Position numbers and translations under genes: made by a program
Assembly: GCA_002722055.1 (NCBI GenBank)
Contig: PBKD01000011.1
Coordinates: 791-64,790, forward strand
Length of the DNA stretch: 64,000 bases
Direction: 5' to 3'
Origin: Rhodospirillaceae bacterium
GTDB taxonomy: Bacteria > Pseudomonadota > Alphaproteobacteria > SHVP01
Notes under the pieces: model-generated
Told to the model about the DNA's origin: nothing
What the model saw: only the letters and a program-made list of their open reading frames with translations
Databases searched by the model: none
Part shown: piece by piece, positions 1 through 64,000 of the stretch
How positions within the stretch are numbered: the first letter of the stretch is position 1
Layout: the number at the start of each line of letters is the position of its first letter

Positions 1-1
1 T

Positions 2-661
2 GCGGTACCAGTACTAGTAACTGTTTTTGACCTTCCAACAGCTGTAGCTCTAATGATGATACCAATTTTAGCCTCTAACCTAATTCAAGCTTGGGAAGGA
101 AAAAATAAACAAATTAGCATTTCATCTTTTAAAAGATTTTTTCCACTTATCATAACACTAATTCCGTTTACGGTTTTTACAGCCCAATTTATATCAAAAA
201 TTGATATTAAATTAGGGTCATTATTCATGGGGATAATAGTAATAGTTTTCTCTTTATCTAATTTGATTGATAAAAATTTTACCATCCAACCTAAGATTGA
301 ACTAATTGCAAGCCCTTTTATAGGAATAGTTGCTGGTATTTTAGGAGGTATTTCAAGCTTAATTGGCCCCTTGATTGCAATGTATCTTATTGCTCTTAAA
401 CTTGAAAAAGATTTTTTTGTTATTACTATTGCAATAATTTTTTTATGTTTCTCAATAACATTTTACATAACTCTTACTATTTATGGAGTCATGAATTTCA
501 ACAACATTACAGGATCAATTTTAGCAACTATTCCAGTAATGTTTGGGGTGATTATTGGAAACAAAATTAGAAGCAAAGTTAATCAAAAAAAATTTAAAGT
601 ATTTTTGATATTTTTTTTGATAATCATTGGAATAAATTTAATTCGCAAAGGCCTTTTTTAG
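2..661 (+). CDS. TauE/SafE (sulfite exporter family) membrane protein, 5'-truncated by the window edge
   Basis: The frame is open from base 2 (AVPVLVTVFDLPTAVALMMIP...). Multiple hydrophobic helices and GILGGISSLIGP..AMYL are typical of TauE/DUF81. Confidence 0.75.
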   Translation, partial: AVPVLVTVFDLPTAVALMMIPILASNLIQAWEGKNKQISISSFKRFFPLIITLIPFTVFTAQFISKIDIKLGSLFMGIIVIVFSLSNLIDKNFTIQPKIELIASPFIGIVAGILGGISSLIGPLIAMYLIALKLEKDFFVITIAIIFLCFSITFYITLTIYGVMNFNNITGSILATIPVMFGVIIGNKIRSKVNQKKFKVFLIFFLIIIGINLIRKGLF

Positions 662-677
662 AAATCCTTTGTAAGAA

Positions 678-1547
678 TCAAATTTTATTAAAAAATATTA
701 ATAATTTTTCTACTAATAACCGACTGATTGAAGGTGAAATATTGTGGCCCATACCTTCAATTAAAATAAATTTAGAGTTTTTAACTTTTTCAGCAATATC
801 TATACCGCACTGATATGGAATTAGCGGGTCATCTTTACCGTGGATAACTAAACAAGGTAATTCAATTTTTGATAAAATATTTGATTGATCTCCCTCAGAT
901 TGATAAGCCAACCACTGTCTAATTACGCCTTTGGGATTATGACCTCTTAGGTAATTAACCTTTACAATTTGTTTAATATACTCATCTGACATAGGGTAAC
1001 GTGGGCTACCAATTATTTTTTGTTGCATTAACGATATTTCAATAAGTTCATCAATATTAAATTCATCCTTAGGTTTTTTCATTAATGCATCAATTGCCTC
1101 TTTTTTTCCAGAAGGAAGAGATGGGGCACCTGATGTACTCATAATTGAAGTTAAGCTTTTTATATTTTTATTTCCTATATTTGCAATTATATGCCCAACC
1201 ATTCCTCCCATAGACATCCCAACTAAATGTACTTTAGTCAGTTTTAATTTATTTATAAGTAATAAAGTATCATTTGCCATATCTGACAAAGAGTATGGCG
1301 GCGTAAAATCATCACCATTTAAAGATTTTGAAACTAATTTATTTAGTTCTAAATCTGAGATATCTCCATAAAAACTAGACTCACCAACATCTCTATTATC
1401 AAAACGAATTACTCTGTATTTATTATTTAATAATTCTTCACAAAAGTTATTAGGCCATACAGTTCGTTGAGTACCAAGGCCACCAATAAGTACAATTGTT
1501 TCCTCATAGTTTTGGCCAATATCATCGTATCCTAGTTCAAAAAGCAT
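678..1547 (-). CDS. Alpha/beta-fold hydrolase (esterase/lipase-like)
   Basis: Nucleophile elbow GMSMGG, RVIRFDNRDVGES, HGKDDP acid, GMGH catalytic His. Confidence 0.9.
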   Translation of the reverse strand: MLFELGYDDIGQNYEETIVLIGGLGTQRTVWPNNFCEELLNNKYRVIRFDNRDVGESSFYGDISDLELNKLVSKSLNGDDFTPPYSLSDMANDTLLLINKLKLTKVHLVGMSMGGMVGHIIANIGNKNIKSLTSIMSTSGAPSLPSGKKEAIDALMKKPKDEFNIDELIEISLMQQKIIGSPRYPMSDEYIKQIVKVNYLRGHNPKGVIRQWLAYQSEGDQSNILSKIELPCLVIHGKDDPLIPYQCGIDIAEKVKNSKFILIEGMGHNISPSISRLLVEKLLIFFNKI

Positions 1548-1642
1548 AACAAAAATTCACAAGAAAAAAATTTAACTATACTTTATTATAAAAATATTCA
1601 AAATAATATAAAATATAAATTTAATACACGCAGGAAATTATA

Positions 1643-2224
1643 ATGAACCTTAGAAACTTTGAGATTATTCCAGAAAAACTTTCTAAAGAAAGTTTTTCTA
1701 ATTACGGAGATGTATTAGAACCTAGCGGAGATAGTATAAATAACAAAGATTTTTTAAAACTTGGTTATGCAAATATGTCTGATAACGTACCTAGTGAAAG
1801 AGTTGAAAAATTTGACGTATTGGACTACTGGGGACAAATTGCGAACATTTCACAGGAACCAATGAGATTTGGGTTTCTTAGGCCAAGAAAAAGAGCTTTT
1901 GAAGTCTCTTGGCTTGAAAGACATGTGAAAGGAACACAAACTTTTATACCTCTAGGAGGCGAAAAATCAATAATTACAGTTGGTAAAGCTAATGAAAATG
2001 ATAACCCTGAAGCTTTACCAGATTTATCTACAGTTAAAGCCTTTCTCCTTGATGGAGATAAGGGAATAAACTTACATCCAGGAACCTGGCACTGGACACC
2101 TTTTCCAATTAATTCAAAGTGTGACTTCATAATTCTTGTAAGAACAAATGTGAAAGATGATGACCTAAATTTTGTTGACTTGGAAAGCAGACTTAAAACA
2201 TTTATTAAAATAAATATTAATTGA
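1643..2224 (+). CDS. Ureidoglycolate lyase (AllA)-family cupin
   Basis: LSKESFSNYGDV at the N-terminus, LERH..GTQTFIPL, G.NLHPGTWH motifs. Confidence 0.75.
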   Translation: MNLRNFEIIPEKLSKESFSNYGDVLEPSGDSINNKDFLKLGYANMSDNVPSERVEKFDVLDYWGQIANISQEPMRFGFLRPRKRAFEVSWLERHVKGTQTFIPLGGEKSIITVGKANENDNPEALPDLSTVKAFLLDGDKGINLHPGTWHWTPFPINSKCDFIILVRTNVKDDDLNFVDLESRLKTFIKININ

Positions 2225-2250
2225 AAATTTATTTATTTAAATTGACCTAA

Positions 2251-2301
2251 AATTATAGAGGGTAATATTTTAGTAAATCAAAATAGAATCTCTCTATAAT
2301 T
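2251..2301. terminator. 10-bp inverted repeat between convergent genes, possible bidirectional terminator
   Basis: AATTATAGAG (2251-2260) and CTCTATAATT (2292-2301) are reverse complements. The loop is long (31 nt) and the stem AT-rich, so support is weak. Confidence 0.3.
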
Positions 2302-2409
2302 AAATATTCATGATTACTTAGATTTTGCCATAGCTTCAGGTTTTAAATTAAATGGAATTGCGTCCACTTTATCTAACAACAAAATTTCCTGTTTTTTATA
2401 AAAATAATT

Positions 2410-3177
2410 TTAAATTGATTTACCAGCCTTCTTTAATTCATCCAAAAGAACAGGCATTCCAAATGTAAATGTATGCATTCCTAAAACACTTACTAATTGA
2501 TATACTTCTACTATTTCTTGAACTGTTGCTCCATATTTTAATGCATTTTGAATATGAATTCTTAAACCAGGTTCATAAAGGTGAGTTGTAGCCACATCGA
2601 TGGCAATATAAATAAACTCTTTAATCTTAGGCTCTAATTTACCTTTTTGCCAAGGAATTGAAGAAAAATTTAGGTAGGCCTCAAAAAAGTCCGGATCAAT
2701 ACATAATAAATCATCCCAAAAAGGAGCCCAGTAACCTCTATTTTCTCTAAACTTTTCCTTTAGCGCAACTTGTCGATCATCATAGCTTCGGTTAATTTCC
2801 GAGTCTCTTCCAGCTTTTTTTAATTCATCAAGCAAGACAGGCATACCCATAGTAAATGTATGAAGACCTAAAACACTGGTTAATTGATATACTTCAGTGA
2901 TTTCTTCAACAGTAGCTCCATATTTAAGAGCATTCTCGATATGAATTCTGAGACCAGGTTCGTATAAATGAGTTGTAGAAACATCAATAGCTATATACAT
3001 AAATTCTTTGATCTTTGGGTCTAAAGGACCTTTCTGCCATGGAATAGCTGAAAAATTTAAGTAGGCATTAAAAAAATCAGCATCGACTTTTAATAAACCA
3101 TCCCAAAAATCATTCCAATAGCCTCTTTTTTTTATAAAATCATCTTTTAATTTTAACTGCTCTTCAGTGAATTCCAT
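2410..3177 (-). CDS. Carboxymuconolactone decarboxylase/AhpD-fold protein with two tandem CMD domains
   Basis: Two copies of LDPKIKEF.YIAIDV.TTHLYEPGLRIHI.NALKYGAT..EI.EV; no CxxC. Confidence 0.85.
   Translation of the reverse strand: MEFTEEQLKLKDDFIKKRGYWNDFWDGLLKVDADFFNAYLNFSAIPWQKGPLDPKIKEFMYIAIDVSTTHLYEPGLRIHIENALKYGATVEEITEVYQLTSVLGLHTFTMGMPVLLDELKKAGRDSEINRSYDDRQVALKEKFRENRGYWAPFWDDLLCIDPDFFEAYLNFSSIPWQKGKLEPKIKEFIYIAIDVATTHLYEPGLRIHIQNALKYGATVQEIVEVYQLVSVLGMHTFTFGMPVLLDELKKAGKSI
2422..3159 (-). repeat. Intragenic tandem duplication (copies about 2809-3159 and 2422-2772)
   Basis: Residues 7-123 against 136-252 align without gaps; 25 mismatches over 117 positions by hand count (about 79% identity). 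Confidence 0.95.
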
Positions 3178-3209
3178 TTTATCCTCCGTTAATTTAATTA
3201 TATTTTATT

Positions 3210-3455
3210 CTACGTATCAATTTCAGCAATAATTTTACCAACTTCATGCTCAACTTCACCATCTGCATCATAAAGTATTTTTGTTAGAGTGCCATTTGAT
3301 GGAGATTCAATTTCAAAGTTGGCTTTATCAGCTTCAACTGTAGCAATAAGCTCTCCTTCTTGAACTTTTTCACCTTCTTTCTTATGCCATTCAGAAATCA
3401 TTACATTCTCAATCGTTAAACCTAACTTTGGGACTTTCAATTTAATTTTTGCCAT
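3210..3455 (-). CDS. Stand-alone lipoyl-carrier domain protein
   Basis: 81 aa; VPKLG..I....ISEW.KKEGEKV..GE.IATVE-ADK-A..EIESP..G.L.KI, with the lipoyl-Lys at K44. Confidence 0.92.
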   Translation of the reverse strand: MAKIKLKVPKLGLTIENVMISEWHKKEGEKVQEGELIATVEADKANFEIESPSNGTLTKILYDADGEVEHEVGKIIAEIDT

Positions 3456-3472
3456 TTTAATTCTCTCTTTAT

Positions 3473-4255
3473 TTAAACACCTTTAAAATTAGGCTGTCTT
3501 TTTTCTAAAAATGCTTTCATACCTTCTTTTTGATCTTCAGTAGAAAATAATTTAATAAATTCAGCTAATTCATATTCTAAGCCCATATTAATATCACCTT
3601 CAGAACCTTCGTTTATTGTTCGTTTTATAGCTGCAAGAGCTAAAGGTGCCTTTTTAGCTAAGCTCTCAGATAATTTTTTTGTTTCCTTATCAAGGTCTTC
3701 ATTTGAAACTGAAAAGTTTGCTAAACCGAGTTCAACTGCTTTTTTAGAAGAGATAAATTCTCCTAGCATCAATATTTCTTTCGCTTTTAACCTTCCCATA
3801 TGCCTTGTTAACCTAACAGCAGCTCCTGCACCAGGGAAGACACCAATATTTATTTCTGTTAAGCCAAACCTTGAATCGTTTGAACAAATAACAAAATCAC
3901 AGCAAACTGTTAGCTCAGTTCCCCCACCAGTTGCCCAACCATTAACAGATGCTATAACCGGCTTAGGCGAGCTTTCAACAGCATTAAAAAACTTTAACCA
4001 TTTTCTATTATATGGTTCTATAAAATCTGAAGAAGCATCAGCAAGCTCACTTATATCTGCACCTGCAGAAAAAGCTCTCTCTCCTGACCCTTTAATTACA
4101 ATTACCCTTACTTCTTTTGAATTATCAAACTCTTTAATTGCCTGGTAAGATTCGTCTAAACATTTTTCGTTAATTGCATTTAGTTTGTTTGGTCGGTTGA
4201 AAATTAAATAACCAACACCACTTCTAGTATCTGTAATTATTGTCTCAAAACTCAT
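3473..4255 (-). CDS. Enoyl-CoA hydratase (crotonase family)
   Basis: FSAGADI oxyanion motif, GGGTEL and GLTEINIG (both catalytic Glu present), C-terminal EGMKAFLEKRQPNFKG. Confidence 0.92.
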   Translation of the reverse strand: MSFETIITDTRSGVGYLIFNRPNKLNAINEKCLDESYQAIKEFDNSKEVRVIVIKGSGERAFSAGADISELADASSDFIEPYNRKWLKFFNAVESSPKPVIASVNGWATGGGTELTVCCDFVICSNDSRFGLTEINIGVFPGAGAAVRLTRHMGRLKAKEILMLGEFISSKKAVELGLANFSVSNEDLDKETKKLSESLAKKAPLALAAIKRTINEGSEGDINMGLEYELAEFIKLFSTEDQKEGMKAFLEKRQPNFKGV

Positions 4256-4268
4256 AATATTAAATCCT

Positions 4269-5252
4269 TTATTGAAACAATTTCAATATTTTACTCTCAA
4301 TTGAAACCTGAGATGGCCTGTAGATATTTTCTAAATTTGGTGAGAAAGGTGATGGTGTAAATGGAGGAGTAATTCTTAAGGGGTTTTTAAATAAAATTTT
4401 ACTATCATATTCAACAACTTTAGAAATTACTTCAGAAGCAACACTACAAGGGGACTGAGACTCTTGCACTACGCACAATGATCCAGTCTTTGAAACTGAT
4501 TTTATCACTGTCTCAATATCTAAAGGACTAATACTTCTTAGATCAATTACTTCAGCATTTATACCATTATTACTTTTTAACGATTCAGCAACTTTCATAA
4601 CGATAGGAGTCATTTGAGAAAATGTTACAATTGTAATGTCCTTACCTTCAATTTTAACATCTGCTTTCCCAAGCGGGATTAAATAATCTTTAGTATCTTG
4701 AGGTACATCTCCTGAGGTTCCTACTAATTGTTTGCCAAGAAAACAAATAACTGGATCATCATCCCTAATAGCGGTTTTAAACAGTCCTAAAAGATCCATA
4801 GGAGTTGATGGAGATATTACTTTTAATCCAGGAATATGCGCGAACCATGATTCTAAACATTGTGAATGTTGAGGGCCTGCAGCTAAACCACCTCCACTAA
4901 AAGTGTAAAGTACCAAAGGAACTTTTACTTGGCCACCAAGCATATATCTCAATTTTGCTGCTTGATTGACTAATCCATCCATACAAGCCGTTACAAAGTC
5001 TCCAAATCCTATTTCAATTACTGGACGCAAACCTGTTGCAGCTGCTCCTACAGCCATCGTTACAAAACCACCTTCTGCTATAGGTGTGTCTCTCACTCTA
5101 AGTTCACCAAATTCATTATACAACCCTCTCGTTTGAGAAAAAATACCTCCACTTTCTCCAACATCTTCTCCTATTAGAACAACATTTTCATCTCGCGACA
5201 TCTCCTCACGAATTGCTCTATTTAAAGCTAAAAAGTATTTTAATTTACTCAT
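4269..5252 (-). CDS. TPP-dependent 2-oxoacid/acetoin dehydrogenase E1 beta subunit
   Basis: GEDV..GG.F..T.GL...FG..RV.DTPIAE, AAK.RYM.GG, QHSQ.LE.WF.HIPGLKV, EVIDLRSISPLD. Confidence 0.92.
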   Translation of the reverse strand: MSKLKYFLALNRAIREEMSRDENVVLIGEDVGESGGIFSQTRGLYNEFGELRVRDTPIAEGGFVTMAVGAAATGLRPVIEIGFGDFVTACMDGLVNQAAKLRYMLGGQVKVPLVLYTFSGGGLAAGPQHSQCLESWFAHIPGLKVISPSTPMDLLGLFKTAIRDDDPVICFLGKQLVGTSGDVPQDTKDYLIPLGKADVKIEGKDITIVTFSQMTPIVMKVAESLKSNNGINAEVIDLRSISPLDIETVIKSVSKTGSLCVVQESQSPCSVASEVISKVVEYDSKILFKNPLRITPPFTPSPFSPNLENIYRPSQVSIESKILKLFQ

Positions 5253-5254
5253 AT

Positions 5255-6226
5255 TTAGAAATCTGACGCATATACGTCCTCCAATAAAATCTCAGCGGAT
5301 GGGTTTTTTGACTGCTCTGCAAATTTTATTGCTTCAATAATTTTTTTATCCACAATTTCTTTAATTTTATCAATTTCAGTTTCAGAAATAATTTTCTCTT
5401 TCTTAATAAAATCCTGAAACTTAATAATAGGATCATCCCAGTTTTTTTCATCAAGCTCACTGCTTGGTTTATACTTCTGAGGGTCACCTTCATAATGACC
5501 ATGCCAACGATTTGTTTTAGCTTCAATTAAAGTTGGGCCATTTCCATTTCTAGCCAACTTGACTGCCTCCAATACATTTGAATAAACATCAACCAAATTA
5601 TTTCCATCAATAGTAATACCTTTAAATCCATATCCTTTTGACCTATCAGAAATATTTTTAATTGGCACATGGACATCGAACGGGCTTAACTCAGCATACT
5701 TATTAGATTCACAGAAAAATATTACTGGCAACTTCCAAATTCCAGCAATATTCATAGCTTCGTGAACAGCACCAGAGCCTGATGCACCTTCTCCAAAAAA
5801 AGCTAGGACTACATTATCTAATTTTTTTGTTTGAAAAGATAGTGCTGCACCTATAGCTAAAGTAGTCGACTGACCCACAATTCCATTAGCACCAAGAATT
5901 CCTGCGTTTACATCAGCTATATGCATAGAACCGCCTCTCCCCTTGGAATAACCAGTTTCTTTTCCGTACAATTCTGACATCATTCTATTTAAGTCAGCAC
6001 CTTTTGCTATACAGTGACCATGCCCTCTATGTGTACTAGTTATAAAGTCAGATTCTTGCAAAGCCTGACAGGCCCCAACTGCGCAAGCTTCTTGGCCTAA
6101 GGAAAGATGTACAAATCCAGGAAGAACTCCTTCTTTATACAATCTAGAGGTATTTTCTTCAAATAACCTTACCTCCCATAACTTCTCTAACAAAGTCTTT
6201 GCCAATGTAGAATCTATTTTAGTCAA
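5255..6226 (-). CDS. TPP-dependent dehydrogenase E1 alpha subunit (AcoA/PdhA-like)
   Basis: HLSLGQEA, THRGHGH, GRGGSMH, TPP motif variant GEGA..24..SN, and RWHGHYEGDP loop. TTG start follows an AAGGT SD. Confidence 0.92.
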   Translation of the reverse strand: MTKIDSTLAKTLLEKLWEVRLFEENTSRLYKEGVLPGFVHLSLGQEACAVGACQALQESDFITSTHRGHGHCIAKGADLNRMMSELYGKETGYSKGRGGSMHIADVNAGILGANGIVGQSTTLAIGAALSFQTKKLDNVVLAFFGEGASGSGAVHEAMNIAGIWKLPVIFFCESNKYAELSPFDVHVPIKNISDRSKGYGFKGITIDGNNLVDVYSNVLEAVKLARNGNGPTLIEAKTNRWHGHYEGDPQKYKPSSELDEKNWDDPIIKFQDFIKKEKIISETEIDKIKEIVDKKIIEAIKFAEQSKNPSAEILLEDVYASDF

Positions 6227-6240
6227 TTGTTTACCTTAAA

Positions 6241-7830
6241 TTATGTCTTGTAATCTTTAATATCAAATATCTGTACATCAGAATCATCTTTCCTCAATAA
6301 GTATTTTTGAATTTTTTGATTAGGTGTCTTAGGCATTTCATCCCTAAACTCTATAAATTTTGGTATCCAGAATTTAGGCATTTGTTCCCTGCAGATATTC
6401 CATATTTCATCAGGAGTAATATTATTTCCCGGCTGAGGAATAATTACAACTTTTATTTCATCTTCTCCTAACTCTGAAGGCACTGCAACAGCCGCACATT
6501 CTAAAACTTTTGGACTAGAGTTAATCACTCGTTCAACCTCAAATGATGATATATTTTCTCCTCGCCTTCTAATAGAATCGTTCTTTCTATCTACAAAATA
6601 AAAAAAACCATCTTTATCAACCCTACCGTTATCGCCAGTATGGAACCATAAATTCTTAAAAGCTTTAAGACTTTCATTTGGCATTTGATAGTATTGACTC
6701 ATCATAGAGAAGGGTTGTTTTGGCCTTACAACAATTTCTCCAACTTCTCCTATAGAAGCTTCCTCATCTTTTTCATTAAAGACTGAAACTTCATACGAAT
6801 CTTGATTAGCCTTACCACAGGAACCTGTGGCAGGGTTAATTTCAAGAGGGGTATATGTAACTATTCCAGTCTCAGTTGCACCATAAACTTCAATAATCCT
6901 ACAATTAAACCTCTTTTCAAATTCCGCATTTCTTTGCCCTATATAAAAGTACTTTGCAGGCACGTCTTTATCACCTGGGTCCTCCGGCTGCTTAAGTAAA
7001 ATAGGTATCATAGAAAAAATACCATGAACATGTGTTGCATTGTAATGCTTTACATCGCTCCAAAAATTACTAGCAGAAAATTTTTCTACAAATGATATTT
7101 CATTTCCCATAATTATATTTGGCAACACACCTAACCATGATGCTATTGCATGAAATAAAGGAAGAGGCGTAAAAAGTCGATCAGCATAATTATAATCACA
7201 TGCTTTAATCCAATCCAAAGCAAATGTAATAACATGACAATTTGTTGCTAGAACCCCCTTTGAAGGGCCAGTGGTACCAGAGGTAAATGAAATTGCATGA
7301 GGGTCCGTATAATGCAAAGAGCTTTTGATATGATTATCTTTTGCATTCAACAATTCATCAAAGTGAATTCTAAGAAAGTTTTCATTTAAACTAGAAGTTC
7401 CATAAGGGTGATCTTTTCTCTCATGTTCTATTACATGTGTGATATTTGAGAGTTGGCCACTTACCTGATCAAGTCTAACTATATAATCTGAATCTAAAAT
7501 AATATGAGTTACGTCTGCTTTATTCAATTGGTATTGAAGAATATCACCTTTATAATCAGTATTTATTGGTACATATATACCACCTAGTTTTGAAACAGCT
7601 AACCAAGAAAAAATAAAAGCTGGAGAATTTCTTAACATTAAAGCAACTTTTGTACCCTTGGTAACACCCAAAGAACAAAGAAAATTTGCACATGAGTTTA
7701 CTTTATTATTGAGCTCTAAGTAGGTAATTGACCAATCACCTGAAGATGCAAATTTATTATCACCAAATTTTTCAACAGAACGGTCCAGCATACTATTTAT
7801 TGTACGTTCTTCAAGGCTATATGTATTCAT
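6241..7830 (-). CDS. ATP-dependent acyl-CoA ligase (CaiC-like AMP-binding enzyme)
   Basis: FTSGTTGPSKG, YGATETG, WFHTGD, RRRGENISS, TPNQKIQK. The ATG at 7830 is preferred over the TTG at 7851. Confidence 0.9.
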   Translation of the reverse strand: MNTYSLEERTINSMLDRSVEKFGDNKFASSGDWSITYLELNNKVNSCANFLCSLGVTKGTKVALMLRNSPAFIFSWLAVSKLGGIYVPINTDYKGDILQYQLNKADVTHIILDSDYIVRLDQVSGQLSNITHVIEHERKDHPYGTSSLNENFLRIHFDELLNAKDNHIKSSLHYTDPHAISFTSGTTGPSKGVLATNCHVITFALDWIKACDYNYADRLFTPLPLFHAIASWLGVLPNIIMGNEISFVEKFSASNFWSDVKHYNATHVHGIFSMIPILLKQPEDPGDKDVPAKYFYIGQRNAEFEKRFNCRIIEVYGATETGIVTYTPLEINPATGSCGKANQDSYEVSVFNEKDEEASIGEVGEIVVRPKQPFSMMSQYYQMPNESLKAFKNLWFHTGDNGRVDKDGFFYFVDRKNDSIRRRGENISSFEVERVINSSPKVLECAAVAVPSELGEDEIKVVIIPQPGNNITPDEIWNICREQMPKFWIPKFIEFRDEMPKTPNQKIQKYLLRKDDSDVQIFDIKDYKT

Positions 7831-7866
7831 AACTAAAAATCCAAAATCCAAATTTTATTGATCAAT

Positions 7867-9012
7867 CTAACAACCTAAACGTTTAGCAATAAAAAGTTTC
7901 ATTATTTCATTTGTACCTTCGCCTATCTCAAGCATTTTAGCCTCTCTGAAAAATCTGTTTACAGTATACTCTTGCATAAAACCATAACCGCCATGAATTT
8001 GAAATGCATCAAGCGACGCTTGTGTAGCAACATTTGTACAAAATAATTTTGTCATTGCAGCTTCGTTTTGGCATTCTTCCCCACTACTCTCTAGAAAAGC
8101 AGCATATAAGGTCATTCTCCTAGCAACCTCACAATTTGTTGCCATATCAGCCAGTTTTGCTTGAATTAGTTGATAGTTTGATATTGGTTTTCCAAATTGC
8201 TCTCTTTCTTTTGCATAAGCTAATGAATGATCAAGGCAACCCTGTATCAGTCCTGTAGAAATAGCACCAAAAGCTATTCTCCCAAGGTTTAGACCACTTA
8301 AAGCTATTCTTAAACCACTTCCAATTTCTCCAATAATATTTTCTGAAGGTATTCTACAGTCATCAAAAACTAACTCATTATTAGTCATGCCATGCCATGC
8401 CATCTTATTCCAGGACTGCCCCAGTTCAAAACCATCTACACCTTGGGGTATTGAGAAACTTGTAATTTCATTTTTTCCATTTTCTTTTTGACCGGTAACT
8501 GCCATAAGAACTAAGCCATCACTTATTGAAGTACCTGCATTACTAATAAATGTTTTTGTCCCATTAATTGACCAAACATTTCCTGACTTAACCGCTTTAG
8601 TTTTTATCCCTGCTGCATCAGAGCCTGCGCCAGGTTCAGTAAGTCCAAATGCACCTAACTTCTCACCTTTAGCATAAATAGGTAAATACTTAGATTTAAG
8701 TTCATCATGAGCAAATTTTAAATAAATATTACTTACTAAAATATGAACCTGCCAAATAAGAGCAAAAGTATTTGAAACTCTTGATACTTCTTCTAATGCC
8801 AGTATATAACTCAGAGTATCAAGCGCTGAACCGCCATATTTTTCAGGTAATAACATACCAGACATTCCCAACCCAGACCATTTTTCCCATAATTCATAAG
8901 GGAACTCATGAGTTTCATCCATTTTCTCTTGAGCAGGAACAATCTCATTATTTGTAAAATCTCTTACCATTTTTTGAATTTCCGTCTGTTCTGCTGTCAA
9001 TCGAAAATCCAT
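7867..9012 (-). CDS. Acyl-CoA dehydrogenase
   Basis: [52 protein letters not shown] (catalytic Glu). Confidence 0.95.
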
Positions 9013-9134
9013 AACAACAACCTCCCTTAGATATATTATCAGAATAACTAAAAAATTTATTTATTTATCTTATTTATTACATAAAATATACTATTAGAAA
9101 TTAAAATTGAGAACAATTAATAATTATATTTATT

Positions 9135-10328
9135 ATGACTAATGTAACAATAGCCGGCACAGGAATGGTTCAATTTGGTAAATTTCCAAATAGAACCATG
9201 AAATCTATGGTGAATTCAGTTGTGGTTGAAGCACTTAATGATTCAAATTGCTTACCTGATGATATTGATCAAGTATTTTTTGGAAATGCTGCATCAGGAT
9301 TTTTGACTGGACAAGAATGCATTCAAGGTCAGGTAGCTCTAAGAAATACTGGTCTTCTTGGGAAACCAATTATTAATATCGAGAATGCTTGCGCTTCATC
9401 ATCTACAGCGTTTAACTTAGCAACAATGGCCATAGAATCAGGGCAAAGTGATGCTGTTCTTGTAATTGGCGCAGAAAAAATGACATCAAATGATAAAGAA
9501 GCTCCACTTCGTGCTTTAGAAACTGCAGCTGATATTGAAGAATTAGAACATTTTAAAAAAATAATTAGCTCAGAAGGAGCAGGTTCTGGATCAATTTTTA
9601 TGGATTTATATGCTAGTTTGGCAAGGGATTATATGGAAAAAAAAGGTGTAACAAATGATGACCTTGCTCTTGTTGCGGTAAAACAAAGAAAAGCTGGTGC
9701 ACTAAATAAACTTGCGCAATTTCAAGAAGACATTTCTATTTCTAACGTTTTAACAAGTAGAATGATATCTGATCCATTAAGGTTAATGATGTGTTCATCA
9801 ATTGGTGATGGGGCAGCAGCCCTAGTTTTAATGAGTAAAGATTTTGCTAAATATAAAGATAATGAATATGTAAGTGTTAAAGCATGCTCTTTAAAATCTT
9901 CAAACGACAAGGCTACTGGATTTATTCCTGCACCTACTCGAGCAGCATCAGACGCTTACGAAAAATCTGGAATAGGACCTGAAGACATTGATGTAGCAGA
10001 AATTCATGATGCTGCAGCACCAGCTGAATATATAATTTATGAACAGCTAGATTTTTGCAAAGAAGGACAAGCCGTTCAACTATTAAAATCAGGTTATACT
10101 TCACTGGATGGTAAAATGCCTGTCAACCCTAGTGGAGGATTAATAAGCCGAGGACATCCAATTGGGGCAACAGGTGCCGCGCAACTTGTAGAACTATCAA
10201 ACCAATTAAGGAATAGATCTGGAAAAAGACAAAGGAAAAATGCAAAAATAGGCCTTGCTGAAAATGCTGGCGGTTGGATTAGAAATGATGTAGCGGCAGC
10301 ATGTGTAACTATTTTAGGAAAAGATTAA
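9135..10328 (+). CDS. SCP2/nsLTP-type thiolase-family protein
   Basis: ENACASSS, DGAAA, EIHDA, NPSGGL.SRGHPIGATG, AENAGG. Confidence 0.88.
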   Translation: MTNVTIAGTGMVQFGKFPNRTMKSMVNSVVVEALNDSNCLPDDIDQVFFGNAASGFLTGQECIQGQVALRNTGLLGKPIINIENACASSSTAFNLATMAIESGQSDAVLVIGAEKMTSNDKEAPLRALETAADIEELEHFKKIISSEGAGSGSIFMDLYASLARDYMEKKGVTNDDLALVAVKQRKAGALNKLAQFQEDISISNVLTSRMISDPLRLMMCSSIGDGAAALVLMSKDFAKYKDNEYVSVKACSLKSSNDKATGFIPAPTRAASDAYEKSGIGPEDIDVAEIHDAAAPAEYIIYEQLDFCKEGQAVQLLKSGYTSLDGKMPVNPSGGLISRGHPIGATGAAQLVELSNQLRNRSGKRQRKNAKIGLAENAGGWIRNDVAAACVTILGKD

Positions 10329-10375
10329 ATTATGTTATGTTTGAATATATATTTATTTGTTCTTGGGAGTAATAG

Positions 10376-12445
10376 ATGAAATATAGAATAGCCGTTGATA
10401 CTGGTGGGACGTTTACAGATGTTGTGGTAGCTGACGAAAAAGGGTTTCTTACTGTAGGAAAATCTTTAACAACCTTAGATAGATATTATAATGGCTTTAA
10501 AGCAGCATTAGATAACGCAGCATTATCTCTTAATACTTCAGGAGAGCATTTAATAGATAATTGTGAAGTGCTAATTTATGGAACAACACGATCTACAAAT
10601 GCTATTGTTGAAAATAAGGTTGCAAAAACAGCGCTACTAGTAACAGAAGGCTTTCCAGATATACTCACCTATAGACATGGTGGAAAACAAGGGGTTTTTG
10701 ATCTAGCTGTTGAGTTACCAGACCCTTATATTCCCCGAAGACTTACCTTTGAAGTGCCAGAAAGAATAAATGCTGAAGGTGAAATTGAATTAGAACTAAA
10801 TACAAATAAAACTGAGGAAATAATTAACAATCTAAAAAATATGGACATTGAAGCTGTAGCAGTTTCTTTGCTGTGGTCAATTTCTAACCCAGCGCATGAA
10901 GTTAAAGTAGGTGAACTTTTAAAAAAATTAACCCCAGATATTCCGTTTACTCTAAGTCATAAACTAAACCCTATAATTAGGGAATTCCCAAGAACTTCTT
11001 CCACTGCAATGGATGCTTCACTTAAGCCACTTATGCAACAACACCTTAGAGATCTTGAAGAAGACCTTAGAGGCTCAAATTATAAAGGTGAAATTTTAAT
11101 AAGTGTATGCTCAGGTGGAGTAATGCATGTTCAAGATGTAATTGAAAAACCAATTTACACTGTGAAATCAGGACCAGCCATGGCACCTGTAGCAAGTATT
11201 GCATACTCATCAGCTGATAATCTAGGAGACGATATAATTGTTGTTGATACTGGTGGCACAACCTTTGACGTAAGTTTAATAAGAGAAGGACAAATTAAAT
11301 ATTCACGAGACACATGGTTGCTGGGAGAATGGACAGGGCATCTCCTTGGGTTATCCTCTGTTGATATTAGAAGTGTTGGAGCTGGTGGAGGTTCTATTGC
11401 TTGGATTGACTCTGGAGGTCTCTTAAGAGTCGGTCCTCAAAGCTCAGGAGCAAACCCAGGCCCTGCATGTTATAATCAAGGTGGAACAGAACCTACAGTA
11501 ACAGATGCTGCTGTTATGTTAGGATATATAGACCCAGAACACTTTCTTGGCAGTCGAATGAAACTTAATCAAGAAGCAGCAAAAAAAGCTATTCAAAAAA
11601 TTTCTAAACCTCTCTCCTTATCTATAGAAGAAACAGCAGATGCTATAATTACTCTTGCTGGAGAGAATATGATTAAATCAATCCACGAAATTACAGTCCA
11701 AGATGGTGTGAACCCTGCAGAAAGTATTTTAGTTGCCGGTGGAGGAGCCGCTGGCCTAAACATAGTACCTATTGCCAAATCACTTGGATGTAAAAAAATA
11801 TTAATCCCAAGAACTGCTGGGGCTCTAAGTGCTTGTGGGGGGCAATACTCTAATGTTGTCGCTGAATTTAGTGGAAGCTACTATTCACATACAGAAGACT
11901 TTGACTATGAAGGGGTTGATAAAACATTAAATGATATAAAAAGTCGACTCACAGAATTTAAGAATTACCTACAATCTAAGAATATAAATGAATTTGATGA
12001 AGAGTATTTTTTAAGTTCAAGGTACTTAAACCAACAATGGGATATGGAAATACCTTTACCTGTAAACGAAATTAAAAATGCTCAACAATTACAAATAGTT
12101 TCTAAAGCCTTTCATGATACACATTTCCAAAGATATGCTGTGAAGGAAGAAGATAGCATAATTGAATGTATGGATTGGAAAGGAAGACTTATTGCTATTT
12201 TAGAAAAACCAACAATTCCTAAAATATCTGTTTCAGATAAAAAAATTGAAAAAAACCGAGAGTCTGAATCTTACTTTAGTGAAACCGGTAAAGTTGCTAC
12301 ACCTGTTTATTTAGGAGAAAGGCTTTTACCTGGAATGGTAATTAATGGTCCTGCTATAATCGAGGAACCAACCACAACAGTTGTAATCTACCCTAATAGT
12401 AAAGCAGAAATTACTGAAACAAGAAATTATTTAATTCATGTTTAA
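10376..12445 (+). CDS. Hydantoinase A / oxoprolinase / acetone-carboxylase-beta family ATP-binding subunit
   Basis: DTGGTFTD, SGPA, DTGGTTFDVS, GAGGGSIAW, VGPQSSGA.PGPACY..GG.EPTVTDA, GPAIIEE.TTTVVI.P. Confidence 0.93.
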   Translation: MKYRIAVDTGGTFTDVVVADEKGFLTVGKSLTTLDRYYNGFKAALDNAALSLNTSGEHLIDNCEVLIYGTTRSTNAIVENKVAKTALLVTEGFPDILTYRHGGKQGVFDLAVELPDPYIPRRLTFEVPERINAEGEIELELNTNKTEEIINNLKNMDIEAVAVSLLWSISNPAHEVKVGELLKKLTPDIPFTLSHKLNPIIREFPRTSSTAMDASLKPLMQQHLRDLEEDLRGSNYKGEILISVCSGGVMHVQDVIEKPIYTVKSGPAMAPVASIAYSSADNLGDDIIVVDTGGTTFDVSLIREGQIKYSRDTWLLGEWTGHLLGLSSVDIRSVGAGGGSIAWIDSGGLLRVGPQSSGANPGPACYNQGGTEPTVTDAAVMLGYIDPEHFLGSRMKLNQEAAKKAIQKISKPLSLSIEETADAIITLAGENMIKSIHEITVQDGVNPAESILVAGGGAAGLNIVPIAKSLGCKKILIPRTAGALSACGGQYSNVVAEFSGSYYSHTEDFDYEGVDKTLNDIKSRLTEFKNYLQSKNINEFDEEYFLSSRYLNQQWDMEIPLPVNEIKNAQQLQIVSKAFHDTHFQRYAVKEEDSIIECMDWKGRLIAILEKPTIPKISVSDKKIEKNRESESYFSETGKVATPVYLGERLLPGMVINGPAIIEEPTTTVVIYPNSKAEITETRNYLIHV

Positions 12446-12464
12446 TATTTATTAAGGAAAAAAC

Positions 12465-14264
12465 ATGCTTCAAAATAAAGATACAAACCCTAAAATTAAT
12501 GCAGTTGAATTAGCTATTATGGCAAATAGGATGGATGCAGTTGTAAGAGAAATGACCAACACCATGCTCTTAGCAGCAAAGTCTTCAGTTCTTGGAATTG
12601 CTAGAGATTTTTCTTGTGCAATTATTTCTCATGATGATCAAGTTCTTGCAACAGCTGAGGCTTTACCGATTCATGTTTTGGGAATGGATTCTCAATTCTC
12701 CTATATAAGAAAATATCACCCTGACTTTAAAGAAGGAGATGCTTTTCTTGATAATGACCCATACGCTGGAAGTTCTCATGCTGCAGACCATACAACCTTA
12801 GTACCTGTATTTTATGATGGAGTCCATTGCTTTACAGTAGGTGTAAAAGCACATCAAGCAGACACAGGTAACTCTTTACCAACAACTTATATGGCTACAG
12901 CTACAGATGTTTATAATGAAGGTTCTTTAATTTTTCCTGGTGTTAAGATTCAAGAAAATTATAAAGATAATCAAGATATAGTTAGAATGTGTAAAAAAAG
13001 AATACGCGTACCGGATCAATGGTTTGGTGATTACTTAGCTGCTATTGGTTCAGCTAGAATTGGAGAAAGAAGTTGTAAAGAAATAATAAAAAAATACGGT
13101 GTAGAAAAAATAATTCAATTTCAAAAAGAATGGTTAGATTATTCTGAAAGGCTAACAGCTGACGCAATTAAAAAGATGCCTAAAGGGAAATTAAAAACTA
13201 AGGGGTGGCATGACCCTATGGATCCTATCTTACCTGACAGAATTTATGTTAATTTAGATTTAGATATAGACCCTGATAAAGCAAAAGTTACGGTTGACCT
13301 TAGAGACAATATAGATTGTATAGATGCAGGACTTAATCTAACAGAAGCAACTGCTACAATGGCTGCTGCTCAAGGAGTATTCCATTGTTTAAAAGAAGAT
13401 ATCCCAGCAAATAGTGGTAGTTTAAGAAGAATTGAAGTTCTATTAAGAGAAGGCTGTTTAGTAGGTATTCCTAAATTTCCCCATAGTTGCTCAATGGGAA
13501 CAACAAATTTTACTGATGTCATTATCAACACCACTATGTCATCTTTTGCAGAATTAGGCGAAGGTCTCGGTTTTGCTCATGGCAATTATTGTAATACTGC
13601 AGCTTCTGGAGTAGCTTCTGGCACGGACCCTAGAAGAGGTTCTGAACCTTTTGTGAACCAAATGTTTATGATGGGCGGCGGTGGAGGAGCATCTGCTACA
13701 ACCGATGGTATGCACTATTACTTTGTCCCGGTAGGAGCCGGTCTTTTATACAGGGACTCAGTAGAAATCAATGAACAAAGATTCCCTATAATGATTAAAT
13801 CTATGAAACTTCTCGAGGACTCTATGGGTCACGGAAGGAGAAGAGGTGGCCCTGCAACAGAAGTAATCATGGGTCCTAGAGGAAGTAAAATGAAAATTTT
13901 ACATGCTTGCAATGGATTAGAAACTGCACCTAAAGGTGTAAGAGGAGGAACAGAGTCTAAATTAGGAGAGAATGTTCGGATTGCCCCAGATGGGTCAGAA
14001 CACCCTTACCCTGCTGTAATGAATATAGACTTAGAACCAGGTGATTTACTTAGGTCACGTGACCAAGGTGGCGGTGGGTACGGTGAAGCAACAGAAAGAG
14101 AGATTGAAAGAGTATTAAAAGATGTCAAAAATAAATTTATAAGCAAAGAAATTGCACTCACCGTGTATGGTGTTGTAATCATCGGTAGCGAAAAAAATGA
14201 TTCATTAGATGTTGATATAAAAGCTACTGAGAAAAAGAGATCAGAAATTCGGAAAAAAAATTAA
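12465..14264 (+). CDS. Hydantoinase B / oxoprolinase family catalytic subunit
   Basis: RDFSCAI, DNDPY.GSSHAAD, KAHQADTG, EG..FPG.K, GGGG.GAS...DG, GGGGYG. Confidence 0.93.
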   Translation: MLQNKDTNPKINAVELAIMANRMDAVVREMTNTMLLAAKSSVLGIARDFSCAIISHDDQVLATAEALPIHVLGMDSQFSYIRKYHPDFKEGDAFLDNDPYAGSSHAADHTTLVPVFYDGVHCFTVGVKAHQADTGNSLPTTYMATATDVYNEGSLIFPGVKIQENYKDNQDIVRMCKKRIRVPDQWFGDYLAAIGSARIGERSCKEIIKKYGVEKIIQFQKEWLDYSERLTADAIKKMPKGKLKTKGWHDPMDPILPDRIYVNLDLDIDPDKAKVTVDLRDNIDCIDAGLNLTEATATMAAAQGVFHCLKEDIPANSGSLRRIEVLLREGCLVGIPKFPHSCSMGTTNFTDVIINTTMSSFAELGEGLGFAHGNYCNTAASGVASGTDPRRGSEPFVNQMFMMGGGGGASATTDGMHYYFVPVGAGLLYRDSVEINEQRFPIMIKSMKLLEDSMGHGRRRGGPATEVIMGPRGSKMKILHACNGLETAPKGVRGGTESKLGENVRIAPDGSEHPYPAVMNIDLEPGDLLRSRDQGGGGYGEATEREIERVLKDVKNKFISKEIALTVYGVVIIGSEKNDSLDVDIKATEKKRSEIRKKN

Positions 14265-14821
14265 ATTTTCTTTTTTGCAAATTTTGACCATTGTTTTTCT
14301 ACGACCACTCCTGTTGAGTCTAAAGCATAACATGAATCTATAAAGCCGGGTTTTTTTTCCTCAGTGCTATCTTCAATTGCGATATCATTTTTATACAAAT
14401 AAATTGTAAGATATGCAGTAGTAGCTAATGGAGCTAATAATAATTCTACAATATGAGTGCACCCTTTAACCCCTCCTAATTTTTCTTTTACTGTTTTTTT
14501 CCAACCACCGCCAATTTTACATCCAATTAAGACGTTAAAATTTGAAATAACTTTACTACAAACACCTGGGTAAGGGTGAGAATCTGAAGCTACTTCAATT
14601 TCTTTTACAACATAGTTTTCATCTATAGCTAGCCTTGCTTGCATATGATGCATTGGTTGACCTGGATGTATCTCGATCCATTTATTCTTATATATATTTG
14701 AACGAATATCTTTAACATACCCTTCTATCTCATAAAGATTATCCGGTCGGATGTAACCTTTGACTTCAATGTTTCTTGTATGAAGCAATTGCCGATCATG
14801 AAGAGGTATAGATAGAGGCAT
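14261..14821 (-). CDS. DUF2889-family protein
   Basis: RQLLHTR.I...GY.R.D.LYEIEG, PMHHM.ARL.ID....V, HPYPG.C, GG..GCTH..EL, IDSCYAL. Confidence 0.8.
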   Translation of the reverse strand: MPLSIPLHDRQLLHTRNIEVKGYIRPDNLYEIEGYVKDIRSNIYKNKWIEIHPGQPMHHMQARLAIDENYVVKEIEVASDSHPYPGVCSKVISNFNVLIGCKIGGGWKKTVKEKLGGVKGCTHIVELLLAPLATTAYLTIYLYKNDIAIEDSTEEKKPGFIDSCYALDSTGVVVEKQWSKFAKKKI

Positions 14822-14905
14822 AGCAAAAGTCCTTAAATGATTGTTTTAATTTTCTATAAATAATATAATAAAGTTATCTAAATTTTTTTCAATTAGGAAA
14901 ATTTA

Positions 14906-16276
14906 TTGGAAAATATAAATAATAACATTAATTCTGTTTTAAAATTGCTTGAGGCAAATAACTTAGATAAAGCAAAGTTATTACTAGATATTATAATTGA
15001 ACAACAGCCAGAAAATCCATTAATTCTTTTCCTTTTTAGTCAATTTTATTTAAAGAAAAAAAAATATAAAAAATCAATTCATTTTCTAGAAAGGGTAAAT
15101 ATAGCAGCACCTAATAAACCAAATACAAAAATTGCTCTTGCTAACCTTTATTTGAAGATAAGTAATTACTCAAAATGCTATTCAATTTTGTGCGAAATTG
15201 AGGAACTAGCTAAAAATATTGTAGCATTTTTTCAGTTAAAAGGTAATTACTATAAAGCTATTGGCGACATAGATAATTCGATAATAAATTATGAAAAGGC
15301 CTTAAAGTTGCTTCGGAACTCAAGATTTTGGGGTAACAAATATAGTGGTAAAACAATTATAGACCCTATTCAATATAACACATTTAGGTATGCATCTAAA
15401 TCTAAACTTGAGCATGACCTCAATCAAATTGATTACTTAATTAAAACTGTAAATTTACCGATTCATAAAGAGCAAAAGAACCTTAGGGAAGTCATAAATT
15501 CTTGGTCAAAAAGTGTGGATGATGATAAATTAATTTATCTCGATGAGAAAAACTATAACTTAATTAAAAATTTTTATAATAGAGTGATGTATATATCTCA
15601 GTATACAAAAACTAATCATTCAGCACTTAATGAAAAAACTAACTTCAGTAATTTAGAAACAAAATATTTTGAATCTGATCAGCCTATAGTAGTTATTGAT
15701 AATTTTCTCTGTGAGGAAACATTGCAATTACTATGGAAATACTGCTTAGAGTCAACTATTTGGTTCGACTCTAAGGAGAATGGTGGTTACTTAGGAGCAT
15801 ATATGACTGATGCATTCCATCATCCAGCACTAATTCAAATTGCTAAAGATTTACGTCAAAAGATGCCTAAAATTTTTGATAAAAAAAAATTATGTCAAAT
15901 GTGGGCATTAAAATATAAATCTGGAGGAAAAGGAACAAGGCTTCATGCTGATGATGCATTGGTAAATTTAAACTTTTGGATTACACCTGATGAATCTAAA
16001 CAAAATTTAGATAATAATTCAGGCATAGAAATTTATGATAAGCCCGTTCCAGATGATTGGAGATTTGAAGAATATAATCAATCAGATTTAAAAATTAAAG
16101 AGCACCTTATAAAAACAAAGCCAGAAAAAATTGAAATACCTTATAAACAAAATAGAGCTGTTCTATTTGATTCAAAGTTTATTCATAAGAGTCAAAGTAT
16201 TAATTTTAAAAAAGGGTACACTAACCAAAGAATAAATATTACAATGCTTTTTGATAAACAGATCAGGAATTTCTAA
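14906..16276 (+). CDS. TPR-repeat protein with C-terminal 2OG-Fe(II) oxygenase-like domain
   Basis: N-terminal TPR-like helices; HADDALVNLNFWITPD, YKQNRAVLFDS..IH, RINITMLF give the HxD...H...R pattern. TTG start. Confidence 0.75.
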   Translation: MENINNNINSVLKLLEANNLDKAKLLLDIIIEQQPENPLILFLFSQFYLKKKKYKKSIHFLERVNIAAPNKPNTKIALANLYLKISNYSKCYSILCEIEELAKNIVAFFQLKGNYYKAIGDIDNSIINYEKALKLLRNSRFWGNKYSGKTIIDPIQYNTFRYASKSKLEHDLNQIDYLIKTVNLPIHKEQKNLREVINSWSKSVDDDKLIYLDEKNYNLIKNFYNRVMYISQYTKTNHSALNEKTNFSNLETKYFESDQPIVVIDNFLCEETLQLLWKYCLESTIWFDSKENGGYLGAYMTDAFHHPALIQIAKDLRQKMPKIFDKKKLCQMWALKYKSGGKGTRLHADDALVNLNFWITPDESKQNLDNNSGIEIYDKPVPDDWRFEEYNQSDLKIKEHLIKTKPEKIEIPYKQNRAVLFDSKFIHKSQSINFKKGYTNQRINITMLFDKQIRNF

Positions 16277-17036
16277 AAATATAATTTGGGTCTGTTTTAT
16301 TATCAACTATATAACCTAAACTCTCCAAATCTTTCACAATCTCTAAGTGTTTATCTATGTTCTGATTAATTTCAATTAAAATAGTTTTTACTTTACCCTT
16401 TTTTATAGTCTGCATCCCGCCAGCTATAACCTTATCTTCAAAACCATCAACATCTATTTTTATGTGATCAGGAGAAGGAATGCCTCTTTCAACTAATGAA
16501 TCAATTGTCATAGCCATACATCCTTGAGTAAAAACTGGTTTAAACTCTTCTAATTTTTCACTATAAACATCAACTGTATTCATTGGTTTATCAAAACCAT
16601 GCAAAGCCTGCCCTGCAGTAAAACTTGATAAATTCAATTCACTAATTTTCTCCTCATCAGACATTGCAAAGCACAAAGCAGTTACCTTATCTTTTAAATT
16701 ATTTAGTAAAATATTCTTATTTAGGACTGCATAATTCTGAGATTCAGGCTCGATTGCAATTACATTAATACCTTTTGTTGCTGCTGCCCAAATTGAGTAC
16801 ATTCCAACATTTGCCCCAATATCAAACATAATATCATCTTGTTCAAAATTACTTATCCATTCTAAAGTTTTTGGCTCATTAATATATAGCCTCTCAGCTC
16901 TCCATTTTGTTGGTATAGTTGGAGTACTGAAAATAATTTTTTTTCCATTATTTTCCTCGATATGTACAGGGTGAATCTGAGCATATTGCTCTAGTGTTAA
17001 TTTTAATTTTTGGACATCCGGGCTAATATTACTCAT
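16263..17036 (-). CDS. FkbM-family methyltransferase
   Basis: FDIGANVGMYS, IEPESQN, HIKIDVDGFE.KV..G. Confidence 0.9.
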   Translation of the reverse strand: MSNISPDVQKLKLTLEQYAQIHPVHIEENNGKKIIFSTPTIPTKWRAERLYINEPKTLEWISNFEQDDIMFDIGANVGMYSIWAAATKGINVIAIEPESQNYAVLNKNILLNNLKDKVTALCFAMSDEEKISELNLSSFTAGQALHGFDKPMNTVDVYSEKLEEFKPVFTQGCMAMTIDSLVERGIPSPDHIKIDVDGFEDKVIAGGMQTIKKGKVKTILIEINQNIDKHLEIVKDLESLGYIVDNKTDPNYIFRNS

Positions 17037-17144
17037 AAGAACTCCTATAGAATATCAGATAATTACTAAATAAAAAGTAATGCATGTATCTTAATATAAC
17101 GTTAACTTTATTATATAAAAATATGGAAAATTAGGATAATTATT

Positions 17145-17891
17145 ATGATTAACAATTCTTTAAATATAACTACCAGAAATATTGAGCAAAAAATTGTTAC
17201 AAATGATCCCTTTTCTCATTTTTACATTAACAATGTATTTCCGGAAGAATTATTTGAATCATTACATGATAATTGGCCTGAGATTAATCTATTTGAAAAC
17301 GGAAAACAGTTAGGCATTAACATTGAGGCAGAACGTTTTTATTTTAAACTTAGCAAAGAAAATATTAAAAACCTTTCTGGAGAAAAACGGTTTTTTTGGG
17401 AAAAAATAGAAAAATGGTTAACATGCGATGAGCTTGTTATAATGCTATTAAATAAATATAAAAAAGATATAGACTTTTTAAAAAAAAATAATATAGAAGA
17501 TTACTATCGAAATAATTTAAAAACAAAAGTTACCTTTAATACTTCATTAGTTATGGATGTGGGGGGGTATGAATTAAAACCTCATGCTGATGACCCTCGT
17601 GTAATTCTGAATTTATTATTTTATCTTCCTTATGATGAACTAGGAAAGGAATTAGGAACATCTATATATACTTCCAAAGATAAAGACTTATCAAAAAAAT
17701 ACGAAAACCAAGAGGTAGCACGCTTCCCAAGGGATTGGTTTAACTTAGTCAAAACTTTTCCATATAAACCTAATAGTTTATTTTCATTTGTACGGTCTAA
17801 TGAATCGTTCCATGGTGTTGAGTCCTCAGAGAACAAATCTTATACCAGAAGATTGATGCTGCTTTCATTAATGCTTGAGAATAAATCATAG
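17145..17891 (+). CDS. 2OG-Fe(II) oxygenase-family protein
   Basis: DPF.HFYI.NVFP, PHADD, LLFYLP, GTSIY, F...N.SFHGV, RRL (HxD...H...R). Confidence 0.75.
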   Translation: MINNSLNITTRNIEQKIVTNDPFSHFYINNVFPEELFESLHDNWPEINLFENGKQLGINIEAERFYFKLSKENIKNLSGEKRFFWEKIEKWLTCDELVIMLLNKYKKDIDFLKKNNIEDYYRNNLKTKVTFNTSLVMDVGGYELKPHADDPRVILNLLFYLPYDELGKELGTSIYTSKDKDLSKKYENQEVARFPRDWFNLVKTFPYKPNSLFSFVRSNESFHGVESSENKSYTRRLMLLSLMLENKS

Positions 17892-17918
17892 ATTATTATT
17901 TAAATCATTATAATTATA

Positions 17919-18584
17919 TCAATATATATAATTTTCTTCTTTAGACCGTGTTCTTATAAACTTAGCAGGACTTCCATAATAGATTGAATTACCTCCTACT
18001 CTTTTATTAAGATATGAATTAGAACCAATTATAGAGTCATTATCTATTGAAGTATTATTTTTCACAACTGCTCCAATAGCAATGTAGGATCTATTGCCAA
18101 TAGTTACATTTCCGCCAGTTACAACACGCGGGCCTATAGAGGAAAAATCTAACATATTGTTATCATGTTCCAGACATGAATTAGTATTTAGAATACAAAA
18201 TTTACCAACCTTTGTTTTTGGACCTACAACAACATTTGGCATAATAATACAACCTTCTGCAATGGAAGCTCCAAGTGAAATAACTGCAGTTTTATGTATA
18301 AGTTTAGGAAATTTTATGGATCTATACTTGGAAATTATATCATTAAATACTCTTTCCCTTAGAAAGTTACTTCCAAATGAAAGTGCATAATCATAGTCTT
18401 CAATATTTTTTATTTCTTCCATTTGCTCTAATATTGGTACATTTAAAAAATTTTTCTTTCTTTTATCTTTGTCAATGAAATAACAAACTTCATACCCAGC
18501 TGAACATGCTACGTTATGAACACTTACAGCATTACCTCCTGCCCCTAAAATTATAAGTTTATTATTTTTCTTTTTTACATTCAT
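17919..18584 (-). CDS. NeuD/PglD-type sugar N/O-acetyltransferase (LegH-like role)
   Basis: IILGAGGNA, LIHKTAVIS, hexapeptide repeats, GSPAKFIR. Likely start is the ATG at 18584. Confidence 0.88.
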   Translation of the reverse strand: MNVKKKNNKLIILGAGGNAVSVHNVACSAGYEVCYFIDKDKRKKNFLNVPILEQMEEIKNIEDYDYALSFGSNFLRERVFNDIISKYRSIKFPKLIHKTAVISLGASIAEGCIIMPNVVVGPKTKVGKFCILNTNSCLEHDNNMLDFSSIGPRVVTGGNVTIGNRSYIAIGAVVKNNTSIDNDSIIGSNSYLNKRVGGNSIYYGSPAKFIRTRSKEENYIY

Positions 18585-18592
18585 TGTTATAA

Positions 18593-19750
18593 TTATACCG
18601 CAAGCTTGCAAGCTTCATATATTTTTTTGATGATCCATTCTTGTTTATTCTTTTCTAAATTAGTAGAACATGGCAATGCAATAAACTCTCTCGAAATTTT
18701 TTCTGTTACATTTGTTTTTGAATGTAAATATTTTTTGTAAGGTTTTTGGGTAGACAAGTTCTGCCAAAATAATTTAGCTTCAATATTATTTAAATTAAGA
18801 TATTGAATAATTTTATCAATGTTTGGGTGAACCCTTCTATTAACTTGAACGCCACTCATCCAAGCTGAGCTTATAGACCATTTTGGACATGGAATTGAAC
18901 TTAAGCCTGGCACATCAGTAATTGCTTGATTATAAGTTTCGAGTATACGCCTTTTATTATAAATAAATTCATCAACTCTATCTAGTTGAGCGCAGCCTAT
19001 GGCAGCCTCAACATTTGTCATCCTATGATTATATCCAATCACATCATGATTATATGATCCATTATATACTTTACCGGTACCACTTTTTTCTCTTATTAAA
19101 CCCATAAGACTTTTATCATTTCCAATTACAGCACCACCACCACCAGTAGTTATTATTTTATTTCCATTAAACGAGAAAGTAATTAACCCAGATATATTTT
19201 TAGCAATTTGATTATTATTATACTCCGCTCCAATAGAAGCAGCACCATCAATAATGACTTTAAGATTATACTTATTAGCAATTTGCTCCACTGCATCAAT
19301 ATTACAAACAATTCCTAATGTATTAACAGGCATAATACATGCTATTTTTTGTCCTGTTTTATTATGATATATATGATCCCCTTTCCAATTCGTTTCACAC
19401 CTCAATTGCTCATCAACTAAATTACAATCTAGTGTCCATGATTTAGATTCTATATCAATAAACCAAGGAGAAGCGCCTGACATACTTACAGAATTTGCCG
19501 TAGCAACAAATGAATACGCAGGAATAATAACTATATCACCATAGCCAATACCACATGATTTAAGGGCAAGGTGAAGAGCAGAGGTTCCTGAAGATGTTGA
19601 AACAGTATACTTTCCACCAGTTGATAGAGATAATTTTTTTTCAAACTCTTTTATATACGGACCAGAAGATGAAACATAACCACTAGAAATACAGTTTTGT
19701 AGTAATTTACTTTCATTTCCATCAAGGTTTGGCTCTGCTAAAGGAATCAT
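18593..19750 (-). CDS. legC: LegC-family DegT/DnrJ PLP aminotransferase
   Basis: IPL.EPNL.GNE....CI.SGYVSS.G.YI.EFE, FSFNGNKIITTGGGG (PLP Lys), GYNHRMTN..AAIG.AQL. Confidence 0.85.
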   Translation of the reverse strand: MIPLAEPNLDGNESKLLQNCISSGYVSSSGPYIKEFEKKLSLSTGGKYTVSTSSGTSALHLALKSCGIGYGDIVIIPAYSFVATANSVSMSGASPWFIDIESKSWTLDCNLVDEQLRCETNWKGDHIYHNKTGQKIACIMPVNTLGIVCNIDAVEQIANKYNLKVIIDGAASIGAEYNNNQIAKNISGLITFSFNGNKIITTGGGGAVIGNDKSLMGLIREKSGTGKVYNGSYNHDVIGYNHRMTNVEAAIGCAQLDRVDEFIYNKRRILETYNQAITDVPGLSSIPCPKWSISSAWMSGVQVNRRVHPNIDKIIQYLNLNNIEAKLFWQNLSTQKPYKKYLHSKTNVTEKISREFIALPCSTNLEKNKQEWIIKKIYEACKLAV

Positions 19751-19753
19751 TTT

Positions 19754-20497
19754 TTACCCTGTAGCAAATTTCATTTGAGATTTATCGTCTAAAATTGTCG
19801 AACTTTGCATGATTGATTGCGCAAAAGAGAAATCTTGTTCCGTGTTAATATCAACCGCTTCATATTCATTTATATATAATGGATTAAAGTTTTTATAATT
19901 TATTATAATACCTCTATCTCTAATAATTTTTTGAATATAAGTATTTCTAGAAAACATAATCAGTGGGTTAGAATAATATAAATTAGGAAGTTCTTGCCTT
20001 CTCTCGGGCTTTTTGATATCAGCAATAAACTCTTCTATATTGTCTCCATTTTTTTTAAACATAAAAAAGGGATGCTCTTTAACTTTAGTAACACTTAAGA
20101 CAGAGTCATACTTATCACCTATCATAGATATAGCTTTATTAATATGAATTTTAGTTCTCATAGGAGATGTTGGCTGTAAATAACCTACCAACTCTGGTAC
20201 CCAGTTATTTTCAATTTTTAACCAATTTAAAGTATGATTTACTACATCTATTGCTTTAGAAGTATTTCCTGATAAAAATTTAGGCCTCAAAAAAGGAACT
20301 TCTGCTCCTAATGTCCTAGCAATATTAGCAATTTCTATTGAGTCAGTAGAAACAATTACCCTATCAAGATTGCTATTTATTGCTGCATTTATGGTGTAAT
20401 AAATTAAGGGTTTGCCTTTGAGCAATCTTATATTTTTCTTTTTTACTTCAGAGGAACCAATCCTTGCAGGAATTATACCAAGAGTTTTGAAATTCAT
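19754..20497 (-). CDS. neuA: Acylneuraminate cytidylyltransferase (NeuA/LegF-type)
   Basis: IIPARIGS..V.KKNIR.L.GKPLI, VSTDS, FLRP..LS, LQPTSP.R, VDINT..DF. Confidence 0.9.
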   Translation of the reverse strand: MNFKTLGIIPARIGSSEVKKKNIRLLKGKPLIYYTINAAINSNLDRVIVSTDSIEIANIARTLGAEVPFLRPKFLSGNTSKAIDVVNHTLNWLKIENNWVPELVGYLQPTSPMRTKIHINKAISMIGDKYDSVLSVTKVKEHPFFMFKKNGDNIEEFIADIKKPERRQELPNLYYSNPLIMFSRNTYIQKIIRDRGIIINYKNFNPLYINEYEAVDINTEQDFSFAQSIMQSSTILDDKSQMKFATG

Positions 20498-21579
20498 TCT
20501 GCTGCCTTTTCTTGATTAGCACCAGGTTGTTTGATTGATACTGGAAGATAACATTTTCTACACATATCGATCTTATTATATTCTCCACTAGAATGTTTAT
20601 TTCTTATATCTTTATATTTTTCACCATTCCAGATGTTATATAGTTTTTCTTTTTTCCAATTTCCTACAATGACCTCATCTTTATCATCAACACAGCATAT
20701 CGTAACATTTCCATTATTTTTTAAAAACATTCTATGAAAAGGCTGAGCACAATGGAACCCAGGAACATATTCATACTCTCCACTTATCTCCTCATCTCTT
20801 TCTGTATACCAACTATAGCCAACCGCATCAACGATACCTTTCCACATAACCTGTAATGCCTTATACTGCTCCATCCATTTTGGGTCATCATACATAACCA
20901 TTGAAACTCTTACCTGGCAACTTGGTCTGATCTTATTTCTTAACTTTACAAATTTATAGAGGTTATCTATTGTTCTACCCAGAGTTGCTCCAACTCTTTG
21001 AGTTTCGTAGTCCTTAGGGTTTACTGCGTCAAATGAAATAAATAAGCCATCAATACCTGCTTTTAAAAGTGACTCAGAATTCTTTTCATTTAGCGCAGCT
21101 CCGTTAGAGTTCATAATTACATCTATTACACCTTTTTTCTTTGCATATTCTATTTGCCAAGCAATATCTTTATGCATTAATGGCTCACCTAAATAATTAA
21201 GTTTAATTGATCTTAAGTTATATCTTGTGCCTTCATCAATAATTTTCATAAATTCGTCTTTTGTGATAAAACCGTTCTCATTGAACTTACCTTGCTCTAC
21301 TAATTGTGTTCTTGGACACATTGGGCACTTAAGATTACAATAAGTTGTAGTTTCAATATCTAAATGAAGAGGAAAATCAATATCTGTAAAATTCTTAGGA
21401 ATATTTGTCCAATCAGATCTATATTTATGATACTCATCAGGTTTTAAGTTTAACCATTTATCATCAAGAGTAATTTCACTATAAGTTGCGTTAGGATCAA
21501 ACTCCCATGGAATTGATTCATCAATATCTCTAATTGGGGAATTAAATTTTTTAATTTTATCTAAATTTTCATTCTTCAT
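20494..21579 (-). CDS. Radical SAM protein with SPASM/Twitch domain
   Basis: CNLKCPMC (CxxxCxxC), LNYLGEPL, NSNG, C-terminal CAQPF...G.V..CC.D...GN...IWNG...R...C.KC. Confidence 0.92.
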   Translation of the reverse strand: MKNENLDKIKKFNSPIRDIDESIPWEFDPNATYSEITLDDKWLNLKPDEYHKYRSDWTNIPKNFTDIDFPLHLDIETTTYCNLKCPMCPRTQLVEQGKFNENGFITKDEFMKIIDEGTRYNLRSIKLNYLGEPLMHKDIAWQIEYAKKKGVIDVIMNSNGAALNEKNSESLLKAGIDGLFISFDAVNPKDYETQRVGATLGRTIDNLYKFVKLRNKIRPSCQVRVSMVMYDDPKWMEQYKALQVMWKGIVDAVGYSWYTERDEEISGEYEYVPGFHCAQPFHRMFLKNNGNVTICCVDDKDEVIVGNWKKEKLYNIWNGEKYKDIRNKHSSGEYNKIDMCRKCYLPVSIKQPGANQEKAAE

Positions 21580-21585
21580 TTTATA

Positions 21586-22680
21586 TCACCATATATTTTG
21601 AATTGGTTCACCTGATTTATAATTTTTATTTGCTTTTTTACCAATTAAATCCCAAATTTTCATCGGTGAAACACCGTTTCCTGGTCTTAAAGCAATAAGA
21701 TTATCTCTTGTAAATTCAGTTCCTTTTATTATTTCTTTTCGGGCAGTTAAACTTTTTCTAGCAACAAACTTATTACACTCTTCAGATTTTAAAGATTGCT
21801 TTATTTCACTCCCCAAAGCTACCTCAACTTCTCTTATTGATTTTATCAGATGATTTAATTCATTTGGCTCTATTGAAGCTTTGTGATCAGGCCCAGGTAA
21901 ATTTTTATCTAATGTAAAATGTTTTTCAATAACTGTTGCACCTAAAGCAGCTGAAGCAATTGTTACTACACTACCTTCACTATGGTCAGAATAACCAATA
22001 GGTACATTAAATTTTCTAGATATTTCACTCATACTATTTAAATTTATAGAATCTAATGGAGCAGGGTATTGTGATGTGCAATGTAATAAAGTTATATACT
22101 TACTTAGTAATGAATAAAAAGAGTCAGTGTATAAATATTTTTTTATTTCACTCTTAGAGCTAATATCTCTATTTTTTTCTAAATAAGTAAATACGATTAA
22201 CCCCAAAGCATCTTCAATTTCATTCATATTTGACATGCCTGTAGATACAATCAAAGGTAAATTACTTCTTGCTGATTTAACTAGCAAAGGACCATTTGTA
22301 ATCTCCCCTGAAGGTATTTTGATTCTCTTTATTCCAAATGAAACTAATTCATCTAAACTTTCTTCATCAAATGGTGTCGCAAGAAATTCAATATTCTTTT
22401 TATTACATCTATCAATTATTTTCTTTATATCACTTCTATTGAGTTCTAATTTTTTTAACATTTCAAATTGAGACTCTAAAATATTTGTATTATTTTTTTG
22501 ATATTCTGCTTTTGGAGTATCTTTTATTAATAACTTTTCAGTTTTATAGTATTGAAATTTAATTATATCTGCACCTGCATTAGCTGCCGTATCAATTAAC
22601 TGAAATGCTCTGTCAATATCTCCATTGTGATTGACACCAGCTTCTGCAATAAATATTATTTTATTTTTATTAATCATCAT
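21586..22680 (-). CDS. neuB: Nonulosonic acid synthase NeuB/LegI (canonical)
   Basis: IAEAGVNHNG, KFQ, TPFD, KIPSGE, STGM, LLHCTSQYP, GYSDH, EKHFTLD, C-terminal AFP-like domain with ARKS. Confidence 0.93.
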   Translation of the reverse strand: MMINKNKIIFIAEAGVNHNGDIDRAFQLIDTAANAGADIIKFQYYKTEKLLIKDTPKAEYQKNNTNILESQFEMLKKLELNRSDIKKIIDRCNKKNIEFLATPFDEESLDELVSFGIKRIKIPSGEITNGPLLVKSARSNLPLIVSTGMSNMNEIEDALGLIVFTYLEKNRDISSKSEIKKYLYTDSFYSLLSKYITLLHCTSQYPAPLDSINLNSMSEISRKFNVPIGYSDHSEGSVVTIASAALGATVIEKHFTLDKNLPGPDHKASIEPNELNHLIKSIREVEVALGSEIKQSLKSEECNKFVARKSLTARKEIIKGTEFTRDNLIALRPGNGVSPMKIWDLIGKKANKNYKSGEPIQNIW

Positions 22681-22682
22681 TT

Positions 22683-23486
22683 TTAAAAAAAGAAATTATT
22701 GAATTCTCTATTTGCTTTTTCTAGATCAACTTTTTGTCCAATATCACACCAATAATCTCGAATTTTATAAACAGATATATTTTTATTATCATTTTTTATA
22801 AGGTCAATTACCTCTGTCATATCAATAAATGTATTCTTATTTATATAATTTAAAACTTCTGGTTCTATTACATAAATACCTGCATTAACAAGATATTTTT
22901 TATGAGGTTTTTCAGTCAATGTTCTTAAATAATTTTTTTCTTCTTCCACGACTCCATAGGGTATTTGGATACTCTGCTCAATTGCACATATTGTAGCTAA
23001 TGCTTTTGATTCTTTGTGTCTCTTAAGTAATTCATCAAAATCTATGTCCGTCAATATATCAGCATTCATTATTATAAGCGGTTTTTTAGGTTTCTTATTC
23101 AACAATGATAATGAGCCTGCAGTACCTAAAGCACAATTTTCTCTTAAGTATTTTATATTAGCGCCAAACTTAAGACCATCCTGAAAATGATCTTCAATCA
23201 TTTCACCTAAATAATTTATGGAAAGCCAGAAATTAGTAAACCCCCTACTAATAAACCTTTTAATTGTAGTCTCTAATAATGGTCTTGGCCCTACTTCTAG
23301 CAATGGTTTCGGACGTAGATTTGTTAATGGTGCTAATCTTTTACCATTACCACCGGCCATTAGTACTACAGCTTCACAATTATGTTTAGAAGTATTTATT
23401 TTGTTAGAAAAAGTACCAAATAACTGTTGATTTTCAGTTAAATTATTATGGTTAACTACTGTATCTAAACCTAATATTTCACCCAT
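22683..23486 (-). CDS. Sugar-phosphate nucleotidyltransferase (PtmE-like), no CBS domains
   Basis: VLMAGG.GKRL.PLT...PKPLL, LGTAGSL, MNADILT, NAGIYV, YWCDIG. Confidence 0.85.
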   Translation of the reverse strand: MGEILGLDTVVNHNNLTENQQLFGTFSNKINTSKHNCEAVVLMAGGNGKRLAPLTNLRPKPLLEVGPRPLLETTIKRFISRGFTNFWLSINYLGEMIEDHFQDGLKFGANIKYLRENCALGTAGSLSLLNKKPKKPLIIMNADILTDIDFDELLKRHKESKALATICAIEQSIQIPYGVVEEEKNYLRTLTEKPHKKYLVNAGIYVIEPEVLNYINKNTFIDMTEVIDLIKNDNKNISVYKIRDYWCDIGQKVDLEKANREFNNFFF

Positions 23487-23623
23487 TTATTCACCAAAAG
23501 TTGTAATATTTAAAATGAATTTACAACAACTAGGTTACTAATCAGTTAATTTTGAGATTTCTAGAGTCTATCCGCGAATAAAAAAATATTATTATAAAAG
23601 TTAAAGATTAGTTAATTTTTCAT

Positions 23624-24622
23624 TTATATAGAATAATTACCAAATCTATAGAAACTTAGGTTTAGTGGATCATCAAACCATTCAATTGTTTTTTTCAATC
23701 CATTTATAAAGCCACCCTTACCTGAATACTTTGGCTCCCAACCCAAAAGCATCTTTGATCTACTGTTATCTGACCAAAGTCTATCAACTTCACTCTCATC
23801 AGGCCTCTTTCTTAACTCTTCAATATTAATAGAAGTTTGGAAACCCATTAAATCACTAATCAAATTAGCAGTTTCACCTATTGAAATTTCAAAGTTATTA
23901 CCAAGGTTAAGAATTTCTCCCTCCGCTATACCAACTTTTGAAGCTAATATTAAACCATTAACTGTATCTTCAACATAGCTAAAATCTCTTGTCGTATGCG
24001 TGGATCCTAATTTAATTAAATTTCTACTTTCTTTTATCTGCGTAATAATTGTGGGTATTACTGCTCTTGTAGATTGTCTAGGTCCATATGTATTGAAAGG
24101 TCTAATTATTGTTATCGGTAAACTAAAGCTATGGTAGAATGATAAACTCAATTGATCCGCTGCAGTCTTACTAGCCGCATAAGGTGATTGAGCATTCAAC
24201 CTATGATCTTCACTCATTGGAACATATTTAGCAGAACCATAAACTTCGCTTGTTGATGTTATTATAGTTTTTTGTATATTTAAATCCTTAGCCGCCATTA
24301 ATATATTTAAAGTTCCCATCACATTTGTTTCTATAAATGTTCTTGGAGCTTTATAAGAATAAGGAATACTCATCATAGCAGCTAAATGAATTATATTAGT
24401 GCAGTCTGAAGCTATATCTTTCATTAATTCTGCATCTCTAATATCTCCACTTATTATTTCAATAGAATCAAATATTTTCTTATCAATATTATCTAACCAA
24501 CCATTAGATCCAAAAGAATTATAATGAACCATAGCCCGGACATCTTTACCTGACCTGACAAGCTTTTCAACCAAATGAGAACCAATAAAACCGTCTGCCC
24601 CTGTTACTAAATATTTTTCCAT
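23624..24622 (-). CDS. legB: NAD-dependent nucleotide-sugar 4,6-dehydratase (LegB type)
   Basis: VTGADGFIGSHL, HYNSFGSNGWLD, HLAA..SIPYSY.AP, STSEVYG, YAASK, PFNTYGPRQS.RAVIPTII. Confidence 0.9.
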   Translation of the reverse strand: MEKYLVTGADGFIGSHLVEKLVRSGKDVRAMVHYNSFGSNGWLDNIDKKIFDSIEIISGDIRDAELMKDIASDCTNIIHLAAMMSIPYSYKAPRTFIETNVMGTLNILMAAKDLNIQKTIITSTSEVYGSAKYVPMSEDHRLNAQSPYAASKTAADQLSLSFYHSFSLPITIIRPFNTYGPRQSTRAVIPTIITQIKESRNLIKLGSTHTTRDFSYVEDTVNGLILASKVGIAEGEILNLGNNFEISIGETANLISDLMGFQTSINIEELRKRPDESEVDRLWSDNSRSKMLLGWEPKYSGKGGFINGLKKTIEWFDDPLNLSFYRFGNYSI

Positions 24623-24637
24623 TTATATCTCACTTTT

Positions 24638-25387
24638 CTAAGCAGCTAAATTTGTTTTTAACTTTATTTCTTTGGGTTTTTTTTGATTAACATTTGAATT
24701 TATTTTTTTTAATTTTGGATTTTTATCTAAAAATTTTATTACATCATTCAAACTAAATATTTCACCGCTTTTATATAAATTTTTAAAAATAATTTTCATT
24801 AATTCAAAGTCAGGTTTTTCATCAACAGTTAATCTTAAACCTGAATTACTATAATTTTTATTATGAAATAGTTCTCCTAATTTAAATTTATTTGTTCTTA
24901 AAAAATATTGCGGCCAAAACTCAGTCTCAGAACTATCTTTAATATCGCAGGCTTTATCTAGTGATGATCTATTCACTGTCATTGTGAATGTTCCAAAAGG
25001 TATATTTTTTGACATTGAAAAATCAAATTTTCCGTTGATATGATAATCTATTAATTCATCCATAAACAAATTATCAATTAGTGGGTTATCAGCTGTACAG
25101 CTTGAAATTACATCAATGTTGTAAAAATCAGCTGCATCCCTAAGTCTTAGCATAACATCATCTGGATGACCCCTAAAACAATCTAAGCCTTCTTTTAATG
25201 CAAATTTTTCTAAATCATCGTCTTGATCAATTGTTGAGGTGCACAATACAATGCGGTGACATTTTTTTGAATGTCTTAATCTATCTACCAAATGACCTAG
25301 CATTGGTCTACCACAAATAGGGAGTAGGACTTTCCTCTTCAACCTTTGAGACTTTAATCTGGCGGTAATGAAAGATGCTATTTTCAT
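24638..25387 (-). CDS. SpsF/KdsB-like ulosonic acid cytidylyltransferase (second copy)
   Basis: TARL.S.RL..KVL..I.G.PML, DD.L, FRG...DV..R...AA, TADNPLID, RLTVD...DFEL. Confidence 0.85.
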   Translation of the reverse strand: MKIASFITARLKSQRLKRKVLLPICGRPMLGHLVDRLRHSKKCHRIVLCTSTIDQDDDLEKFALKEGLDCFRGHPDDVMLRLRDAADFYNIDVISSCTADNPLIDNLFMDELIDYHINGKFDFSMSKNIPFGTFTMTVNRSSLDKACDIKDSSETEFWPQYFLRTNKFKLGELFHNKNYSNSGLRLTVDEKPDFELMKIIFKNLYKSGEIFSLNDVIKFLDKNPKLKKINSNVNQKKPKEIKLKTNLAA

Positions 25388-26385
25388 TGAATATCATCCA
25401 TTGTAACCAAGTTATGAAGTGAAATATTCTTATTAAGAACTTTTCCTTCTATCATTGATAATAAATCAGGAGACAAACCAAGCTTTGGACCCCTCAAAGC
25501 AATTAAATCATTATTATTTATTTTTTTACCTTTAACTAAGTCATGTTTAGCAACTAAACTTTTCCTTGAATATTTTCTATAATTTTCTTCATCTTCATTA
25601 AATCTTCTTGGAAATCCAGAACCCCTAGAAAGATCTATAGTATGAATCATATCAACAAATTCTTTGAATTCTGAAGGATTAAGAGCAGACTCATGATCTA
25701 AACCTTTGAAACTTCTATCATGTGTTAAATGTTTTTCTATTACATTTATTCCCATACCATAAACTGCAGCTGGCAACCAAAATGCCTCCATTTTATTTGC
25801 ATCACAGTGATCTTGATACCCAACAGTTAAACCATACAAATTAGAAATTTTTTTCATATACTCTAAATTTAAACTTATTGCTGATGTTGGAAATAATTGA
25901 TAACCATACATTAACCATATCGGGGAATTTGAGGTAAATCTTATAATTTTTATAGCAGAATCAATCTCACTTATAGTTGAAGCCCCTATACTTAAATCTA
26001 TTCTTTTTTTTGTATTAGCTACAGCTGATAGAATTTTTGGATTAGAAATGTCCGAAGCATGAATTTTATAAGCATCAACACCTAAACTTTCACAAAATTT
26101 TATACTTGCTTCATCATATACACAGGCAATTATGGAAAGTTTTGGAAAATTACCCTTTGTATATTCATATAAGTCTAACCACTGTTCTTTATTTAACTCA
26201 ATATCTTTTAATTTTTTAAAATCCGGACTATGTTTCACCATAATATCTTCTGCCGTCCAAATTTGAAATTGTATTGCATTAGCATTAGCTATACCAGCTG
26301 AGTCAATTATTTTTTTTGCTAAGGATACATCTCCTTCGTGAGAACAAGCCATTTCAGCTATTATATATGGTTTATTTTTATTCAT
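25384..26385 (-). CDS. Second, divergent NeuB-family protein
   Basis: IIAEMACSHEG, QFQ, KIHASD, GYQDH, IEKH.T.DR...G.DH..AL.P, AFP-like C-terminus with SRKS. Confidence 0.85.
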   Translation of the reverse strand: MNKNKPYIIAEMACSHEGDVSLAKKIIDSAGIANANAIQFQIWTAEDIMVKHSPDFKKLKDIELNKEQWLDLYEYTKGNFPKLSIIACVYDEASIKFCESLGVDAYKIHASDISNPKILSAVANTKKRIDLSIGASTISEIDSAIKIIRFTSNSPIWLMYGYQLFPTSAISLNLEYMKKISNLYGLTVGYQDHCDANKMEAFWLPAAVYGMGINVIEKHLTHDRSFKGLDHESALNPSEFKEFVDMIHTIDLSRGSGFPRRFNEDEENYRKYSRKSLVAKHDLVKGKKINNNDLIALRGPKLGLSPDLLSMIEGKVLNKNISLHNLVTMDDIQ

Positions 26386-26472
26386 TTCTGCCCTTTTAAA
26401 TTTGTATTTTATTTTTGAGTAAATATAGTTAATAAATATTTAATATATTTTTATTTCAATAAATTTTAATCA

Positions 26473-27651
26473 TTAACCTGAAATAAAATTTGATTTTTGG
26501 TTAAATGATTTAATTAGCAATTCACTTGTATTAATACTTAATATTTTTTTAACAATTTTCTTGGATGCACCAGGAGTGCCATAAGGGTTAATAGTATTCG
26601 CAACTTTTTTCTGGAAGCTAGGTGATAGCCCAATATGTAAACCCTTAGTGATATCTGTATATTCTTCCGAACAATTAATGATACTATTTGCTTTCAATCT
26701 TCCATTTTGTCTAGAACCAATATTTAAAGTTGGAGTACCCAATGATGGTGCTTCAATTATTCCGCTCGAAGAATTACCAACTAAAATATCTGCAATTTTA
26801 ATTAATGATAAATATAAATTTTGCCCAAATGAATCTCTTAAAATTAATTTATTTTCTTTTTTACATTTTTCTAAATATTTATTTATTGTTAAACCCATAG
26901 AGTCAGCATTTGATTTACTAACTAATACCGTTTTATCTTCAATTTCATCAAAAGCTTTGAATATATTTTTTAAAACTTCTATAGGATTTTTATTTCCAAG
27001 AGTAGCAGGATGATAGCTTAATAAAATAATTTTTTTCTTCAATGAAATATTTAACTTATTTTCTAATTCTGATCTTGAGAACATAGGAAGAGAATTTATA
27101 TTGTCCAACCCTGGAGCACCATAATTATATACATTTTTTGGATTTTCTCCCATTTGAATAACTCTTTGTTTATAATTTTCAGCGCAAGTAAAATGTAAAT
27201 GAGACATTTTAGTAATTGCATGCCTTATAGACTCATCAATCGAACCTTCTGATGACTCTCCACCGTGAATATGTGCAATTGGAATATTTAAAATCATTGC
27301 GGCCTGAGCTACTCCAAGCGCTTCATATCTATCACCAAGAATAACTAATATATCTGGTTTCAACCTATTTAATTCCTTAGAATATAATTTAATTCCATTA
27401 CCCAAATTATTTGCAATATCTATCTTTCTATCGTTTTTTAAATTTAGTTTAATTTTTGAGTTAATATTAAATCCATCATTCTCTATTTCCTTGAATGTCA
27501 TACCGAAATTTTTCGATAAGTGAGAACCAGAAACCATAATTTGTAAATTTAATTCGTTTCTATCATTTATTTCTATCATAATTGGCTTTAAAAGCCCGTA
27601 ATCAGCTCTTGTTCCTGTAAAAAAACAAATATTTTTTTTATTTTTTAACAA
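26473..27651 (-). CDS. neuC: Hydrolysing UDP/GDP-GlcNAc 2-epimerase (NeuC/LegG)
   Basis: TGTRADYG, SGSHL, GDRYE, HIHGGE.SEGSIDESIRHAITKMSH, GNSSSGIIEAP, IGSRQ.GR. Confidence 0.93.
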   Translation of the reverse strand: MLKNKKNICFFTGTRADYGLLKPIMIEINDRNELNLQIMVSGSHLSKNFGMTFKEIENDGFNINSKIKLNLKNDRKIDIANNLGNGIKLYSKELNRLKPDILVILGDRYEALGVAQAAMILNIPIAHIHGGESSEGSIDESIRHAITKMSHLHFTCAENYKQRVIQMGENPKNVYNYGAPGLDNINSLPMFSRSELENKLNISLKKKIILLSYHPATLGNKNPIEVLKNIFKAFDEIEDKTVLVSKSNADSMGLTINKYLEKCKKENKLILRDSFGQNLYLSLIKIADILVGNSSSGIIEAPSLGTPTLNIGSRQNGRLKANSIINCSEEYTDITKGLHIGLSPSFQKKVANTINPYGTPGASKKIVKKILSINTSELLIKSFNQKSNFISG

Positions 27652-27655
27652 CTAA

Positions 27656-29263
27656 TTACTCTTCCTTTAAAATATTTAAGGCATCTTCACATGTAATTTT
27701 AGTGAATGATTCATAGCTGCTGTGGGGACAACAGTTATATACCTCGGGCACAGATAATCCAAATAATTTTGAAACAGCCATCATTTGAAATTTTGTGATA
27801 TCATCAAAGAATTTTGCATCATTTATTAACCTTCTATTCGCTTCATTCTTCGTATCGTTACAATCAGATTGCCCAGTAACTCCGCCAAAAAAATAGAGCT
27901 CTTTGCTAGATTCATCTTTTTTCTCAAAACCTGAATTACCTCCATCAGCACCAAAAATAAATATTCTTTTTGGAGCGGCTAAACAAATAACAGGTAATAA
28001 TACAGATAGAGTATTTCCAGGAAGAAAATGTAATGGTGTAGCAATAGACGGAACAAAAAGATTAGAATTTATAAATAATAATTTTTCGTCAAACTCTTTG
28101 ACGATTGACTCCATTAAACCATATTTAGAATTTAAACCCAGAAAAGAGTATTGAGATGAGATTAGAAAATTTTTATTTTTTGATTTTAAAAACTGCTTAT
28201 AAGCTTCCCATCTGTAATTTAAATCTGATGGGTTAGTTACTGTTAAAATATCAATATTTTTCCCCTCTGGTAAAATATTATTTTCTAACTCATTAAATTT
28301 ATTCAAACTTGCATAACATAAATTAAACTTATTAAACTCTTCTATATTTTTTTTGAATTCTTTTATTGACGGTCCATATAACATCACTGCAACGTCTCGC
28401 CCTTTAACAATTTCTCTCATTTTTAATATTCTATTATATGAAGATGGTAAATATGTGTCAGGTCCGTCTGTATATAGATCTTTAGGGGAAATATTATCAG
28501 AAATAATTGAATAAAGTTCTCCCGCTTTTCTTTTATTACCTAAAATATGATATATCCAGGCAGCAAGTATTTGAATAGTATGTGATTCTATACTGCTTGC
28601 ATTTTTAGATATATCAATACAATACTGCAAAGCAGTTGTTAACACTTGTCTAGATTCTTTATTTTTACCTGAATATTTTAAGCATAATCCCCAATATATA
28701 TAGTAGACAGGCTCAACTGTTTTAGTTTTTTTTGAAATAAATTCATAAACCTCTGAAGCTTTATAAAAAAAACCTGCAAGTCTATATGTATCTGCAATTT
28801 CTGTTAAAAATTTTACATCATTTTTCTTATTTTTTTTTACTAGAGAAAAACTTTTGTCTATTGAAAATTTAGCATCTTTATAATCTTTATATGATTGACT
28901 TTGATTCATTCCTAATTTAAGCCAATACTCTGGATCTTCTGGTCTTTCCTTAATTAACTTCTTAAAAGTATTAATAGCATCATCATGCTTTAAAGTACTT
29001 TGCTGGATATTAGCAATTATTGAATAAGCCTCTATACTTGGCAACCTTTTAACTTGATTCTCAAGAATAGTTCTTGCCTCATCAAATTTTTCTAAATGAG
29101 TTAAAACCTTAGCCTTATGGAAAAGAGCTGATTCATTTAGTTTGTCAAAATCTAACAACTTATCATATAATTTAAGCGCAAGGTTATATTTTTGATCAAT
29201 AAAGGCACTATGAGCTTTCTGTAAATATTTTTCATTCAAAGACTGATGAGGTATAAATTTCAT
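27656..29263 (-). CDS. TPR protein with C-terminal Maf/DUF115- or sialyltransferase-like domain (putative nonulosonate transferase)
   Basis: The N-terminal half has TPR-like repeats. The C-terminal half shows KGRDVAVMLYGPSI ... LN.F ... D ... GNT ... KRIFIFGADG ... YFF ... VYNC..HS....F, resembling the GxGPS/GxD pattern of Maf and CstII-like folds. Confidence 0.55.
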   Translation of the reverse strand: MKFIPHQSLNEKYLQKAHSAFIDQKYNLALKLYDKLLDFDKLNESALFHKAKVLTHLEKFDEARTILENQVKRLPSIEAYSIIANIQQSTLKHDDAINTFKKLIKERPEDPEYWLKLGMNQSQSYKDYKDAKFSIDKSFSLVKKNKKNDVKFLTEIADTYRLAGFFYKASEVYEFISKKTKTVEPVYYIYWGLCLKYSGKNKESRQVLTTALQYCIDISKNASSIESHTIQILAAWIYHILGNKRKAGELYSIISDNISPKDLYTDGPDTYLPSSYNRILKMREIVKGRDVAVMLYGPSIKEFKKNIEEFNKFNLCYASLNKFNELENNILPEGKNIDILTVTNPSDLNYRWEAYKQFLKSKNKNFLISSQYSFLGLNSKYGLMESIVKEFDEKLLFINSNLFVPSIATPLHFLPGNTLSVLLPVICLAAPKRIFIFGADGGNSGFEKKDESSKELYFFGGVTGQSDCNDTKNEANRRLINDAKFFDDITKFQMMAVSKLFGLSVPEVYNCCPHSSYESFTKITCEDALNILKEE

Positions 29264-29352
29264 TTTATCAACAATAATTTTCCTAATTTAATTAAATCTT
29301 ATTTGCTGCAATTAAGATTAATAAAAAGTTAAAAAAATTTTTATTTGAAAAT

Positions 29353-29772
29353 TTAAGTTGATAATTTATTTAAAATATAATTCGCAATATCTTTATCATT
29401 GATTCTTTTGGCGGGTAACAAACTTTCCTTATCTTGAAGAGCTCTCTTAATTAGCAAACTATTCTCTACTTTATCTATTTTTATTCTGAAAATACCAGTA
29501 GCACCAATAACTTGAGGGTAATAATTAGGATCAAGCAATTCTGCTGATAATGATAATTTATTAATTAGGTTATCTTCTGATGTTATTTCTGAGGATCTTG
29601 ATAAAGTTAATGACCAATCATTTTTACCTGCATAAAAAGTAGTATTATATTCTATTATAAGTTCTTTTATACTTGAACTAGTTAAACCAAATTTAAATAT
29701 ATGTTTTGTTATACCAATTGAATGACCCCATTCTTGGAGTTTTTTACTTTTTAGTACGAAAATATTACTCAT
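29353..29772 (-). CDS. Hypothetical protein, possible T5orf172/GIY-YIG-like fold
   Basis: 139-aa ORF with ATG and stop; pattern IFVL...IFKFGLT...N...YAG..DW. Confidence 0.6.
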   Translation of the reverse strand: MSNIFVLKSKKLQEWGHSIGITKHIFKFGLTSSSIKELIIEYNTTFYAGKNDWSLTLSRSSEITSEDNLINKLSLSAELLDPNYYPQVIGATGIFRIKIDKVENSLLIKRALQDKESLLPAKRINDKDIANYILNKLST

Positions 29773-29803
29773 AAAATTTACATGCTTGCTAAAATTTATA
29801 ATA

Positions 29804-29971
29804 TTAATCTAATTTTTCAATATCAACATTTTTTCCTGTTACAATATTGTAAAGACTAGCTATAACATCAGAACCAAGAGTCTCACACGCCTCAGCCCTT
29901 ATCTTTAAAGCCTCTTCTATTAAAGCTTTTCTATCTTGATTAGCAACATCTAAGTATATTTTTTTTTCCAT
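29804..29971 (-). CDS. Small hypothetical protein (55 aa), absent from the supplied ORF track
   Basis: Translated by hand: MEKKIYLDVANQDRKALIEEALKIRAEACETLGSDVIASLYNIVTGKNVDIEKLD*. It fills the gap and is co-oriented with its neighbours. Confidence 0.65.
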   Translation of the reverse strand: MEKKIYLDVANQDRKALIEEALKIRAEACETLGSDVIASLYNIVTGKNVDIEKLD

Positions 29972-30018
29972 TGAAAAAATCTAGCTAAAAATAATTAACA
30001 AAATATTAAAAATATAAA

Positions 30019-30429
30019 CTAATCATTTATTTCAAATTTTATATCTTTTGCTCCTGACCAAAGAATTTCATTACCTATTTTAAATAATTGATTTGTATTT
30101 TTTATTGTCATGAAGTGATTTCCAGCAAGTAATCCCACTTTACTTGCAAAAACTGCAGATCCATATACAATCAATATCTCAGTCTCACTTTTACTTTTAG
30201 GATAAAAAAGAATATCACCTTTGGAAGGATAAGAAGTAGTATTTTCTGGCCCTACTCCTAAATCATAGTCACCCATTGGAATCCATGTTGCTTCACCGCT
30301 CCACCTAGCATGAATTAACTTATTCTCCATAGGAAGAATACTCAAGAAAGCATCACAAGTCTTAGGCGCATTATTTATCTCAAGAAAACTATCTAGTAAA
30401 TAACTACCAATTTTGATCTTAATATTTAT
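30019..30429 (-). CDS. DUF3830-family (cyclophilin-like fold) protein
   Basis: APKTC.AF..ILP...K.IHARWSGEA.WIP.GD, EN.TSYPS.GDILFYP...SETEIL..YG...F.SK.G.LAGNHF. The frame extends to an ATA at 30429 preceded by GGAG. Confidence 0.85.
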   Translation of the reverse strand: MNIKIKIGSYLLDSFLEINNAPKTCDAFLSILPMENKLIHARWSGEATWIPMGDYDLGVGPENTTSYPSKGDILFYPKSKSETEILIVYGSAVFASKVGLLAGNHFMTIKNTNQLFKIGNEILWSGAKDIKFEIND

Positions 30430-30504
30430 CGATTTTCTCCAAAAATTTCTAAAAATAATTTTAATCTTAACATTTTATTTACTTTTAAACACTAATTTTA
30501 TAGT

Positions 30505-30687
30505 ATGAATATTTCAAAATTAGAAAAACTTACTGCCGCTGCCAGATTTGACAGAATATATAGAGAGAAAGTTGATTTGGAAGAAGCCATTAGAAAGTCT
30601 AATTCTCTTAAAAGGGTAAGACAATTCAAATTCCAAGAAGCCGAGCAGTATGTAATGGAATCTATTTTTAACCATTCTATTCAATAA
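30505..30687 (+). CDS. Small hypothetical protein (60 aa)
   Basis: ATG-initiated, charged helical ORF occupying the intergenic gap. Confidence 0.5.
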   Translation: MNISKLEKLTAAARFDRIYREKVDLEEAIRKSNSLKRVRQFKFQEAEQYVMESIFNHSIQ

Positions 30688-30724
30688 GTTAAAAAGACAT
30701 ATTTGAAAGTTTAGTTATGTTAAC

Positions 30725-31861
30725 TTAGTTTATTGATTTAGATATATATAGATTTTTATTAATATGAATACAAAGTAAAATACCAAAACTAAATAATATT
30801 GTAACAATGGCTGTACCACCATAGGAAATTAGAGGCAAAGGAACTCCAACCACTGGTATTAGACCCATTACCATTGAAATATTAATAAAGATATATAAAA
30901 AAAATGTAGAAGTGATTCCAATTCCTAATATCCTTCCATAATTAGAACGAGACCTCATTGATATTATATAAGAGTATATAATAAGAATGACGTAAACTAG
31001 CAAAACAATTAAACCACCAACTAAACCAAACTCTTCAGCTAATGCTGTAAAAATAAAATCAGTATGTTTTTCAGGTAGGAAATTTAAATGACTTTGAGTA
31101 CCTAGAAGGTAACCTTTCCCCCATAACCCACCTGAGCCAAAAGCAATTTTTGATTGTATTATGTGATATCCCGAACCAAGAGGGTCCCTTTCAGGGTTAA
31201 AAAAAGTTAGCACCCTATTTTGTTGATAAGAATGAAGTTTTGTCCAAAAAAATGGCGCAAGTAAAACTGCGACTACGGAAACAAAAATAAATTTCCACCA
31301 TCTAACTCCAGCTATGAATAAAATGATTGTCCCTTCTAAAATCAAAAGAATTGCAGTACCTAAATCTGGTTCAATTAATACTAAACATGAAGGAACAATT
31401 ATCATCAATAATGGAGGCAAAATCCATCTAATAGTTCTTATATCATCATGAGAGATTGAATGAAAATATTTAGCCAATGCCATAACTAAAGCAATTTTCA
31501 TTATCTCCGATGGTTGCAGGTGAAAAATACCTAGATCTATCCATCTTTGTGCACCCATACCAATTGAACCAAAAAATTCTACCGCTACTAAAAGTAACAA
31601 TGAAAAAAAATATATAGGATAAGATAAAGATAGTAAAAATCTCAAATCTAGAAAAGCAACCGATAGCATTATAAAAAAACCAAAACTAAACCTAAATATT
31701 TGTTGACGCATCCATGGGTCTGCTGATCCTCCTGATACAGAATAAAGCATTATAAAACCAATAGATGCTAAAATTAAGATCAATAAAATTATAAATAAGT
31801 TTAATGATTTTACTTTATCAAAAAAAGTAAGGTTGTTTTTATTTTTTGAAAAATCACTCAT
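30725..31861 (-). CDS. rodA: Rod shape-determining protein RodA (SEDS)
   Basis: GAQRWI, QPSE.MK, EPDLGT, GYHIIQSKIA.GSGG, FLPEKHTDFIF, PLPLISYGG. Confidence 0.97.
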   Translation of the reverse strand: MSDFSKNKNNLTFFDKVKSLNLFIILLILILASIGFIMLYSVSGGSADPWMRQQIFRFSFGFFIMLSVAFLDLRFLLSLSYPIYFFSLLLLVAVEFFGSIGMGAQRWIDLGIFHLQPSEIMKIALVMALAKYFHSISHDDIRTIRWILPPLLMIIVPSCLVLIEPDLGTAILLILEGTIILFIAGVRWWKFIFVSVVAVLLAPFFWTKLHSYQQNRVLTFFNPERDPLGSGYHIIQSKIAFGSGGLWGKGYLLGTQSHLNFLPEKHTDFIFTALAEEFGLVGGLIVLLVYVILIIYSYIISMRSRSNYGRILGIGITSTFFLYIFINISMVMGLIPVVGVPLPLISYGGTAIVTILFSFGILLCIHINKNLYISKSIN

Positions 31862-33678
31862 TACGCATTTCTTTTTTTATTAGCTATATTTTTTCTCATA
31901 AAATCAAATACATCTTTTGCTATGGGTGCAGCTGTAGATGAACCAGATCCACCATGCTCAACCACGACTGAGATTGCATAAGTAGGGGATTTTCTTGGAG
32001 CAGCACCAACATATAAGGCATGATCTCTCTCTTCCCACGGTCTTTCTTCATTTTTTAATACCCTTGTTTCTCTTTCAATTTGAGAAATTCTCCTGACCTG
32101 GGATGTACCTGTCTTACCAATAATCTCCCAGTTTTTATCATTTATTCTAGATTTGAATGCTGTTCCCATAGGGGAATTCGTAACTCTATTTAAACCTTCC
32201 AAAATTATATCTAAAGATTTTTTGGAAATATTTAGGGGTAATATTTCTTGTTTTTTATTTTCTAAAAGCAACCTTGGTTGAATTGCTCTACCTCCATTAC
32301 ATAACCTTGACATCATTAAAGCTAATTGTAATGGTGTAGCAAGCACATAACCCTGCCCTATTCCAGCATGTAAAGTTTCACCTAATTGCCAAGGTTTTCC
32401 AAATTCAACTTTTTTCCAATTTCTTGTGGGAATATTTCCACCTCTCTCTGAAGGTATTAAAACTCCTGTTTTTTTACCTAAACCAAATTGCTTTGACATT
32501 TTAGCAATCCTATCTATACCAACTCTTTTTGCTATTTGATAAAAAAATACATCACATGATTGCTCTATTGATGACAACATATCAACAACACCATGACCAT
32601 CACTTTTCCAACAATGAAATCTCTCATCTCCAAGTTCAATTGATCCCCTGCAGACTTCTTTGTGATTAAGTGAAATTATCCCATTTTCAATAGCAGCTAA
32701 AGCAACCATCATTTTAAATGTTGATCCTGGAGGGTATTGCCCACCTATTGCTTTATTTAATAGAGGGTTTCTCGGATTATTTATAAGTCTTTCCCATTCA
32801 TAATTACTTATTCCGACATTAAAACTATGCGGATTATATGAGGGAGACGATACCAAAGATAGTATATCACCAGAGTGAATATTCATGACAACAACTGCTG
32901 CACTTTTATTTGATAAAGATTTTGAAATAAATTTTTGAAGGCTAGAATCAAGTGTCAATTTAATATTGTCGCCTGAGTCTCCTGATTTTCTATTTATTTC
33001 TCGAATTATTCTTCCATAAGCATTTACTTCAACTCTACTAATACCAGCCCTACCTCTAAGTTTTTTTTCAAAACTTTTCTCAATACCAACTTTTCCAACC
33101 CTAAATCCTGGTAACGATAATAATGGTTCATCACCCATTTCTTTAGAATCAACTATGCCTACATAACCAATGACATGCGCAAATGCATCTCCATACGGAT
33201 AAAATCTTGTTTCACCTATTTCAGATTGTATACCCGGTAGATCTGGAGAGTTGACATTAACTTTTGAAAACTCTCTCCATGTAAGATTTTCAGCAACTGT
33301 TACTGGAACAAAACCTTTTCTTTTTTTTACTTCTCTGAGAATCTTAGCTATTTCGTACTTACCTAAAGGAAAAATATTTTGTAAAGAGTTTAAAGTTTTA
33401 TCAACACTCTTAGTTTGCTCAGGAATAATAATAACTCTATAATTTCTTTGATTACTAGCTAATTCTTTTCCATTCCTGTCAAGAATTTTTCCTCTTGGTG
33501 GAGGTAATAACCTCATATTGATTCTATTCTCATCTGCTAGAAGACTATAATTTTCTGATTCTATAACTTGTAAATAATACATTCTACCCGCTAAAATTGA
33601 AAAAAGAGCAGTTTGAAAACCACCAAAAAGGAATAGTCTTCTTGTTAAAATTTTTTTTCCTTCATTTTCTTTTTTCAT
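31861..33678 (-). CDS. mrdA: Penicillin-binding protein 2
   Basis: PPRG.I.DRNG, YPPGSTFK (SxxK), SCD (SxN variant), KTGT. Confidence 0.96.
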   Translation of the reverse strand: MKKENEGKKILTRRLFLFGGFQTALFSILAGRMYYLQVIESENYSLLADENRINMRLLPPPRGKILDRNGKELASNQRNYRVIIIPEQTKSVDKTLNSLQNIFPLGKYEIAKILREVKKRKGFVPVTVAENLTWREFSKVNVNSPDLPGIQSEIGETRFYPYGDAFAHVIGYVGIVDSKEMGDEPLLSLPGFRVGKVGIEKSFEKKLRGRAGISRVEVNAYGRIIREINRKSGDSGDNIKLTLDSSLQKFISKSLSNKSAAVVVMNIHSGDILSLVSSPSYNPHSFNVGISNYEWERLINNPRNPLLNKAIGGQYPPGSTFKMMVALAAIENGIISLNHKEVCRGSIELGDERFHCWKSDGHGVVDMLSSIEQSCDVFFYQIAKRVGIDRIAKMSKQFGLGKKTGVLIPSERGGNIPTRNWKKVEFGKPWQLGETLHAGIGQGYVLATPLQLALMMSRLCNGGRAIQPRLLLENKKQEILPLNISKKSLDIILEGLNRVTNSPMGTAFKSRINDKNWEIIGKTGTSQVRRISQIERETRVLKNEERPWEERDHALYVGAAPRKSPTYAISVVVEHGGSGSSTAAPIAKDVFDFMRKNIANKKRNA

Positions 33679-33682
33679 TTAC

Positions 33683-34189
33683 TTACTCATTTATAAAAAT
33701 TCTGATTTTATGCATACCTATAATAATTATTGGATAAATTGATATAGTAAAAATGATTTGAAATATTAAATCGGAAAAATTTATTAATTTTTCATAAATT
33801 AATAAGCCAATAATAAAAATTATTAAAAATACTAACGGAACAACAATAATAAATGCTAACCACTCAACATTAAATTTTTTACCCATCAAAACCTTTCTTT
33901 GTGTTTCCATAATTACTCTTAAAAGAATAAAAATAAGTGCCCACTGCCCTAAAGGGCCACCAGTAATTAGATCGTATAGTAGACCTGCTATAAATACAAA
34001 ATATATAGGAAAAAGATCTGGTCTATAGATTGACCAGTAAAATATAGGAATAATAGCTATAGATGATGAAATTTTAAATGGACTTAAACCCAAGGGTAAT
34101 ATAGAAAAAAAAATAAATATAAATAAAGAAAAACCTGGTAGAGAATTTTTTAAAAGTCTATAAAAATTTTGGCTAATTAAATTAGGCAT
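33683..34189 (-). CDS. mreD: Rod shape-determining protein MreD
   Basis: Hydrophobic; FYWSIYRPD, GLLYDL..GGPLG; lies between mreC and mrdA. Confidence 0.9.
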   Translation of the reverse strand: MPNLISQNFYRLLKNSLPGFSLFIFIFFSILPLGLSPFKISSSIAIIPIFYWSIYRPDLFPIYFVFIAGLLYDLITGGPLGQWALIFILLRVIMETQRKVLMGKKFNVEWLAFIIVVPLVFLIIFIIGLLIYEKLINFSDLIFQIIFTISIYPIIIIGMHKIRIFINE

Positions 34190-34201
34190 ATTAAATAAAA
34201 A

Positions 34202-35035
34202 TTAATCATCTTTTAGCGTTAAAACTTTTACATATTCAACTTGGCTCCAATTCACAAAGGGCCTTACTCTAACAGATCCTTCATCAAAATGTGAAACTAA
34301 ACCAATTCTAATACCAGGAGGGAACAAACCTCCATGACCAGATGTAATGACATAATTGTCAATAAGATCTTGCTTCTTATCTGTCAAGAATAATAAATGT
34401 GAAGTATCACTATTATCACCAGCCAAAATTGCTCTCTGATTTGAAGGGGAAATAATTACTGGTATTCTTGAGTTCATATCTGTAATTTGAAGAACTCTTG
34501 CAGTGCGAAGACCTGTTTCTGAAATTCTTCCAACAAGACCTCTAGAGCTTACTACAGCTTGACCACTATCAACACCATTTAACGAACCTGCATTAATTAT
34601 AAAGGTACGAACAAATAGTCCACTTGAATCTGCTATAACTCTTGCTGAAATGCCATCAATTAATGGTTCTTTGCTTACATTTAATAATTCTCTTAAAGAA
34701 TTATTTTCATATGTTAGCCTATAACCTACTTGCTGCCAAACCATGAGTTGTTCGTTTTCTTTAGCAAGTCTTTTTAACTCTGAATGTAAATTAAATATTG
34801 TATTGACTTCTTTAGAAACTCTCTTAGCAAAAAATACAGGTTTAGAAATAACATTAAATATTGGCGAGAATGCATCTATTATAAAAACTCTTACTGTAGT
34901 AGATATATTTTGATCAAATCTGCTTATTGGAATAATAGCTAAAGAGAAAAGAATAAAAAAAATAATAGTAAATCTACCAGTTAGAAACCTAACAGGTAGA
35001 AAGATTTTTGAGATTTGATTCTGGTTATCCTTCAA
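34202..35035 (-). CDS. mreC: Rod shape-determining protein MreC
   Basis: TM segment, coiled coil, EN..LR.LL, GLVGR, TD.NSRIPV, TSG.GG.FPPGI. Confidence 0.95.
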   Translation of the reverse strand: MKDNQNQISKIFLPVRFLTGRFTIIFFILFSLAIIPISRFDQNISTTVRVFIIDAFSPIFNVISKPVFFAKRVSKEVNTIFNLHSELKRLAKENEQLMVWQQVGYRLTYENNSLRELLNVSKEPLIDGISARVIADSSGLFVRTFIINAGSLNGVDSGQAVVSSRGLVGRISETGLRTARVLQITDMNSRIPVIISPSNQRAILAGDNSDTSHLLFLTDKKQDLIDNYVITSGHGGLFPPGIRIGLVSHFDEGSVRVRPFVNWSQVEYVKVLTLKDD

Positions 35036-35062
35036 GATTGTAACCCTTCAAAAATAGACCTG

Positions 35063-36109
<1,047 letters not shown>

Positions 36110-36129
36110 CTAAACTCCCTTAAAATTAA

Positions 36130-37680
36130 TTATGCAGTTAGTGCCTCTGGGGCAGCTTTTTGCCTTTTTACAAGTAATTTATTCAGCGCATTTATATACG
36201 CTCTTGCACTGGCAACCAAAGTATCAGTATCTGCACCCTGTCCATTAACAGTTTTTCCATTTTCCTCAAGCCTAACCGTAACCTCTGCTTGAGCATCTGT
36301 TCCTTCTGTTACTGCATGAACCTGATATAACAAGAGTTTTGCTTTATGAGGAAAAAGTGCTTTAACCGAATTAAAGGTTGCATCTACCGGACCATCACCA
36401 TCTGACTTGTTTCTCTTCAAATCACCATCTATCTCTATCTGTATTTCTGCAGATTGTGGGCCTTCTGAACCCGCAACAACCCTAAGTGATATAAACTTAA
36501 TCCTGTCGTTTGATCTCGCTTCTTCATCTACTAAAGCTACAAGATCCTCATCATAAACATCCTTTTTCTTATCAGCTAACTCTTTGAATCTTTTAAATGC
36601 ATCCTCAACTGCATTATCACCTAGTTTAAAACCTAACTCATTTAGTTTTTGAGTGAAAGCATGTCTTCCAGAATGTTTTCCAAGAACTAGATTTGATTGA
36701 ACCAATCCAACAGACTCAGGAGTCATTATTTCATATGTGGAAGCATTCTTTAAAACTCCATCCTGATGAATTCCTGCTTCGTGAGCAAAAGCATTCGCAC
36801 CTACTATTGCCTTATTTGGTTGGATAGGAAAGCCTGTAATTTGGGATACAAGACGTGAAGCTTTTGTAATATTCTCTGTAACTATGTTTGTGTAAAATGG
36901 AAGAATATCATTTCTTGTCTTTATGGACATTACAATTTCTTCTAATGCTGCATTTCCTGCTCGTTCCCCAAGTCCGTTAATTGTGCATTCAACTTGTCTA
37001 GCTCCAGCTAAAATACCTGAGAGTGAGTTCGAAACAGCTAAACCTAGATCATTATGACAGTGAACTGATATTCTAGCTTTATCTATATTCGGTACCCTAT
37101 TGATAATATTTGAAATTAGGTCTTTATACTCTGATGGAACTGTATAACCTACGGTATCTGGTATATTTATAGTAGAAGCACCAGCTTTAATAGCACTTTC
37201 AATAACTCTGCACAAAAAATCTTCTTCAGATCTAGTGCCATCTTCACAAGACCACTCAACATCATCAACATGATTTCTAGCTCTACTTACACTATCAACA
37301 ACTGCTTGGTGAACTTCTTCAGGTTGCATCTGCAATTTAAATTTCATATGTAATGGACTGGTAGCTATAAAAGTATGAATTCGTTTTTGCTTAGCGTTTT
37401 TTAAAGCCTCTGCAGCACAATCTATATCTTTGTAGCTTGCTCTTGATAAACCACAAATAATCGATTCCGAAATAATTTTTGAAATTTCTGAAACTGATTC
37501 GAAGTCACCATTTGATGCAATTGGAAAACCGGCTTCTATTACGTCAACTCCCAGAGATTCTAGTGTTTTAGCAAGCTTTAACTTTTCCTCCAGATTCATA
37601 GACGCACCAGGAGATTGCTCGCCGTCTCTCATAGTTGTATCAAATATTATAATCTGATTATTTTCTTTCAAACTTATCAC
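36130..37680 (-). CDS. leuA: 2-isopropylmalate synthase
   Basis: FDTTMRDGEQSPG, HCHNDLG, ERAGNA, HEAGIHQDG, GKHSGR, regulatory C-domain. A GTG at 37680 follows GAGG; the ORF track opens at 37692. Confidence 0.97.
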   Translation of the reverse strand: MISLKENNQIIIFDTTMRDGEQSPGASMNLEEKLKLAKTLESLGVDVIEAGFPIASNGDFESVSEISKIISESIICGLSRASYKDIDCAAEALKNAKQKRIHTFIATSPLHMKFKLQMQPEEVHQAVVDSVSRARNHVDDVEWSCEDGTRSEEDFLCRVIESAIKAGASTINIPDTVGYTVPSEYKDLISNIINRVPNIDKARISVHCHNDLGLAVSNSLSGILAGARQVECTINGLGERAGNAALEEIVMSIKTRNDILPFYTNIVTENITKASRLVSQITGFPIQPNKAIVGANAFAHEAGIHQDGVLKNASTYEIMTPESVGLVQSNLVLGKHSGRHAFTQKLNELGFKLGDNAVEDAFKRFKELADKKKDVYDEDLVALVDEEARSNDRIKFISLRVVAGSEGPQSAEIQIEIDGDLKRNKSDGDGPVDATFNSVKALFPHKAKLLLYQVHAVTEGTDAQAEVTVRLEENGKTVNGQGADTDTLVASARAYINALNKLLVKRQKAAPEALTA

Positions 37681-37892
37681 TCTGGGCCTCAAAATTATTA
37701 AAATTTAATTAAACTTTGAAATATTTGTTAGCATAAAAATAGTAAAAAAAATCTAAATTAATCACACTGACTAATATTATTCATAAGGAATTAACAAACT
37801 ATAAATAGTCAATAATAATATAATATAAGCTAAAATACTGAATTATCTGAGAAAGTCAAAAAAACATCAAAAAAACAGAAAAAATCACTTCA

Positions 37893-37914
37893 CAAAAAAC
37901 TGCTGGCCAGTTTT
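37893..37914 (-). terminator. Possible intrinsic terminator downstream of ilvC
   Basis: Minus strand AAAACTG-GCCAG-CAGTTTT followed by TT; 7-bp stem. Confidence 0.4.
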
Positions 37915-37950
37915 AAATTAGAAACTAAAAATAGAATTTTGAAGAAAGAA

Positions 37951-38976
<1,026 letters not shown>

Positions 38977-38991
38977 TTACCCTCCCTTTGA

Positions 38992-39507
38992 TTAAAGCGG
39001 ATTTGAGCCTCTACTAATTGCAACAATTCCAGTTCTGGAAACATCAACTAAACCCAAATCAGTCATTAATTCAATAAATGCATTAATTTTCTGAGCTGTA
39101 CCAGTTAGTTCAAAAACAAACGAATTTCTCGAACTATCAACAACTCTTGCACGAAAAATATCTGCTATTCTTAAACTCTCTACTCTATTTTCTCCTATAC
39201 CAACTACTTTTATCATAGCCAATTCACGCTCTACAGAAGATCCTTCTGTTGTTAAATCGCTTACACGGTGCACTGGAACTAGTCTAGATAGTTGAGCTTT
39301 GATTTGTTCGATCACCATTGGAGTACCTGAGGTTACGATTGTTACCCTTGAAAGAGATTTTGCTTTATCTGTCTCAGCAACAGTTAAACTTTCAATATTA
39401 TAACCTCTACCTGAAAAAAGACCGATAACGCGAGCTAGAACCCCAGACTCATTGTCCACTAGTATTGCAATTGTATGCCTTCTTGATCTTCTATCTAATT
39501 CACTCAT
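38992..39507 (-). CDS. ilvN: Acetolactate synthase small subunit
   Basis: LVDNESGVLARV.GLFSGRGYNIESL, ERELA.IKV. Confidence 0.97.
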   Translation of the reverse strand: MSELDRRSRRHTIAILVDNESGVLARVIGLFSGRGYNIESLTVAETDKAKSLSRVTIVTSGTPMVIEQIKAQLSRLVPVHRVSDLTTEGSSVERELAMIKVVGIGENRVESLRIADIFRARVVDSSRNSFVFELTGTAQKINAFIELMTDLGLVDVSRTGIVAISRGSNPL

Positions 39508-39532
39508 GAGTTTATCTTTTATAAAGTTACAA

Positions 39533-41296
39533 TTAAACTAAAGCTAACCCCTCTTTTGATAATTTTGGTAAATCTTTCTCTTTACCAAGCATCATTTCAT
39601 TATGAGCAGATCCTGACGGGATCATGGGGAAACAATTTTCATCCGGATCAACCACAACATCAAGAATTACTGGGCCATCATAATCTATCATTTTTTTAAT
39701 CGAACTCTCCAAATCATCTGGATCAATTACTCTGATACCAAAAGCATGAAATGACTCTGCAAGTTTTACAAAGTCAGGAAGAGCTTCAGTATAGCTCTCT
39801 GAATACCTACCGCCATGCAATAGTTCTTGCCATTGCCTAACCATTCCCATGTATCCATTATTAAGAATAAAAATTTTAACTGGTAGCCTATATTGAACAG
39901 CTGTAGAAATTTCTTGAATGTTCATTAAAATTGATGCTTCCCCAGCTATATCAACAACAAGCGATTTAGGATGGGCTAATTGAACACCTATTGCAGCAGG
40001 CAGACCATAACCCATTGTACCTAAGCCACCTGAAGTCATCCACCTATTAGGTTTTTCAAATTTATAAAACTGTGCAGCCCACATTTGATGCTGGCCTACT
40101 TCAGTTGTGATTCTAGCATCCATATCCTTGGTCAATTTATATAGAGTTTCTATTGCGTACTGCGGCTTAATTGTTTCATTTCCTTGAATATAACTTAGAC
40201 AATTAATTTTTCTCCAATCGTTAATCTGACTCCACCAATGTTTTGTTTTAGTTTTGTCAACGTTATATTTATTCTTCAAGATCGCTAACATAGGGTGTAA
40301 TACCTTTGCGATATCACCTATAATTGGAATATCCACAGAAACATTTTTGTTTATGGATGAAGGGTCTATATCAATATGTATTTTTTTTGAATTTGGACTA
40401 AAAGCATCTAGTCTTCCAGTAATTCTATCATCAAACCGTGACCCAATAGCTATAATTAAATCAGCCTGGTGCATAGCCATATTTGCCTCGTAAGTACCAT
40501 GCATTCCTAGCATTCCTAAGAACTGAGAGTCAGAACTTGGAAAAGCACCTAAACCCATTAAAGTACTTGTTATCGGAAAACCAGTATACTTCGCGAGGTC
40601 AATAAGAAGTTTTGACGCGTCTAATCCAGAATTGATTACTCCTCCCCCTGAATAGATAATTGGTTTTTCTGCCTCAGATATTAACTTAGAAGCTGAATTT
40701 ATTACCTCAACATCTCCCTCAGTTTTTGGGTTATAAGATGTATTTTTTAATGGGATCTTATCATTATATCCAACAGTTGTTAATTGTATGTCCTTTGGTA
40801 AGTCAATAACCACTGGGCCAGGCCTACCAGCACGAGCAACATAAAATGCCTCATGGATAATTGAGTGAAGATCATTGATATCTTTAACAAGATAATTATG
40901 TTTCGTGCAAGGTCTTGTAATCCCTGTTGTATCAGCTTCCTGAAATGCATCATTACCAATGAGGTGCGTGGCCACTTGCCCTGTAAAACAAACTAGTGGA
41001 ACACTATCCATTAATGCATCTGTTAAACCAGTAACTGCGTTGGTCGCTCCAGGGCCAGAGGTAACCAGGACAACACCAACTTTACCTGTTGATCTAGCAT
41101 AACCCTCTGCCGCATGAACTGCCCCCTGCTCGTGTCGAACTAAAATATGCCTAAGCTTTTCTTGACTAAAAATAACATCATAAATTGGCAAGACAGCACC
41201 ACCTGGGTAACCAAAAATAATATCAACGCCTAAATCATTAAGCGTTCTCACAACTAACTCTGCCCCAGTAAGCTCTTCTATTTTATCTTTATCCAT
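39533..41296 (-). CDS. ilvB: Acetolactate synthase large subunit (biosynthetic)
   Basis: FGYPGGA, RHEQGA, TSGPGATN, GQHQMWAAQ, SGGLGTMG, GEAS..MN..E, LGMVRQWQ-like GYMGMVRQWQ. Likely start is the ATG at 41296. Confidence 0.97.
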   Translation of the reverse strand: MDKDKIEELTGAELVVRTLNDLGVDIIFGYPGGAVLPIYDVIFSQEKLRHILVRHEQGAVHAAEGYARSTGKVGVVLVTSGPGATNAVTGLTDALMDSVPLVCFTGQVATHLIGNDAFQEADTTGITRPCTKHNYLVKDINDLHSIIHEAFYVARAGRPGPVVIDLPKDIQLTTVGYNDKIPLKNTSYNPKTEGDVEVINSASKLISEAEKPIIYSGGGVINSGLDASKLLIDLAKYTGFPITSTLMGLGAFPSSDSQFLGMLGMHGTYEANMAMHQADLIIAIGSRFDDRITGRLDAFSPNSKKIHIDIDPSSINKNVSVDIPIIGDIAKVLHPMLAILKNKYNVDKTKTKHWWSQINDWRKINCLSYIQGNETIKPQYAIETLYKLTKDMDARITTEVGQHQMWAAQFYKFEKPNRWMTSGGLGTMGYGLPAAIGVQLAHPKSLVVDIAGEASILMNIQEISTAVQYRLPVKIFILNNGYMGMVRQWQELLHGGRYSESYTEALPDFVKLAESFHAFGIRVIDPDDLESSIKKMIDYDGPVILDVVVDPDENCFPMIPSGSAHNEMMLGKEKDLPKLSKEGLALV

Positions 41297-41423
41297 TTTT
41301 ATAGTAACTTTCAATATTTTGGGAACATATTAAACTAAATCCGAGAAAAATAAAGTATGCAATTATACATAAAAAAAGTAATTAAATAATACAAATTATA
41401 TTTTCAAATTTCCAGCTCCAATA

Positions 41424-42350
41424 TTATCTATGAATAATATTAAATATTTTATTAAGATTTGAGTCTAATTCGCCATCTAAAACTATAAAATCCTTCATTT
41501 GATTGCGAAACCAGGTATATTGCCTTTTTGCTAAATGTCTAGTTGACATTTGTGATAGCTCTATTGCTTTATCTAACGAATAAAGATTGTTCAAATAACC
41601 AGTTAATTCCTTTATTCCAATTGCTTTTGTGCAGGGCAACTTAGGGTTTAAGTTTTTAGTTAAAAAACTCCTCACTTCCTCTATTGCTCCCATTTCTATC
41701 ATTTTAGTGAATCTGGAGTTAATTTTATTATATAATTTGTCCCTATTTGGTAGTATTGAAAAACCGTACCAAGTTGCGTCTAAAAATTTATTTTTCTTGT
41801 TATTATGCCAGTAGTTTACAGACTTACCTGTAGAAAAAAATACTTCCCAGGCACGAAGAACTCGCTGACTATCATTATGATTTAAAGAAGATACCAGAGA
41901 AGCATCTCTATCCAAAAGATCATTAAATAATTTTTGAGAACCGTACCTATCCATGATATTTCTTCCTGCTAGACGAATTTTTTCATCTATACCAGGTATA
42001 TCACTTAGCCCTTCAATTAAAGACTTAAAATATAAACCAGTACCACCGACCAAAATAGGTAAATAATTTTTTGACCATGCTAATTTTATAGATTTCTCAG
42101 CAAGATTTTTCCATATCCAGACTGAACATGATTTTTCAGGTGGAAAGAATTCATAAAGACTATGTTTACAGATATTTTTATCATTTTCTGAAGGCTGTGA
42201 TGATAATATATTAATATCTTTATATACTTGAATTGAATCTGTATTAATTATTTGAACTGGAGTAATATTTTTTAATTTTTTTGCAAGCTCAATAGCTAAA
42301 TGCGATTTTCCGCTAGCTGTTGGACCACCAATCATAATTACTTTATTCAT
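41424..42350 (-). CDS. miaA: tRNA dimethylallyltransferase
   Basis: GPTASGKS, DSIQVY, VGGTGLY, TRHLAKRQ.TW. Confidence 0.96.
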   Translation of the reverse strand: MNKVIMIGGPTASGKSHLAIELAKKLKNITPVQIINTDSIQVYKDINILSSQPSENDKNICKHSLYEFFPPEKSCSVWIWKNLAEKSIKLAWSKNYLPILVGGTGLYFKSLIEGLSDIPGIDEKIRLAGRNIMDRYGSQKLFNDLLDRDASLVSSLNHNDSQRVLRAWEVFFSTGKSVNYWHNNKKNKFLDATWYGFSILPNRDKLYNKINSRFTKMIEMGAIEEVRSFLTKNLNPKLPCTKAIGIKELTGYLNNLYSLDKAIELSQMSTRHLAKRQYTWFRNQMKDFIVLDGELDSNLNKIFNIIHR

Positions 42351-42403
42351 ATATATTTATTTCTGTATAAAACAATTATACTATTAAAAAAAAGAGTTCA
42401 AGA

Positions 42404-43300
42404 ATGCTAAACTATTTATGTCTAATTGTTAAACCAAATTCAAATTTATTAACTAATAATTTAATAAATTTATGTAAAAAATTTATAGTCAATTACGATA
42501 ATATAATTTTACAAGAGAACTGGCTTGAAAAAAATGAATGCTACGAAATACTTTTCAACACTAACGAATTAGAAAAGACAAAATTTCTCCTTAAATCAAA
42601 AATGCCAGAATTCATTGATTTAATATTTATTAAAAATAAAAATAGAACAAAAAAATTACTTATAGCTGATATGGATTCCACTATAATTAAAGAGGAAACA
42701 TTAGATGAGATTGCTAGAAGTATAGGAATTTATGATAAAATTTCTAATATTACAAACCTAGCCATGCAAGGAAAAATAGATTTTGCAGTCGCTTTAAAAG
42801 AAAGGGTTAAATACCTTAAAGGAATTAATTTATCTAAATTACGATATATTTTAGAAAATAATATTACTATAAATGACGGCGCAGAAACTCTTGTTAAAAC
42901 TATGAAAAAAAATGAATGTAAAGTAGCTCTAGTTTCAGGTGGTTTTTCTTTTTTTGCAAATGAAATAGGCAAAATGTTAGGTTTTGATTATGTTATATCA
43001 AATAGATTGCAAATAAATAATAATGTTTTAACTGGAAAACTTATAGACCCCATTATTGATGAAGAAAGTAAAAAAAATGCTCTAATTGAATTATCAAAAA
43101 AAAATAATATTGATTTAGAAAAAACAATAGCTGTTGGAGATGGGGCAAATGATTTATCTATGATTAAGAAGGCTGGATATGGCGTTGGTTTTAAAGCAAG
43201 GGACCGGGTGCAAAAAAGTGCGGATGCAAATATTAATAATGGAGACTTAACGTCATTATTATTTATTCAGGGTTATCAAAAAACAAATTTTAAAAACTAA
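42404..43300 (+). CDS. serB: Phosphoserine phosphatase
   Basis: HAD motif DMDSTII..ET.DE, SGGF, GDGANDL.M. Confidence 0.95.
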   Translation: MLNYLCLIVKPNSNLLTNNLINLCKKFIVNYDNIILQENWLEKNECYEILFNTNELEKTKFLLKSKMPEFIDLIFIKNKNRTKKLLIADMDSTIIKEETLDEIARSIGIYDKISNITNLAMQGKIDFAVALKERVKYLKGINLSKLRYILENNITINDGAETLVKTMKKNECKVALVSGGFSFFANEIGKMLGFDYVISNRLQINNNVLTGKLIDPIIDEESKKNALIELSKKNNIDLEKTIAVGDGANDLSMIKKAGYGVGFKARDRVQKSADANINNGDLTSLLFIQGYQKTNFKN

Positions 43301-43303
43301 TAG

Positions 43304-44788
43304 TTATTCTATTCTAACACCAACGAATCTTCTGTCACCTTTTCTATCTATCATAAGAAGAACTGTTTTCTTTCCATCTATTTTTAGAGATTTTAATATG
43401 TCTAAGAATTGGTTTGGGCTTGATAACGAAACTTGGTTAGCTTCGACGATTACATCTCCTACTCTAATACCTCTTTGAGCAGATGAGCTTTGGGCTTTTA
43501 TAGATTTCACAATAAGACCTGTAGCATTCTCATTAAGTTTCAGAGTTGTCCTATCTTTTTCATTAATTGTTGAAAGTGTCATACCAAGTATTTCCATAGA
43601 TTTAGTCCCAGTTTTTTTTGTAACTTTAGTATTTACAGTTTCTAACAACTCTCCAACTATAACGTTAAATTGTTTTTTAGCACCTTTCCTCCAAACGGTA
43701 ACTTTTACATTTTTACCAATATCAGTGTCAGCTACTATCCTAGGAAGCTGTCTCATTTCATTTACGTCCTTACCATCGAAATCTAATATTATATCTCCTG
43801 GAAGTAAGCCGGCTTTACTTGCTGGCCCATCTTTACTTATCCTAGAAATTAAAGCGCCTTTTGGTTCAGGCAAAGATAGGCTTTCAGCGATTTCTTCACT
43901 AACTGTTTGAATTTGCACTCCTAACCATCCCCTTTGTGTTTTACCAAATTTTATGATTTGATCTACGACCCTGTTAGCAAGATTTGAAGGAATAGCAAAC
44001 CCTATTCCAACTGAACCACCAGAAGGAGAAAATATTGCAGTGTTTATGCCTATAACTTGTCCGTCTAAATCAAACATTGGCCCCCCTGAATTTCCTCTAT
44101 TTATAGAAGCGTCTGTTTGTATGAAGTTGTCGTAAGGCCCTGAACCAATATTTCGGCCTCTAGCTGAAATTATTCCAGCAGTAACAGATCCCCCTAAACC
44201 AAATGGATTACCGATTGCAATAACCCAATCCCCTACTCTAGAAGTATCTGAATTTCCCCAATTAACGAAAGGAAATTTAACTTTGTTATTATTTTCTATT
44301 TGTAAAACGGCAATGTCAGTTTTTTTATCTCTTCCTATTAGTTTAGCATTAAATGATCTTTTATCGTCCAGTATAACTTTAATCTCATCTGCATCTGCGA
44401 TGACGTGATTGTTAGTAATTACTATGCCAGCTTCACTTATAATAAAACCTGATCCTAATGATTGTGTTCTCCTACGTGGCATTGGGTTACCATTTTCTTG
44501 TTGTTTTTCAAAGAAATCTTTGAAAAATTCTTCAAATGGTGACCCTGGAGGTGCTTTAGGCATGTCACCGAATGAATGGGGTGAGGATAGGTCATGAGTA
44601 GTAGAGACATTGACTACAGCGGGTTTAAGTTTTACCGCAAGATCTGCGAAGCTATCAGGCCTACCTGCTGAAAGTGAAGTTTCTGAAAGAAACAATAATG
44701 ATAAAAAAACAACTGTAAGTAAGTATAAATTTTTTTTATTATGAGAAATAAAAGAAATTATTTTGATATTAAATTCAGATTTCAACAA
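43304..44788 (-). CDS. degP: DegP/DegQ (Do-family) periplasmic serine protease
   Basis: GSGFII, TNNH, D, GNSGGP triad; two PDZ domains; N-terminal signal-like segment. Confidence 0.93.
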   Translation of the reverse strand: MLKSEFNIKIISFISHNKKNLYLLTVVFLSLLFLSETSLSAGRPDSFADLAVKLKPAVVNVSTTHDLSSPHSFGDMPKAPPGSPFEEFFKDFFEKQQENGNPMPRRRTQSLGSGFIISEAGIVITNNHVIADADEIKVILDDKRSFNAKLIGRDKKTDIAVLQIENNNKVKFPFVNWGNSDTSRVGDWVIAIGNPFGLGGSVTAGIISARGRNIGSGPYDNFIQTDASINRGNSGGPMFDLDGQVIGINTAIFSPSGGSVGIGFAIPSNLANRVVDQIIKFGKTQRGWLGVQIQTVSEEIAESLSLPEPKGALISRISKDGPASKAGLLPGDIILDFDGKDVNEMRQLPRIVADTDIGKNVKVTVWRKGAKKQFNVIVGELLETVNTKVTKKTGTKSMEILGMTLSTINEKDRTTLKLNENATGLIVKSIKAQSSSAQRGIRVGDVIVEANQVSLSSPNQFLDILKSLKIDGKKTVLLMIDRKGDRRFVGVRIE

Positions 44789-44861
44789 GCTTAACTCCCT
44801 CGGAGATTATTATCTTAGGAAAAGATATAGTATATAAATTTTTTAAAACAATAGCTGTAAT

Positions 44862-45047
44862 TCAAATTCTTGTTAGAGCAACTAAACATAACCCAACAAA
44901 TATTACAAAAATACCAAATTTTCTTAATTTTGATGAGCTTTGTGATATAGCAAAGAGCATTAGTTTTTTCATTTGTGCAGGGAAAACAGCGTAAAGGATA
45001 CCTTCTATAAATAAGGCTAGACCTAATGCAACTATAAGTTCATACAT
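44862..45047 (-). CDS. DUF2065-family small membrane protein
   Basis: ALGL...IEG.LYA.FP..MK...LR..G; usual position after hflC. Confidence 0.9.
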   Translation of the reverse strand: MYELIVALGLALFIEGILYAVFPAQMKKLMLFAISQSSSKLRKFGIFVIFVGLCLVALTRI

Positions 45048-45087
45048 TAAGTTTAAAAGACTATGCTAAGTGCAAAATTATGAAACA

Positions 45088-45966
45088 CTATTTTTTTAAT
45101 TTTCCGGCGGAGTCATTAAAAAATCTAAAAAAATCACTATTAGGTGATAATATCAAAGATGTTTCATTATCAATTAAAGCCTGTTTATAAGCTAACATTG
45201 ATCTATAAAAGTTAAAAAATTCCGGATCCTTACTAAATGCTTTAGCAAATATGGCGTTACGTTTTGCATCACCTTCTCCGCGAATAATCTGGGAGTCTCT
45301 ATTTGCTTCAGCAAGTAAAACAGCTTTTTCCCTATCAGCATTCGCTTTAATTCTGGTTGCTTGTTCTTCACCTTGGGCTCTAAATTCTCGAGCCTCTCTA
45401 TCTCTTTCTGCTTGCATACGTCTAAATATAGCCTCACTGTTTTCAGTAGGTAAATCAGCCCTTTTAATTCTTACATCTACCACCTTCAGACCTAATGGTT
45501 CTGCACCCTGATTAACCAGATTAGTTATCTCCTGCATTAGAGATGTTCTCTCTTCAGTAAGCACTGATTGCAATGGAACTCCACCAAGTACTTGCCGTAA
45601 ATTCGCATTAACTATGGCACCTAACCTTGATCTTGCTACTTGTTCACTTCCAACAGATTTATAGAACTCGAGAGGATCAACAATTTTGAATCTGGTATAC
45701 GTATCGACTACGAGTCTTTTTTGATCTGATGCAATAATTTCTTCTTGCCCACCATTATATGCAAGAATTCTTTTATCTAATCTAACAACATTTTGAACAA
45801 AGGGTAGTTTAAAATGAAGCCCTGGATCTGATACAACATCCCTAGGATCTCCAAATTGAAGAACGATAGCTTGTTTCGTTTGATGAACCGTAAAGATTGA
45901 ACTCCAAGCTATAACTACAAATATGATTAAAACTACTAAGAGGAATATATATGAAATTCTTTTCAT
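45088..45966 (-). CDS. hflC: FtsH modulator HflC
   Basis: PGLHFKLPF, SPFH domain, RM.AERDREA..FRA.G, DPEF..FYRS. Confidence 0.96.
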   Translation of the reverse strand: MKRISYIFLLVVLIIFVVIAWSSIFTVHQTKQAIVLQFGDPRDVVSDPGLHFKLPFVQNVVRLDKRILAYNGGQEEIIASDQKRLVVDTYTRFKIVDPLEFYKSVGSEQVARSRLGAIVNANLRQVLGGVPLQSVLTEERTSLMQEITNLVNQGAEPLGLKVVDVRIKRADLPTENSEAIFRRMQAERDREAREFRAQGEEQATRIKANADREKAVLLAEANRDSQIIRGEGDAKRNAIFAKAFSKDPEFFNFYRSMLAYKQALIDNETSLILSPNSDFFRFFNDSAGKLKK

Positions 45967-47063
45967 TAGTTTGCACCTCCGTCACTTGTTCTATTCTTTT
46001 TTAATTGATCAAGAGAAAGATACGGAACAACTCCAGAACCTTGATCTTTATCAATAATAATCTTTGACATTTTACTTAGAACTTCTTCCATGGTTTCTAA
46101 ATAAATTCTTCTTTTAGTAACCTCTTTAGCACTCGAATACTCTTGGTAAATTGCAAGAAACCTTGAGGCGTCACCAGTAGCATTCTGAACAACTTCTTCT
46201 TTGTATGCCTGGGCTTCTTGAATAAGCCTTTCTGCTTCCCCTCTTGCTCTTGGAATTATATCATTTTGATAAGCTTCGGCTTCATTCCTTTTTCTTTCTA
46301 AATCAGCTCTAGCTCTTTGGACGTCTCGGAATGAATCAATCACTGCACCAGGGGGATCAACTTTTTGAAGATTAACATTTGTAATTTGAATACCTGCTTT
46401 ATATGAATCTAAAATTACTTGAATAAGCTTTTGAGTTTCAGACTCAATATCTAACCTACCTTCTGCAAGTACACGTTGTATTGGTGTTCTTCCAATGACT
46501 TCTCTCATAGCTGTTTCAGCTGCAGCTTTAACAGTAGATTTTTGAGCTTGAATATTAAAAAGAAAATCACTCGCATTACTGATTATCCAAAAAACCTCAA
46601 AATCTATATCAACTATATTCTCATCTCCGGTTAGCATTAAACTTTCTTCCGGAACGTCTCTGGTAGATGCCTGTCTTGCAAACTCTCCGGCAGATCTAAA
46701 ACCAATTTCTTCACGATTTACCCTAGTTACTTTAGGTTTTAATACGGTTTCAATCGGTGATGGTAAATGATAGTGCAAACCTGGAGGAGTTGTTTTAACA
46801 GCTTCACCAAACCGTAATACCACCCCTTGCTCGTCTGGAAGAACTCTATAAAAACCGCTAAGAAACCAAATACCTACCAATATTAAGAATATCAAAAAGA
46901 TTGAACGAGGGCTCCTGGGTCCACCAGGAATGATACCTTTCAACCTATCCTGACCCTTTTTTATAATATCTTCTAAATCAGGAGGTTGTTGTGACCTACC
47001 TCCACCGTTTTGTCCTGGTTTTGGACCCCAAGGGCCACCACCACCTTGATTACTCCAGGGCAT
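45966..47063 (-). CDS. hflK: FtsH modulator HflK
   Basis: MPWSNQGG..PWG, PPDLED, MLTGDENIVD, V..AF-like VIDSFRDVQRA, RIYLETME. Confidence 0.96.
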   Translation of the reverse strand: MPWSNQGGGGPWGPKPGQNGGGRSQQPPDLEDIIKKGQDRLKGIIPGGPRSPRSIFLIFLILVGIWFLSGFYRVLPDEQGVVLRFGEAVKTTPPGLHYHLPSPIETVLKPKVTRVNREEIGFRSAGEFARQASTRDVPEESLMLTGDENIVDIDFEVFWIISNASDFLFNIQAQKSTVKAAAETAMREVIGRTPIQRVLAEGRLDIESETQKLIQVILDSYKAGIQITNVNLQKVDPPGAVIDSFRDVQRARADLERKRNEAEAYQNDIIPRARGEAERLIQEAQAYKEEVVQNATGDASRFLAIYQEYSSAKEVTKRRIYLETMEEVLSKMSKIIIDKDQGSGVVPYLSLDQLKKNRTSDGGAN

Positions 47064-47274
47064 TTAGCTTCCTTCTCTAAAAAGATGTAAATAATGACAA
47101 ATAATTGCTACTCTATTAAGTTATTACTTTTAAACTTTAAGTCAAGATAAGCAATCTAACTAAACCAATAAATTAAAAAAAATTTAGTATTATGTGGACT
47201 ATAAGGGCTTGATTTATGAGATTTATCTATTTTTATTTAGTTTATATCAATACTTAGAAAAGAAAATAAATATT

Positions 47275-48099
47275 ATGGAAAATAAGAATATAAACCCAGT
47301 AAGTGGGGTAAAACAAATTATTGCAATAGCTTCGGGAAAGGGTGGGGTTGGAAAATCTACAACTTCTGTAAATATTGCATTTGCCTTAAATAATCTTGGC
47401 AAAAAAGTAGGCTTGCTAGACGCGGATGTTTATGGCCCTAGCATTCCAAAAATGGTTGGACTGAGTGGAAAACCAGATACCTCAAAAGACGGTAAAAAAA
47501 TAATTCCAAAAGAAAAATTTGGCATCCAAACTATGTCTATAGGTTTTTTGATAGATGAGGATACTCCGATGATTTGGAGAGGTCCGATGGTTATGAGCGC
47601 TGTTAAACAATTATTATATGAGGTAGAATGGAAAGAAATAGATATTTTAGTATTAGACCTCCCCCCTGGGACTGGCGACACACAATTAACACTAGCTCAA
47701 CAAGTCCCAATATCAGGATCAGTAATTGTATCTACACCTCAAGATATAGCTCTATTAGATGTAAAAAAAGGAATAAATATGTTTCATAAAGTTGATATTC
47801 CAGTTTATGGGATCATAGAAAATATGAGCTATTTTATTTGTCCTAATTGCTCTGAAAAAAGTGAAATATTTGCAAATGGTGGTGCAAAAGCTACTGCTGA
47901 GGAATATAATATCGATTTTTTAGGAGAAATACCTATTAACTCAAAAATCAGAGAATATGCTGATAAGGGTGAGATCCTGGTTAATAAAAATGAAAAAAAT
48001 GAATTCAAAAATTTATACACTGATATCGCTAGAAAATTAATTTTAAAATTAGAGGAGAATATTTCAATAAAAAGCCCAGAAATAAAATTCGTCGATTAG
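47275..48099 (+). CDS. mrp: Mrp/ApbC/NBP35 Fe-S cluster carrier ATPase
   Basis: SGKGGVGKST, DADVYGPS, WRGPM, DLPPGTGD, ENMSYF.CP.C. Likely ATG at 47275; the ORF track opens at 47194. Confidence 0.93.
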   Translation: MENKNINPVSGVKQIIAIASGKGGVGKSTTSVNIAFALNNLGKKVGLLDADVYGPSIPKMVGLSGKPDTSKDGKKIIPKEKFGIQTMSIGFLIDEDTPMIWRGPMVMSAVKQLLYEVEWKEIDILVLDLPPGTGDTQLTLAQQVPISGSVIVSTPQDIALLDVKKGINMFHKVDIPVYGIIENMSYFICPNCSEKSEIFANGGAKATAEEYNIDFLGEIPINSKIREYADKGEILVNKNEKNEFKNLYTDIARKLILKLEENISIKSPEIKFVD

Positions 48100-48100
48100 A

Positions 48101-49033
48101 CTATTTATCATAGTCGGTCAAACTACATAAGTCCTCCCATTCTCTTCCAGATAAACCAGAGTTTTCCTTGGTAACTTTGAGGCCCTTAACCATTTTCTTC
48201 AATACATTTAAAGACTTAGAATCCAAGTAAGCACCATTGAGCCTATAACTATCAAAAGCTTCAAAAGTTAATGGAACCCATTGTTTAACAGTTTCAAGCA
48301 TTGCATCTGCATATGCCCTTATCTCATATTGTGCATGACTATCGGCTCTCAAGCTCAAAAAGTGGAGAAGATTATGTAAATCAATCTTCCAATACCATTG
48401 TGTATAATAATTTAGAGATAAGTTCATCCGGGCAAGTTCTCTTGACAAACCATTTTCTTCATCATTTTTTTTAGAAAACCCAACGAGAAGTTTTTCATAA
48501 TCATCATATACTTTTTCAGAGTCTTCTATTAAAAGGTCCAAAACTTTCCTGGCATTATCCCCTTCTAATACCGCACCTCTGCCTTGTTTATTTGAATTGC
48601 TTTGAGAAGCTAAATTCTTAGCATCAGGAATGTAATACTCTTTATCAAGTACTGAATATCTTGCGGAATATTCATTCACGCTTGCTGTCCTATGCCTTAT
48701 CCACTGTCTTGCAACAAAAATTGGCAGTTTAACATGGTATTTAATTTCACACATTTCAAAAGGTGTGGAGTGTCTATGTCTCATTAGATAGTTAATTAAA
48801 CCCCTATCAGCTGATACGTGCTTAGTGCCTTTACCATAAGAAACTCTCGCTGCTTGAACAATGGAAGTATCGTCTCCCATATAATCAATTACTCTAATAA
48901 ACCCATGATCTAAAACTGGAATAGATTCATATAAAATATTCTCTAAGCCATTAGAAACAACTCTCTTTGTCTCTTTAGTTTCTGCTCTTTGAACTTTTAT
49001 TTCTTCAATTTGCTCTTTAGTTAAACCCGACAA
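48101..49033 (-). CDS. thyX: FAD-dependent thymidylate synthase
   Basis: ThyX motif [35 protein letters not shown]. Confidence 0.97.
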
Positions 49034-49207
49034 CTTAGCTACCTACTTTAATACTTGATTAATATTTATTAAACTTGATGTTATATGCATTAACAAGATT
49101 TTAAAACAAAATAAATATTATTGATAATTGAATATTAATATATCTCAGAAAAATATCATTAATACAATTAAAACGAATAAAGTTCCAATTATAATAATAA
49201 ATGGGGA

Positions 49208-49236
49208 TTGGAATAATTCAAACTTCGTTCTATAAT
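49208..49236 (+). promoter_or_regulatory. Sigma70-type promoter for ssrA
   Basis: TTGGAA (49208-49213), 17-nt spacer, perfect TATAAT (49231-49236) just upstream of the tmRNA acceptor piece. Confidence 0.6.
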
Positions 49237-49242
49237 CCTAAT

Positions 49243-49500
49243 GCTTTTTTAAGCTATGATGATAAACGTTAATCAAAATAAGCGTAGCGGACCCGGGGGC
49301 AGTACCCGGCGCCTCCACCAAATAATAACTTTTATGGGGGCGAATCAGGCTCGACGCGCGTAGTAAAAGTTTAATTTTCATTCGGCATGGTACCCACCGT
49401 TATCGGACCAAATTTTAGGTGCCAACGATAATAGAATGGCCCTCGCTGCTTAATATTTAAGCAAGCGCGGTTTGGGAGACACCGGGCAACAGAAGTCTCC
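49243..49500 (+). ncRNA. ssrA: Circularly permuted two-piece tmRNA
   Basis: The T-arm and acceptor 3' end GGACCCGGGGGCAGTACCCGGCGCCTCCACCA (ends 49320) precede a short AT-rich spacer and the 5' half GGGGGCGAA (49336). The acceptor stem GGGGGCG/CGCCTCC has the G3:U70 pair. Tag ORF 49421-49453 encodes ANDNRMALAA*. Ends are approximate. Confidence 0.95.
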
Positions 49501-49520
49501 TATATTTATTTGTCTGGGAA

Positions 49521-50009
49521 TTGAAATTGAAAAAATATATTGATTATCAAAAAATTGTAGATAAATCTCTAAGAAAGGTTATTAAACATGTGCTTAAGCA
49601 TGTATACGAAAATGGAATGGAAGGTGATCATCATCTATATATTACCTTCCTAACTCAATATGAAGGTGTTGAAATCCCAGAGTATTTGATAAATGAATAT
49701 CCAAATGAAATTACAATAATTTTACAACATCAATTTTGGAATTTGGAAATTAATGAAAATTCATTTTCTATTTCATTATCATTTAATAATAATACAGAAA
49801 ATATTAAAGTACCATATAATTCAATTACATCATTCGCGGATCCTTCAGTCAATTTCGGACTCCAATTTAAAGACAGCGCCCATACAGAAGGAACACTAGT
49901 TGAAGATAATAAAGACCAAAATCAAGAAAAGTCTAATTTAAGATCAGACGATACTGCCGCAGATAATGTCATAGCTTTTACTGATTTTCATAAAAAACCA
50001 AATGAATAA
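49521..50009 (+). CDS. sspB: ClpXP adaptor SspB (alphaproteobacterial type)
   Basis: G.HH.YITF.T...GV.IP..L...YP.EITIILQHQFW.L, L.FN...E.I..PY..IT.F.DPSVNFGLQF, C-terminal NVIAFTDFHKK; adjacent to ssrA. Confidence 0.92.
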   Translation: MKLKKYIDYQKIVDKSLRKVIKHVLKHVYENGMEGDHHLYITFLTQYEGVEIPEYLINEYPNEITIILQHQFWNLEINENSFSISLSFNNNTENIKVPYNSITSFADPSVNFGLQFKDSAHTEGTLVEDNKDQNQEKSNLRSDDTAADNVIAFTDFHKKPNE

Positions 50010-50066
50010 GATTGCTTTTAGTCTAAAAACTAAAATATTTCTAATTTAATTTAGAGAGATTTACCT

Positions 50067-50276
50067 TTGATAAAAAAAAAATCTGTAAATATTTCGGGAC
50101 ATAGAACTAGCATCTCAATTGAAGAACAGTTTTGGCAAGTTCTTAAAGAAATTTCTGAATACAAGAAAAAAAGTATTAATTCTCTAATTTTTGAAATTGA
50201 TAAAAAAAGAAATATCAATACTAATTTATCTTCTGCCATTAGATTATTTGTATTGAATTATATAAGAAATAATTAA
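50067..50276 (+). CDS. Ribbon-helix-helix (RHH_4) domain protein
   Basis: K.SV.I.GHRTSIS.E..FW..L..I, NLSSAIRLFVL. TTG start. Confidence 0.88.
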   Translation: MIKKKSVNISGHRTSISIEEQFWQVLKEISEYKKKSINSLIFEIDKKRNINTNLSSAIRLFVLNYIRNN

Positions 50277-50422
50277 GAATATTTAGGTTTTTGGGGAAAA
50301 ATACAAAAAAAAAAAATTTAAATTAAAAAAACTAGTGAAATAAACAAAAAAATCTGCCTAAATAAGATTATTAAAGATGTTTAAAAATTTAAATGTTATT
50401 CTATTTGGGAGGGGTATTAGCA

Positions 50423-52081
50423 ATGAAAGCATCGGATCTTTTCGTAAAGTGTCTTGAAGAAGAAGGAGTAACTCACATATTTGGTATTCCTGGTGAAGAA
50501 AATGCCGATGTTATGATTTCTTTGAATAAAAGCCCAATTGAATTTGTACTTTGTCGTCACGAGCAAGCTGCTGCATTTATGGCTGACACTTATGGAAGAT
50601 TAACTGGTAAACCTGGAGTTTGTTTAGCAACATTGGGCCCAGGTGCAACAAACCTTGTTACAGGTGTTGCTGACGCAAATATGGATAGAGCCCCAATCGT
50701 TGTGATTATTGGTCAAGCAACTACAACTAGACTACATAAAGAAAGTCATCAGAATATGGACTCAATAGCCATGTACAGACCAATAAGTAAATGGGCTCAC
50801 TCAATAAGTAAACCAGCAAATATTCCTGAAATAGTTAGAAAAGCATTTAAAATAGCAATTGCAGAAAAACCAGGAGCTACAGTTATTGAACTGCCTGAAG
50901 ATGTAGCTGAAGAAAATACAAACCTTAAACCACTTTTAGTAAAAAAGACACGTAGAGCAGCTGCTGACCATAAGGCTGTTAAAGAGGCAGTTAACCTTAT
51001 TGCTGATGCAAAAAGCCCCCTAGTATTAGCTGGCAATGGAGCTTTGAGAAAAAGAGCAGCTAAGCAAGTTTTACGGTTTGCTCATAAAACTGGTATAGGA
51101 GTAGTAAATACTTTTATGGGCAAGGGAGCTGTTCCAAGAACAGATCCGCACTGCTTGTTTACTTTAGGACTTCAGGGACAGGATCATATTAATGGAGCAA
51201 TTAACAAATCAGATCTTATAATCGCAATAGGCTATGATCTTGTTGAATTTTCTCCTAGTGCATGGAATAAAGTTGGAGATAAAAAAATCATACATATCGA
51301 TTTCCTGCCAGCAGAAATAGATTCTAGTTACCCTGTATCTGTGGATGTTGTCTCAGATGTTGCCGATGCAATGTGGCAAATTAACGAAGAAATAAATAAA
51401 TCCCACGGTGATAAGTTACCTTTATTTGATATAAATGATAGACAAGCATTACGAAATACAATCTTAGATGATTTCGCTATGGAAAAGGACGATAAATCAT
51501 TTCCTATGAAACCTCAGAAAATTCTTTGGGAGGTCAGGGAGTTTCTAGATCCTAGCGATATACTTTTATCTGATGTTGGAGCTCATAAAATGTGGATTTC
51601 AAGATACTTTCAATGCGATGAACCAAACACCTGTTTAATTTCAAATGGTTTCTGCACAATGGGATTTGCTTTTCCTGGATCAATGGGAGCAAAAATTGCA
51701 GAACCAAATAAAAAAATTCTATCTATAAATGGAGATGCTGGTTTTTTGATGAATGTTCAGGATATCGAAACAGCCGTTAGAAACAAAATTAATGTTGTTG
51801 CAATGGTTTGGCTTGACGGAGAGTACGGACTAATTAAATGGAAACAACAAAACTCATTTAATGGCGAACATTCGGAGCTTGCATTTAATAACCCTGATTA
51901 TGAGTTGTTTGCAAAATCATTTGGAGCCTGGGGGAAAATTATCAAATCTCCAGAAGAACTTAGACCTGCTCTTGAAGAGGCTTTCGAACAAAATGGTCCT
52001 GCAATAATTGCAGTACCGGTTGATTATAGAGAAAACTTAAAACTTACTAAGAGATTAGGTGAATTAGAGTTTACAATTTAA
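50423..52081 (+). CDS. Second acetolactate synthase large-subunit-like TPP enzyme
   Basis: IFGIPGEEN, RHEQ.AAFMA, TLGPGATN, DVGAHKMW, SNG..TMG, GDAGF.MN. Likely ATG at 50423 after GGAGG. Confidence 0.88.
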   Translation: MKASDLFVKCLEEEGVTHIFGIPGEENADVMISLNKSPIEFVLCRHEQAAAFMADTYGRLTGKPGVCLATLGPGATNLVTGVADANMDRAPIVVIIGQATTTRLHKESHQNMDSIAMYRPISKWAHSISKPANIPEIVRKAFKIAIAEKPGATVIELPEDVAEENTNLKPLLVKKTRRAAADHKAVKEAVNLIADAKSPLVLAGNGALRKRAAKQVLRFAHKTGIGVVNTFMGKGAVPRTDPHCLFTLGLQGQDHINGAINKSDLIIAIGYDLVEFSPSAWNKVGDKKIIHIDFLPAEIDSSYPVSVDVVSDVADAMWQINEEINKSHGDKLPLFDINDRQALRNTILDDFAMEKDDKSFPMKPQKILWEVREFLDPSDILLSDVGAHKMWISRYFQCDEPNTCLISNGFCTMGFAFPGSMGAKIAEPNKKILSINGDAGFLMNVQDIETAVRNKINVVAMVWLDGEYGLIKWKQQNSFNGEHSELAFNNPDYELFAKSFGAWGKIIKSPEELRPALEEAFEQNGPAIIAVPVDYRENLKLTKRLGELEFTI

Positions 52082-52082
52082 A

Positions 52083-53492
52083 CTAATCTCTAAAAACTTT
52101 TCCAGGATTCATTATATTTCTTGGATCTAGAGAAAATTTTATAGACTTCATTACATCAACGGTGTTTTCCCCGTGCTCTTTAACTAAATAATCTACTTTT
52201 CCATATCCTATTCCATGCTCACCTGTACATGTTCCATCCATTTCAATAGCTCTAAAAACTAAGTCTTCATTCATTTTTTTTACTTCATTAATTTCTGCAG
52301 AATTTTTCGGATTTACAACAAAACAGACATGAAAATTTCCATCTCCGACATGGCCAACTATTGGGGCTGGAATACTGGAACTTTGAATTTGTTTTTTAGT
52401 TTCTAGTATACAATCTGCTAATCTTGAAATTGGCACACACACATCAGTAGCCCAAATTCCACAACCAGGACGAAGAGCTGCTGCTGCATATGCTGCATTA
52501 TGTCTTGCTTTCCACAATTTATTATATTCCTCTATTTTTGATGTCCATTTAAAAGAGCTCCCATTATATTGTTCTGTAATTCTTTGAACTATTTCAGATT
52601 GCTCCCTGACTGAGTTTTCACTTCCATGAAATTCCATCCATAAAGTTGGGAGAACCTCATGAGATGATTTCTCAAATTTATTAATAGCTTCTATTTGAAC
52701 CTCATCCGCAAATTCTATACGAGCAATGGGCACACCTATTTGAATGACTTCAATTACAGAATTAATAGCTTTTTCAATATTTGGGAATACACATGAAGCA
52801 ACTGATTTAGTTTCCGGTATTCCAAAAAGCTTAATAGTTACTTCTGTAATAATACCTAGTGTTCCTTCAGAACCAACAAATAACCTAGTTAAATCATAGC
52901 CAGCTGATGATTTCCTTGCTCTTTTTGATGTTTCAATAACTCTTCCGTCAGCCAAAACTACTTTGAGGCTTAGAACATTATCTTTCATAGTTCCATATTT
53001 TACTGCTGTGGTCCCAGATGCTCTTGTAGCCACCATACCACCTAAAGTAGCATTAGCACCTGGGTCAATTGGAAAAAATAATCCTTGGTCTCTTAAATAG
53101 TTATTTAACTGATTTCTTGTAACTCCTGCCATTACTCTACAATCTAAATCTTCAACATTAACTTGGATAATTTCATTCAAGTTTGATAAATCAATACTTA
53201 TCCCTCCTTTTATTGCTGCAATATGGCCTTCTAATGAGGTGCCAGCACCAAAGGGAACTACTGGAATAGAATGTTGATAACAAATTGAGAGGATCTTACT
53301 TACTTCCTCAGTATTAATAACAAATGCAACTGCATCAGGAATAAAGCCTTCATGATATGACTCATCTTTACCATGATTCTCTCTTATTGGTACCGATGTT
53401 GTAAACCTATCACCTAAAAAATTTTTAATTTTATTAAAAACAATTTTTAAATCACTTGTTGTCATATTAGAAAAAATAGAACTATTCATCAT
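52083..53492 (-). CDS. FAD-linked oxidase, D-lactate dehydrogenase (cytochrome)-like
   Basis: PFGAGTSLEG, FPIDPGANATLGGM..T.ASGT..V.YGTM, GSEGTLG, GHVGDGNFH, GEHGIG, LDP..IMNPGK. Confidence 0.9.
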   Translation of the reverse strand: MMNSSIFSNMTTSDLKIVFNKIKNFLGDRFTTSVPIRENHGKDESYHEGFIPDAVAFVINTEEVSKILSICYQHSIPVVPFGAGTSLEGHIAAIKGGISIDLSNLNEIIQVNVEDLDCRVMAGVTRNQLNNYLRDQGLFFPIDPGANATLGGMVATRASGTTAVKYGTMKDNVLSLKVVLADGRVIETSKRARKSSAGYDLTRLFVGSEGTLGIITEVTIKLFGIPETKSVASCVFPNIEKAINSVIEVIQIGVPIARIEFADEVQIEAINKFEKSSHEVLPTLWMEFHGSENSVREQSEIVQRITEQYNGSSFKWTSKIEEYNKLWKARHNAAYAAAALRPGCGIWATDVCVPISRLADCILETKKQIQSSSIPAPIVGHVGDGNFHVCFVVNPKNSAEINEVKKMNEDLVFRAIEMDGTCTGEHGIGYGKVDYLVKEHGENTVDVMKSIKFSLDPRNIMNPGKVFRD

Positions 53493-53598
53493 ATACTTTC
53501 ATTCAAATCTGTTTACCTTTATTAAATATCTTACTTTTTTATTTAATAATCAAAATCATACACTTTAATACATCGTAGAAGTTAGCTATTATACATAT

Positions 53599-54081
53599 AT
53601 GATCGATGAAAGACTAATAAAAGTTGACCTTGGTATGAAAGTAGAACCTTCATGGATAGATTACAATGGCCATATGAATGTTACTTATTATTTGCTTGCT
53701 TTTGATAAAATTATAGATGAGTTTAATAATGATTTAGGGTTAGGTATACAATATAGGAATGATACAAATAAATCTACGTACGCTTTAGAGTCACATATTA
53801 TTTGGATAAAAGAAATGCTTTTGGGAGAAAGAATGAACTTTACTATTCAATTACTAGATCATGATAAAAAAAAATTACATTTATTCTTAACTATGTTAAC
53901 TAATAAAGAAAATATAGAGGTAGCAACTTATGAAGTGCTATCAATGCATATTAATTTGAAAACAAAAAAATCATGTCACTTTCCAAATATAGTCCAAAAA
54001 AAAATTGAAAATATTATGAACATCCACTACAAAATACCTAAACCAAGGCTTTCCGGTTCAACTGTTGGGATAAGAAGGTAA
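53599..54081 (+). CDS. Hot-dog fold thioesterase-family protein
   Basis: V.PSWIDYNGHMN..YY...FD, E.HI...KE, D.KKLHLF. Confidence 0.85.
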   Translation: MIDERLIKVDLGMKVEPSWIDYNGHMNVTYYLLAFDKIIDEFNNDLGLGIQYRNDTNKSTYALESHIIWIKEMLLGERMNFTIQLLDHDKKKLHLFLTMLTNKENIEVATYEVLSMHINLKTKKSCHFPNIVQKKIENIMNIHYKIPKPRLSGSTVGIRR

Positions 54082-54104
54082 AAAATAAAACAAATGAGGC
54101 TTTA

Positions 54105-54608
54105 ATGAATATATTTATGTATTTTATATCAATTTTTTTCTTGGTTTACCTATTTATACCTTCCAGCACCGAGGCAGCATGTACAGATCCTGCCAAACCA
54201 AAAGTTAACTGGGAAAGATGTAATTTTTCTGAAAAAAACTTATCAAATAGAAAACTAAACAAGTCTATACTCAGAGAAACTAGGTTTATCAGATCAAATC
54301 TTAGTAATTCAAATTTGTCTTTTTCTATCGCTGTAAGAGCTAAATTTATTAATACTAATGCAAAAAATGCTATTTTTAATGATGCTAAACTAAGGGAAGC
54401 TGACTTTACCAAAGCAAACCTATCTAATGTATCATTTATAAATGCTGATCTCAGATTGGCGAGGCTATTTAAAGCTAATTTAAAAAATGCTAATTTAACA
54501 GGCGCTAAAATTAGAGGTGCGGATTTGCTAAATGCAGATCTGAGTGGGGCAACTTGGATAGATGGAAATACGGTTTGTTCTGAGGGCTCAATAGGACAAT
54601 GTCAGTAA
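54105..54608 (+). CDS. Secreted pentapeptide-repeat protein
   Basis: Signal-like N-terminus, A(D/N)Lxx repeats (ADFTK ANLSN ... ANLTG AKIRG ADLLN ADLSG), Cys pairs at both ends. Confidence 0.9.
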   Translation: MNIFMYFISIFFLVYLFIPSSTEAACTDPAKPKVNWERCNFSEKNLSNRKLNKSILRETRFIRSNLSNSNLSFSIAVRAKFINTNAKNAIFNDAKLREADFTKANLSNVSFINADLRLARLFKANLKNANLTGAKIRGADLLNADLSGATWIDGNTVCSEGSIGQCQ

Positions 54609-54614
54609 AATAAA

Positions 54615-55946
54615 TTGAATAATAAAAAATATATTCTCAAGGCAAAAAATCTTTATTTTAAATTCATAAATGACACAACTCTATTGGTAATTATATTTCC
54701 TATAATTATTGGAATTTTGGTATCTATTTTTGCAATAATCTTTAGATTAAGTTTTGAAACATTGCAATTAATTTTCTTTAACACTTCACTGGATAATATT
54801 TCAGTTAGGCTTCAAGATATTCCTTGGTTCATTATTCTGTTTGTCCCAACAATTGGAGGTTTAGTAATAGGTATTTTAATTTATAACTTTATGCCCTTCG
54901 GAAGATCTACTGGTATTGCAGACTTAATAGAAATTAATTCTGATCATAAAAGTGATTATTCAATAAAGACAGCACTAAAAGGGGGAATCATAAATACTTT
55001 ATCAATTGGATTTGGAGCGTCAGTTGGAAGAGAAGGACCAATTGTTCATATTGGCGGTGTAATTGGTAGTTTATTCTTCTCAAAAATAAAAAAGAATCAG
55101 AATTTAAAGCCTTTATTGATTGCCTGTGGAGTAGCTTCCGCTGTAAGTGCATCATTTAATGCTCCGATTGCAGGTGTTTTATTTGCAATGGAAGTTATAT
55201 TAAAAAAAAATAGCTTAAATACTTTTATACCTATTATTATTTCATCATTAATTGGAAGTGTTATATCAAGAAAATATTTTGGCTCGGCACCTATCTTTAA
55301 CCTTGTTGAATTAAATTTTAAAAGTTTTGCTGAAATTCCATTATTTATTATACTAGGAATATTTTGTTCATTAATTGGTTTGATATTTATTAAATCAATT
55401 TTTTTATTTGAAAATTTGTATAATAGTAATAATGTACCTATATGGCTCAGACCTGCTGTAGGAGGTTTTGTTGTTGGAGTAATTGGTATTTTTGCTCCTG
55501 AAATCCTTGGAGTAGGTTATTATGGAACAAATTTAGCTTTAACTTCATCTATCCCTTTTTGGTTTTGTATGTTTCTTATTTTTGCTAAAGTTGGGGCCAC
55601 CAGTATTTGCTTAGGTAGCAGATTTGGTGGTGGGGTCTTCAGCCCATCAATTTTTATAGGCGCAATGCTTGGAAGTTGCTTTGGAATCTTAACTAATATT
55701 TATTTTCCTGATTTTGCTAGTCCTGTTGCTTTTTATGCAATTATTGGTATGGGAGCAGTTGCGGCACCCATCCTAGGTGCCCCTATATCTACAATAATGA
55801 TATCTTTTGAATTGACTGGTCAATATGAGGTAATTTTAGCGTCTATTATAACGATTTCAATTTCTTGTTTAATTTATAAAAAAACTAAATTAGAATCATT
55901 TTTTATAGTCCAACTTTATAAAAGAAATCAGATAGAAAAATTATAA
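54615..55946 (+). CDS. ClC-family chloride channel/antiporter, no CBS domains
   Basis: GASVGREGP, FNAPIAG..FA.E, GGVFSP..F.GA, FELTG. Confidence 0.9.
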   Translation: MNNKKYILKAKNLYFKFINDTTLLVIIFPIIIGILVSIFAIIFRLSFETLQLIFFNTSLDNISVRLQDIPWFIILFVPTIGGLVIGILIYNFMPFGRSTGIADLIEINSDHKSDYSIKTALKGGIINTLSIGFGASVGREGPIVHIGGVIGSLFFSKIKKNQNLKPLLIACGVASAVSASFNAPIAGVLFAMEVILKKNSLNTFIPIIISSLIGSVISRKYFGSAPIFNLVELNFKSFAEIPLFIILGIFCSLIGLIFIKSIFLFENLYNSNNVPIWLRPAVGGFVVGVIGIFAPEILGVGYYGTNLALTSSIPFWFCMFLIFAKVGATSICLGSRFGGGVFSPSIFIGAMLGSCFGILTNIYFPDFASPVAFYAIIGMGAVAAPILGAPISTIMISFELTGQYEVILASIITISISCLIYKKTKLESFFIVQLYKRNQIEKL

Positions 55947-58145
55947 ATGGATAAAACCTCAGTTATTGATCATAATAATCTCAGTTACTTGCAATCTTTA
56001 AATAGAGAACAACTAGATGCAGTTCAATCAATAAATGGTCCAGTTCTAGTTTTGGCTGGTGCTGGCACTGGTAAAACAAAGGTCCTTGTATCTAGAATAT
56101 GCCATATCTTAAAAAATAATTATGCAAAACCTTGGGAAATCCTTGCTGTGACTTTTACAAATAAAGCTTCTAAGGAAATGAATAGCAGAGTATCAAGCCT
56201 CATAGGTCAGGCTGTTGAAGGAATGTGGTTAGGTACATTTCATTCAATAGGAGTAAAAATATTAAGATCAAATGCTGAATTAATTGGCCTAAAAAATAAC
56301 TTTACAATTATTGATACTGATGATCAAACCAGAGTACTAAAACAATTAATTAAATCAAATAATATTGATGATAAAAGGTGGCCAGCAAGATCACTAGCAT
56401 ATATTATAAATAAGTGGAAAGATATGGGCGTTCTGCCAGAAGAAGTTCGGTCTGAGGATACTACAAATTTTGCCCAAGGTAAAAGTGTAGAACTCTATAA
56501 AGATTATAACTCGTTATTAAAAGTTCAAAATGCAGCTGACTTTGGCGATTTAATCCTTCATTGTATAACATTATTTAAAAATAATGATGATATCCTTAAA
56601 AATTATCAGAAAAAATTTAAATTTATCTTAGTGGATGAATATCAAGATACAAACCAAGCTCAACATAAATGGCTAAAATTTCTAGCTATGGGGTCAAAAA
56701 ATGTCTGCTGTGTGGGTGATGATGATCAATCTATATATGGCTGGAGAGGTGCAGAGGTAGGTAACATTCTTAGTTTTGAGAAAGATTTTTCTGGAGCAAA
56801 AATTATTAGACTTGAGAAGAATTATAGGTCTCAACCGCATATTCTTAAAGCTGCATCAGAATTAATTAAAAATAATATGGGTAGACTTGGAAAAACTCTT
56901 TGGACAGAAAAAGAGAATGGTGAGCCTATAATTATTTCGAGCCATCTTGATGGAGCAGATGAAGCAAGATCAGTTATTGAAAATTGCGAAATAATTTCAA
57001 AAAATAATAAACTAAATGAAATTGCAATTTTAGTAAGAGCAGGATATCAAACTCGAGAATTTGAAGATCGTTTGCTAACTGTTAATCTTCCCTACAGAGT
57101 AATTGGAGGCCCAAGGTTTTATGAAAGGCGTGAAATAAGAGATGCTATAGCATATTTAAGAGTAGTATCGCAGCCAAATGATGGCATTGCTTTTGAAAGA
57201 ATAATAAATGTACCAAAAAGAGGTCTGGGGCAAACTACAATTAAATCAATATACGATATGTCAAAAAAAAATAATGAGTCACTAATATCTTCTGCTCAAA
57301 ATATTATATTAACTGATATTATCAGACCTCAAGCAAAATCCTCCCTTAGCAAATTACTAGAGAACTTTAATAGATGGATATCATTACGCGACCAAACAAA
57401 CGTTAGAGACTTACTAGAAACGATATTAGACGAAAGTGGATATACAGATATGTGGCAAAATGATAAATCTATTGAGGCTCCTGGTCGATTAGATAACCTA
57501 ATGGAACTTGCAGATACTCTAGAAAATTTTGAAAACCTTACAGCTTTTTTAGATCATGTTAGTCTAGTTATGGAGAATGAAAAAAATGAAACTGGAGATA
57601 TGATTAATATCATGACCCTGCATGCAGCTAAGGGTTTAGAGTTTGATCATGTTTTCCTTCCGGGCTGGGAAGAAGGGCTTTTTCCAAATCAAAGATCCCT
57701 AGATGAATATGGAACTGTAGCCTTAGAAGAGGAACGGCGGTTAGGCCATGTAGGTATAACCAGGGCAAGAAAGACAGTCAGAATTTCTTTCGCACATAGC
57801 AGACGTTCTTTTGGTGAGTGGCAGAACTCATTACCATCTCGTTTTATTGATGAACTTCCAGAAGAAAATATAAGTTTTTTAGAAGAAAGTCATAATATCG
57901 ATAATAATTTTTTTCAAGATAATGATTTTAATCAAGATATAAATTTTGATTTTGATCAGAGTTATAAAAAAACTAAAAGTATTCCACATAAGATTAGAAA
58001 TATAATTGTTGGCTCTAAAATCAAACATGAAAAATATGGAATAGGATATGTAATTAAAATAAATTATGAAAAACTTGAAATAGTTTTTGAGAATCATGGA
58101 AAAAAAACAATTATTAGTGACTACGTTGAAGTAATGAATGATTAA
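55947..58145 (+). CDS. uvrD: UvrD/PcrA ATP-dependent DNA helicase
   Basis: AGAGTGKT, VTFTNKA, DEYQDTN, VGDDDQSIYGWRGA, NYRS, TLHAAKGLEF, EEERRL..V..TRA. Confidence 0.96.
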   Translation: MDKTSVIDHNNLSYLQSLNREQLDAVQSINGPVLVLAGAGTGKTKVLVSRICHILKNNYAKPWEILAVTFTNKASKEMNSRVSSLIGQAVEGMWLGTFHSIGVKILRSNAELIGLKNNFTIIDTDDQTRVLKQLIKSNNIDDKRWPARSLAYIINKWKDMGVLPEEVRSEDTTNFAQGKSVELYKDYNSLLKVQNAADFGDLILHCITLFKNNDDILKNYQKKFKFILVDEYQDTNQAQHKWLKFLAMGSKNVCCVGDDDQSIYGWRGAEVGNILSFEKDFSGAKIIRLEKNYRSQPHILKAASELIKNNMGRLGKTLWTEKENGEPIIISSHLDGADEARSVIENCEIISKNNKLNEIAILVRAGYQTREFEDRLLTVNLPYRVIGGPRFYERREIRDAIAYLRVVSQPNDGIAFERIINVPKRGLGQTTIKSIYDMSKKNNESLISSAQNIILTDIIRPQAKSSLSKLLENFNRWISLRDQTNVRDLLETILDESGYTDMWQNDKSIEAPGRLDNLMELADTLENFENLTAFLDHVSLVMENEKNETGDMINIMTLHAAKGLEFDHVFLPGWEEGLFPNQRSLDEYGTVALEEERRLGHVGITRARKTVRISFAHSRRSFGEWQNSLPSRFIDELPEENISFLEESHNIDNNFFQDNDFNQDINFDFDQSYKKTKSIPHKIRNIIVGSKIKHEKYGIGYVIKINYEKLEIVFENHGKKTIISDYVEVMND

Positions 58146-59028
58146 AAAAATTAATTGGGCTCTAGAGTTTGAAATAGATCCAAAACAAGAGCAGATATAT
58201 GATCTAGTATTTGAAGGAACTTTAGATACTAATTTCGATGCTGTTATTAAGTACAAAAAGAATAATAAACAATTAAATAGTAATTTGATATATCAGATAT
58301 TTTCACCAAACAAATCCAAGTTGTTGGAATTAAGAATTTTTTTTTCAAATAAAAAAATTAACTCAAGAATTAAAAAAATTAAAAAAATAAATTGGCTAGA
58401 ATTCTCAGATAATTTAAAATCTGAAATATTAATAGGGAAATTTAAGATATTTCCTGGTATATCAAAAAATTCAAATTATACGAATTTTCAAATACCAATT
58501 TCAATTAATTTTACAAATGGTTTTGGAACTGGAGAGCATGCAACAACACAAGGATGTTTAATGGCATTCGAGAAAGTAAATAAAAGAAAAAAATTTATAA
58601 ATATACTAGAAATTGGATCGGGTTCTGGAATTCTTTCAATAGCTCTAAAAAAATTATTTAATTCTAAATTAACAACCACTGAGTCAGACTTACAATCTTA
58701 CCTGGCAAGTGCTGGTAATTTTAAAATAAATAAAATAAATAAAAAAATTAGTTTTTTTCATCAATCATCTTTAAGTAACTCTAACATAGTTCAAAATTCT
58801 CCGTACGATTTGATAGTAGCAAATATTCTTGCTAACCCTATAATTAGCTTTTCTAGCCAAATAAATGATATATCAAAAAAAAATACAATTTTAATACTAT
58901 CTGGTTTTAACTATAATCAACATATAAGAATAATTAATAAATATAGGTATATAGGTTTTGTTTACAAAATGCATATTAATCTAGATAGTTGGATTACTTT
59001 GATACTAGAGAAAAGAAAAAGTATATGA
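58138..59028 (+). CDS. prmA: Ribosomal protein L11 methyltransferase-like (divergent N-terminus)
   Basis: GFGTGEH.TT, LEIGSGSGILSIA, YDLIVANILA.P, LILSG. Confidence 0.8.
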   Translation: MIKKINWALEFEIDPKQEQIYDLVFEGTLDTNFDAVIKYKKNNKQLNSNLIYQIFSPNKSKLLELRIFFSNKKINSRIKKIKKINWLEFSDNLKSEILIGKFKIFPGISKNSNYTNFQIPISINFTNGFGTGEHATTQGCLMAFEKVNKRKKFINILEIGSGSGILSIALKKLFNSKLTTTESDLQSYLASAGNFKINKINKKISFFHQSSLSNSNIVQNSPYDLIVANILANPIISFSSQINDISKKNTILILSGFNYNQHIRIINKYRYIGFVYKMHINLDSWITLILEKRKSI

Positions 59029-60800
59029 GCTACGAAAAAATTTTAAAACTAAGAAAAGAAATGATTAATAACCATATTGATGGTTATATTGTACCACATA
59101 ATGATAATTTTTTTAATGAGTCACTGCCAGAAGCCAATAGGAGACTTGAATGGTTAACGTCATTTGATGGTTCTGCAGGAATTGCCCTGGTTTTAGCAGA
59201 GAAGGCATACATTTTTGTAGATGGACGTTATACAATCCAAGCCAAACAACAGATAGATTCAAAAATTTATGAAATTGTTCATCTAAAAGATAAAAATTTG
59301 TATGATATATTAAATTCAATAGAAAATAAAACAATTATCGGAATAGACTCAAAAATTCACTCAATATTAAATGTAGAACATCTAAATTTAAAAATACAAA
59401 ATAGTAATATTTCAATAAAGCAAGTTAAAGATAACCTTATAGATCTTATATGGGACGATAGGCCAAAGCTACCTTACAATGAAATAACTATTCATAATAT
59501 AGAATACTCAGGAGAAGAAACTAAAACTAAAATTGAAACAATATCTAAGTATATTGATTCTCATACAGGGGATACATTAATAATTACAGATTGTGAGTCT
59601 ATTTCATGGTTGCTTAATATTAGAGGATCAGACCTAGAATTTACCCCAATACCACTTTCAATAGTTATAATAAATAAATATAATAATATTCAATTTTTTA
59701 CTAATTCTAAATTAAATGCAAATATAAAGAAACATCTCGGAAATAATATAAAAATATTTAAATTAAATGCATTTGAAGAACAACTCAAATCAATTGGAAA
59801 AAGAAATGAAAAAGTTATAGTAGATAACGAAACATGCTCATATTGGATTTTTAAAAAACTTAAAGAATTTGGAGCAAAGCCTATAATCAAAAAAAATCTA
59901 TGCCTGAAACTTAAAGCATGCAAAAATAAAATAGAAGTTAATGGAATGAGAAAAGCCCATCTAAGAGATGCTAAATCACTAATTGAAACATTATACTGGA
60001 TAAAAAGTCATTACCCTGATGGTAATCTTGATGAGATAGAAGTATCTAGAAAACTTTTTAAAAGTCGAGAAAAAAATAAAAATTTTATTGGTTTAAGTTT
60101 TCCAACTATTGCTGGTACTGGTCCAAATGGTGCAATTGTACATTATCGGCCATCAAAATTGAATAATAGAGAAATAAAATATGGCGATCTTCTTCTTATG
60201 GACTCCGGAGCGCAATACTTCGAAGGGACAACTGACGTAACAAGAACTATAGCAATTGGAGAGCCTGATAAAGAGAAAAAAGTTAAGTTTACTAAGGTTT
60301 TAAAAGGACACATAAATTTGGCAACTGTAGTTTTTCCCTACGGAACTACCGGACATCAGTTAGATATCTTGGCTAGAAAATTTCTATGGGATGATGGGTT
60401 AGATTATGATCATGGAACAGGACATGGTGTTGGTTCATGTCTTAATGTTCATGAGGGACCACAAAGTATTTCAAAACGATCAAATAATGTTATATTAGAG
60501 GAAGGTATGATTATTTCAAATGAACCAGGTTTTTATAAAGAAGGTGAGTATGGAATAAGAATTGAAAATTTAATCTTAGTTAAAGAAAAATATATACCTA
60601 ACTCTAATATAAAGTTCTTAAATTTTGAAACTTTGACTCTCGCACCTATAGATTTAAGTCTAATTGACATAGATTTGCTAGAACAAAAAGAAATAAAATG
60701 GATAAATGAATATCATAGAAATGTCTATAAACAAGTATCAAGTTCTTTAAGCACCAAGGTTGCTGAATGGCTTAAAGAAGAGACTAAAGAAATTAGTTAA
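59025..60800 (+). CDS. Xaa-Pro aminopeptidase (M24B)
   Basis: DSG.QY..GTTD.TRT, HGTGHGVG..L.VHEGP, SNEPG.Y..G..GIRIEN. The ATG at 59025 overlaps the prmA stop (ATGA). Confidence 0.93.
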   Translation: MSYEKILKLRKEMINNHIDGYIVPHNDNFFNESLPEANRRLEWLTSFDGSAGIALVLAEKAYIFVDGRYTIQAKQQIDSKIYEIVHLKDKNLYDILNSIENKTIIGIDSKIHSILNVEHLNLKIQNSNISIKQVKDNLIDLIWDDRPKLPYNEITIHNIEYSGEETKTKIETISKYIDSHTGDTLIITDCESISWLLNIRGSDLEFTPIPLSIVIINKYNNIQFFTNSKLNANIKKHLGNNIKIFKLNAFEEQLKSIGKRNEKVIVDNETCSYWIFKKLKEFGAKPIIKKNLCLKLKACKNKIEVNGMRKAHLRDAKSLIETLYWIKSHYPDGNLDEIEVSRKLFKSREKNKNFIGLSFPTIAGTGPNGAIVHYRPSKLNNREIKYGDLLLMDSGAQYFEGTTDVTRTIAIGEPDKEKKVKFTKVLKGHINLATVVFPYGTTGHQLDILARKFLWDDGLDYDHGTGHGVGSCLNVHEGPQSISKRSNNVILEEGMIISNEPGFYKEGEYGIRIENLILVKEKYIPNSNIKFLNFETLTLAPIDLSLIDIDLLEQKEIKWINEYHRNVYKQVSSSLSTKVAEWLKEETKEIS

Positions 60801-62920
60801 TTAGAATTTAGTAAAATATTGAAATCTTCCTCGCTTAAAATTTTTATATTTAGTTGTCTAGCTTTACTCAATTTTGAACCTGATTTATTTCCAGCAATTA
60901 AATAATCTGTTTTAGGCGAAACTGAACTGCTAACTTTGGCTCCTAATTTTTCAAGTTTGATCTTTGCTTGACTTCTACTCATATTGTTTAGAGATCCAGT
61001 TAGAACAAAAACTTTATTATTCAAAAATGATTCTGTTATATCTATAAATCTATAAGAAATATCCAAATGATTTAATAATTCCTTTACTAGTTGAAAATTT
61101 TGCTTGTTATTAAAATACTTCACAACAGAATCTCCTATCTTTGGACCAACTCCATCAATTGAAATTAAATCTAAATAAGACTGATTCGCTTTTTCTGTAG
61201 CTGAAGAAATTTCATCAAGAAAAAAATTCATTTCTTTATAGTAGTTAGACAACAACTTTGCAATCTGAACACCTACATGCCTTATTCCTAAAGCGTAAAT
61301 AAGTCTATACATTTCAATTTTTCTAGATTTATTTATAGATTTATACAAATTAATTGCTGATTGCTTACCCCACCCAGAGAATTCTGATAGCTTGAATTTA
61401 TTTTGACTATCATTATTTTCTAATAAAAATATATCTTTGAAATCACCTATTAAACCTTCTTCCCAGAAAAATTTTATTTGTTTTTCTCCTAGTCCCTCAA
61501 TATTTAATGCATTTATAGAAACAAAATGATTTAATTTTTCTAAAGTTTGGGATGAACAATTAATACCCCCTGAACATCTTACTGTTTTTTCAAATTCTCC
61601 GTTGCTTAATAGCTCACTAAAAGTATCCGATCCACACTCAGGACAATTCTTAGGAAATATAAATTTTTTTGAATTTTTCTTCCTCTTTGATAAAATAACA
61701 TTTAAGACTTGTGGAATAACGTCACCTGCTCTCTGAACAACAACTGAGTCTCCTACTCTAATATCTTTCTTTTTAATTTCGTGGGAATTATGTAATGTGG
61801 CGTTAGTAATCAAAACACCTCCTACATTTATTGGCTTTAGTCTTGCAACTGGCGTTAGTGATCCTGTCCTTCCAACTTGTATATCAATATTATCAATAAC
61901 TGTTACTCCTTTTTCTGCAGGTAGTTTATGAGCTACTGCCCATCTAGGACTCCTAGTTCTAACACCAACCTTTTTTTGCAATTCTAATTCATTTAATTTA
62001 TAGACTACCCCGTCAATATCAAAATTTAGTGATGATCTAATTTCAATTATTTCATTATAATATTTGATTAATTCACCGGAATTTCTACAAAGCTTTGATG
62101 GTTCATTAAGAATAAACCCTAGTTCTTCTAATTTTTTTCTTGCCTCCCACTGAGTAGTGTTAAAATAATTGGATGAGGCACCCCATGTATATGCAAAAAA
62201 ATTAAGTTTTCTCTCTGCAGTTACTCTAGGATCTAACTGCCTTAAACTGCCAGATGCAGAATTCCTGGGATTGGAATATATAGGCTTACCATCTTCTTTT
62301 TGTAATTTATTTAATTTTATGAAGTCTTCATGATTCATGTAAACTTCACCTCTAATTTCCAATAATTCTGGATAATCATTTGACTTCAACTTTACAGGAA
62401 CTCCTTTAACAACTTTAATATTTTCAGTAATATCCTCACCCTCAAAGCCATTCCCTCTTGTCGATCCAATAAAAAGCTCTCCATCCTTATATAATATTGA
62501 AGCCGAGACTCCATCAATTTTTGGTTCTGCCACAATTTCAAGAGTATCTTGGTCATTGAAACCTAATATTTTATTCACTTGAGTTATATAATCATCTAAA
62601 TCTTTTTCATTAAAAATATTTGAGAGTGATAGCATTGGCTCTAAGTGTTTAACCTTTGTAAAACCGCTATCATAATTAGAACCTATGTATAAAGACGGAC
62701 TATTAGTCTGAACTAAGGAGGGAAATTTTTCTTCAATTAATTTATTTCTTCTCCAAAGATTATCATATTCAGAATCACTTATTTTTGAATTATTGTTGAT
62801 ATAGTAATCAATATTATATTTAGAAATTAAGTTGGCTAACCTTATAAGTTCTTCTTCAGCTTCTTTCTTGCTTAATTTATCTACTGGAGTGTTATAATTT
62901 TTTTTTTGACTAATATTCAT
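60797..62920 (-). CDS. ligA: NAD-dependent DNA ligase
   Basis: EPKIDG (KxDG), EIRGEVY, NPRNSASGSLRQ, QVGRTG, Zn-finger, HhH and BRCT domains. Confidence 0.98.
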   Translation of the reverse strand: MNISQKKNYNTPVDKLSKKEAEEELIRLANLISKYNIDYYINNNSKISDSEYDNLWRRNKLIEEKFPSLVQTNSPSLYIGSNYDSGFTKVKHLEPMLSLSNIFNEKDLDDYITQVNKILGFNDQDTLEIVAEPKIDGVSASILYKDGELFIGSTRGNGFEGEDITENIKVVKGVPVKLKSNDYPELLEIRGEVYMNHEDFIKLNKLQKEDGKPIYSNPRNSASGSLRQLDPRVTAERKLNFFAYTWGASSNYFNTTQWEARKKLEELGFILNEPSKLCRNSGELIKYYNEIIEIRSSLNFDIDGVVYKLNELELQKKVGVRTRSPRWAVAHKLPAEKGVTVIDNIDIQVGRTGSLTPVARLKPINVGGVLITNATLHNSHEIKKKDIRVGDSVVVQRAGDVIPQVLNVILSKRKKNSKKFIFPKNCPECGSDTFSELLSNGEFEKTVRCSGGINCSSQTLEKLNHFVSINALNIEGLGEKQIKFFWEEGLIGDFKDIFLLENNDSQNKFKLSEFSGWGKQSAINLYKSINKSRKIEMYRLIYALGIRHVGVQIAKLLSNYYKEMNFFLDEISSATEKANQSYLDLISIDGVGPKIGDSVVKYFNNKQNFQLVKELLNHLDISYRFIDITESFLNNKVFVLTGSLNNMSRSQAKIKLEKLGAKVSSSVSPKTDYLIAGNKSGSKLSKARQLNIKILSEEDFNILLNSN

Positions 62921-64000
62921 TGCTATTTACATCAAGAAGATTTGCAGCAGCAGCTCTAGCTTCTACAGTTATTTTTTTTCCAGATAACATTCTTGCAATT
63001 TCCTCCTGCCTTTCAGCATCACTTACTTCTTTTATATTAGTGAAGGTGAAATTATTTGAGGTTTTTTTTTCTATTTTTAAATGATATGAACCTTTTGCAG
63101 CAACTTGAGGAGAGTGCGTTATTGCGATGACTTGAAAATTTTTAGATAACTTTGACAATCTATCACCAACAGCATCTGCGGTAGAACCACCAATGCCTGA
63201 GTCAACTTCATCAAAAATAATGGCTTTACTTATGTTTTTTCTCTTTAAAATTACTTGAAGGGCAAGCATAATCCTACTCATCTCTCCTCCTGATGCAATT
63301 TGAGATAATGGCAAAAAAGGTATACCCTTATTAGTTGAAACCTCAAAGGTAACATGATCACGTCCCTCATAATTCCAATCTGAGCTATCTTTATCCTTAA
63401 TAGTTACCTTAAAAAAAGTATTCTCCAGCTTAAGTGGCTCAAATTCTTTAGCAATTTCAATTTCTAATTGCTTTGCAGCATTTTTTCTCTTCTTAGATAA
63501 TTGATTAGAAACATTAATATAATTTTCTTCACAAACATCAATTTTTTTCTTGAGGTTCAAAATTTCTTTTTTAATACCTTCTTGATTACTTATTTGCATA
63601 CTAAAATTATCTTTAACATTTATCAAGTCATCACATTTACAATTATGTTTTCTTGCTAAAGCACGTAATGAAAATAATCTATCTTCAATTTCTTCTAAAT
63701 TATTTGAGTTAGAGCTAATGCTATCCAATATATTTATAAAAGTTTGCTCTAATTCATTACCCTCTATTGAAAATTTTTCTATTTGATATAAAAAACTCTC
63801 ATCTATTTTACCTTTAAATTCGTCAAAAGAACGAGTCATAATCCTATCTAATTTACTAATTTTTGAATTTATCCCATCAGACCCATTAACTAAGAGAATA
63901 GCTTCATTCAATATTGATTGAATTTTATCTAAATTCTTCATGACAGATCTCTCTTGAACTAACTTTTGCTCTTCACCTATATATGTATTAAATTCTTCTA
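62910..64000 (-). CDS. recN: DNA repair protein RecN, 5'-truncated by the window edge
   Basis: The frame is open to the window end (GEEQKL.QER..MKN.DKI); ASGGE.SRIMLAL, FDEVDSGIGG, ITHSPQVAA, EIARMLSG. Confidence 0.96.
   Translation of the reverse strand, partial: EEFNTYIGEEQKLVQERSVMKNLDKIQSILNEAILLVNGSDGINSKISKLDRIMTRSFDEFKGKIDESFLYQIEKFSIEGNELEQTFINILDSISSNSNNLEEIEDRLFSLRALARKHNCKCDDLINVKDNFSMQISNQEGIKKEILNLKKKIDVCEENYINVSNQLSKKRKNAAKQLEIEIAKEFEPLKLENTFFKVTIKDKDSSDWNYEGRDHVTFEVSTNKGIPFLPLSQIASGGEMSRIMLALQVILKRKNISKAIIFDEVDSGIGGSTADAVGDRLSKLSKNFQVIAITHSPQVAAKGSYHLKIEKKTSNNFTFTNIKEVSDAERQEEIARMLSGKKITVEARAAAANLLDVNSNEY

Follow-up and report, generated by a model that had tools for sequence, protein, structure and literature searches.

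Organization of the gene block

The block occupies positions 2410-14821 of the window (the whole 64-kb stretch of DNA that was analysed, which comes from a marine alphaproteobacterium) and comprises eleven genes, whose families and coordinates, as originally predicted from the sequence, were all confirmed by an ORF check and Pfam assignments. Seven genes on the minus strand form a leftward operon, which begins with a short-chain-type acyl-CoA dehydrogenase (ACAD; 7867-9012; Acyl-CoA_dh_N/M/1) and continues with an AMP-forming acyl-CoA ligase (6241-7851; AMP-binding and AMP-binding_C), a TPP-dependent E1alpha (5255-6226; E1_dh), an E1beta (4269-5252; Transket_pyr and Transketolase_C), a crotonase-type enoyl-CoA hydratase (ECH; 3473-4255; ECH_1), a free lipoyl carrier protein of 81 aa (3210-3455; Biotin_lipoyl) and a tandem CMD-fold protein (2410-3177; CMD, matched in two stretches). 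The rightward operon, on the plus strand, begins with an SCP2-type thiolase (9135-10328; Thiolase_N and Thiolase_C_1), followed by HyuA, the ATP-binding A subunit of a hydantoinase/oxoprolinase (10376-12445; Hydantoinase_A), and HyuB, the B subunit with the metal site (12465-14264; Hydantoinase_B). Adjacent genes are separated by 2-32 nt in the leftward operon and by 19-47 nt in the rightward one. The two divergent operons share an AT-rich gap at 9013-9134, as had been noted, which is read as their promoter region and has a GC content of 14.8%; promoter-like hexamers were identified on both of its strands, the scan showed no enrichment relative to shuffled sequences, and an Rfam search of this gap matched no family.

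A 3-hydroxyacyl-CoA dehydrogenase, an E2 core, an E3, a regulator and a transporter are absent from the block according to Pfam, in agreement with the original prediction, and a tblastn search of the whole 64 kb with E2, E3, SDR, Fe-ADH, DUF1330 and TetR sequences from related clusters found none of them. The catalytic and cofactor motifs are intact. No member reaches the curated NCBIfam equivalog cut-off for any characterized enzyme, and no published description of the cluster was found in the literature searched, in keeping with its proposed status as an undescribed system. The term "island", applied to the block at the outset, is not supported: mobility genes are lacking, the GC content is only slightly raised (0.349 versus 0.316) and the cluster of a relative sits in the equivalent place. 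The convergent DUF2889 gene (14261-14821, minus strand), initially listed with the block, is not conserved; it has no homologue in the 84 loci compared and is not called in a syntenic locus that is 74% identical (L088).

Conservation of the leftward operon

The order ACAD-(ligase)-E1alpha-E1beta-ECH-lipoyl protein, with the tandem CMD gene nearby, is conserved across several lineages, in which the orthologues show 50-76% identity. The identical gene set and order recur at 11 or more further loci, drawn from different orders, and the carriers include Porticoccaceae, Luminiphilus and Cellvibrionales (L005, L006, L009-L011), Rhodospirillales (L017), SAR116 (L019), Rhodobacteraceae (L023/L087), Zavarzinia (L001), Paracoccus (L175), a related SAG (L088) and a 1-Mb metagenome contig (L004). 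The genes occur together in many bacteria of the sea and of soil. In a control set of 79 ordinary E1alpha-beta loci, E2 and E3 are present, and ACAD, ECH, CMD and HyuA were found beside none of them. The co-occurrence across genomes on which the original prediction depended was thus found for the leftward operon, which is a conserved unit and not a random assortment. The ACAD, ligase and ECH of the Bacillaceae version are only about 30-39% identical and lack the GEG motif described below for the ACAD; this version is better viewed as an analogue than as a strict ortholog. Fragments of both operons were detected, at low depth, in marine metatranscriptome contigs.

The E1 clade and the lipoyl protein

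The E1alpha carries the signature FFGEGAS ... CE[SVCA]N ... RWHGHYEGDP, in which the TPP motif is a GEG...N variant, with GEG instead of GDG, accompanied by HGH. Both signature motifs are present in 118 of the 120 best database homologues, and GEG/HYEGD is found in every ortholog. The protein scores 320 bits against NCBIfam TIGR03182, below the cut-off of 394, and its sequence places it in a distinct clade. It is nearer to the PDH/acetoin-type E1 than to the branched-chain E1 (184 versus about 120 bits) and is 48-52% identical to an acetoin-type E1 that adjoins PTS genes. The E1beta orthologues are 58-69% identical, and their adjacency to E1alpha is constant. The lipoyl protein contains the lipoyl-lysine motif EADKA, which is kept in its orthologues exactly or as a close variant (ESDKT, QADKA); the MKM biotin motif is absent, and the best NCBIfam match is the AcoC lipoyl domain. 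This protein is free-standing in all of the proteobacterial loci, including that of Paracoccus, where its persistence beside a complete E2 counts against the explanation preferred below.

The module resembles the acetoin dehydrogenase system (AcoA/AcoB/AcoC/AcoL) and the alpha-beta PDH E1 in its heterotetramer-type E1alpha (about 320 aa) with E1beta, in its lipoyl-lysine acceptor and in the E2 and E3 that accompany some versions of the cluster. It differs from them in having GEG for GDG and HGHYEGDP for HGHS, in a PDH E1alpha score under the model cut-off, in the separation of the lipoyl domain as a protein of its own, in the absence of E2 and E3 from the window and in the placement of the E1 genes between ACAD and crotonase; in addition, an alpha/beta hydrolase near the cluster scores only 47.9 bits against AcoC, whose cut-off is 307. 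The Paracoccus cluster contains E2 and E3 together with an E1 of the same clade, and that of Bacillus sp. V3-13, whose E1alpha carries the clade signature, contains an E2 core that has no lipoyl domain, together with an E3 that bears one at its N-terminus. Given these versions, the lipoate module, first described as incomplete, is probably a normal lipoyl-dependent dehydrogenase whose E2 and E3 genes lie in another part of the organism's genome.

Acyl-CoA enzymes and the tandem CMD protein

The catalytic Glu of the ACAD lies in a GEGT motif, in which Gly replaces Tyr, and every one of the 15 distinct orthologues (58-83% identity) retains LEIGEGT. The best NCBIfam match is AcrC (388 bits, cut-off 640), and the best PDB matches are butyryl-CoA dehydrogenase-type enzymes, which suggests a short-chain substrate. 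Loss of the Tyr at the YEG position has been tied to alpha-substituted or bulky substrates (PMC8360864), and the presence of GEG in every ortholog therefore points to an alpha-substituted one. The same conclusion is favored by the SCP2-type thiolases and by the DUF35 partner, AMACR-family CoA-transferase and MaoC that occur in relatives. The ligase scores 433 bits against NCBIfam PRK06155 (cut-off 722), and 11 loci have an ortholog of it (53-69% identity) beside the gene for the tandem CMD protein. The crotonase, whose position between E1beta and the lipoyl gene is constant, keeps both catalytic glutamates (GGGTEL, LTEINIG) and has 3-hydroxypropionyl-CoA dehydratase (5zai, 219 bits) as its best PDB match.

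The tandem CMD protein shares the CMD fold of PDB 2q0t and is a true member of that family (259 bits), which is represented by a structural-genomics entry without assigned function. It is unlike PcaC, against whose model it scores 29 bits (cut-off 155.7), and unlike AhpD, whose CxxC it lacks; it also differs from both in the duplication of the domain. Its best 120 homologues (53-98% identity) belong to Alphaproteobacteria, Chloroflexi and one haloarchaeon, and further homologues occur in Gammaproteobacteria, Bacillota and other groups.

HyuAB and the thiolase as variable partners

The HyuA sequence scores higher against CapA than against ApcC (533 versus 284 bits, both under cut-off), and its PDB matches are led by caprolactamase (6yra, 373 bits), followed by N-methylhydantoinase (313), acetophenone carboxylase (268) and acetone carboxylase (188). 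It contains DTGGTFTD, DTGGT and GANPGP, and its ATP motifs match those reported (PMC8453981). The HyuB sequence scores 248 bits against CapB versus 98 against ApcD, and its HAADH and AHQAD supply the His-x-x-Asp and the second His of the metal tetrad. HyuAB thus resembles CapAB, 5-oxoprolinase and N-methylhydantoinase in its two subunits, motifs and best matches, and is lactamase-like and not carboxylase-like; it differs from CapAB in scoring far from the cut-offs of 1000 and in lacking the vicinal cysteine pair of the caprolactam pocket. The analogy drawn earlier with the iaa cluster of Aromatoleum aromaticum extends to a HyuAB-like hydrolase (IaaCE), a CoA ligase and an acyl-CoA dehydrogenase, and fails beyond these: the B12 mutase IaaGH and the CoA-transferase IaaL are absent from the window, the dehydrogenase IaaF has GGG where the ACAD has GEG, and the iaa cluster has neither an E1/lipoyl module nor a CMD protein.

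The thiolase scores 329 bits against NCBIfam PRK06064 (cut-off 420) and matches SCP2-thiolase, an archaeal thiolase and BbsB in the PDB. HyuAB and the thiolase were at first taken as fixed parts of the pathway; they prove to be variable accessories outside the constant core. It is conceivable, although unlikely, that the two operons have nothing in common beyond their promoter region, and that the rightward one, which would open lactams or hydantoins independently (for example to salvage nitrogen), came to lie there by chance in this lineage. In favor of this view, only the window, L088 and L004 have HyuAB next to the core. Close relatives of HyuAB occur without any core gene: HyuB (61-68% identity) has an amidase and aromatic-ring genes as neighbors in L089 and stands alone in L090. 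The thiolase shares 63% identity with its counterpart in L088 and just 34-41% with those of other clusters. Against such a chance placement, the Fe-ADH of a Porticoccaceae cluster is 54-56% identical to the one that immediately precedes HyuAB in L093 and L094, where HyuB is 67-68% identical to that of the window, which indirectly ties HyuAB to the core; L004 represents an independent lineage; and HyuA homologues are enriched near CMD across phyla (8/80 CMD-centered genome loci versus 0/79 control loci; Fisher p = 0.0065), including Neobacillus vireti, in which the order is lipoyl-E3, ECH, ligase, ACAD, transporter, CMD, SDR, SDR, HyuA, HyuB.

Related loci also contain luciferase-type monooxygenase, esterase and old-yellow-enzyme (OYE) genes, and OYE and EthD genes neighbor the E1 core in Paracoccus and the CMD gene in Xanthobacter. 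The substrate originally proposed, a cyclic amide or a branched ketone or acid, is still compatible with the caprolactamase/oxoprolinase-like HyuAB, the GEG-type ACAD and these enzymes of relatives; that no enzyme reaches an equivalog cut-off counts against the explanation preferred below.

Proposed pathway

The C-C cleavage outside known pathways that was initially envisaged for the E1 survives as only one possible reading of two. It is no more likely than a reaction in which a 2-oxo acid is oxidatively decarboxylated and feeds the acyl-CoA that the ligase also makes, and acyloin cleavage would be equally compatible with the data, since the E1alpha is closer to the PDH/acetoin type. If cleavage occurred within a CoA pathway, the ligase, ACAD and crotonase would turn a 4-oxo (or 4-hydroxy) acid into 3-hydroxy-4-oxoacyl-CoA, an acetoin-like alpha-hydroxyketone, which the AcoAB-like E1 would split, placing the acyl half on the lipoyl protein and releasing an aldehyde of the 3-oxopropionyl-CoA type. 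This scheme, which we hold to be rather improbable, draws on the invariable position of the E1 genes between ACAD and ECH, the affinity of E1alpha and of the lipoyl protein to the acetoin system, and the naming of several E1alpha orthologues as acetoin:DCPIP oxidoreductase by JGI. CMD and alpha/beta-hydrolase chemistry (PcaC/PcaD) classically leads from enol-lactones to 4-oxo acids, and hydrolases adjoin CMD in L075/L081 and lie at the cluster edge in the window and in L005. However, these flanking hydrolases are not conserved, the clade departs from acetoin-type E1 in its TPP motif and active-site loop, reaction order is not given by gene order alone, and no E1 is known to us that acts on an acyloin bound to CoA.

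A known route under generic names, either isoleucine/valine-type branched-chain 2-oxo acid catabolism or a C3 route (2-oxobutyrate or propionate to propionyl-CoA, acryloyl-CoA and 3-hydroxypropionyl-CoA), is very improbable, because, although the families fit (E1, ACAD and ECH, with SDR and thiolase in relatives), a haloarchaeal OADH paralogue is required for isoleucine (PMC8305020), the top ACAD and ECH matches are acryloyl-CoA reductase and 3-hydroxypropionyl-CoA dehydratase, and the thioesterase, Fe-ADH and aldehyde dehydrogenase of relatives suit a 3-hydroxy-acid branch, every score lies far under its equivalog cut-off, E1alpha forms a clade of its own that lies closer to PDH than to BCKDH, the signature of this clade is missing from the haloarchaeal E1 (L003), and neither route is known to involve a tandem CMD protein, a free lipoyl protein, HyuAB, OYE or EthD.

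The preferred explanation, held tentatively and at somewhat less than even confidence, is that the cluster represents the conserved core of an uncharacterized pathway that degrades a short carboxylic acid, probably one with an alpha substituent. Two entries would converge on one acyl-CoA: the ligase would activate the free acid, and the clade-specific E1alpha-beta would oxidatively decarboxylate the one-carbon-longer 2-oxo acid onto the free lipoyl protein, from which an E2 core would transfer the acyl group to CoA, with E3 re-oxidizing the lipoyl group; as the Paracoccus and Bacillus versions carry E2 and E3, both are probably borrowed from elsewhere in the streamlined genome. The bkd operon of B. 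subtilis likewise couples free-acid activation (Buk/Ptb) with a 2-oxo acid dehydrogenase, so that one acyl-CoA is formed, then dehydrogenated and hydrated. The window differs from such branched-chain dehydrogenase operons in its E1, which is not of the BCKDH type, in activation by an AMP-forming ligase and in the addition of the tandem CMD, the free lipoyl protein and HyuAB. The GEG-type ACAD and then the crotonase would yield a 3-hydroxyacyl-CoA, the tandem CMD may catalyze a proton transfer (decarboxylation, or double-bond or keto-enol isomerization) on an intermediate, and the SCP2-type thiolase would cleave the oxidized product, although the 3-hydroxyacyl-CoA dehydrogenase required by this thiolytic route is missing from the window, which counts against the explanation. 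The core would be fed by lineage-specific peripheral enzymes that deliver the substrate: here the ATP-dependent, lactamase-like HyuAB, and in other lineages an Fe-alcohol dehydrogenase, SDRs, a luciferase-type monooxygenase with an esterase, or an old yellow enzyme.

Organization and Expression of the Gene Block

The eleven open reading frames (ORFs) of the original prediction were recovered at exactly the coordinates and with the Pfam families proposed there. A leftward operon (2410–9012, minus strand) encodes an acyl-CoA dehydrogenase (ACAD), a ligase, E1α, E1β, a crotonase, an 81-aa lipoyl protein and a tandem CMD protein; a rightward operon (9135–14264, plus strand) encodes an SCP2-type thiolase, HyuA and HyuB; and a DUF2889 gene (14261–14821, minus strand) lies convergent with hyuB, with a 4-nt overlap at the hyuB stop. 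Spacing is 2–32 nt among the seven leftward genes and 19–47 nt among the three rightward genes, and the 122-nt gap between the operons (9013–9134) has a GC content of 14.8%, in a window with an overall GC of 0.316. The crotonase, ACAD, HyuA, HyuB, the lipoyl protein and E1α all retain their active-site or cofactor motifs, and, judged from their sequences, the block genes look like working genes. ORF and Pfam annotation also bore out that the block encodes no 3-hydroxyacyl-CoA dehydrogenase, E2 core, E3, regulator or transporter, and tblastn searches of the whole 64-kb window with the versions of such proteins from related clusters returned nothing; lacking the 3-hydroxyacyl-CoA dehydrogenase by both methods, the window does not encode a complete β-oxidation cycle.

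The stretch 2410–12400 is matched in many marine metagenomes. Low-depth marine metatranscriptome contigs touch the genes for CMD, E1α/E1β, ligase, ACAD and HyuA, as well as the gap together with the 5′-end of the thiolase gene, and provide weak evidence of expression, DNA carry-over being possible. Two such contigs (X25 and X30) correspond to window positions 7982–8208 with matches of only 21–22 nt flanking a 184-nt ACAD stretch at either end, a pattern that most likely reflects divergent orthologues and does not indicate a deletion. No riboswitch or other known RNA that could give a clue to a ligand was found by Rfam in the 9013–9134 gap; the sole Rfam match over the window is a two-piece (permuted) alphaproteobacterial tmRNA (49204–49503, plus strand; RF01849, 242 bits; RF04321, 143 bits). 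This tmRNA, the low GC content and the marine metagenome matches identify the source as a low-GC marine alphaproteobacterium. Promoter and terminator scans yielded the same counts as shuffled sequences.

Directly to the right of the cluster lies a run of surface-polysaccharide genes (about 16263–26400, minus strand), including those for an FkbM methyltransferase, a PglD-like acetyltransferase, a DegT aminotransferase and a cytidylyltransferase, which is partly syntenic in a related single-cell genome (SAG; locus L088) and looks like a variable O-antigen-type region. On the other side, an α/β hydrolase gene (678–1547, minus strand; weak hits to macrolide esterase, 148 bits, and PcaD, 70 bits) is located between the cluster and a TauE permease gene, beside a weak member of the ureidoglycolate-lyase family (1643–2224, plus strand; 74 bits against a cut-off of 212). 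Neither is conserved beside the cluster in related loci. A hydrolase gene is also found at the cluster edge in Porticoccaceae (L005), and it is unrelated to that at 678–1547.

Conservation of the Leftward Operon

Eighty species-level genome loci around the tandem CMD gene were fetched, together with the contigs of selected homologues, and their genes were labeled by tblastn/blastx and Pfam. The order ACAD-(ligase)-E1α-E1β-crotonase-lipoyl protein recurs, with the tandem CMD gene adjacent or at most a few kb away and 50–76% identity per protein, in Porticoccaceae, Luminiphilus, Cellvibrionales, a Rhodospirillales metagenome-assembled genome (MAG), a SAR116 SAG, a Rhodobacteraceae MAG, Zavarzinia compransoris, a 1-Mb metagenome contig and the related SAG. 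A Paracoccus core was added by a search from the E1α side, and E1α orthologues also occur in Xanthobacter, Azospirillum canadense, Variibacter and a Rhizobiaceae MAG, on contigs equal in length to, and probably identical with, those that carry CMD homologues. Recurrence of one gene order across several lineages shows that the leftward operon is not a random assortment. The accessory genes that recur in relatives encode a short-chain dehydrogenase (SDR) directly after CMD (L004, the 1-Mb contig; L005; and three further loci, L013, L018 and L023), an Fe-alcohol dehydrogenase, DUF1330 or EthD, an SCP2-type thiolase that sometimes has a DUF35 partner, a family-III CoA-transferase, a second ligase, a second crotonase, MaoC and a TetR_C_24 regulator.

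A Distinct Clade of E1 Genes

The window E1α belongs to Pfam E1_dh and E1β comprises Transket_pyr and Transketolase_C; E1α has the TPP/Mg motif as the variant GEG(X27)N and the catalytic His in HGH. All orthologous E1α proteins carry FFGEGAS...CE[SVCA]N...RWHGHYEGDP, whereas ordinary E1α proteins have FFGDGA...CENN...GHS. Both signatures are present in 118 of the 120 best E1α homologues (at least 52% identical), and the remaining two have one each. The window E1α scores 319.7 bits against the pyruvate dehydrogenase E1α equivalog (TIGR03182), below its cut-off of 393.85.

A pattern derived from the E1α alignment for a metagenome scan proved to be generic (STHRGHGH) and returned mostly ordinary E1 genes, which were reused as a negative control. 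These 79 ordinary E1α-E1β loci (44–56% identity, mostly with the GDG motif) have E2 next in most cases and E3 as well in many, and ACAD, crotonase, CMD or HyuA adjoins E1α-E1β in none of them. The sole member of the clade in that scan, L095 (GEG/HYEGD, 58%), shows the order SDR-ACAD-E1α. Because the 79 ordinary loci lack these partners and the lone clade member has SDR and ACAD beside it, the association with the partner genes is specific to the E1 clade and is not general to E1 genes.

In a plasmid collection, identities reached at most 52% for both CMD and E1α, and no orthologous clusters were found; acetoin-type E1 genes there sit with E2/E3, with PTS genes adjoining. Two such operons (E1α-E1β-E2, in part followed by E3), on a Brevibacillus plasmid (L091) and a Rhizobium plasmid (L092), adjoin PTS sugar transporters and sugar-binding regulators, which suggests a sugar-derived ketol substrate for this group, separate from that of the window.

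The Lipoyl Module and Its Partners

The 81-aa Biotin_lipoyl protein contains a lipoyl-lysine domain (EADKA) and is predicted to be lipoylated; neither an E2 acyltransferase core nor an E3 accompanies E1 in the block or anywhere in the 64-kb window. The module had been described as incomplete, a view revised by the finding of the same E1 clade together with E2 and E3 in Paracoccus (L175) and Bacillus sp. V3-13 (L033). The Paracoccus core (ACAD 58%, E1α 56%, E1β 58%, crotonase 53% and lipoyl protein 60% identical to those of the window) has as neighbors a canonical E2 with lipoyl and catalytic domains, E3, a ligase, TetR, MaoC, old yellow enzyme, EthD and ETF-β/α, so that a free lipoyl protein and a full E2 coexist. 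The order in Bacillus sp. V3-13 is E1α with the clade signature, E1β, E2, E3, crotonase, ligase and ACAD, with the tandem CMD and TetR genes upstream. In Bacillaceae, identity to the window proteins is only about 30–39% for ACAD, ligase and crotonase, and the ACAD lacks GEG; this version of the cluster is best called analogous. Since E2 and E3 accompany the same E1 clade in both organisms, these E1 proteins are predicted to work in a normal lipoyl-dependent cycle, of which the lipoyl domain is a separable module; where the cluster lacks E2 and E3, as in the window, they would most simply be supplied in trans.

The Paracoccus E3 was called as two ORFs (L175, 3332–4808), one of 343 aa for the Pyr_redox_2 part and one of 156 aa for dimerization, with IS fragments (IstB, DDE_Tnp_1) nearby, and may be frameshifted or decaying. 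The Bacillus E2 (L033, 13978–16786) consists of E3-binding and catalytic domains only, without a lipoyl domain, and the E3 has an N-terminal lipoyl domain, an unusual split of the lipoyl function beside a GEG-clade E1α.

Three candidates for the missing components were rejected. The α/β hydrolase at 678–1547 as a detached catalytic domain of AcoC stays below the PRK14875 cut-off (47.9 against 307 bits), and homologues of it are absent from all 84 related loci searched; the CMD protein as an AhpD-like dihydrolipoyl oxidant replacing E3 lacks CxxC, its only Cys not being conserved; and the crotonase as an E2 substitute retains both hydratase glutamates and occurs even in clusters that have a genuine E2.

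The Tandem CMD Protein

Homologues of the tandem CMD protein number more than 1,400; the 120 best, at 53–98% identity, come from Alphaproteobacteria, Chloroflexi and one haloarchaeon, and the CMD genome loci further include Gammaproteobacteria, Bacillota and other phyla. The window protein differs from 4-carboxymuconolactone decarboxylase PcaC (TIGR02425; 29.3 bits against a cut-off of 155.7) and from AhpD, whose active site is CxxC. Structure 2q0t belongs to the tandem-CMD family and has no assigned function, and a full-text literature search found no description of the function of this family. In Haladaptatus halobius (L003, 10001–11436), a tandem CMD gene adjoins a gene for a small protein of the Acetone_carb_G family and is 4–9 kb from a ligase and canonical E1α-E1β, E3 and E2, the E1α lacking the GEG signature.

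HyuAB and Other Peripheral Enzymes

The best models for HyuA and HyuB are those of the caprolactamase subunits CapA (533 bits) and CapB (248 bits; cut-off 1000 each), and acetophenone carboxylase models score clearly lower (284 and 98 bits, respectively); the PDB ranking for HyuA runs from caprolactamase (6yra) through N-methylhydantoinase and acetophenone carboxylase to acetone carboxylase. Both subunits contain the hydantoinase/oxoprolinase superfamily motifs as listed for CapAB, namely the ASKHA phosphate-1, phosphate-2 and adenosine motifs and the metal site (PMC8453981): DTGGTFTD, DTGGT and GANPGP in HyuA and HAADH and AHQAD in HyuB, with the first Asp of the Asp-His-Asp-His metal site (ARDFS) read by eye from the HyuB sequence. 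No ORF for an acetone or acetophenone carboxylase small subunit (Acetone_carb_G or Apc epsilon) is present in 9135–14821. From the lactamase-leaning scores, the ATP and metal motifs and the absence of this small subunit, the window HyuAB is predicted to be a lactam/hydantoin-type hydrolase; it differs from CapAB in scoring below the equivalog cut-off and in lacking the vicinal Cys-Cys platform in HyuB.

HyuAB adjoins the core only in the window, the related SAG and the 1-Mb metagenome contig, and HyuB relatives with 61–68% identity lie beside an amidase in L089 and have no cluster genes around them in L090. In two other loci (L093 and L094; HyuB 67–68% identical to that of the window), HyuAB is preceded by an Fe-alcohol dehydrogenase that shares 54–56% identity with its Porticoccaceae counterpart, which lies within the core cluster; in Zavarzinia, the Fe-alcohol dehydrogenase (53–54%) adjoins CMD. 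Neobacillus vireti has the order lipoyl-E3, crotonase, ligase, ACAD, transporter, CMD, SDR, SDR, HyuA′, HyuB′ and thioesterase, and HyuA homologues occur in 8 of the 80 CMD-centered loci and in none of the 79 control loci (p = 0.0065). The shared Fe-alcohol dehydrogenase, the Neobacillus order and this enrichment argue that the link between HyuAB and the core is not pure coincidence. In our reading, HyuAB belongs to a set of interchangeable peripheral enzymes. The other members, seen beside CMD or the core, are a luciferase-type monooxygenase with an esterase (L075 and L081), a pair also found beside HyuAB in L093; old yellow enzyme with EthD (Paracoccus and Xanthobacter); Fe-alcohol dehydrogenase; and SDRs. 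DUF2889, counted in the original prediction as part of the block, has no homologue in the 84 related loci and no PDB relative and was not called in the syntenic SAG, where a TPR gene directly follows hyuB; it is probably unrelated to the cluster.

Pathway Models

The ACAD is closest to butyryl-CoA-type enzymes and has the motif GEG in every orthologue at the position where straight-chain enzymes have YEG. Loss of this Tyr has been tied to α-substituted or bulky substrates, and GEG is listed for methylsuccinyl-CoA dehydrogenase (PMC8360864). An α-substituted substrate is also suggested by the SCP2-type thiolases, DUF35 partner, AMACR-family CoA-transferase and MaoC of relatives. In the best-supported model, to which we give somewhat less than an even chance, the ligase and the E1/lipoyl system would be two entries into one short, α-substituted acyl-CoA, which ACAD and then crotonase would convert to the 3-hydroxy stage; CMD would catalyze a decarboxylation or an isomerization, and thiolysis would come last, in the window's genome with a dehydrogenase encoded elsewhere. 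Variable ring-opening enzymes would supply the core.

A more far-reaching proposal, which we consider somewhat doubtful, is a hitherto unrecognized lipoate-dependent pathway widespread in marine and soil bacteria, in which the dedicated E1 clade would load the free lipoyl carrier with an acyl group. The source of this group would be a new 2-oxo acid or else a CoA-bound intermediate split by acyloin-type C-C cleavage, and the highly conserved tandem CMD would perform a reaction new to its fold. Such a pathway would mineralize a class of small cyclic or branched metabolites (lactams, lactones and alicyclic ketones) that is common yet has been overlooked, after lineage-specific ring opening. Glutarate/2-oxoadipate, with CMD as a glutaconyl-CoA decarboxylase, methylsuccinate-type dicarboxylates, an Ali/Bad-type alicyclic acid route and a butenolide/4-oxo acid route are each compatible with parts of the gene set.

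In the main rival to the dual-entry model, a CoA-bound 3-hydroxy-4-oxo intermediate would undergo acyloin cleavage; this rival draws on the same facts, and we regard it as unlikely. Ordinary branched-chain or C3 catabolism is very improbable, having no profile support and leaving CMD, the free lipoyl protein and the accessory set unaccounted for. The families of DmdB, DmdC and DmdD (DMSP demethylation) match those of the block, but no profile supports this identity, and DmdC is presumably much longer than the 381-aa ACAD.

Relation to Known Systems and Implications

None of the proteins of the block passes a curated equivalog threshold, and a full-text literature search found no description of this gene combination. 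The likeness to the indoleacetate (iaa) cluster that had been drawn did not hold: only three enzyme families are common to both. The iaa cluster is defined by the B12-dependent mutase IaaGH, the CoA-transferase IaaL and the decarboxylating dehydrogenase IaaF with a GGG motif (PMC8360864), whereas the block has no mutase or transferase domain and its ACAD has GEG. In acetoin dehydrogenase (AcoABCL), the lipoyl domain of AcoC is fused to an acetyltransferase of the α/β-hydrolase fold; in contrast, the lipoyl protein of the window stands alone. The substrates of haloarchaeal OADH homologues are mostly unknown (PMC8305020). The cluster is real, widespread and uncharacterized, and its enzyme families are themselves familiar; it combines a distinct-clade, lipoyl-dependent E1 system and a stand-alone lipoyl protein within an operon for acyl-CoA oxidation.

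Should the substrate prove to be a common branched-chain or C3 acid, no more than a variant operon organization would be left of the finding. If confirmed, it would provide a function for a well-conserved E1 clade, whose genes are at present labeled pyruvate or acetoin dehydrogenase, and for the tandem-CMD family of 2q0t, and would name a substrate class for abundant marine heterotrophs (Porticoccaceae, SAR116, roseobacters and the low-GC alphaproteobacterium) and soil bacteria. A lipoyl-dependent complex built on a stand-alone lipoyl protein with borrowed E2 and E3 would likewise be documented, and would bear on the assembly and annotation of lipoyl-dependent complexes.

Follow-up and report, generated by a model that had tools for sequence, protein, structure and literature searches.

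A marine alphaproteobacterial legionaminic acid operon with two conserved add-on pairs: a radical SAM enzyme and a divergent NeuB-fold protein, each with its own cytidylyltransferase

We have identified an operon in a marine alphaproteobacterium with a complete legionaminic acid (Leg) gene set, in which the GDP-route core is joined by two further enzyme pairs. One pair consists of a twitch-type radical SAM enzyme (rSAM) and a NeuA-type cytidylyltransferase (CT_A), and the other of a divergent NeuB-fold protein (NeuB2) and an SpsF-like cytidylyltransferase (CT_B), so each modifier has its own cytidylyltransferase. The extra genes are intact and conserved, and none of the characterised routes to Leg, 8eLeg, Aci or acetamidino derivatives contains them; a non-standard ulosonic acid is therefore what one would sensibly expect. 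Judged from sequence, the operon product is most likely one or two modified Leg-type CMP-sugars. Our main reading, with a probability of about 0.5, is that a standard CMP-Leg core and two tailoring-plus-activation pairs work on the same sugar pool. We found no literature linking radical SAM enzymes to nonulosonic-acid sugars, and both extra pairs are conserved yet unstudied.

The window, that is, the whole stretch of DNA analysed, is 64,000 nucleotides long. The open reading frame list and the Pfam and NCBIfam profiles gave eleven intact minus-strand genes at 17919-29263, from TPR1 to the acetyltransferase (Table 1, from high to low coordinate), in agreement with the original prediction of their order and strand. 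NeuB2 and CT_B overlap by 4 nt, as do rSAM and CT_A, and the remaining gaps are mostly 2-15 nt, with two larger ones of 87 and 137 nt. This spacing fits a single operon. The same gene content is kept in two genomes of the same genus and in other alphaproteobacterial MAGs. All operon genes are under purifying selection, including the additional NeuB, cytidylyltransferase and radical SAM genes noticed before (dN/dS of the extra genes 0.03-0.12).

Table 1. Positions of the operon and flanking genes in the window, with the basis of each assignment.
Feature	Position	Strand	Basis
139-aa protein, upstream of TPR1	29353..29772	-	no family match
TPR1, first operon gene	27656..29263	-	TPR repeats only (Pfam, NCBIfam)
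NeuC/LegG, hydrolysing nucleotide-sugar 2-epimerase	26473..27651	-	TIGR03568 461 bits (cut-off 236); Pfam Epimerase_2
NeuB2, NeuB-fold + SAF protein of separate clade	25384..26385	-	Pfam NeuB + SAF
CT_B, non-NeuA (SpsF-like) cytidylyltransferase	24638..25387	-	Pfam CTP_transf_3
LegB-type NAD-dependent 4,6-dehydratase	23624..24622	-	TIGR04180 453 bits, full length (cut-off 475)
PtmE/LegX-like sugar-1-phosphate nucleotidyltransferase	22683..23486	-	Pfam NTP_transferase, residues 40-261
NeuB1/LegI, canonical nonulosonate synthase	21586..22680	-	TIGR03569 454 bits (cut-off 400)
rSAM, twitch-type radical SAM enzyme	20494..21579	-	Pfam Radical_SAM + SPASM
CT_A, NeuA/LegF-type CMP-nonulosonate synthetase	19754..20497	-	CTP_transf_3; PDB CMP-NeuAc synthetases 6ifd (4e-25), 1eyr
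LegC-family PLP aminotransferase	18593..19750	-	TIGR04181 361 bits (cut-off 420); Pfam DegT_DnrJ_EryC1
LegH/NeuD/PglB-family N-acetyltransferase	17919..18611	-	TIGR03570 174 bits (cut-off 161); PglD_N + Hexapep
Conserved 248-aa protein, HxD...H...R motif, possible 2OG-Fe(II) oxygenase	17145..17891	+	no Pfam, NCBIfam or PDB match
FkbM-family methyltransferase	16263..17036	-	Pfam Methyltransf_21, TIGR01444
TPR2, TPR repeats + C-terminal domain without assigned family	14906..16276	+	TPR only in Pfam and PDB

Classification with profile models bore out the GDP-type core: seven genes encode LegB, LegC, LegH, LegG, LegI, LegF and a PtmE-like enzyme, with LegB scoring 22 bits below its cut-off. The PtmE-like assignment held for the nucleotidyltransferase domain, which shows 37-47% identity to the NTP domain of CBS+NTP proteins in Leg clusters (gene dN/dS 0.03-0.05), and failed for the CBS pair of PtmE/LegX, which is not present. 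NeuB1 retains every PEP and metal residue in our residue comparison, and in the NeuB tree it clusters with Leg-cluster synthases and Bacillus subtilis SpsE. LegX together with LegBCHGIF is enough for Leg formation and flagellin glycosylation (10.1101/2022.03.25.485807), and thus the core alone would be enough for plain Leg. As predicted, dehydrogenase/reductase and PtmG/H add-ons are absent: Pfam and NCBIfam profiles detected no Gfo/Idh/MocA, non-LegB SDR or WbqC/PtmG gene within 14.9-29.8 kb.

The rSAM gene begins 6 nt past neuB1. At its other end, its stop codon overlaps the CT_A start, and the two genes are translationally coupled. Invariant residues in all 50 family members examined are C81, C85 and C88, together with C277, C295, C296, C340 and C343; having only five conserved C-terminal cysteines fits a twitch rather than a full SPASM domain. 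The family also has six invariant arginines, which would suit an anionic substrate. The best sequence match of the C-terminal part is BtrN (1.4e-9). Foldseek searches with the AF2 model (pLDDT 86.5) matched BlsE, SuiB, BtrN, MoaA and DesII, with BlsE at the top (4.8e-13); its nearest folds are those of BlsE, BtrN and DesII, twitch enzymes that act on sugars. The strongest constraint in the operon is on rSAM (dN/dS 0.03). Every one of the 28 non-redundant orthologous loci, which range from Alphaproteobacteria to Campylobacterota and were found through the rSAM gene itself, is a nonulosonic-acid cluster; a CT_A-type gene adjoins rSAM in 12 of the 28. The family comprises 1627 representative clusters (E<=1e-30). 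Remoter relatives in Bacillota and Archaea likewise adjoin nonulosonic-acid genes. Some relatives are fused to a cytidylyltransferase (P0267), an FkbM methyltransferase or an NAD (2-hydroxyacid) dehydrogenase, and in locus L102 cytidylyltransferase and NeuB genes follow immediately downstream of the FkbM fusion (P0297).

NeuB2 reaches only 210 bits against TIGR03569 (cut-off 400). In the NeuB tree it falls in a deep separate clade outside the canonical group (SH-aLRT 98) and is not a duplicate of NeuB1. In Neisseria meningitidis NeuB numbering it carries the signature A27 C28 S29, Q53, C110, Q184, F186 and Q213, which does not vary among its 120 nearest homologue clusters. Positions 110, 129, 131, 132, 182 and 184 are listed around PEP, and the signature departs at positions placed there (PMC7371886). 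Accompanying this, E25, K129, D214, H215, E234, H236, D247 and R314 are retained, and this large clade thus combines the original metal ligands with a remodelled PEP pocket. The replacements of K, N and S by Q remain capable of hydrogen bonds, and with the retained K129 they may be compatible with PEP use. A canonical NeuB is also present at every NeuB2 locus or genome checked: 11 of the 12 clade-(a) contexts show one directly, and in the twelfth (L039) canonical copies lie on other contigs of the genome, only six NeuB2 contexts having been sampled independently of rSAM. The dN/dS of NeuB2 is 0.12.

CT_B, whose start lies within the 4-nt overlap with the NeuB2 stop, is translationally coupled to NeuB2. 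It retains the ARxxSxRLxxK motif and has the Leptospira structure 6oew as its best PDB match (1.8e-27). Its clade tree mirrors that of NeuB2, and the two co-evolve as a pair, which resembles an ordinary SpsE-SpsF-type arrangement of synthase and then activation. CT_B is a working activator in some NeuB2-carrying genomes; its type is the sole non-KdsB cytidylyltransferase in the L097 genome and, in L096, L098 and L099, the only one close to the clusters. The two modules are separable, since each is found without the other: rSAM without NeuB2 in L034/G006, and NeuB2 without rSAM in L091, L096, L097 and L098. Accordingly, rSAM/CT_A and NeuB2/CT_B are two old, mutually independent add-on modules.

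The doubled synthase and activation module of the original prediction corresponds to a different scheme, in which NeuB2 is a true PEP-dependent synthase of a second nine-carbon acid that CT_B activates, while NeuB1 and CT_A make Leg and rSAM tailors that branch only. The second synthase could use the same or a slightly different hexose, giving an acid with, for example, another C4 configuration or N-acyl pattern. NeuB2 does keep the NeuB and SAF domains with the eight retained residues named above, its relatives are annotated as legionaminate synthase or SpsE, and it is always coupled or adjacent to the cytidylyltransferase type that is paired with SpsE in B. subtilis (PMC7439481). However, positions 53, 110, 131, 184 and 213, which surround PEP with its phosphate and carboxylate, are replaced in all 120 relatives, whereas all Neu, Leg and Pse isozymes (PMC7371886) retain them, as do the host genome's other six NeuB paralogues. 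Both lysines are lost in the sister sub-clade, K129 surviving in NeuB2's own, and several clusters have two NeuBs with one cytidylyltransferase. Because NeuB2 forms a separate clade, has invariantly replaced PEP-surrounding residues and is never the sole NeuB, a plain second PEP-dependent synthase is not its best reading; we regard this scheme as possible but rather doubtful.

The extra genes may instead be redundant, the pairs being back-up or condition-specific isozymes in an operon that makes standard CMP-Leg5Ac7Ac only and has no new chemistry. Seven genes suffice for Leg-dependent flagellin glycosylation (10.1101/2022.03.25.485807), and two cytidylyltransferases of differing types could be isofunctional. 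Against this, the Leg pathway has no step isofunctional with a radical SAM enzyme, which is moreover the most constrained operon gene; the NeuB2 signature is its own and invariant rather than relaxed, and both modules are kept across phyla, so we consider redundancy quite unlikely. NeuB enzymes are domain-swapped dimers, and a non-catalytic NeuB2 could pair with NeuB1 as a heterodimer, only supplying the SAF domain or regulating the enzyme. The constant presence of a canonical NeuB and the retention of the SAF domain and R314 would agree with such a role, but the metal ligands, the acid/base residues and the replaced positions (Q53, C28, C110, Q184, Q213) are all invariant, and the tight coupling is with CT_B rather than NeuB1. 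Invariant ligands with invariant replacements indicate that the active site is working but different, which makes a non-catalytic partner very unlikely. Least probable, we consider, is that rSAM acts off the sugar, in a cofactor pathway or in peptide or protein maturation, for example by modifying the glycosylated acceptor. SuiB, SkfB and anSME are among its Foldseek matches and there are weak NCBIfam maturase matches, but no precursor peptide gene or RiPP recognition element was seen, the C-terminal cysteines fit a twitch domain, and rSAM is coupled to a cytidylyltransferase, its relatives being fused to one or lying between NeuB and cytidylyltransferase genes.

For the substrates, products and acceptor, and for every chemical step of both add-ons, we infer the following scheme from our main reading of a core with two tailoring-plus-activation pairs. 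In the first layer, the PtmE-like nucleotidyltransferase, LegB, LegC, LegH and LegG would act in turn, and NeuB1/LegI would condense the product with PEP. In the second layer, the two pairs would draw independently on the shared sugar pool. By analogy with BtrN, BlsE and DesII, rSAM may carry out hydrogen abstraction at a carbinol carbon, C8 or C4, of either Leg or CMP-Leg, and the derivative formed would be a ketone, an epimer or a deoxy sugar. Modification of the CMP-sugar itself has a precedent in ElaA/ElaC, whose target is C8 of CMP-Leg (PMC13656337). No operon gene codes for a reductase or aminotransferase for processing a keto intermediate, and so rSAM would have to complete the reaction alone, as an epimerase or dehydratase, or with a partner elsewhere. 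NeuB2 is a synthase descendant with its metal site and SAF arginine retained and its PEP pocket rebuilt. We slightly favour the view that it remodels the canonical synthase product or uses a non-PEP donor, for example in aldolase-type chemistry at C3/C4, rather than serving as a plain second PEP synthase; CT_B would then activate its product. The TPR protein(s) would probably pass the CMP-sugars on to flagellins or to some other acceptor at the surface.

The host genome has five flagellin genes as possible acceptors, and the legionaminic island is not adjacent to flagellar genes. TPR1 consists of about 265 aa of TPR repeats and an alpha/beta C-terminal domain of about the same length. Its description as a TPR-transferase stands for the repeats, whereas the C-terminal half matched no Pfam or NCBIfam family, and those profiles, Foldseek and hhalign gave no sequence or profile link to Maf or GT-B proteins. 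Only 13 homologous clusters of this domain, all TPR fusions, occur among 5.8 billion proteins. With the AF2 model (pLDDT 85.7), the top Foldseek matches were SPY and OGT (TM <=0.37, driven by the TPR part), and hhalign against a TPR-Maf protein aligned the TPR repeats alone. TPR1 is therefore kept as a candidate protein (flagellin?) glycosyltransferase of FlmG/OGT-like layout. Three flanking genes probably belong to the island: the 248-aa protein, whose H147, D149, H223 and R235 are invariant in four homologues that also flank Leg operons; the FkbM methyltransferase, which adjoins the operon in L029 and L046 too; and TPR2, kept in L029 at 68% identity. A stretch LHADD...FIHKS was spotted by eye in the TPR2 C-terminal domain. 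A 44% identical counterpart of the 139-aa protein adjoins the TPR1 orthologue in L100.

Compared with the Leg pathways of Campylobacter jejuni (PtmE/LegB/C/H/G/I/F) and Brevundimonas subvibrioides (LegX + LegBCHGIF), the operon supplies a best-matching gene for each of the seven functions, and LegB adjoins the nucleotidyltransferase gene as in other Leg clusters. The operon differs in having rSAM, NeuB2, CT_B and the TPR protein as four additional genes, in a PtmE-like enzyme without the two CBS domains, and in LegB and LegC scores slightly below the NCBIfam cut-offs. FlmG is the flagellin nonulosonic-acid glycosyltransferase of Caulobacter and Brevundimonas. TPR1 shares its layout of TPR repeats (about 265-310 aa) followed by an alpha/beta domain (about 270-290 aa) and is the first gene of a nonulosonic-acid operon whose host is flagellated and has no Maf, but its very rare C-terminal domain showed no link in sequence or profile to GT-B or to MptE-like/Maf domains.

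BtrN is a 2-deoxy-scyllo-inosamine dehydrogenase, BlsE a cytosylglucuronic acid dehydratase/decarboxylase, and DesII also a sugar-acting radical SAM enzyme. They share with rSAM the CxxxCxxC core and a C-terminal auxiliary-cluster (twitch-like) domain, at only 14-18% identity. Unlike them, rSAM has the five invariant C-terminal cysteines and, at its N-terminus, an additional conserved stretch of about 70 aa that includes W42, Y50, Y53, R54 and W57, and it occurs in nonulosonic-acid clusters rather than in aminoglycoside and nucleoside antibiotic clusters. In B. subtilis, SpsE is the Leg synthase and SpsF a putative CMP-Leg synthetase (PMC7439481), and like NeuB2/CT_B they combine a NeuB-family member with a CTP_transf_3 gene of non-NeuA type. 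The best PDB match of NeuB2 is also from Leptospira (NeuB, 6ncs), as is that of CT_B. However, SpsE and 6ncs retain the canonical PEP residues that NeuB2 has replaced, and NeuB2/CT_B supplement a canonical synthase. For the design of a modifier with its own cytidylyltransferase, the best precedent is the ElaA/ElaB/ElaC module of Acinetobacter baumannii KL49 for 8-epi-legionaminic acid (PMC13656337), which adds to a Leg core a dedicated CTP-transferase and enzymes acting at a carbinol carbon of CMP-Leg. That module employs a Gfo/Idh/MocA oxidase and an SDR reductase, whereas this operon has neither and offers a radical SAM enzyme as candidate modifier.

The legionaminic-acid (Leg) operon is real, with an ordinary core, and its two add-ons, the radical SAM enzyme (rSAM) and the divergent NeuB paralogue (NeuB2), are conserved, uncharacterised and of mechanistic interest. 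ORF listing followed by Pfam and NCBIfam scans returned eleven intact minus-strand genes at 17919-29263, in the order of the original prediction. Overlaps of 4 nt join NeuB2 to the SpsF-like cytidylyltransferase (CT_B) and rSAM to the NeuA-type cytidylyltransferase (CT_A), and most of the remaining junctions measure 2-15 nt, indicating a single operon. A promoter and terminator scan was uninformative in this AT-rich DNA, with as many matches as in shuffled sequence. The GC content of the operon is 26-31% versus 27-34% for the genome contigs, and thus base composition gives no sign of recent horizontal transfer.

Features of the operon, its flanks and the other NeuB-family genes of the genome (window positions unless a contig is named)
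Feature	Position	Strand	Assignment
TPR2, second TPR protein	14906-16276	+	TPR; unfamiliar C-terminal domain (LHADD...FIHKS, by eye)
FkbM methyltransferase	16263-17036	-	conserved next to the operon
248-aa protein	17145-17891	+	without family; H147-x-D149 ... H223 ... R235 in all four homologues
NeuD-family acetyltransferase (LegH)	17919-18611	-	TIGR03570, 174 bits (cut-off 161)
LegC	18593-19750	-	best model TIGR04181, 361 bits, below cut-off 420
CT_A, NeuA-type (LegF)	19754-20497	-	CTP_transf_3
rSAM, radical SAM/SPASM	20494-21579	-	Pfam Radical_SAM + SPASM
NeuB1 (LegI)	21586-22680	-	TIGR03569, 454 bits (cut-off 400)
NTP transferase	22683-23486	-	NTP_transferase
LegB	23624-24622	-	best model TIGR04180, 4e-136, positions 2-297/297, 453 bits
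CT_B	24638-25387	-	CTP_transf_3, Pfam 81.8 bits
NeuB2	25384-26385	-	Pfam NeuB 151 bits + SAF 28 bits; TIGR03569 210 bits (cut-off 400)
NeuC (LegG)	26473-27651	-	TIGR03568, 461 bits (cut-off 236)
TPR1, TPR protein	27656-29263	-	TPR families only
139-aa ORF	29353-29772	-	no family; upstream of TPR1
tmRNA gene	49228-49544	+	tag peptide ANDNRMALAA
NeuB gene	C8:19161-20189		
NeuB gene	C8:27361-28356		
NeuB gene	C8:51553-52590		
NeuB gene	C7:129418-130410		
NeuB gene	C7:131253-132311		

The expected core of the GDP route was borne out by HMM matches for LegB, LegC, LegH, LegG and LegI and by structure matches for LegF. LegB scores 22 bits short of the curated TIGR04180 cut-off of 475; its sequence suggests an NAD-dependent 4,6-dehydratase type with GDP-GlcNAc as the predicted substrate. 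The canonical synthase NeuB1 has all the canonical PEP and metal residues and in the tree joins B. subtilis SpsE and the synthases of Leg clusters, and the structures matched by CT_A (4e-25) are CMP-NeuAc synthetases. The NeuB1 clade (including loci L027, L029, L030, L033, L034, L046 and L060) shares an insertion of about 25 aa, at NeuB1 residues ~165-192, that is missing in NeuB2, N. meningitidis NeuB and B. subtilis SpsE. PtmE/LegX, as a marker of the Leg pathway, is described with a pair of N-terminal CBS domains. The NTP transferase, called PtmE-like in the original prediction, resembles these proteins in its nucleotidyltransferase domain, which shares 37-47% identity with the corresponding domain of CBS+NTP PtmE/LegX proteins from other Leg clusters, but not in their two-CBS layout: its 267 aa contain no CBS domain, and the upstream gap of 137 nt is too short to encode a CBS pair. 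The CBS-less form is kept in a locus with a relative of the operon (L029, 94% identity) and in a syntenic alphaproteobacterial MAG (L100, 263 aa). LegX together with LegB, C, H, G, I and F suffices for Leg synthesis and flagellin glycosylation (Kint et al., 10.1101/2022.03.25.485807), so the four remaining genes of the operon are extras.

The genome comprises 2.16 Mb at ~31% GC, the window being its contig C11. Among public sequences, the locus is closest to MAGs of marine Alphaproteobacteria ('MarineAlpha2_Bin1' and 'Rhodospirillaceae NAT392'), and at least 20 runs from marine metagenomes contain near-identical sequence; the sequencing runs containing the locus are all DNA and give no transcription evidence. 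Seven NeuB-family genes lie in three islands of the genome, two of them in the window, and the five outside have canonical active-site residues throughout and TIGR03569 scores of 288-377 bits. Contig C8 (62 kb, 27% GC), which holds three of them, consists almost entirely of glycan genes on the same strand.

Among the extras, rSAM comes from a large and tightly conserved family that counts 1,627 representative clusters (E<=1e-30), with over 120 clusters sharing 53-80% identity. In an alignment of 50 members spanning identities down to ~31%, C81/C85/C88 (CxxxCxxC) and C277, C295, C296, C340 and C343 are invariant (50/50), as are six arginines and an N-terminal block of W42/Y50/Y53/R54/W57. The five C-terminal cysteines fit a single auxiliary cluster of the twitch type plus one spare cysteine, and the C-terminal part matches the twitch domain of BtrN at 1.4e-9 (phmmer). 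For the AF2 model (pLDDT 86.5), the closest Foldseek match is BlsE (4.8e-13), followed by BtrN (3e-12) and DesII (2.8e-9); SuiB, MoaA and SkfB are interleaved with these sugar enzymes, so kinship with sugar-acting enzymes is supported at the fold level only. When compared with two same-genus relatives, rSAM shows a dN/dS of 0.03, the operon minimum jointly with the NTP gene.

The context of rSAM was drawn from 58 loci of named genomes, whose genes were labelled by the proteins of the window. A strong rSAM orthologue is present in 28 non-redundant loci, every one of them a nonulosonic-acid cluster. They contain CT_B in 19 cases, a NeuB2-clade gene in 18 and a NeuB1-type gene in 16; CT_A, NeuC and the NTP gene occur in 15 each, and Gfo/Idh/MocA and Aminotran_3 in 14 each. 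The commonest labelled neighbour is CT_A (12/28 loci). Natural fusions join rSAM to CTP_transf_3 (P0267), to FkbM (P0297) and to a 2-hydroxyacid dehydrogenase (P0309 and P0380), which supports a common pathway with the fused partners. P0297 lies in another nonulosonic-acid cluster (L102), with cytidylyltransferase, NeuB and NeuC genes immediately downstream, and the FkbM methyltransferase beside the window's operon may modify the same sugar as rSAM. In Campylobacterota (L049, L052, L053) a second, distant radical SAM paralogue stands beside the same cytidylyltransferase. In Desulfarculales/Thermodesulfobacteriota (L071-L073), 3-5 radical SAM paralogues stand in tandem, in L072 and L073 beside a NeuA-type cytidylyltransferase.

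A tree of 60 sequences places NeuB2 in a distinct clade (SH-aLRT 98) with no solved NeuB, PseI or SpsE reference inside. In the residue numbering of N. meningitidis NeuB, all canonical NeuBs keep K53, Q55, K129, S154, S213, D214, H215, E234, H236 and D247, and S132 is near-universal among them; the six other NeuB paralogues of the genome share this set. NeuB2 carries A27-C28-S29, Q53, C110, H131, G182, Q184, F186 and Q213, and retains E25, K129, H215, E234, H236, D247 and R314. The NeuB TIM barrel and SAF domain are present and the metal ligands His215 and His236 are intact, while the surroundings of PEP are changed (K53Q, T110C, G131H, C182G, N184Q, S213Q), with only K129 kept and S132 mostly kept. 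Positions 110, 129, 131, 132, 182 and 184 surround PEP in a region conserved across the isozymes for Neu, Leg and Pse (PMC7371886). NeuB2 missed the equivalog cut-offs of both TIGR03569 and the PseI model (161 vs 340 bits). The NeuB2-like family counts more than 120 clusters (90% identity) at 51% identity or more to NeuB2, across several phyla. The NeuB2 signature was found without exception at the scored positions in 120/120 nearest database clusters, which are 51-100% identical and come from Alphaproteobacteria, Desulfuromonadota, Acidobacteriota and Chloroflexota. A screen of 301 alphaproteobacterial genomes placed just three above the canonical background: the present one, a further clear case and a weaker one. 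In the NeuB phylogeny paper PMC8208679, a term search for active-site and 'divergent' wording found none.

CT_B is classed as SpsF-like from its CTP_transf_3 fold, its N-terminal ARxxSxRLxxK motif (present as ITARLKSQRLKRK) and its place in the non-NeuA branch of CTP_transf_3, split from the NeuA types with 100% support; its best PDB match is 6oew (1.8e-27). The CT_B tree mirrors that of NeuB2, so they form a co-evolving pair. Contexts collected via NeuB2, independent of the rSAM gene, include Syntrophotalea acetylenivorans (CP015519, 1.22 Mb), where flagellin, csrA and fliW are followed by NeuB2, CT_B, NeuB, NeuC and a formyltransferase, and then by a cytidylyltransferase, rSAM, PtmE, LegB, LegC and Maf. 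In Thiovibrio, NeuB2 and CT_B adjoin PtmE, NeuC, NeuB, NeuD, LegC, LegB and a TPR-Maf protein, and both rSAM and NeuA are absent from the locus. The 6-Mb genome of L097 has NeuB2, NeuB, NeuC, NeuD, PtmE, LegB and LegC, and a CT_B-type enzyme is its sole cytidylyltransferase apart from KdsB. NeuB2, CT_B and NeuB are consecutive on two metagenome contigs, and the context recurs in the syntenic alphaproteobacterial MAG. Wherever a checked genome carries a NeuB2-clade gene, a canonical NeuB is present too, usually less than 20 kb away.

These data bear on how the add-ons arose and what they do. The original prediction of a doubled synthase and activation module holds in that the second NeuB and second cytidylyltransferase are real, but recent duplication of neuB or neuA is ruled out by deep separate clades: NeuB1 and NeuB2 share 29% identity, and the 100%-support split separates CT_A from CT_B. 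Nor is NeuB2 a decaying pseudo-enzyme, considering its dN/dS of 0.12 and the invariance of its substituted signature. An obligatory unit of rSAM and NeuB2 was also rejected. On the one hand, rSAM occurs without NeuB2 in the genome G006 (locus L034, with NeuB1, rSAM and LegC); on the other hand, NeuB2 occurs without rSAM in L091, L096, L097 and L098. Accordingly, the window is a combination of two independent add-ons. Considering that the metal site is kept, that the PEP pocket is rebuilt and that a canonical NeuB strictly co-occurs, we favour a NeuB2 that would depend on the synthase product or take a non-PEP donor, CT_B being the putative activator of its product; NeuB2 may instead be a true second PEP synthase.

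For rSAM, the analogy with the Ela enzymes and the BtrN/BlsE/DesII-like fold lead us to propose an attack on a carbinol carbon of Leg or CMP-Leg, with CT_A as the probable dedicated activating partner. As in the original prediction, there is no dehydrogenase/reductase or PtmG add-on: no Gfo/Idh/MocA, second SDR or WbqC/PtmG gene was found in 14.9-29.8 kb. Since the operon lacks a reductase and an aminotransferase, rSAM itself would have to finish an epimerisation or dehydration, unless a partner is encoded elsewhere. Taking both add-ons together, we give a chance of only about one in eight to the reading that both are new enzyme chemistries for nine-carbon sugars. In this case, rSAM would be a single-enzyme, NAD-independent epimerase or oxidase at C8 (or C4) of CMP-legionaminic acid, with the spare invariant cysteine of the C295/C296 pair as hydrogen donor. 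NeuB2 would be a PEP-independent, metal-dependent enzyme of the aldolase type, derived from a synthase, that inverts or rebuilds C4 to give 4-epi-legionaminic acid, for which we know of no described biosynthesis. If so, one precursor pool would yield two different Leg stereoisomers displayed by the cell.

As to the remaining extra, the original call of a TPR-transferase held for the TPR half of TPR1, where families match residues 15-215 and helical repeats reach about residue 265 in the predicted model, but the C-terminal half matches no family in Pfam or NCBIfam even at E<=5. This alpha/beta domain has only 13 homologous clusters, and a Foldseek comparison of the model with SPY and OGT gave weak TM values of 0.24-0.37, dominated by the TPR part. 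A Maf fusion is unsupported, as TPR1 contains no PF01973 and its hhalign alignment to a TPR-Maf protein covers the TPR repeats only; no Maf/MptE-like gene (PF01973) was found anywhere in the genome. Upstream of TPR1, the 139-aa ORF has a 44% identical counterpart at the same position in L100. On the other flank, the 248-aa protein borders the Leg operon in three further genomes too. HxD ... H ... R is the pattern of 2OG-Fe(II) oxygenases. Such an assignment has no support beyond a motif in either the 248-aa protein or TPR2: Pfam, NCBIfam, PDB and pairwise comparison returned nothing.

Legionaminic and related acids occur on flagella, capsules, S-layers and spores, and shape phage, grazer and immune recognition. 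To our knowledge, the characterised routes to legionaminic-type acids use NAD, PLP and acetyl-CoA chemistry only. A full-text literature search returned no paper tying radical SAM to nonulosonic, legionaminic or pseudaminic acid biosynthesis, and searches pairing radical SAM with flagellin glycosylation or N-acetylneuraminate synthase returned unrelated papers only. The operon is a compact case of two widespread, unstudied families, radical SAM and NeuB-like, in such pathways. Solving the rSAM reaction would bring radical chemistry into the biosynthesis of sialic-acid-like sugars, and solving that of NeuB2 would explain a synthase paralogue named 'legionaminate synthase' in databases. The solved reactions might possibly also explain Leg stereoisomers and derivatives whose biosynthesis is unexplained. 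Syntrophotalea acetylenivorans, Azospirillum soli and Skermanella stibiiresistens are cultured carriers available for genetics.

Among known systems, the Ela enzymes of A. baumannii (ElaB, ElaA, ElaC) tailor Leg after CMP activation; the Gfo/Idh/MocA oxidase ElaA gives CMP-8-keto-Leg, which the SDR ElaC reduces to the 8-epimer (PMC13656337). The window differs from this module in that the oxidase and the reductase are missing in its 14.9-29.8 kb, whereas related clade-(b) loci elsewhere do have Gfo and Aminotran_3. In a sister sub-clade of NeuB2, whose members lack both lysines, CT_B, Gfo and Aminotran_3 genes come next. A recurrent block (L024, L025, L035, L036, L038, L041, L044, L047, L054, L055) comprises rSAM, sometimes a NeuA-type cytidylyltransferase, a NeuB2-like gene minus both PEP lysines, CT_B, Gfo/Idh/MocA and a class-III aminotransferase, and its carriers include Azospirillum soli, Skermanella, Pelagibacter HIMB1748, Aliarcobacter and Hadarchaeota. 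By analogy with ElaA, the block could oxidise and transaminate C8 of a CMP-nonulosonate. TPR1 is similar in layout to FlmG (PMC7591256), having an N-terminal TPR domain in a genome with five flagellin genes, and we regard this as resemblance, not membership. With BtrN, BlsE and DesII, rSAM shares the CxxxCxxC motif and the C-terminal auxiliary-cluster cysteines.

Follow-up and report, generated by a model that had tools for sequence, protein, structure and literature searches.

A conserved NeuB paralogue with an apparently rebuilt PEP pocket, coupled to an SpsF-like cytidylyltransferase

Introduction

Nonulosonic acids (sialic, legionaminic and pseudaminic) are found on flagella, capsules, LPS and S-layers, and influence motility, recognition by phages and interactions with the immune system; their biosynthesis is taught as the work of one synthase and one cytidylyltransferase. 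The canonical synthases, among them N. meningitidis NeuB (1XUZ/1XUU), C. jejuni LegI and PseI (8H2C) and Leptospira NeuB (6NCS), share a TIM barrel and a SAF (AFP-like) domain. We take the metal site of NeuB to consist of the ligands H215 and H236 together with E25, E234 and D247. Q55 and D/E134 presumably keep the open-chain sugar beside the metal, G131 of the N. meningitidis enzyme presumably adjoins PEP, and the SAF-domain Arg314 is assumed here to complete the active site of the partner subunit in the NeuB dimer. Lys53 is also taken to be a PEP-contact residue, on the carboxylate. Positions 110, 129, 131, 132, 182 and 184 of NeuB are described as PEP-contact positions (PMC7371886), and T110, K129, N184 and S213 have been named as PEP-contact residues (PMC6795526).

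A described arrangement close to the one reported here is that of B. subtilis SpsE (1VLI) and SpsF, where a NeuB-family gene is likewise followed by an SpsF-type gene in a legionaminic-acid pathway, and where genetic evidence puts spsF one step downstream of Leg synthesis (PMC7439481). In our alignment SpsE has the canonical residue at every PEP-contact position, and it is the only NeuB of its pathway. KDO8P and DAH7P synthases, the other TIM-barrel alpha-carboxyketose synthases that use PEP, are distant fold relatives with metal-assisted aldol-like chemistry (Foldseek E about 1e-11 to 1e-12 to the protein studied here), but they are without a SAF domain, have another PEP site, show no sequence-level family membership, and give no precedent for the loss of PEP use.

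Here we analyse a cluster in which two NeuB-family genes lie close together. In contrast to B. subtilis, a canonical synthase (NeuB1) is present in addition, and it is the SpsF-coupled paralogue (NeuB2) that carries the altered pocket.

Results

The nonulosonate cluster and the NeuB2 gene

The window is a 64,000-nucleotide stretch of contig PBKD01000011.1 from a Rhodospirillaceae bacterium, and all features given below lie on its minus strand. NeuB2 is a non-canonical NeuB-family protein of 333 residues (25384..26385) with a TIM barrel and a SAF domain, identified from its ORF and Pfam matches. Directly upstream is a NeuC/LegG-type hydrolysing 2-epimerase (26473..27651; NCBIfam TIGR03568, 461 bits). 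Downstream, the TGA stop of NeuB2 and the ATG start of an SpsF-like cytidylyltransferase share an ATGA overlap (25384..25387), which confirms the coupling read in the initial annotation; the partner (24638..25387) matches CTP_transf_3 over its N-terminal 150 residues (Pfam PF02348, 82 bits). There follow a LegB-type 4,6-dehydratase (23624..24622; TIGR04180, 453 bits, just under the cut-off of 475), a PtmE-like sugar-1-phosphate nucleotidyltransferase (22683..23486; Pfam NTP_transferase) and, 2.7 kb from NeuB2, the canonical legionaminate/neuraminate-type, LegI-like synthase NeuB1 (21586..22680; NCBIfam NeuB_NnaB, 454 bits), which has the canonical residue at every PEP and metal position. The PtmE-like protein is without CBS domains; its orthologues in related loci have them and are ~355 residues long. 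The cluster continues with a LegF/PseF-type CMP-nonulosonate synthetase, its second cytidylyltransferase (19754..20497; Pfam CTP_transf_3; NCBIfam PseF 126 bits, below cut-off), a LegC-type aminotransferase (18593..19750; TIGR04181, 361 bits) and a NeuD/LegH-type N-acetyltransferase (17919..18611; TIGR03570, 174 bits, above cut-off). Between NeuB1 and LegF is a radical SAM/SPASM protein (20494..21579; Pfam Radical_SAM and SPASM), for which a SugarBase preprint on C10 ulosonic acids in Magnetospirillum offers a side lead. A tie between those sugars and NeuB2 was considered and rejected, as no evidence for it was found.

NeuB2 matches the Pfam profiles NeuB PF03102 (150.9 bits, cut-off 22.1) and SAF PF08666 (28 bits, cut-off 21) and falls below both NCBIfam equivalogs, TIGR03569 (210.3 against a cut-off of 399.65) and TIGR03586 (161.3 against 340.25). 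On NeuB_NnaB it reaches about half of the cut-off with its 210.3 bits, compared with 453.8 bits, above cut-off, for NeuB1, to which it is 29% identical. The AF2 model (pLDDT 91.5, pTM 0.83) superposes on the solved NeuB structures 2wqp and 1xuu with a Foldseek TMq of 0.81-0.82, the value for N. meningitidis NeuB being 0.82, so the predicted fold is confidently NeuB-like. The closest solved sequence is Leptospira NeuB 6NCS (E 2.8e-33).

The metal site is kept and the PEP contacts are replaced

Reading the sequence again bears out the ORF, its coordinates and the motifs by which NeuB2 had been set apart from NeuB1 (AEMACSH for AEAGVNH, QFQ for KFQ, ACVY for ATPF, KIHASD for KIPSGE and LMYGYQ for LLHCTS), and the DH and RKS motifs are retained. 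That annotation took both PEP- and Mn-binding residues to be substituted, and only the first half stands. In an HMMER alignment of NeuB2 to N. meningitidis NeuB (1xuu), several PEP-contact positions are replaced, since the alignment gives K53Q, T110C, S132A, H181Y, C182G, N184Q, Y186F and S213Q. Both Mn ligands, however, are retained: the His lost from LLHCTS is H181, not H215 or H236, so a loss of metal ligands is rejected.

Gln39 takes the position of the PEP-carboxylate Lys53 (26269..26271, the codon given in the initial annotation), Cys88 that of Thr110 (26122..26124) and His109 that of Gly131 (26059..26061), with S132 and E134 becoming A110 and D112. The motif Y160-G161-Y162-Q163-L164-F165 (25891..25908) stands in place of H-C-T-N/S-x-Y, with H181, C182, N184 and Y186 becoming Y160 (codon 25906-25908, as annotated), G161, Q163 and F165. 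Ser213 is Q191, next to a retained metal ligand in Q191-D192-H193 (25807..25815), where H193 of the YQDH motif is H215. The second ligand, H236, is H219 of E217-K218-H219 (25729..25737), which also keeps E234 as E217; E25 (E11), Q55, K129 and D247 are unchanged, as is the swapped SAF-domain Arg314 (R298; 25492..25494), an Arg in 57/64 NeuB2-type proteins and in 96% of the full-length wider family. The PEP-contact set of NeuB2 thus reads Q39, C88, A110, G161/Q163 and Q191, and only K129 (K107) and S154 (S132) are retained from it. NeuB2 shares its genomic setting, a nonulosonate cluster, with the canonical enzymes and further differs from them by N29S and by a loop, the one bearing Asn74, that is ~10 residues shorter.

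NeuB2 stands apart among the seven NeuB paralogues of its genome, and its substitution pattern lies far outside what chance would give. The six others are canonical at all of the substituted positions. In 55 co-resident canonical NeuBs, conservation reaches 98% or more at K53, T/S110, C182, Y186 and S213.

The substitutions mark a selected clade

The substitutions that define the clade do not vary among 119 homologues with 52-87% identity to NeuB2, from Acidobacteriota, Chloroflexota, Desulfobacterota, Planctomycetota, Omnitrophota, CPR bacteria, Proteobacteria and others, as the homologue alignment proposed earlier was meant to reveal. Position 53 is Gln in 119/119 of them and position 131 is His in 118/119. 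S132A is the exception and does not define the clade, with Ser at that position in 96/119. The NeuB2-type clade is monophyletic with a support of 0.996. Values of dN/dS are 0.09 and 0.12 for NeuB2, 0.19 for NeuB1 and 0.035 for the radical SAM gene; purifying selection on NeuB2 is strong. The intact ORF, the low dN/dS and the invariance of the substitutions across phyla support the earlier view that the gene is maintained, and with this invariance NeuB2 defines a clade.

The same data bear on the idea that NeuB2 is an incipient pseudogene, a duplicate in decay with substitutions found in this genome alone, an outcome under which the initial annotation would have been withdrawn. Its sole support is the low score on the NeuB equivalog model. 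Against it stand the intact ORF with a Shine-Dalgarno-like AAGGG upstream, the cross-phylum invariance, a dN/dS of about 0.1, and near-identical intact copies that recur in marine metagenomes with sampling dates between 2014 and 2025, where coverage is too thin for pN/pS. The invariance across the clade and the dN/dS lead us to reject decay, to which we give a negligible chance.

A wider family with glycine and glutamine at positions 182 and 184

To place NeuB2 among its relatives, 1.84 billion representatives were searched; 596 lay at or below E 1e-30, and among the best 150 of the 50%-identity representatives, 135 share the G182/Q184 motif. NeuB2 fits the signature of this family at G161, Q163, Q39/C88 and S15, the small residue in place of N29. 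G182 and Q184, the family hallmark, are 100% conserved, and H215, H236, E25, E234 and D247 are 97-100% conserved. This conservation argues against two further suggestions of the initial annotation, that NeuB2 is a pseudo-enzyme and that its metal site is changed. The altered donor pocket that it proposed holds up, and makes different chemistry plausible.

Across the wider family, the residues at positions 53 and 110 change together as a charge pair: either Lys53 goes with Asp/Glu110, or position 53 is not Lys (n=127; 67 with Lys and acid, 52 with neither, 8 exceptions). His occupies position 131 in 86/127. S132 (Ala in NeuB2), K129 and S154 are largely retained, and positions 110, 131, 154 and 213 differ between subclades, variation that is unexpected for a pocket binding a universal co-substrate. 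The newly conserved His131, Gln184, Tyr269 and Arg270 could form an alternative PEP site. A PDB search with one family member returned only canonical NeuBs and no entry of the G182/Q184 family, with 3G8R more distant still, and full-text literature searches found no published characterisation of the family, whose members are routinely annotated as N-acetylneuraminate/legionaminate synthase. NeuB2 is a member of a branch of the sialic-acid-synthase family that is large, strongly conserved and uncharacterised, and whose PEP pocket appears, from these alignments, to be rebuilt.

Coupling to an SpsF-like enzyme and co-occurrence with canonical NeuB

An SpsF-like gene lies directly downstream of the NeuB2-type gene in about 54/61 loci, with a 4-nt overlap in 42/61; its homologues are named SpsF (JGI) or 'glycosyltransferase family protein' (NCBI). 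The two proteins are fused in 30/135 family representatives. One triple fusion, canonical-NeuB::NeuB2-like::SpsF, and one NeuB2::SpsF::degenerate-NeuB fusion were also found. Fused in many organisms and translationally coupled here, NeuB2 and the SpsF-like cytidylyltransferase probably form one functional unit, which the initial annotation overlooked.

Unlike the canonical enzymes, NeuB2-type proteins are not the sole NeuB of their genome: a canonical NeuB was also present in 12/12 genomes searched, and NeuB2 as a sole synthase is rejected on that ground. A canonical NeuB lies near the NeuB2-type gene in 43/49 long loci. The commonest cluster holds a single aldose-supply route (LegB, LegC, NeuD, NeuC, PtmE), two NeuBs, and the SpsF-like enzyme as its only cytidylyltransferase. 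In 3 genomes this enzyme is the sole CTP_transf_3 protein besides a KdsB-like one; the same does not hold in others or here, and a role for it as always the sole CMP-synthetase is rejected. In several marine islands that carry the fusion, a canonical NeuB is also present, accompanied by a cytidylyltransferase of its own.

Strict co-occurrence with canonical NeuB and the two multi-NeuB fusions would suit a mainly structural part for NeuB2, which would then catalyse little or nothing itself. It could be a heterodimer subunit that gives its SAF-domain Arg to NeuB1, as the initial annotation also suggested, or an adaptor that binds nonulosonate and brings the SpsF-like enzyme to the synthase, giving a synthase-activase complex that channels its substrate. 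The retained SAF domain and Arg314, and the 3 genomes in which the SpsF-like protein is the sole candidate CMP-nonulosonate synthetase, point the same way. A pure scaffold, however, would not need the metal His pair, E25, E234 and D247 at such conservation, nor the invariant G182/Q184; NeuB2 also has a dN/dS below that of the canonical synthase. The B. subtilis pathway has SpsE and SpsF but no NeuB2-type protein, so a partner of that kind is not a general requirement of SpsF-type enzymes, and the B. subtilis SpsF works genetically in its absence. We consider a chiefly structural role quite improbable.

A second alternative is that NeuB2 is a PEP-dependent ulosonic-acid synthase of the ordinary kind whose donor pocket is unusually divergent, making a second sugar (for example a C4-epimeric or otherwise different nonulosonate) that the SpsF-like enzyme turns into CMP-X in parallel to NeuB1 and LegF. 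Coupling or fusion to a cytidylyltransferase of the KdsB/NeuA superfamily is classic synthase-to-activase logic, and the metal ligands, E25, K129, D/E134, D247 and R314 are all retained. The window and several marine islands have two cytidylyltransferases and two NeuB types, and a genome with seven NeuB paralogues evidently makes many sugars. Such a synthase would nevertheless have lost the canonical residue at five or more PEP-contact positions, none of which varies among the characterised and the co-resident canonical enzymes, with Lys53 missing or neutralised by Asp/Glu110, and its NCBIfam score is half of the equivalog cut-off. It would also always be accompanied by a canonical NeuB, and in the commonest cluster one aldose route and one cytidylyltransferase would have to serve two synthases. 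We hold this reading to be somewhat unlikely.

Discussion

Starting from the observed conservation, coupling, co-occurrence and pocket remodelling, we infer a substrate and a reaction for NeuB2. Our tentative preference, held with a little less than even confidence, is that NeuB2 is a functional, selected enzyme with its metal site kept and its PEP sub-pocket rebuilt, working as a unit with the SpsF-like enzyme in the same pathway as NeuB1 and carrying out a PEP-independent step on a nonulosonate. NeuB1 would condense PEP with 2,4-diacetamido-2,4,6-trideoxy-mannose to give legionaminic acid. The metal site of NeuB2 would then take the free nonulosonate or its open-chain form, and PEP-independent chemistry at C3/C4, for instance a retro-aldol/aldol or enolisation-type epimerisation, may follow. 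The coupled SpsF-like enzyme would remove the NeuB2 product irreversibly as a CMP-sugar, and LegF would in parallel activate unmodified legionaminic acid.

Several observations count against a PEP-independent step. The largely retained K129, S132 and S154 and the newly conserved residues could still make up a PEP site. The synthase-then-activase order and the fusions would be just as expected if NeuB2 were an ordinary synthase for a second sugar, the separate canonical NeuB and cytidylyltransferase of the marine islands fit two parallel sugars, and the B. subtilis pathway manages without a NeuB2-type protein. For the G182/Q184 branch as a whole, the corresponding proposal is that its members are PEP-independent, metal-dependent enzymes acting on a finished nonulosonic acid (for example by C4/C3 epimerisation of legionaminic or pseudaminic acid), with the reaction pulled by an epimer-specific SpsF-type enzyme. 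In this general form we judge the proposal unlikely.

Whatever its reaction, the G182/Q184 family is very large, spans phyla, sits in nonulosonate pathways and is strongly selected, and it lacks the PEP-binding signature that all characterised members share. If its activity differs from that of the canonical synthases, many surface-sugar annotations and pathway predictions are wrong in the same way, and an unrecognised enzymatic step or stereoisomer is common in environmental bacteria. If the PEP-independent reading is true, NeuB2 and its relatives would represent a reaction class new to the sialic-acid-synthase fold, and a step in the diversification of bacterial surface sugars that is widespread yet overlooked.

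Results

The low-GC window (about 30%) carries a minus-strand legionaminic acid (Leg) cluster at 17.9–29.3 kb that encodes, in transcription order, a TPR protein, NeuC/LegG, NeuB2, an SpsF-like cytidylyltransferase, LegB, a PtmE-like nucleotidyltransferase, NeuB1/LegI, a radical-SAM/SPASM protein, a LegF/PseF-type cytidylyltransferase, LegC and NeuD/LegH. NeuB1 (21586–22680, minus) scores 454 bits against the NCBIfam NeuB equivalog, above the cut-off of 399.65; NeuB2 (25384–26385, minus) is 29% identical to it, matches the Pfam NeuB and SAF models and reaches only 210 bits. NeuB2 is preceded by an AT-rich 87-nt spacer with a Shine-Dalgarno-like AAGGG, and its stop overlaps the start of the SpsF-like gene (24638–25387, minus) as ATGA. 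This coupling had been described in the initial annotation, whose quoted NeuB2 and NeuB1 motifs and codon coordinates are likewise correct.

Other genes of the cluster have features of their own. At 267 aa, the PtmE-like protein (22683–23486, minus) is without the two N-terminal CBS domains present in the orthologues (~355 aa) from most related clusters. The radical-SAM/SPASM gene (20494–21579, minus), between NeuB1 and LegF, is the cluster's most conserved (91% amino acid identity to related locus L006, dN/dS 0.035) and also adjoins LegF-type genes in distant phyla (L001, L028, L041, L047); we know of no Leg-pathway step that requires it. A preprint describes unexplained C10 ulosonic acids in Magnetospirillum, and a tie between these and the radical-SAM/SPASM gene is speculation. 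The TPR protein (27656–29263, minus; 535 aa) has N-terminal repeats, and its C-terminal 266 aa gave no match in a Pfam search. It may be a candidate glycosyltransferase using the CMP-sugar, because a 963-aa TPR protein adjoining the same cluster in Thiovibrio has an MptE-like (Maf-type) domain.

Canonical enzymes have a free Lys53, itself a PEP-binding residue, and a Thr110 that donates a hydrogen bond to the PEP carboxylate. A HMMER alignment to N. meningitidis NeuB (1xuu) shows that NeuB2 retains E25 (E11 in NeuB2), Q55 (Q41), K129 (K107), S154 (S132), H215 (H193), E234 (E217), H236 (H219), D247 (D230) and R314 (R298), and carries N29S, K53Q, T110C, G131H, S132A, E134D, H181Y, C182G, T183Y, N184Q, Y186F and S213Q. 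Positions 110, 129, 131, 132, 182 and 184 surround PEP (PMC7371886), and T110, K129, N184 and S213 are among the key residues (PMC6795526). By this mapping the PEP side of the pocket appears heavily substituted. The Mn-binding residues, which had been thought substituted too, are not: H215 and H236 are kept, and the His lost from LLHCTS is H181, which is no metal ligand. The AlphaFold2 model of NeuB2 is confident (pLDDT 91.5, pTM 0.83) and superposes on N. meningitidis NeuB across both domains (TMq 0.82).

Among 5.8 billion clustered proteins, 793 matched NeuB2; the best 120 are 52–87% identical to it and come from many phyla. S15, Q39, C88, D112, Y160, G161, Q163, F165 and Q191 (NeuB2 numbering) are invariant in 119 of 119 homologues and H109 is present in 118; S132A (N. 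meningitidis numbering) is not clade-defining, as 96 of the 119 have Ser. In 67 loci of species-representative genomes, 64 NeuB2-type copies and 55 co-resident canonical NeuBs split cleanly: the canonical copies keep K53, T/S110, C182, Y186 and S213 at a conservation of 98% or more, and 62–64 of the NeuB2-type ones have other residues there. Together with the monophyly of the NeuB2 clade (support 0.996), the invariance establishes that the substitutions define a conserved clade, and dN/dS against the closest orthologues (0.09 and 0.12 for NeuB2, 0.19 for NeuB1, 0.13–0.14 for NeuC) bears out the earlier suggestion that the gene is maintained. Near-identical NeuB2 copies recur in marine metagenomes of 2014 to 2025. 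Decay is ruled out, with hardly any doubt left, by the cross-phylum invariance and these dN/dS values.

When 1.84 billion representatives (50% identity) were searched exhaustively with phmmer, 596 proteins reached an E-value of 1e-30 or lower; among the best 150 of these, 135 have C182G and N184Q (the G182/Q184 family), 11 are canonical and 4 partial or other. E25, H30, H215, E234, H236, D247 and R314 are 96–100% conserved across the family, and N29 is a small residue in all but one of the 127 members that have a residue aligned at both position 53 and position 110. These two positions covary as a charge pair (67 Lys53 with Asp/Glu110, 52 non-Lys with non-acid, 8 exceptions; Fisher p 6e-26, sequences counted as independent with no phylogeny correction), which suggests that Lys53 is either lost or neutralised; NeuB2 itself falls in the Gln53/Cys110/Gln213 subclade. 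Positions 110, 131, 154 and 213 vary between subclades, unlike the PEP pocket of canonical enzymes, which is identical in Neu, Leg and Pse synthases (PMC7371886), and this argues for a pocket that probably no longer binds the universal co-substrate in the canonical way. PDB searches found no solved structure of a family member, and a full-text literature search no publication on the family.

The functional unit is NeuB2 plus the SpsF-like cytidylyltransferase. In about 54 of 61 evaluable loci the gene immediately after the NeuB2-type one encodes an SpsF-like CTP_transf_3 protein, 42 of them with exactly the 4-nt overlap. Several apparent exceptions are artefacts of the ORF-start rule used for the loci; the true ones are Peribacteria, with the order NeuB2, SDR, cytidylyltransferase (L037:11021–12584), one locus with SpsF elsewhere in it, one genome with SpsF 1.2 Mb away, and one fusion. 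Among the G182/Q184 representatives are 30 NeuB2-like::SpsF-like fusions of 575–615 aa, and one representative, P0127 (L072:2696–5587, 963 aa), is a natural triple fusion of canonical NeuB, NeuB2-like and SpsF-like parts. The genes after it encode a PseH-like GNAT and a PseG-like Glyco_tran_28_C::FrhB fusion, a pseudaminic-type context, so the module also serves pseudaminic-type pathways. An Omnitrophica protein (L052:9926–12598, 890 aa) joins NeuB2, SpsF (this part containing an assembly gap of Ns) and a third, degenerate NeuB-like domain. The partner is annotated as SpsF by the sources; B. subtilis spsF genetically follows Leg synthesis, Leg accumulating in the mother cell without transfer (PMC7439481).

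The third domain of the Omnitrophica fusion has neither the E234/H236 metal motif nor a SAF domain, and weak NeuB matches of 30–46 bits in several genomes may be of the same type. Oxidoreductases sometimes join the module, as in a Verrucomicrobia-like MAG (L060:11005–12933), where a GFO/IDH/MocA oxidoreductase is joined to the SpsF-like domain and an SDR comes next, and in the Peribacteria SDR insertion; their presence may point to redox or epimerisation of the sugar. On a TARA marine scaffold (L076:11818–14576), three ATP-citrate-lyase/succinyl-CoA-ligase-like genes (ATP-grasp_2+Citrate_bind, CoA_binding+Ligase_CoA and a short Citrate_synt) come directly after a NeuB2-like::SpsF fusion, all within a nonulosonate island, and could supply an unusual acyl group.

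A canonical NeuB is nearby in 43 of 49 long loci and present in all 12 searched genomes with a NeuB2-type gene; a LegF/PseF-type enzyme occurs in only 11 of the 49. The commonest cluster (NeuB2, SpsF, NeuB1, NeuC, NeuD, PtmE, LegB, LegC) thus combines a single aldose-supply route with two NeuBs and a single cytidylyltransferase. Three genomes have no CTP_transf_3 protein other than the SpsF-like one and a KdsB-like one; others, the source genome included, hold more. NeuB2-type genes are rare and patchy (3 of 401 alphaproteobacterial genomes, 171 of which have some NeuB; none found by protein search in four same-family genomes), and therefore the module is probably horizontally mobile.

The source genome (2.16 Mb, 99% complete) has at least eight CTP_transf_3 cytidylyltransferases and seven NeuB-family paralogues, on its contigs C11 (22589–23389, 26405–27100), C8 (19380–20048, 27577–28257, 51778–52494) and C7 (129649–130347, 131481–132200), six of them canonical at all PEP and metal positions. 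For a streamlined marine genome, this is an unusually heavy commitment to sugars of the nonulosonic-acid type.

Discussion

Our data show NeuB2 to be a selected, predicted metal-binding NeuB-fold protein with an apparently rebuilt donor pocket, tied physically and translationally to an SpsF-type cytidylyltransferase, with a canonical synthase present in every genome checked. The pocket changes, obligatory co-occurrence, triple fusion and one-aldose/one-activase minimal cluster lead us to place first, tentatively, a NeuB2 that would act in line with NeuB1 and feed the SpsF-like activase, probably working on free nonulosonate without PEP. By inference, it would catalyse an equilibrium reaction, such as a retro-aldol/aldol epimerisation, pulled by the irreversible activase, which would explain the tight coupling. 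Somewhat less probably, NeuB2 would be an ordinary synthase that uses PEP despite its divergent pocket and makes a second sugar, a reading that fits both synthase-to-activase logic and the islands with two complete modules. The initial annotation, whose observations stood apart from the Mn ligands and whose interpretation is supported in part, had proposed, as its second idea, a heterodimer partner; co-occurrence, fusions and the retained Arg314 would suit such a role, mainly as partner or scaffold, but the perfectly conserved metal site and low dN/dS speak against it and make it improbable.

Within the sialic-acid-synthase fold, the NeuB2 group is a sub-family that is very widespread and uncharacterised; its chemistry probably departs from the textbook one, and the group is of real interest for glycobiology and enzymology.
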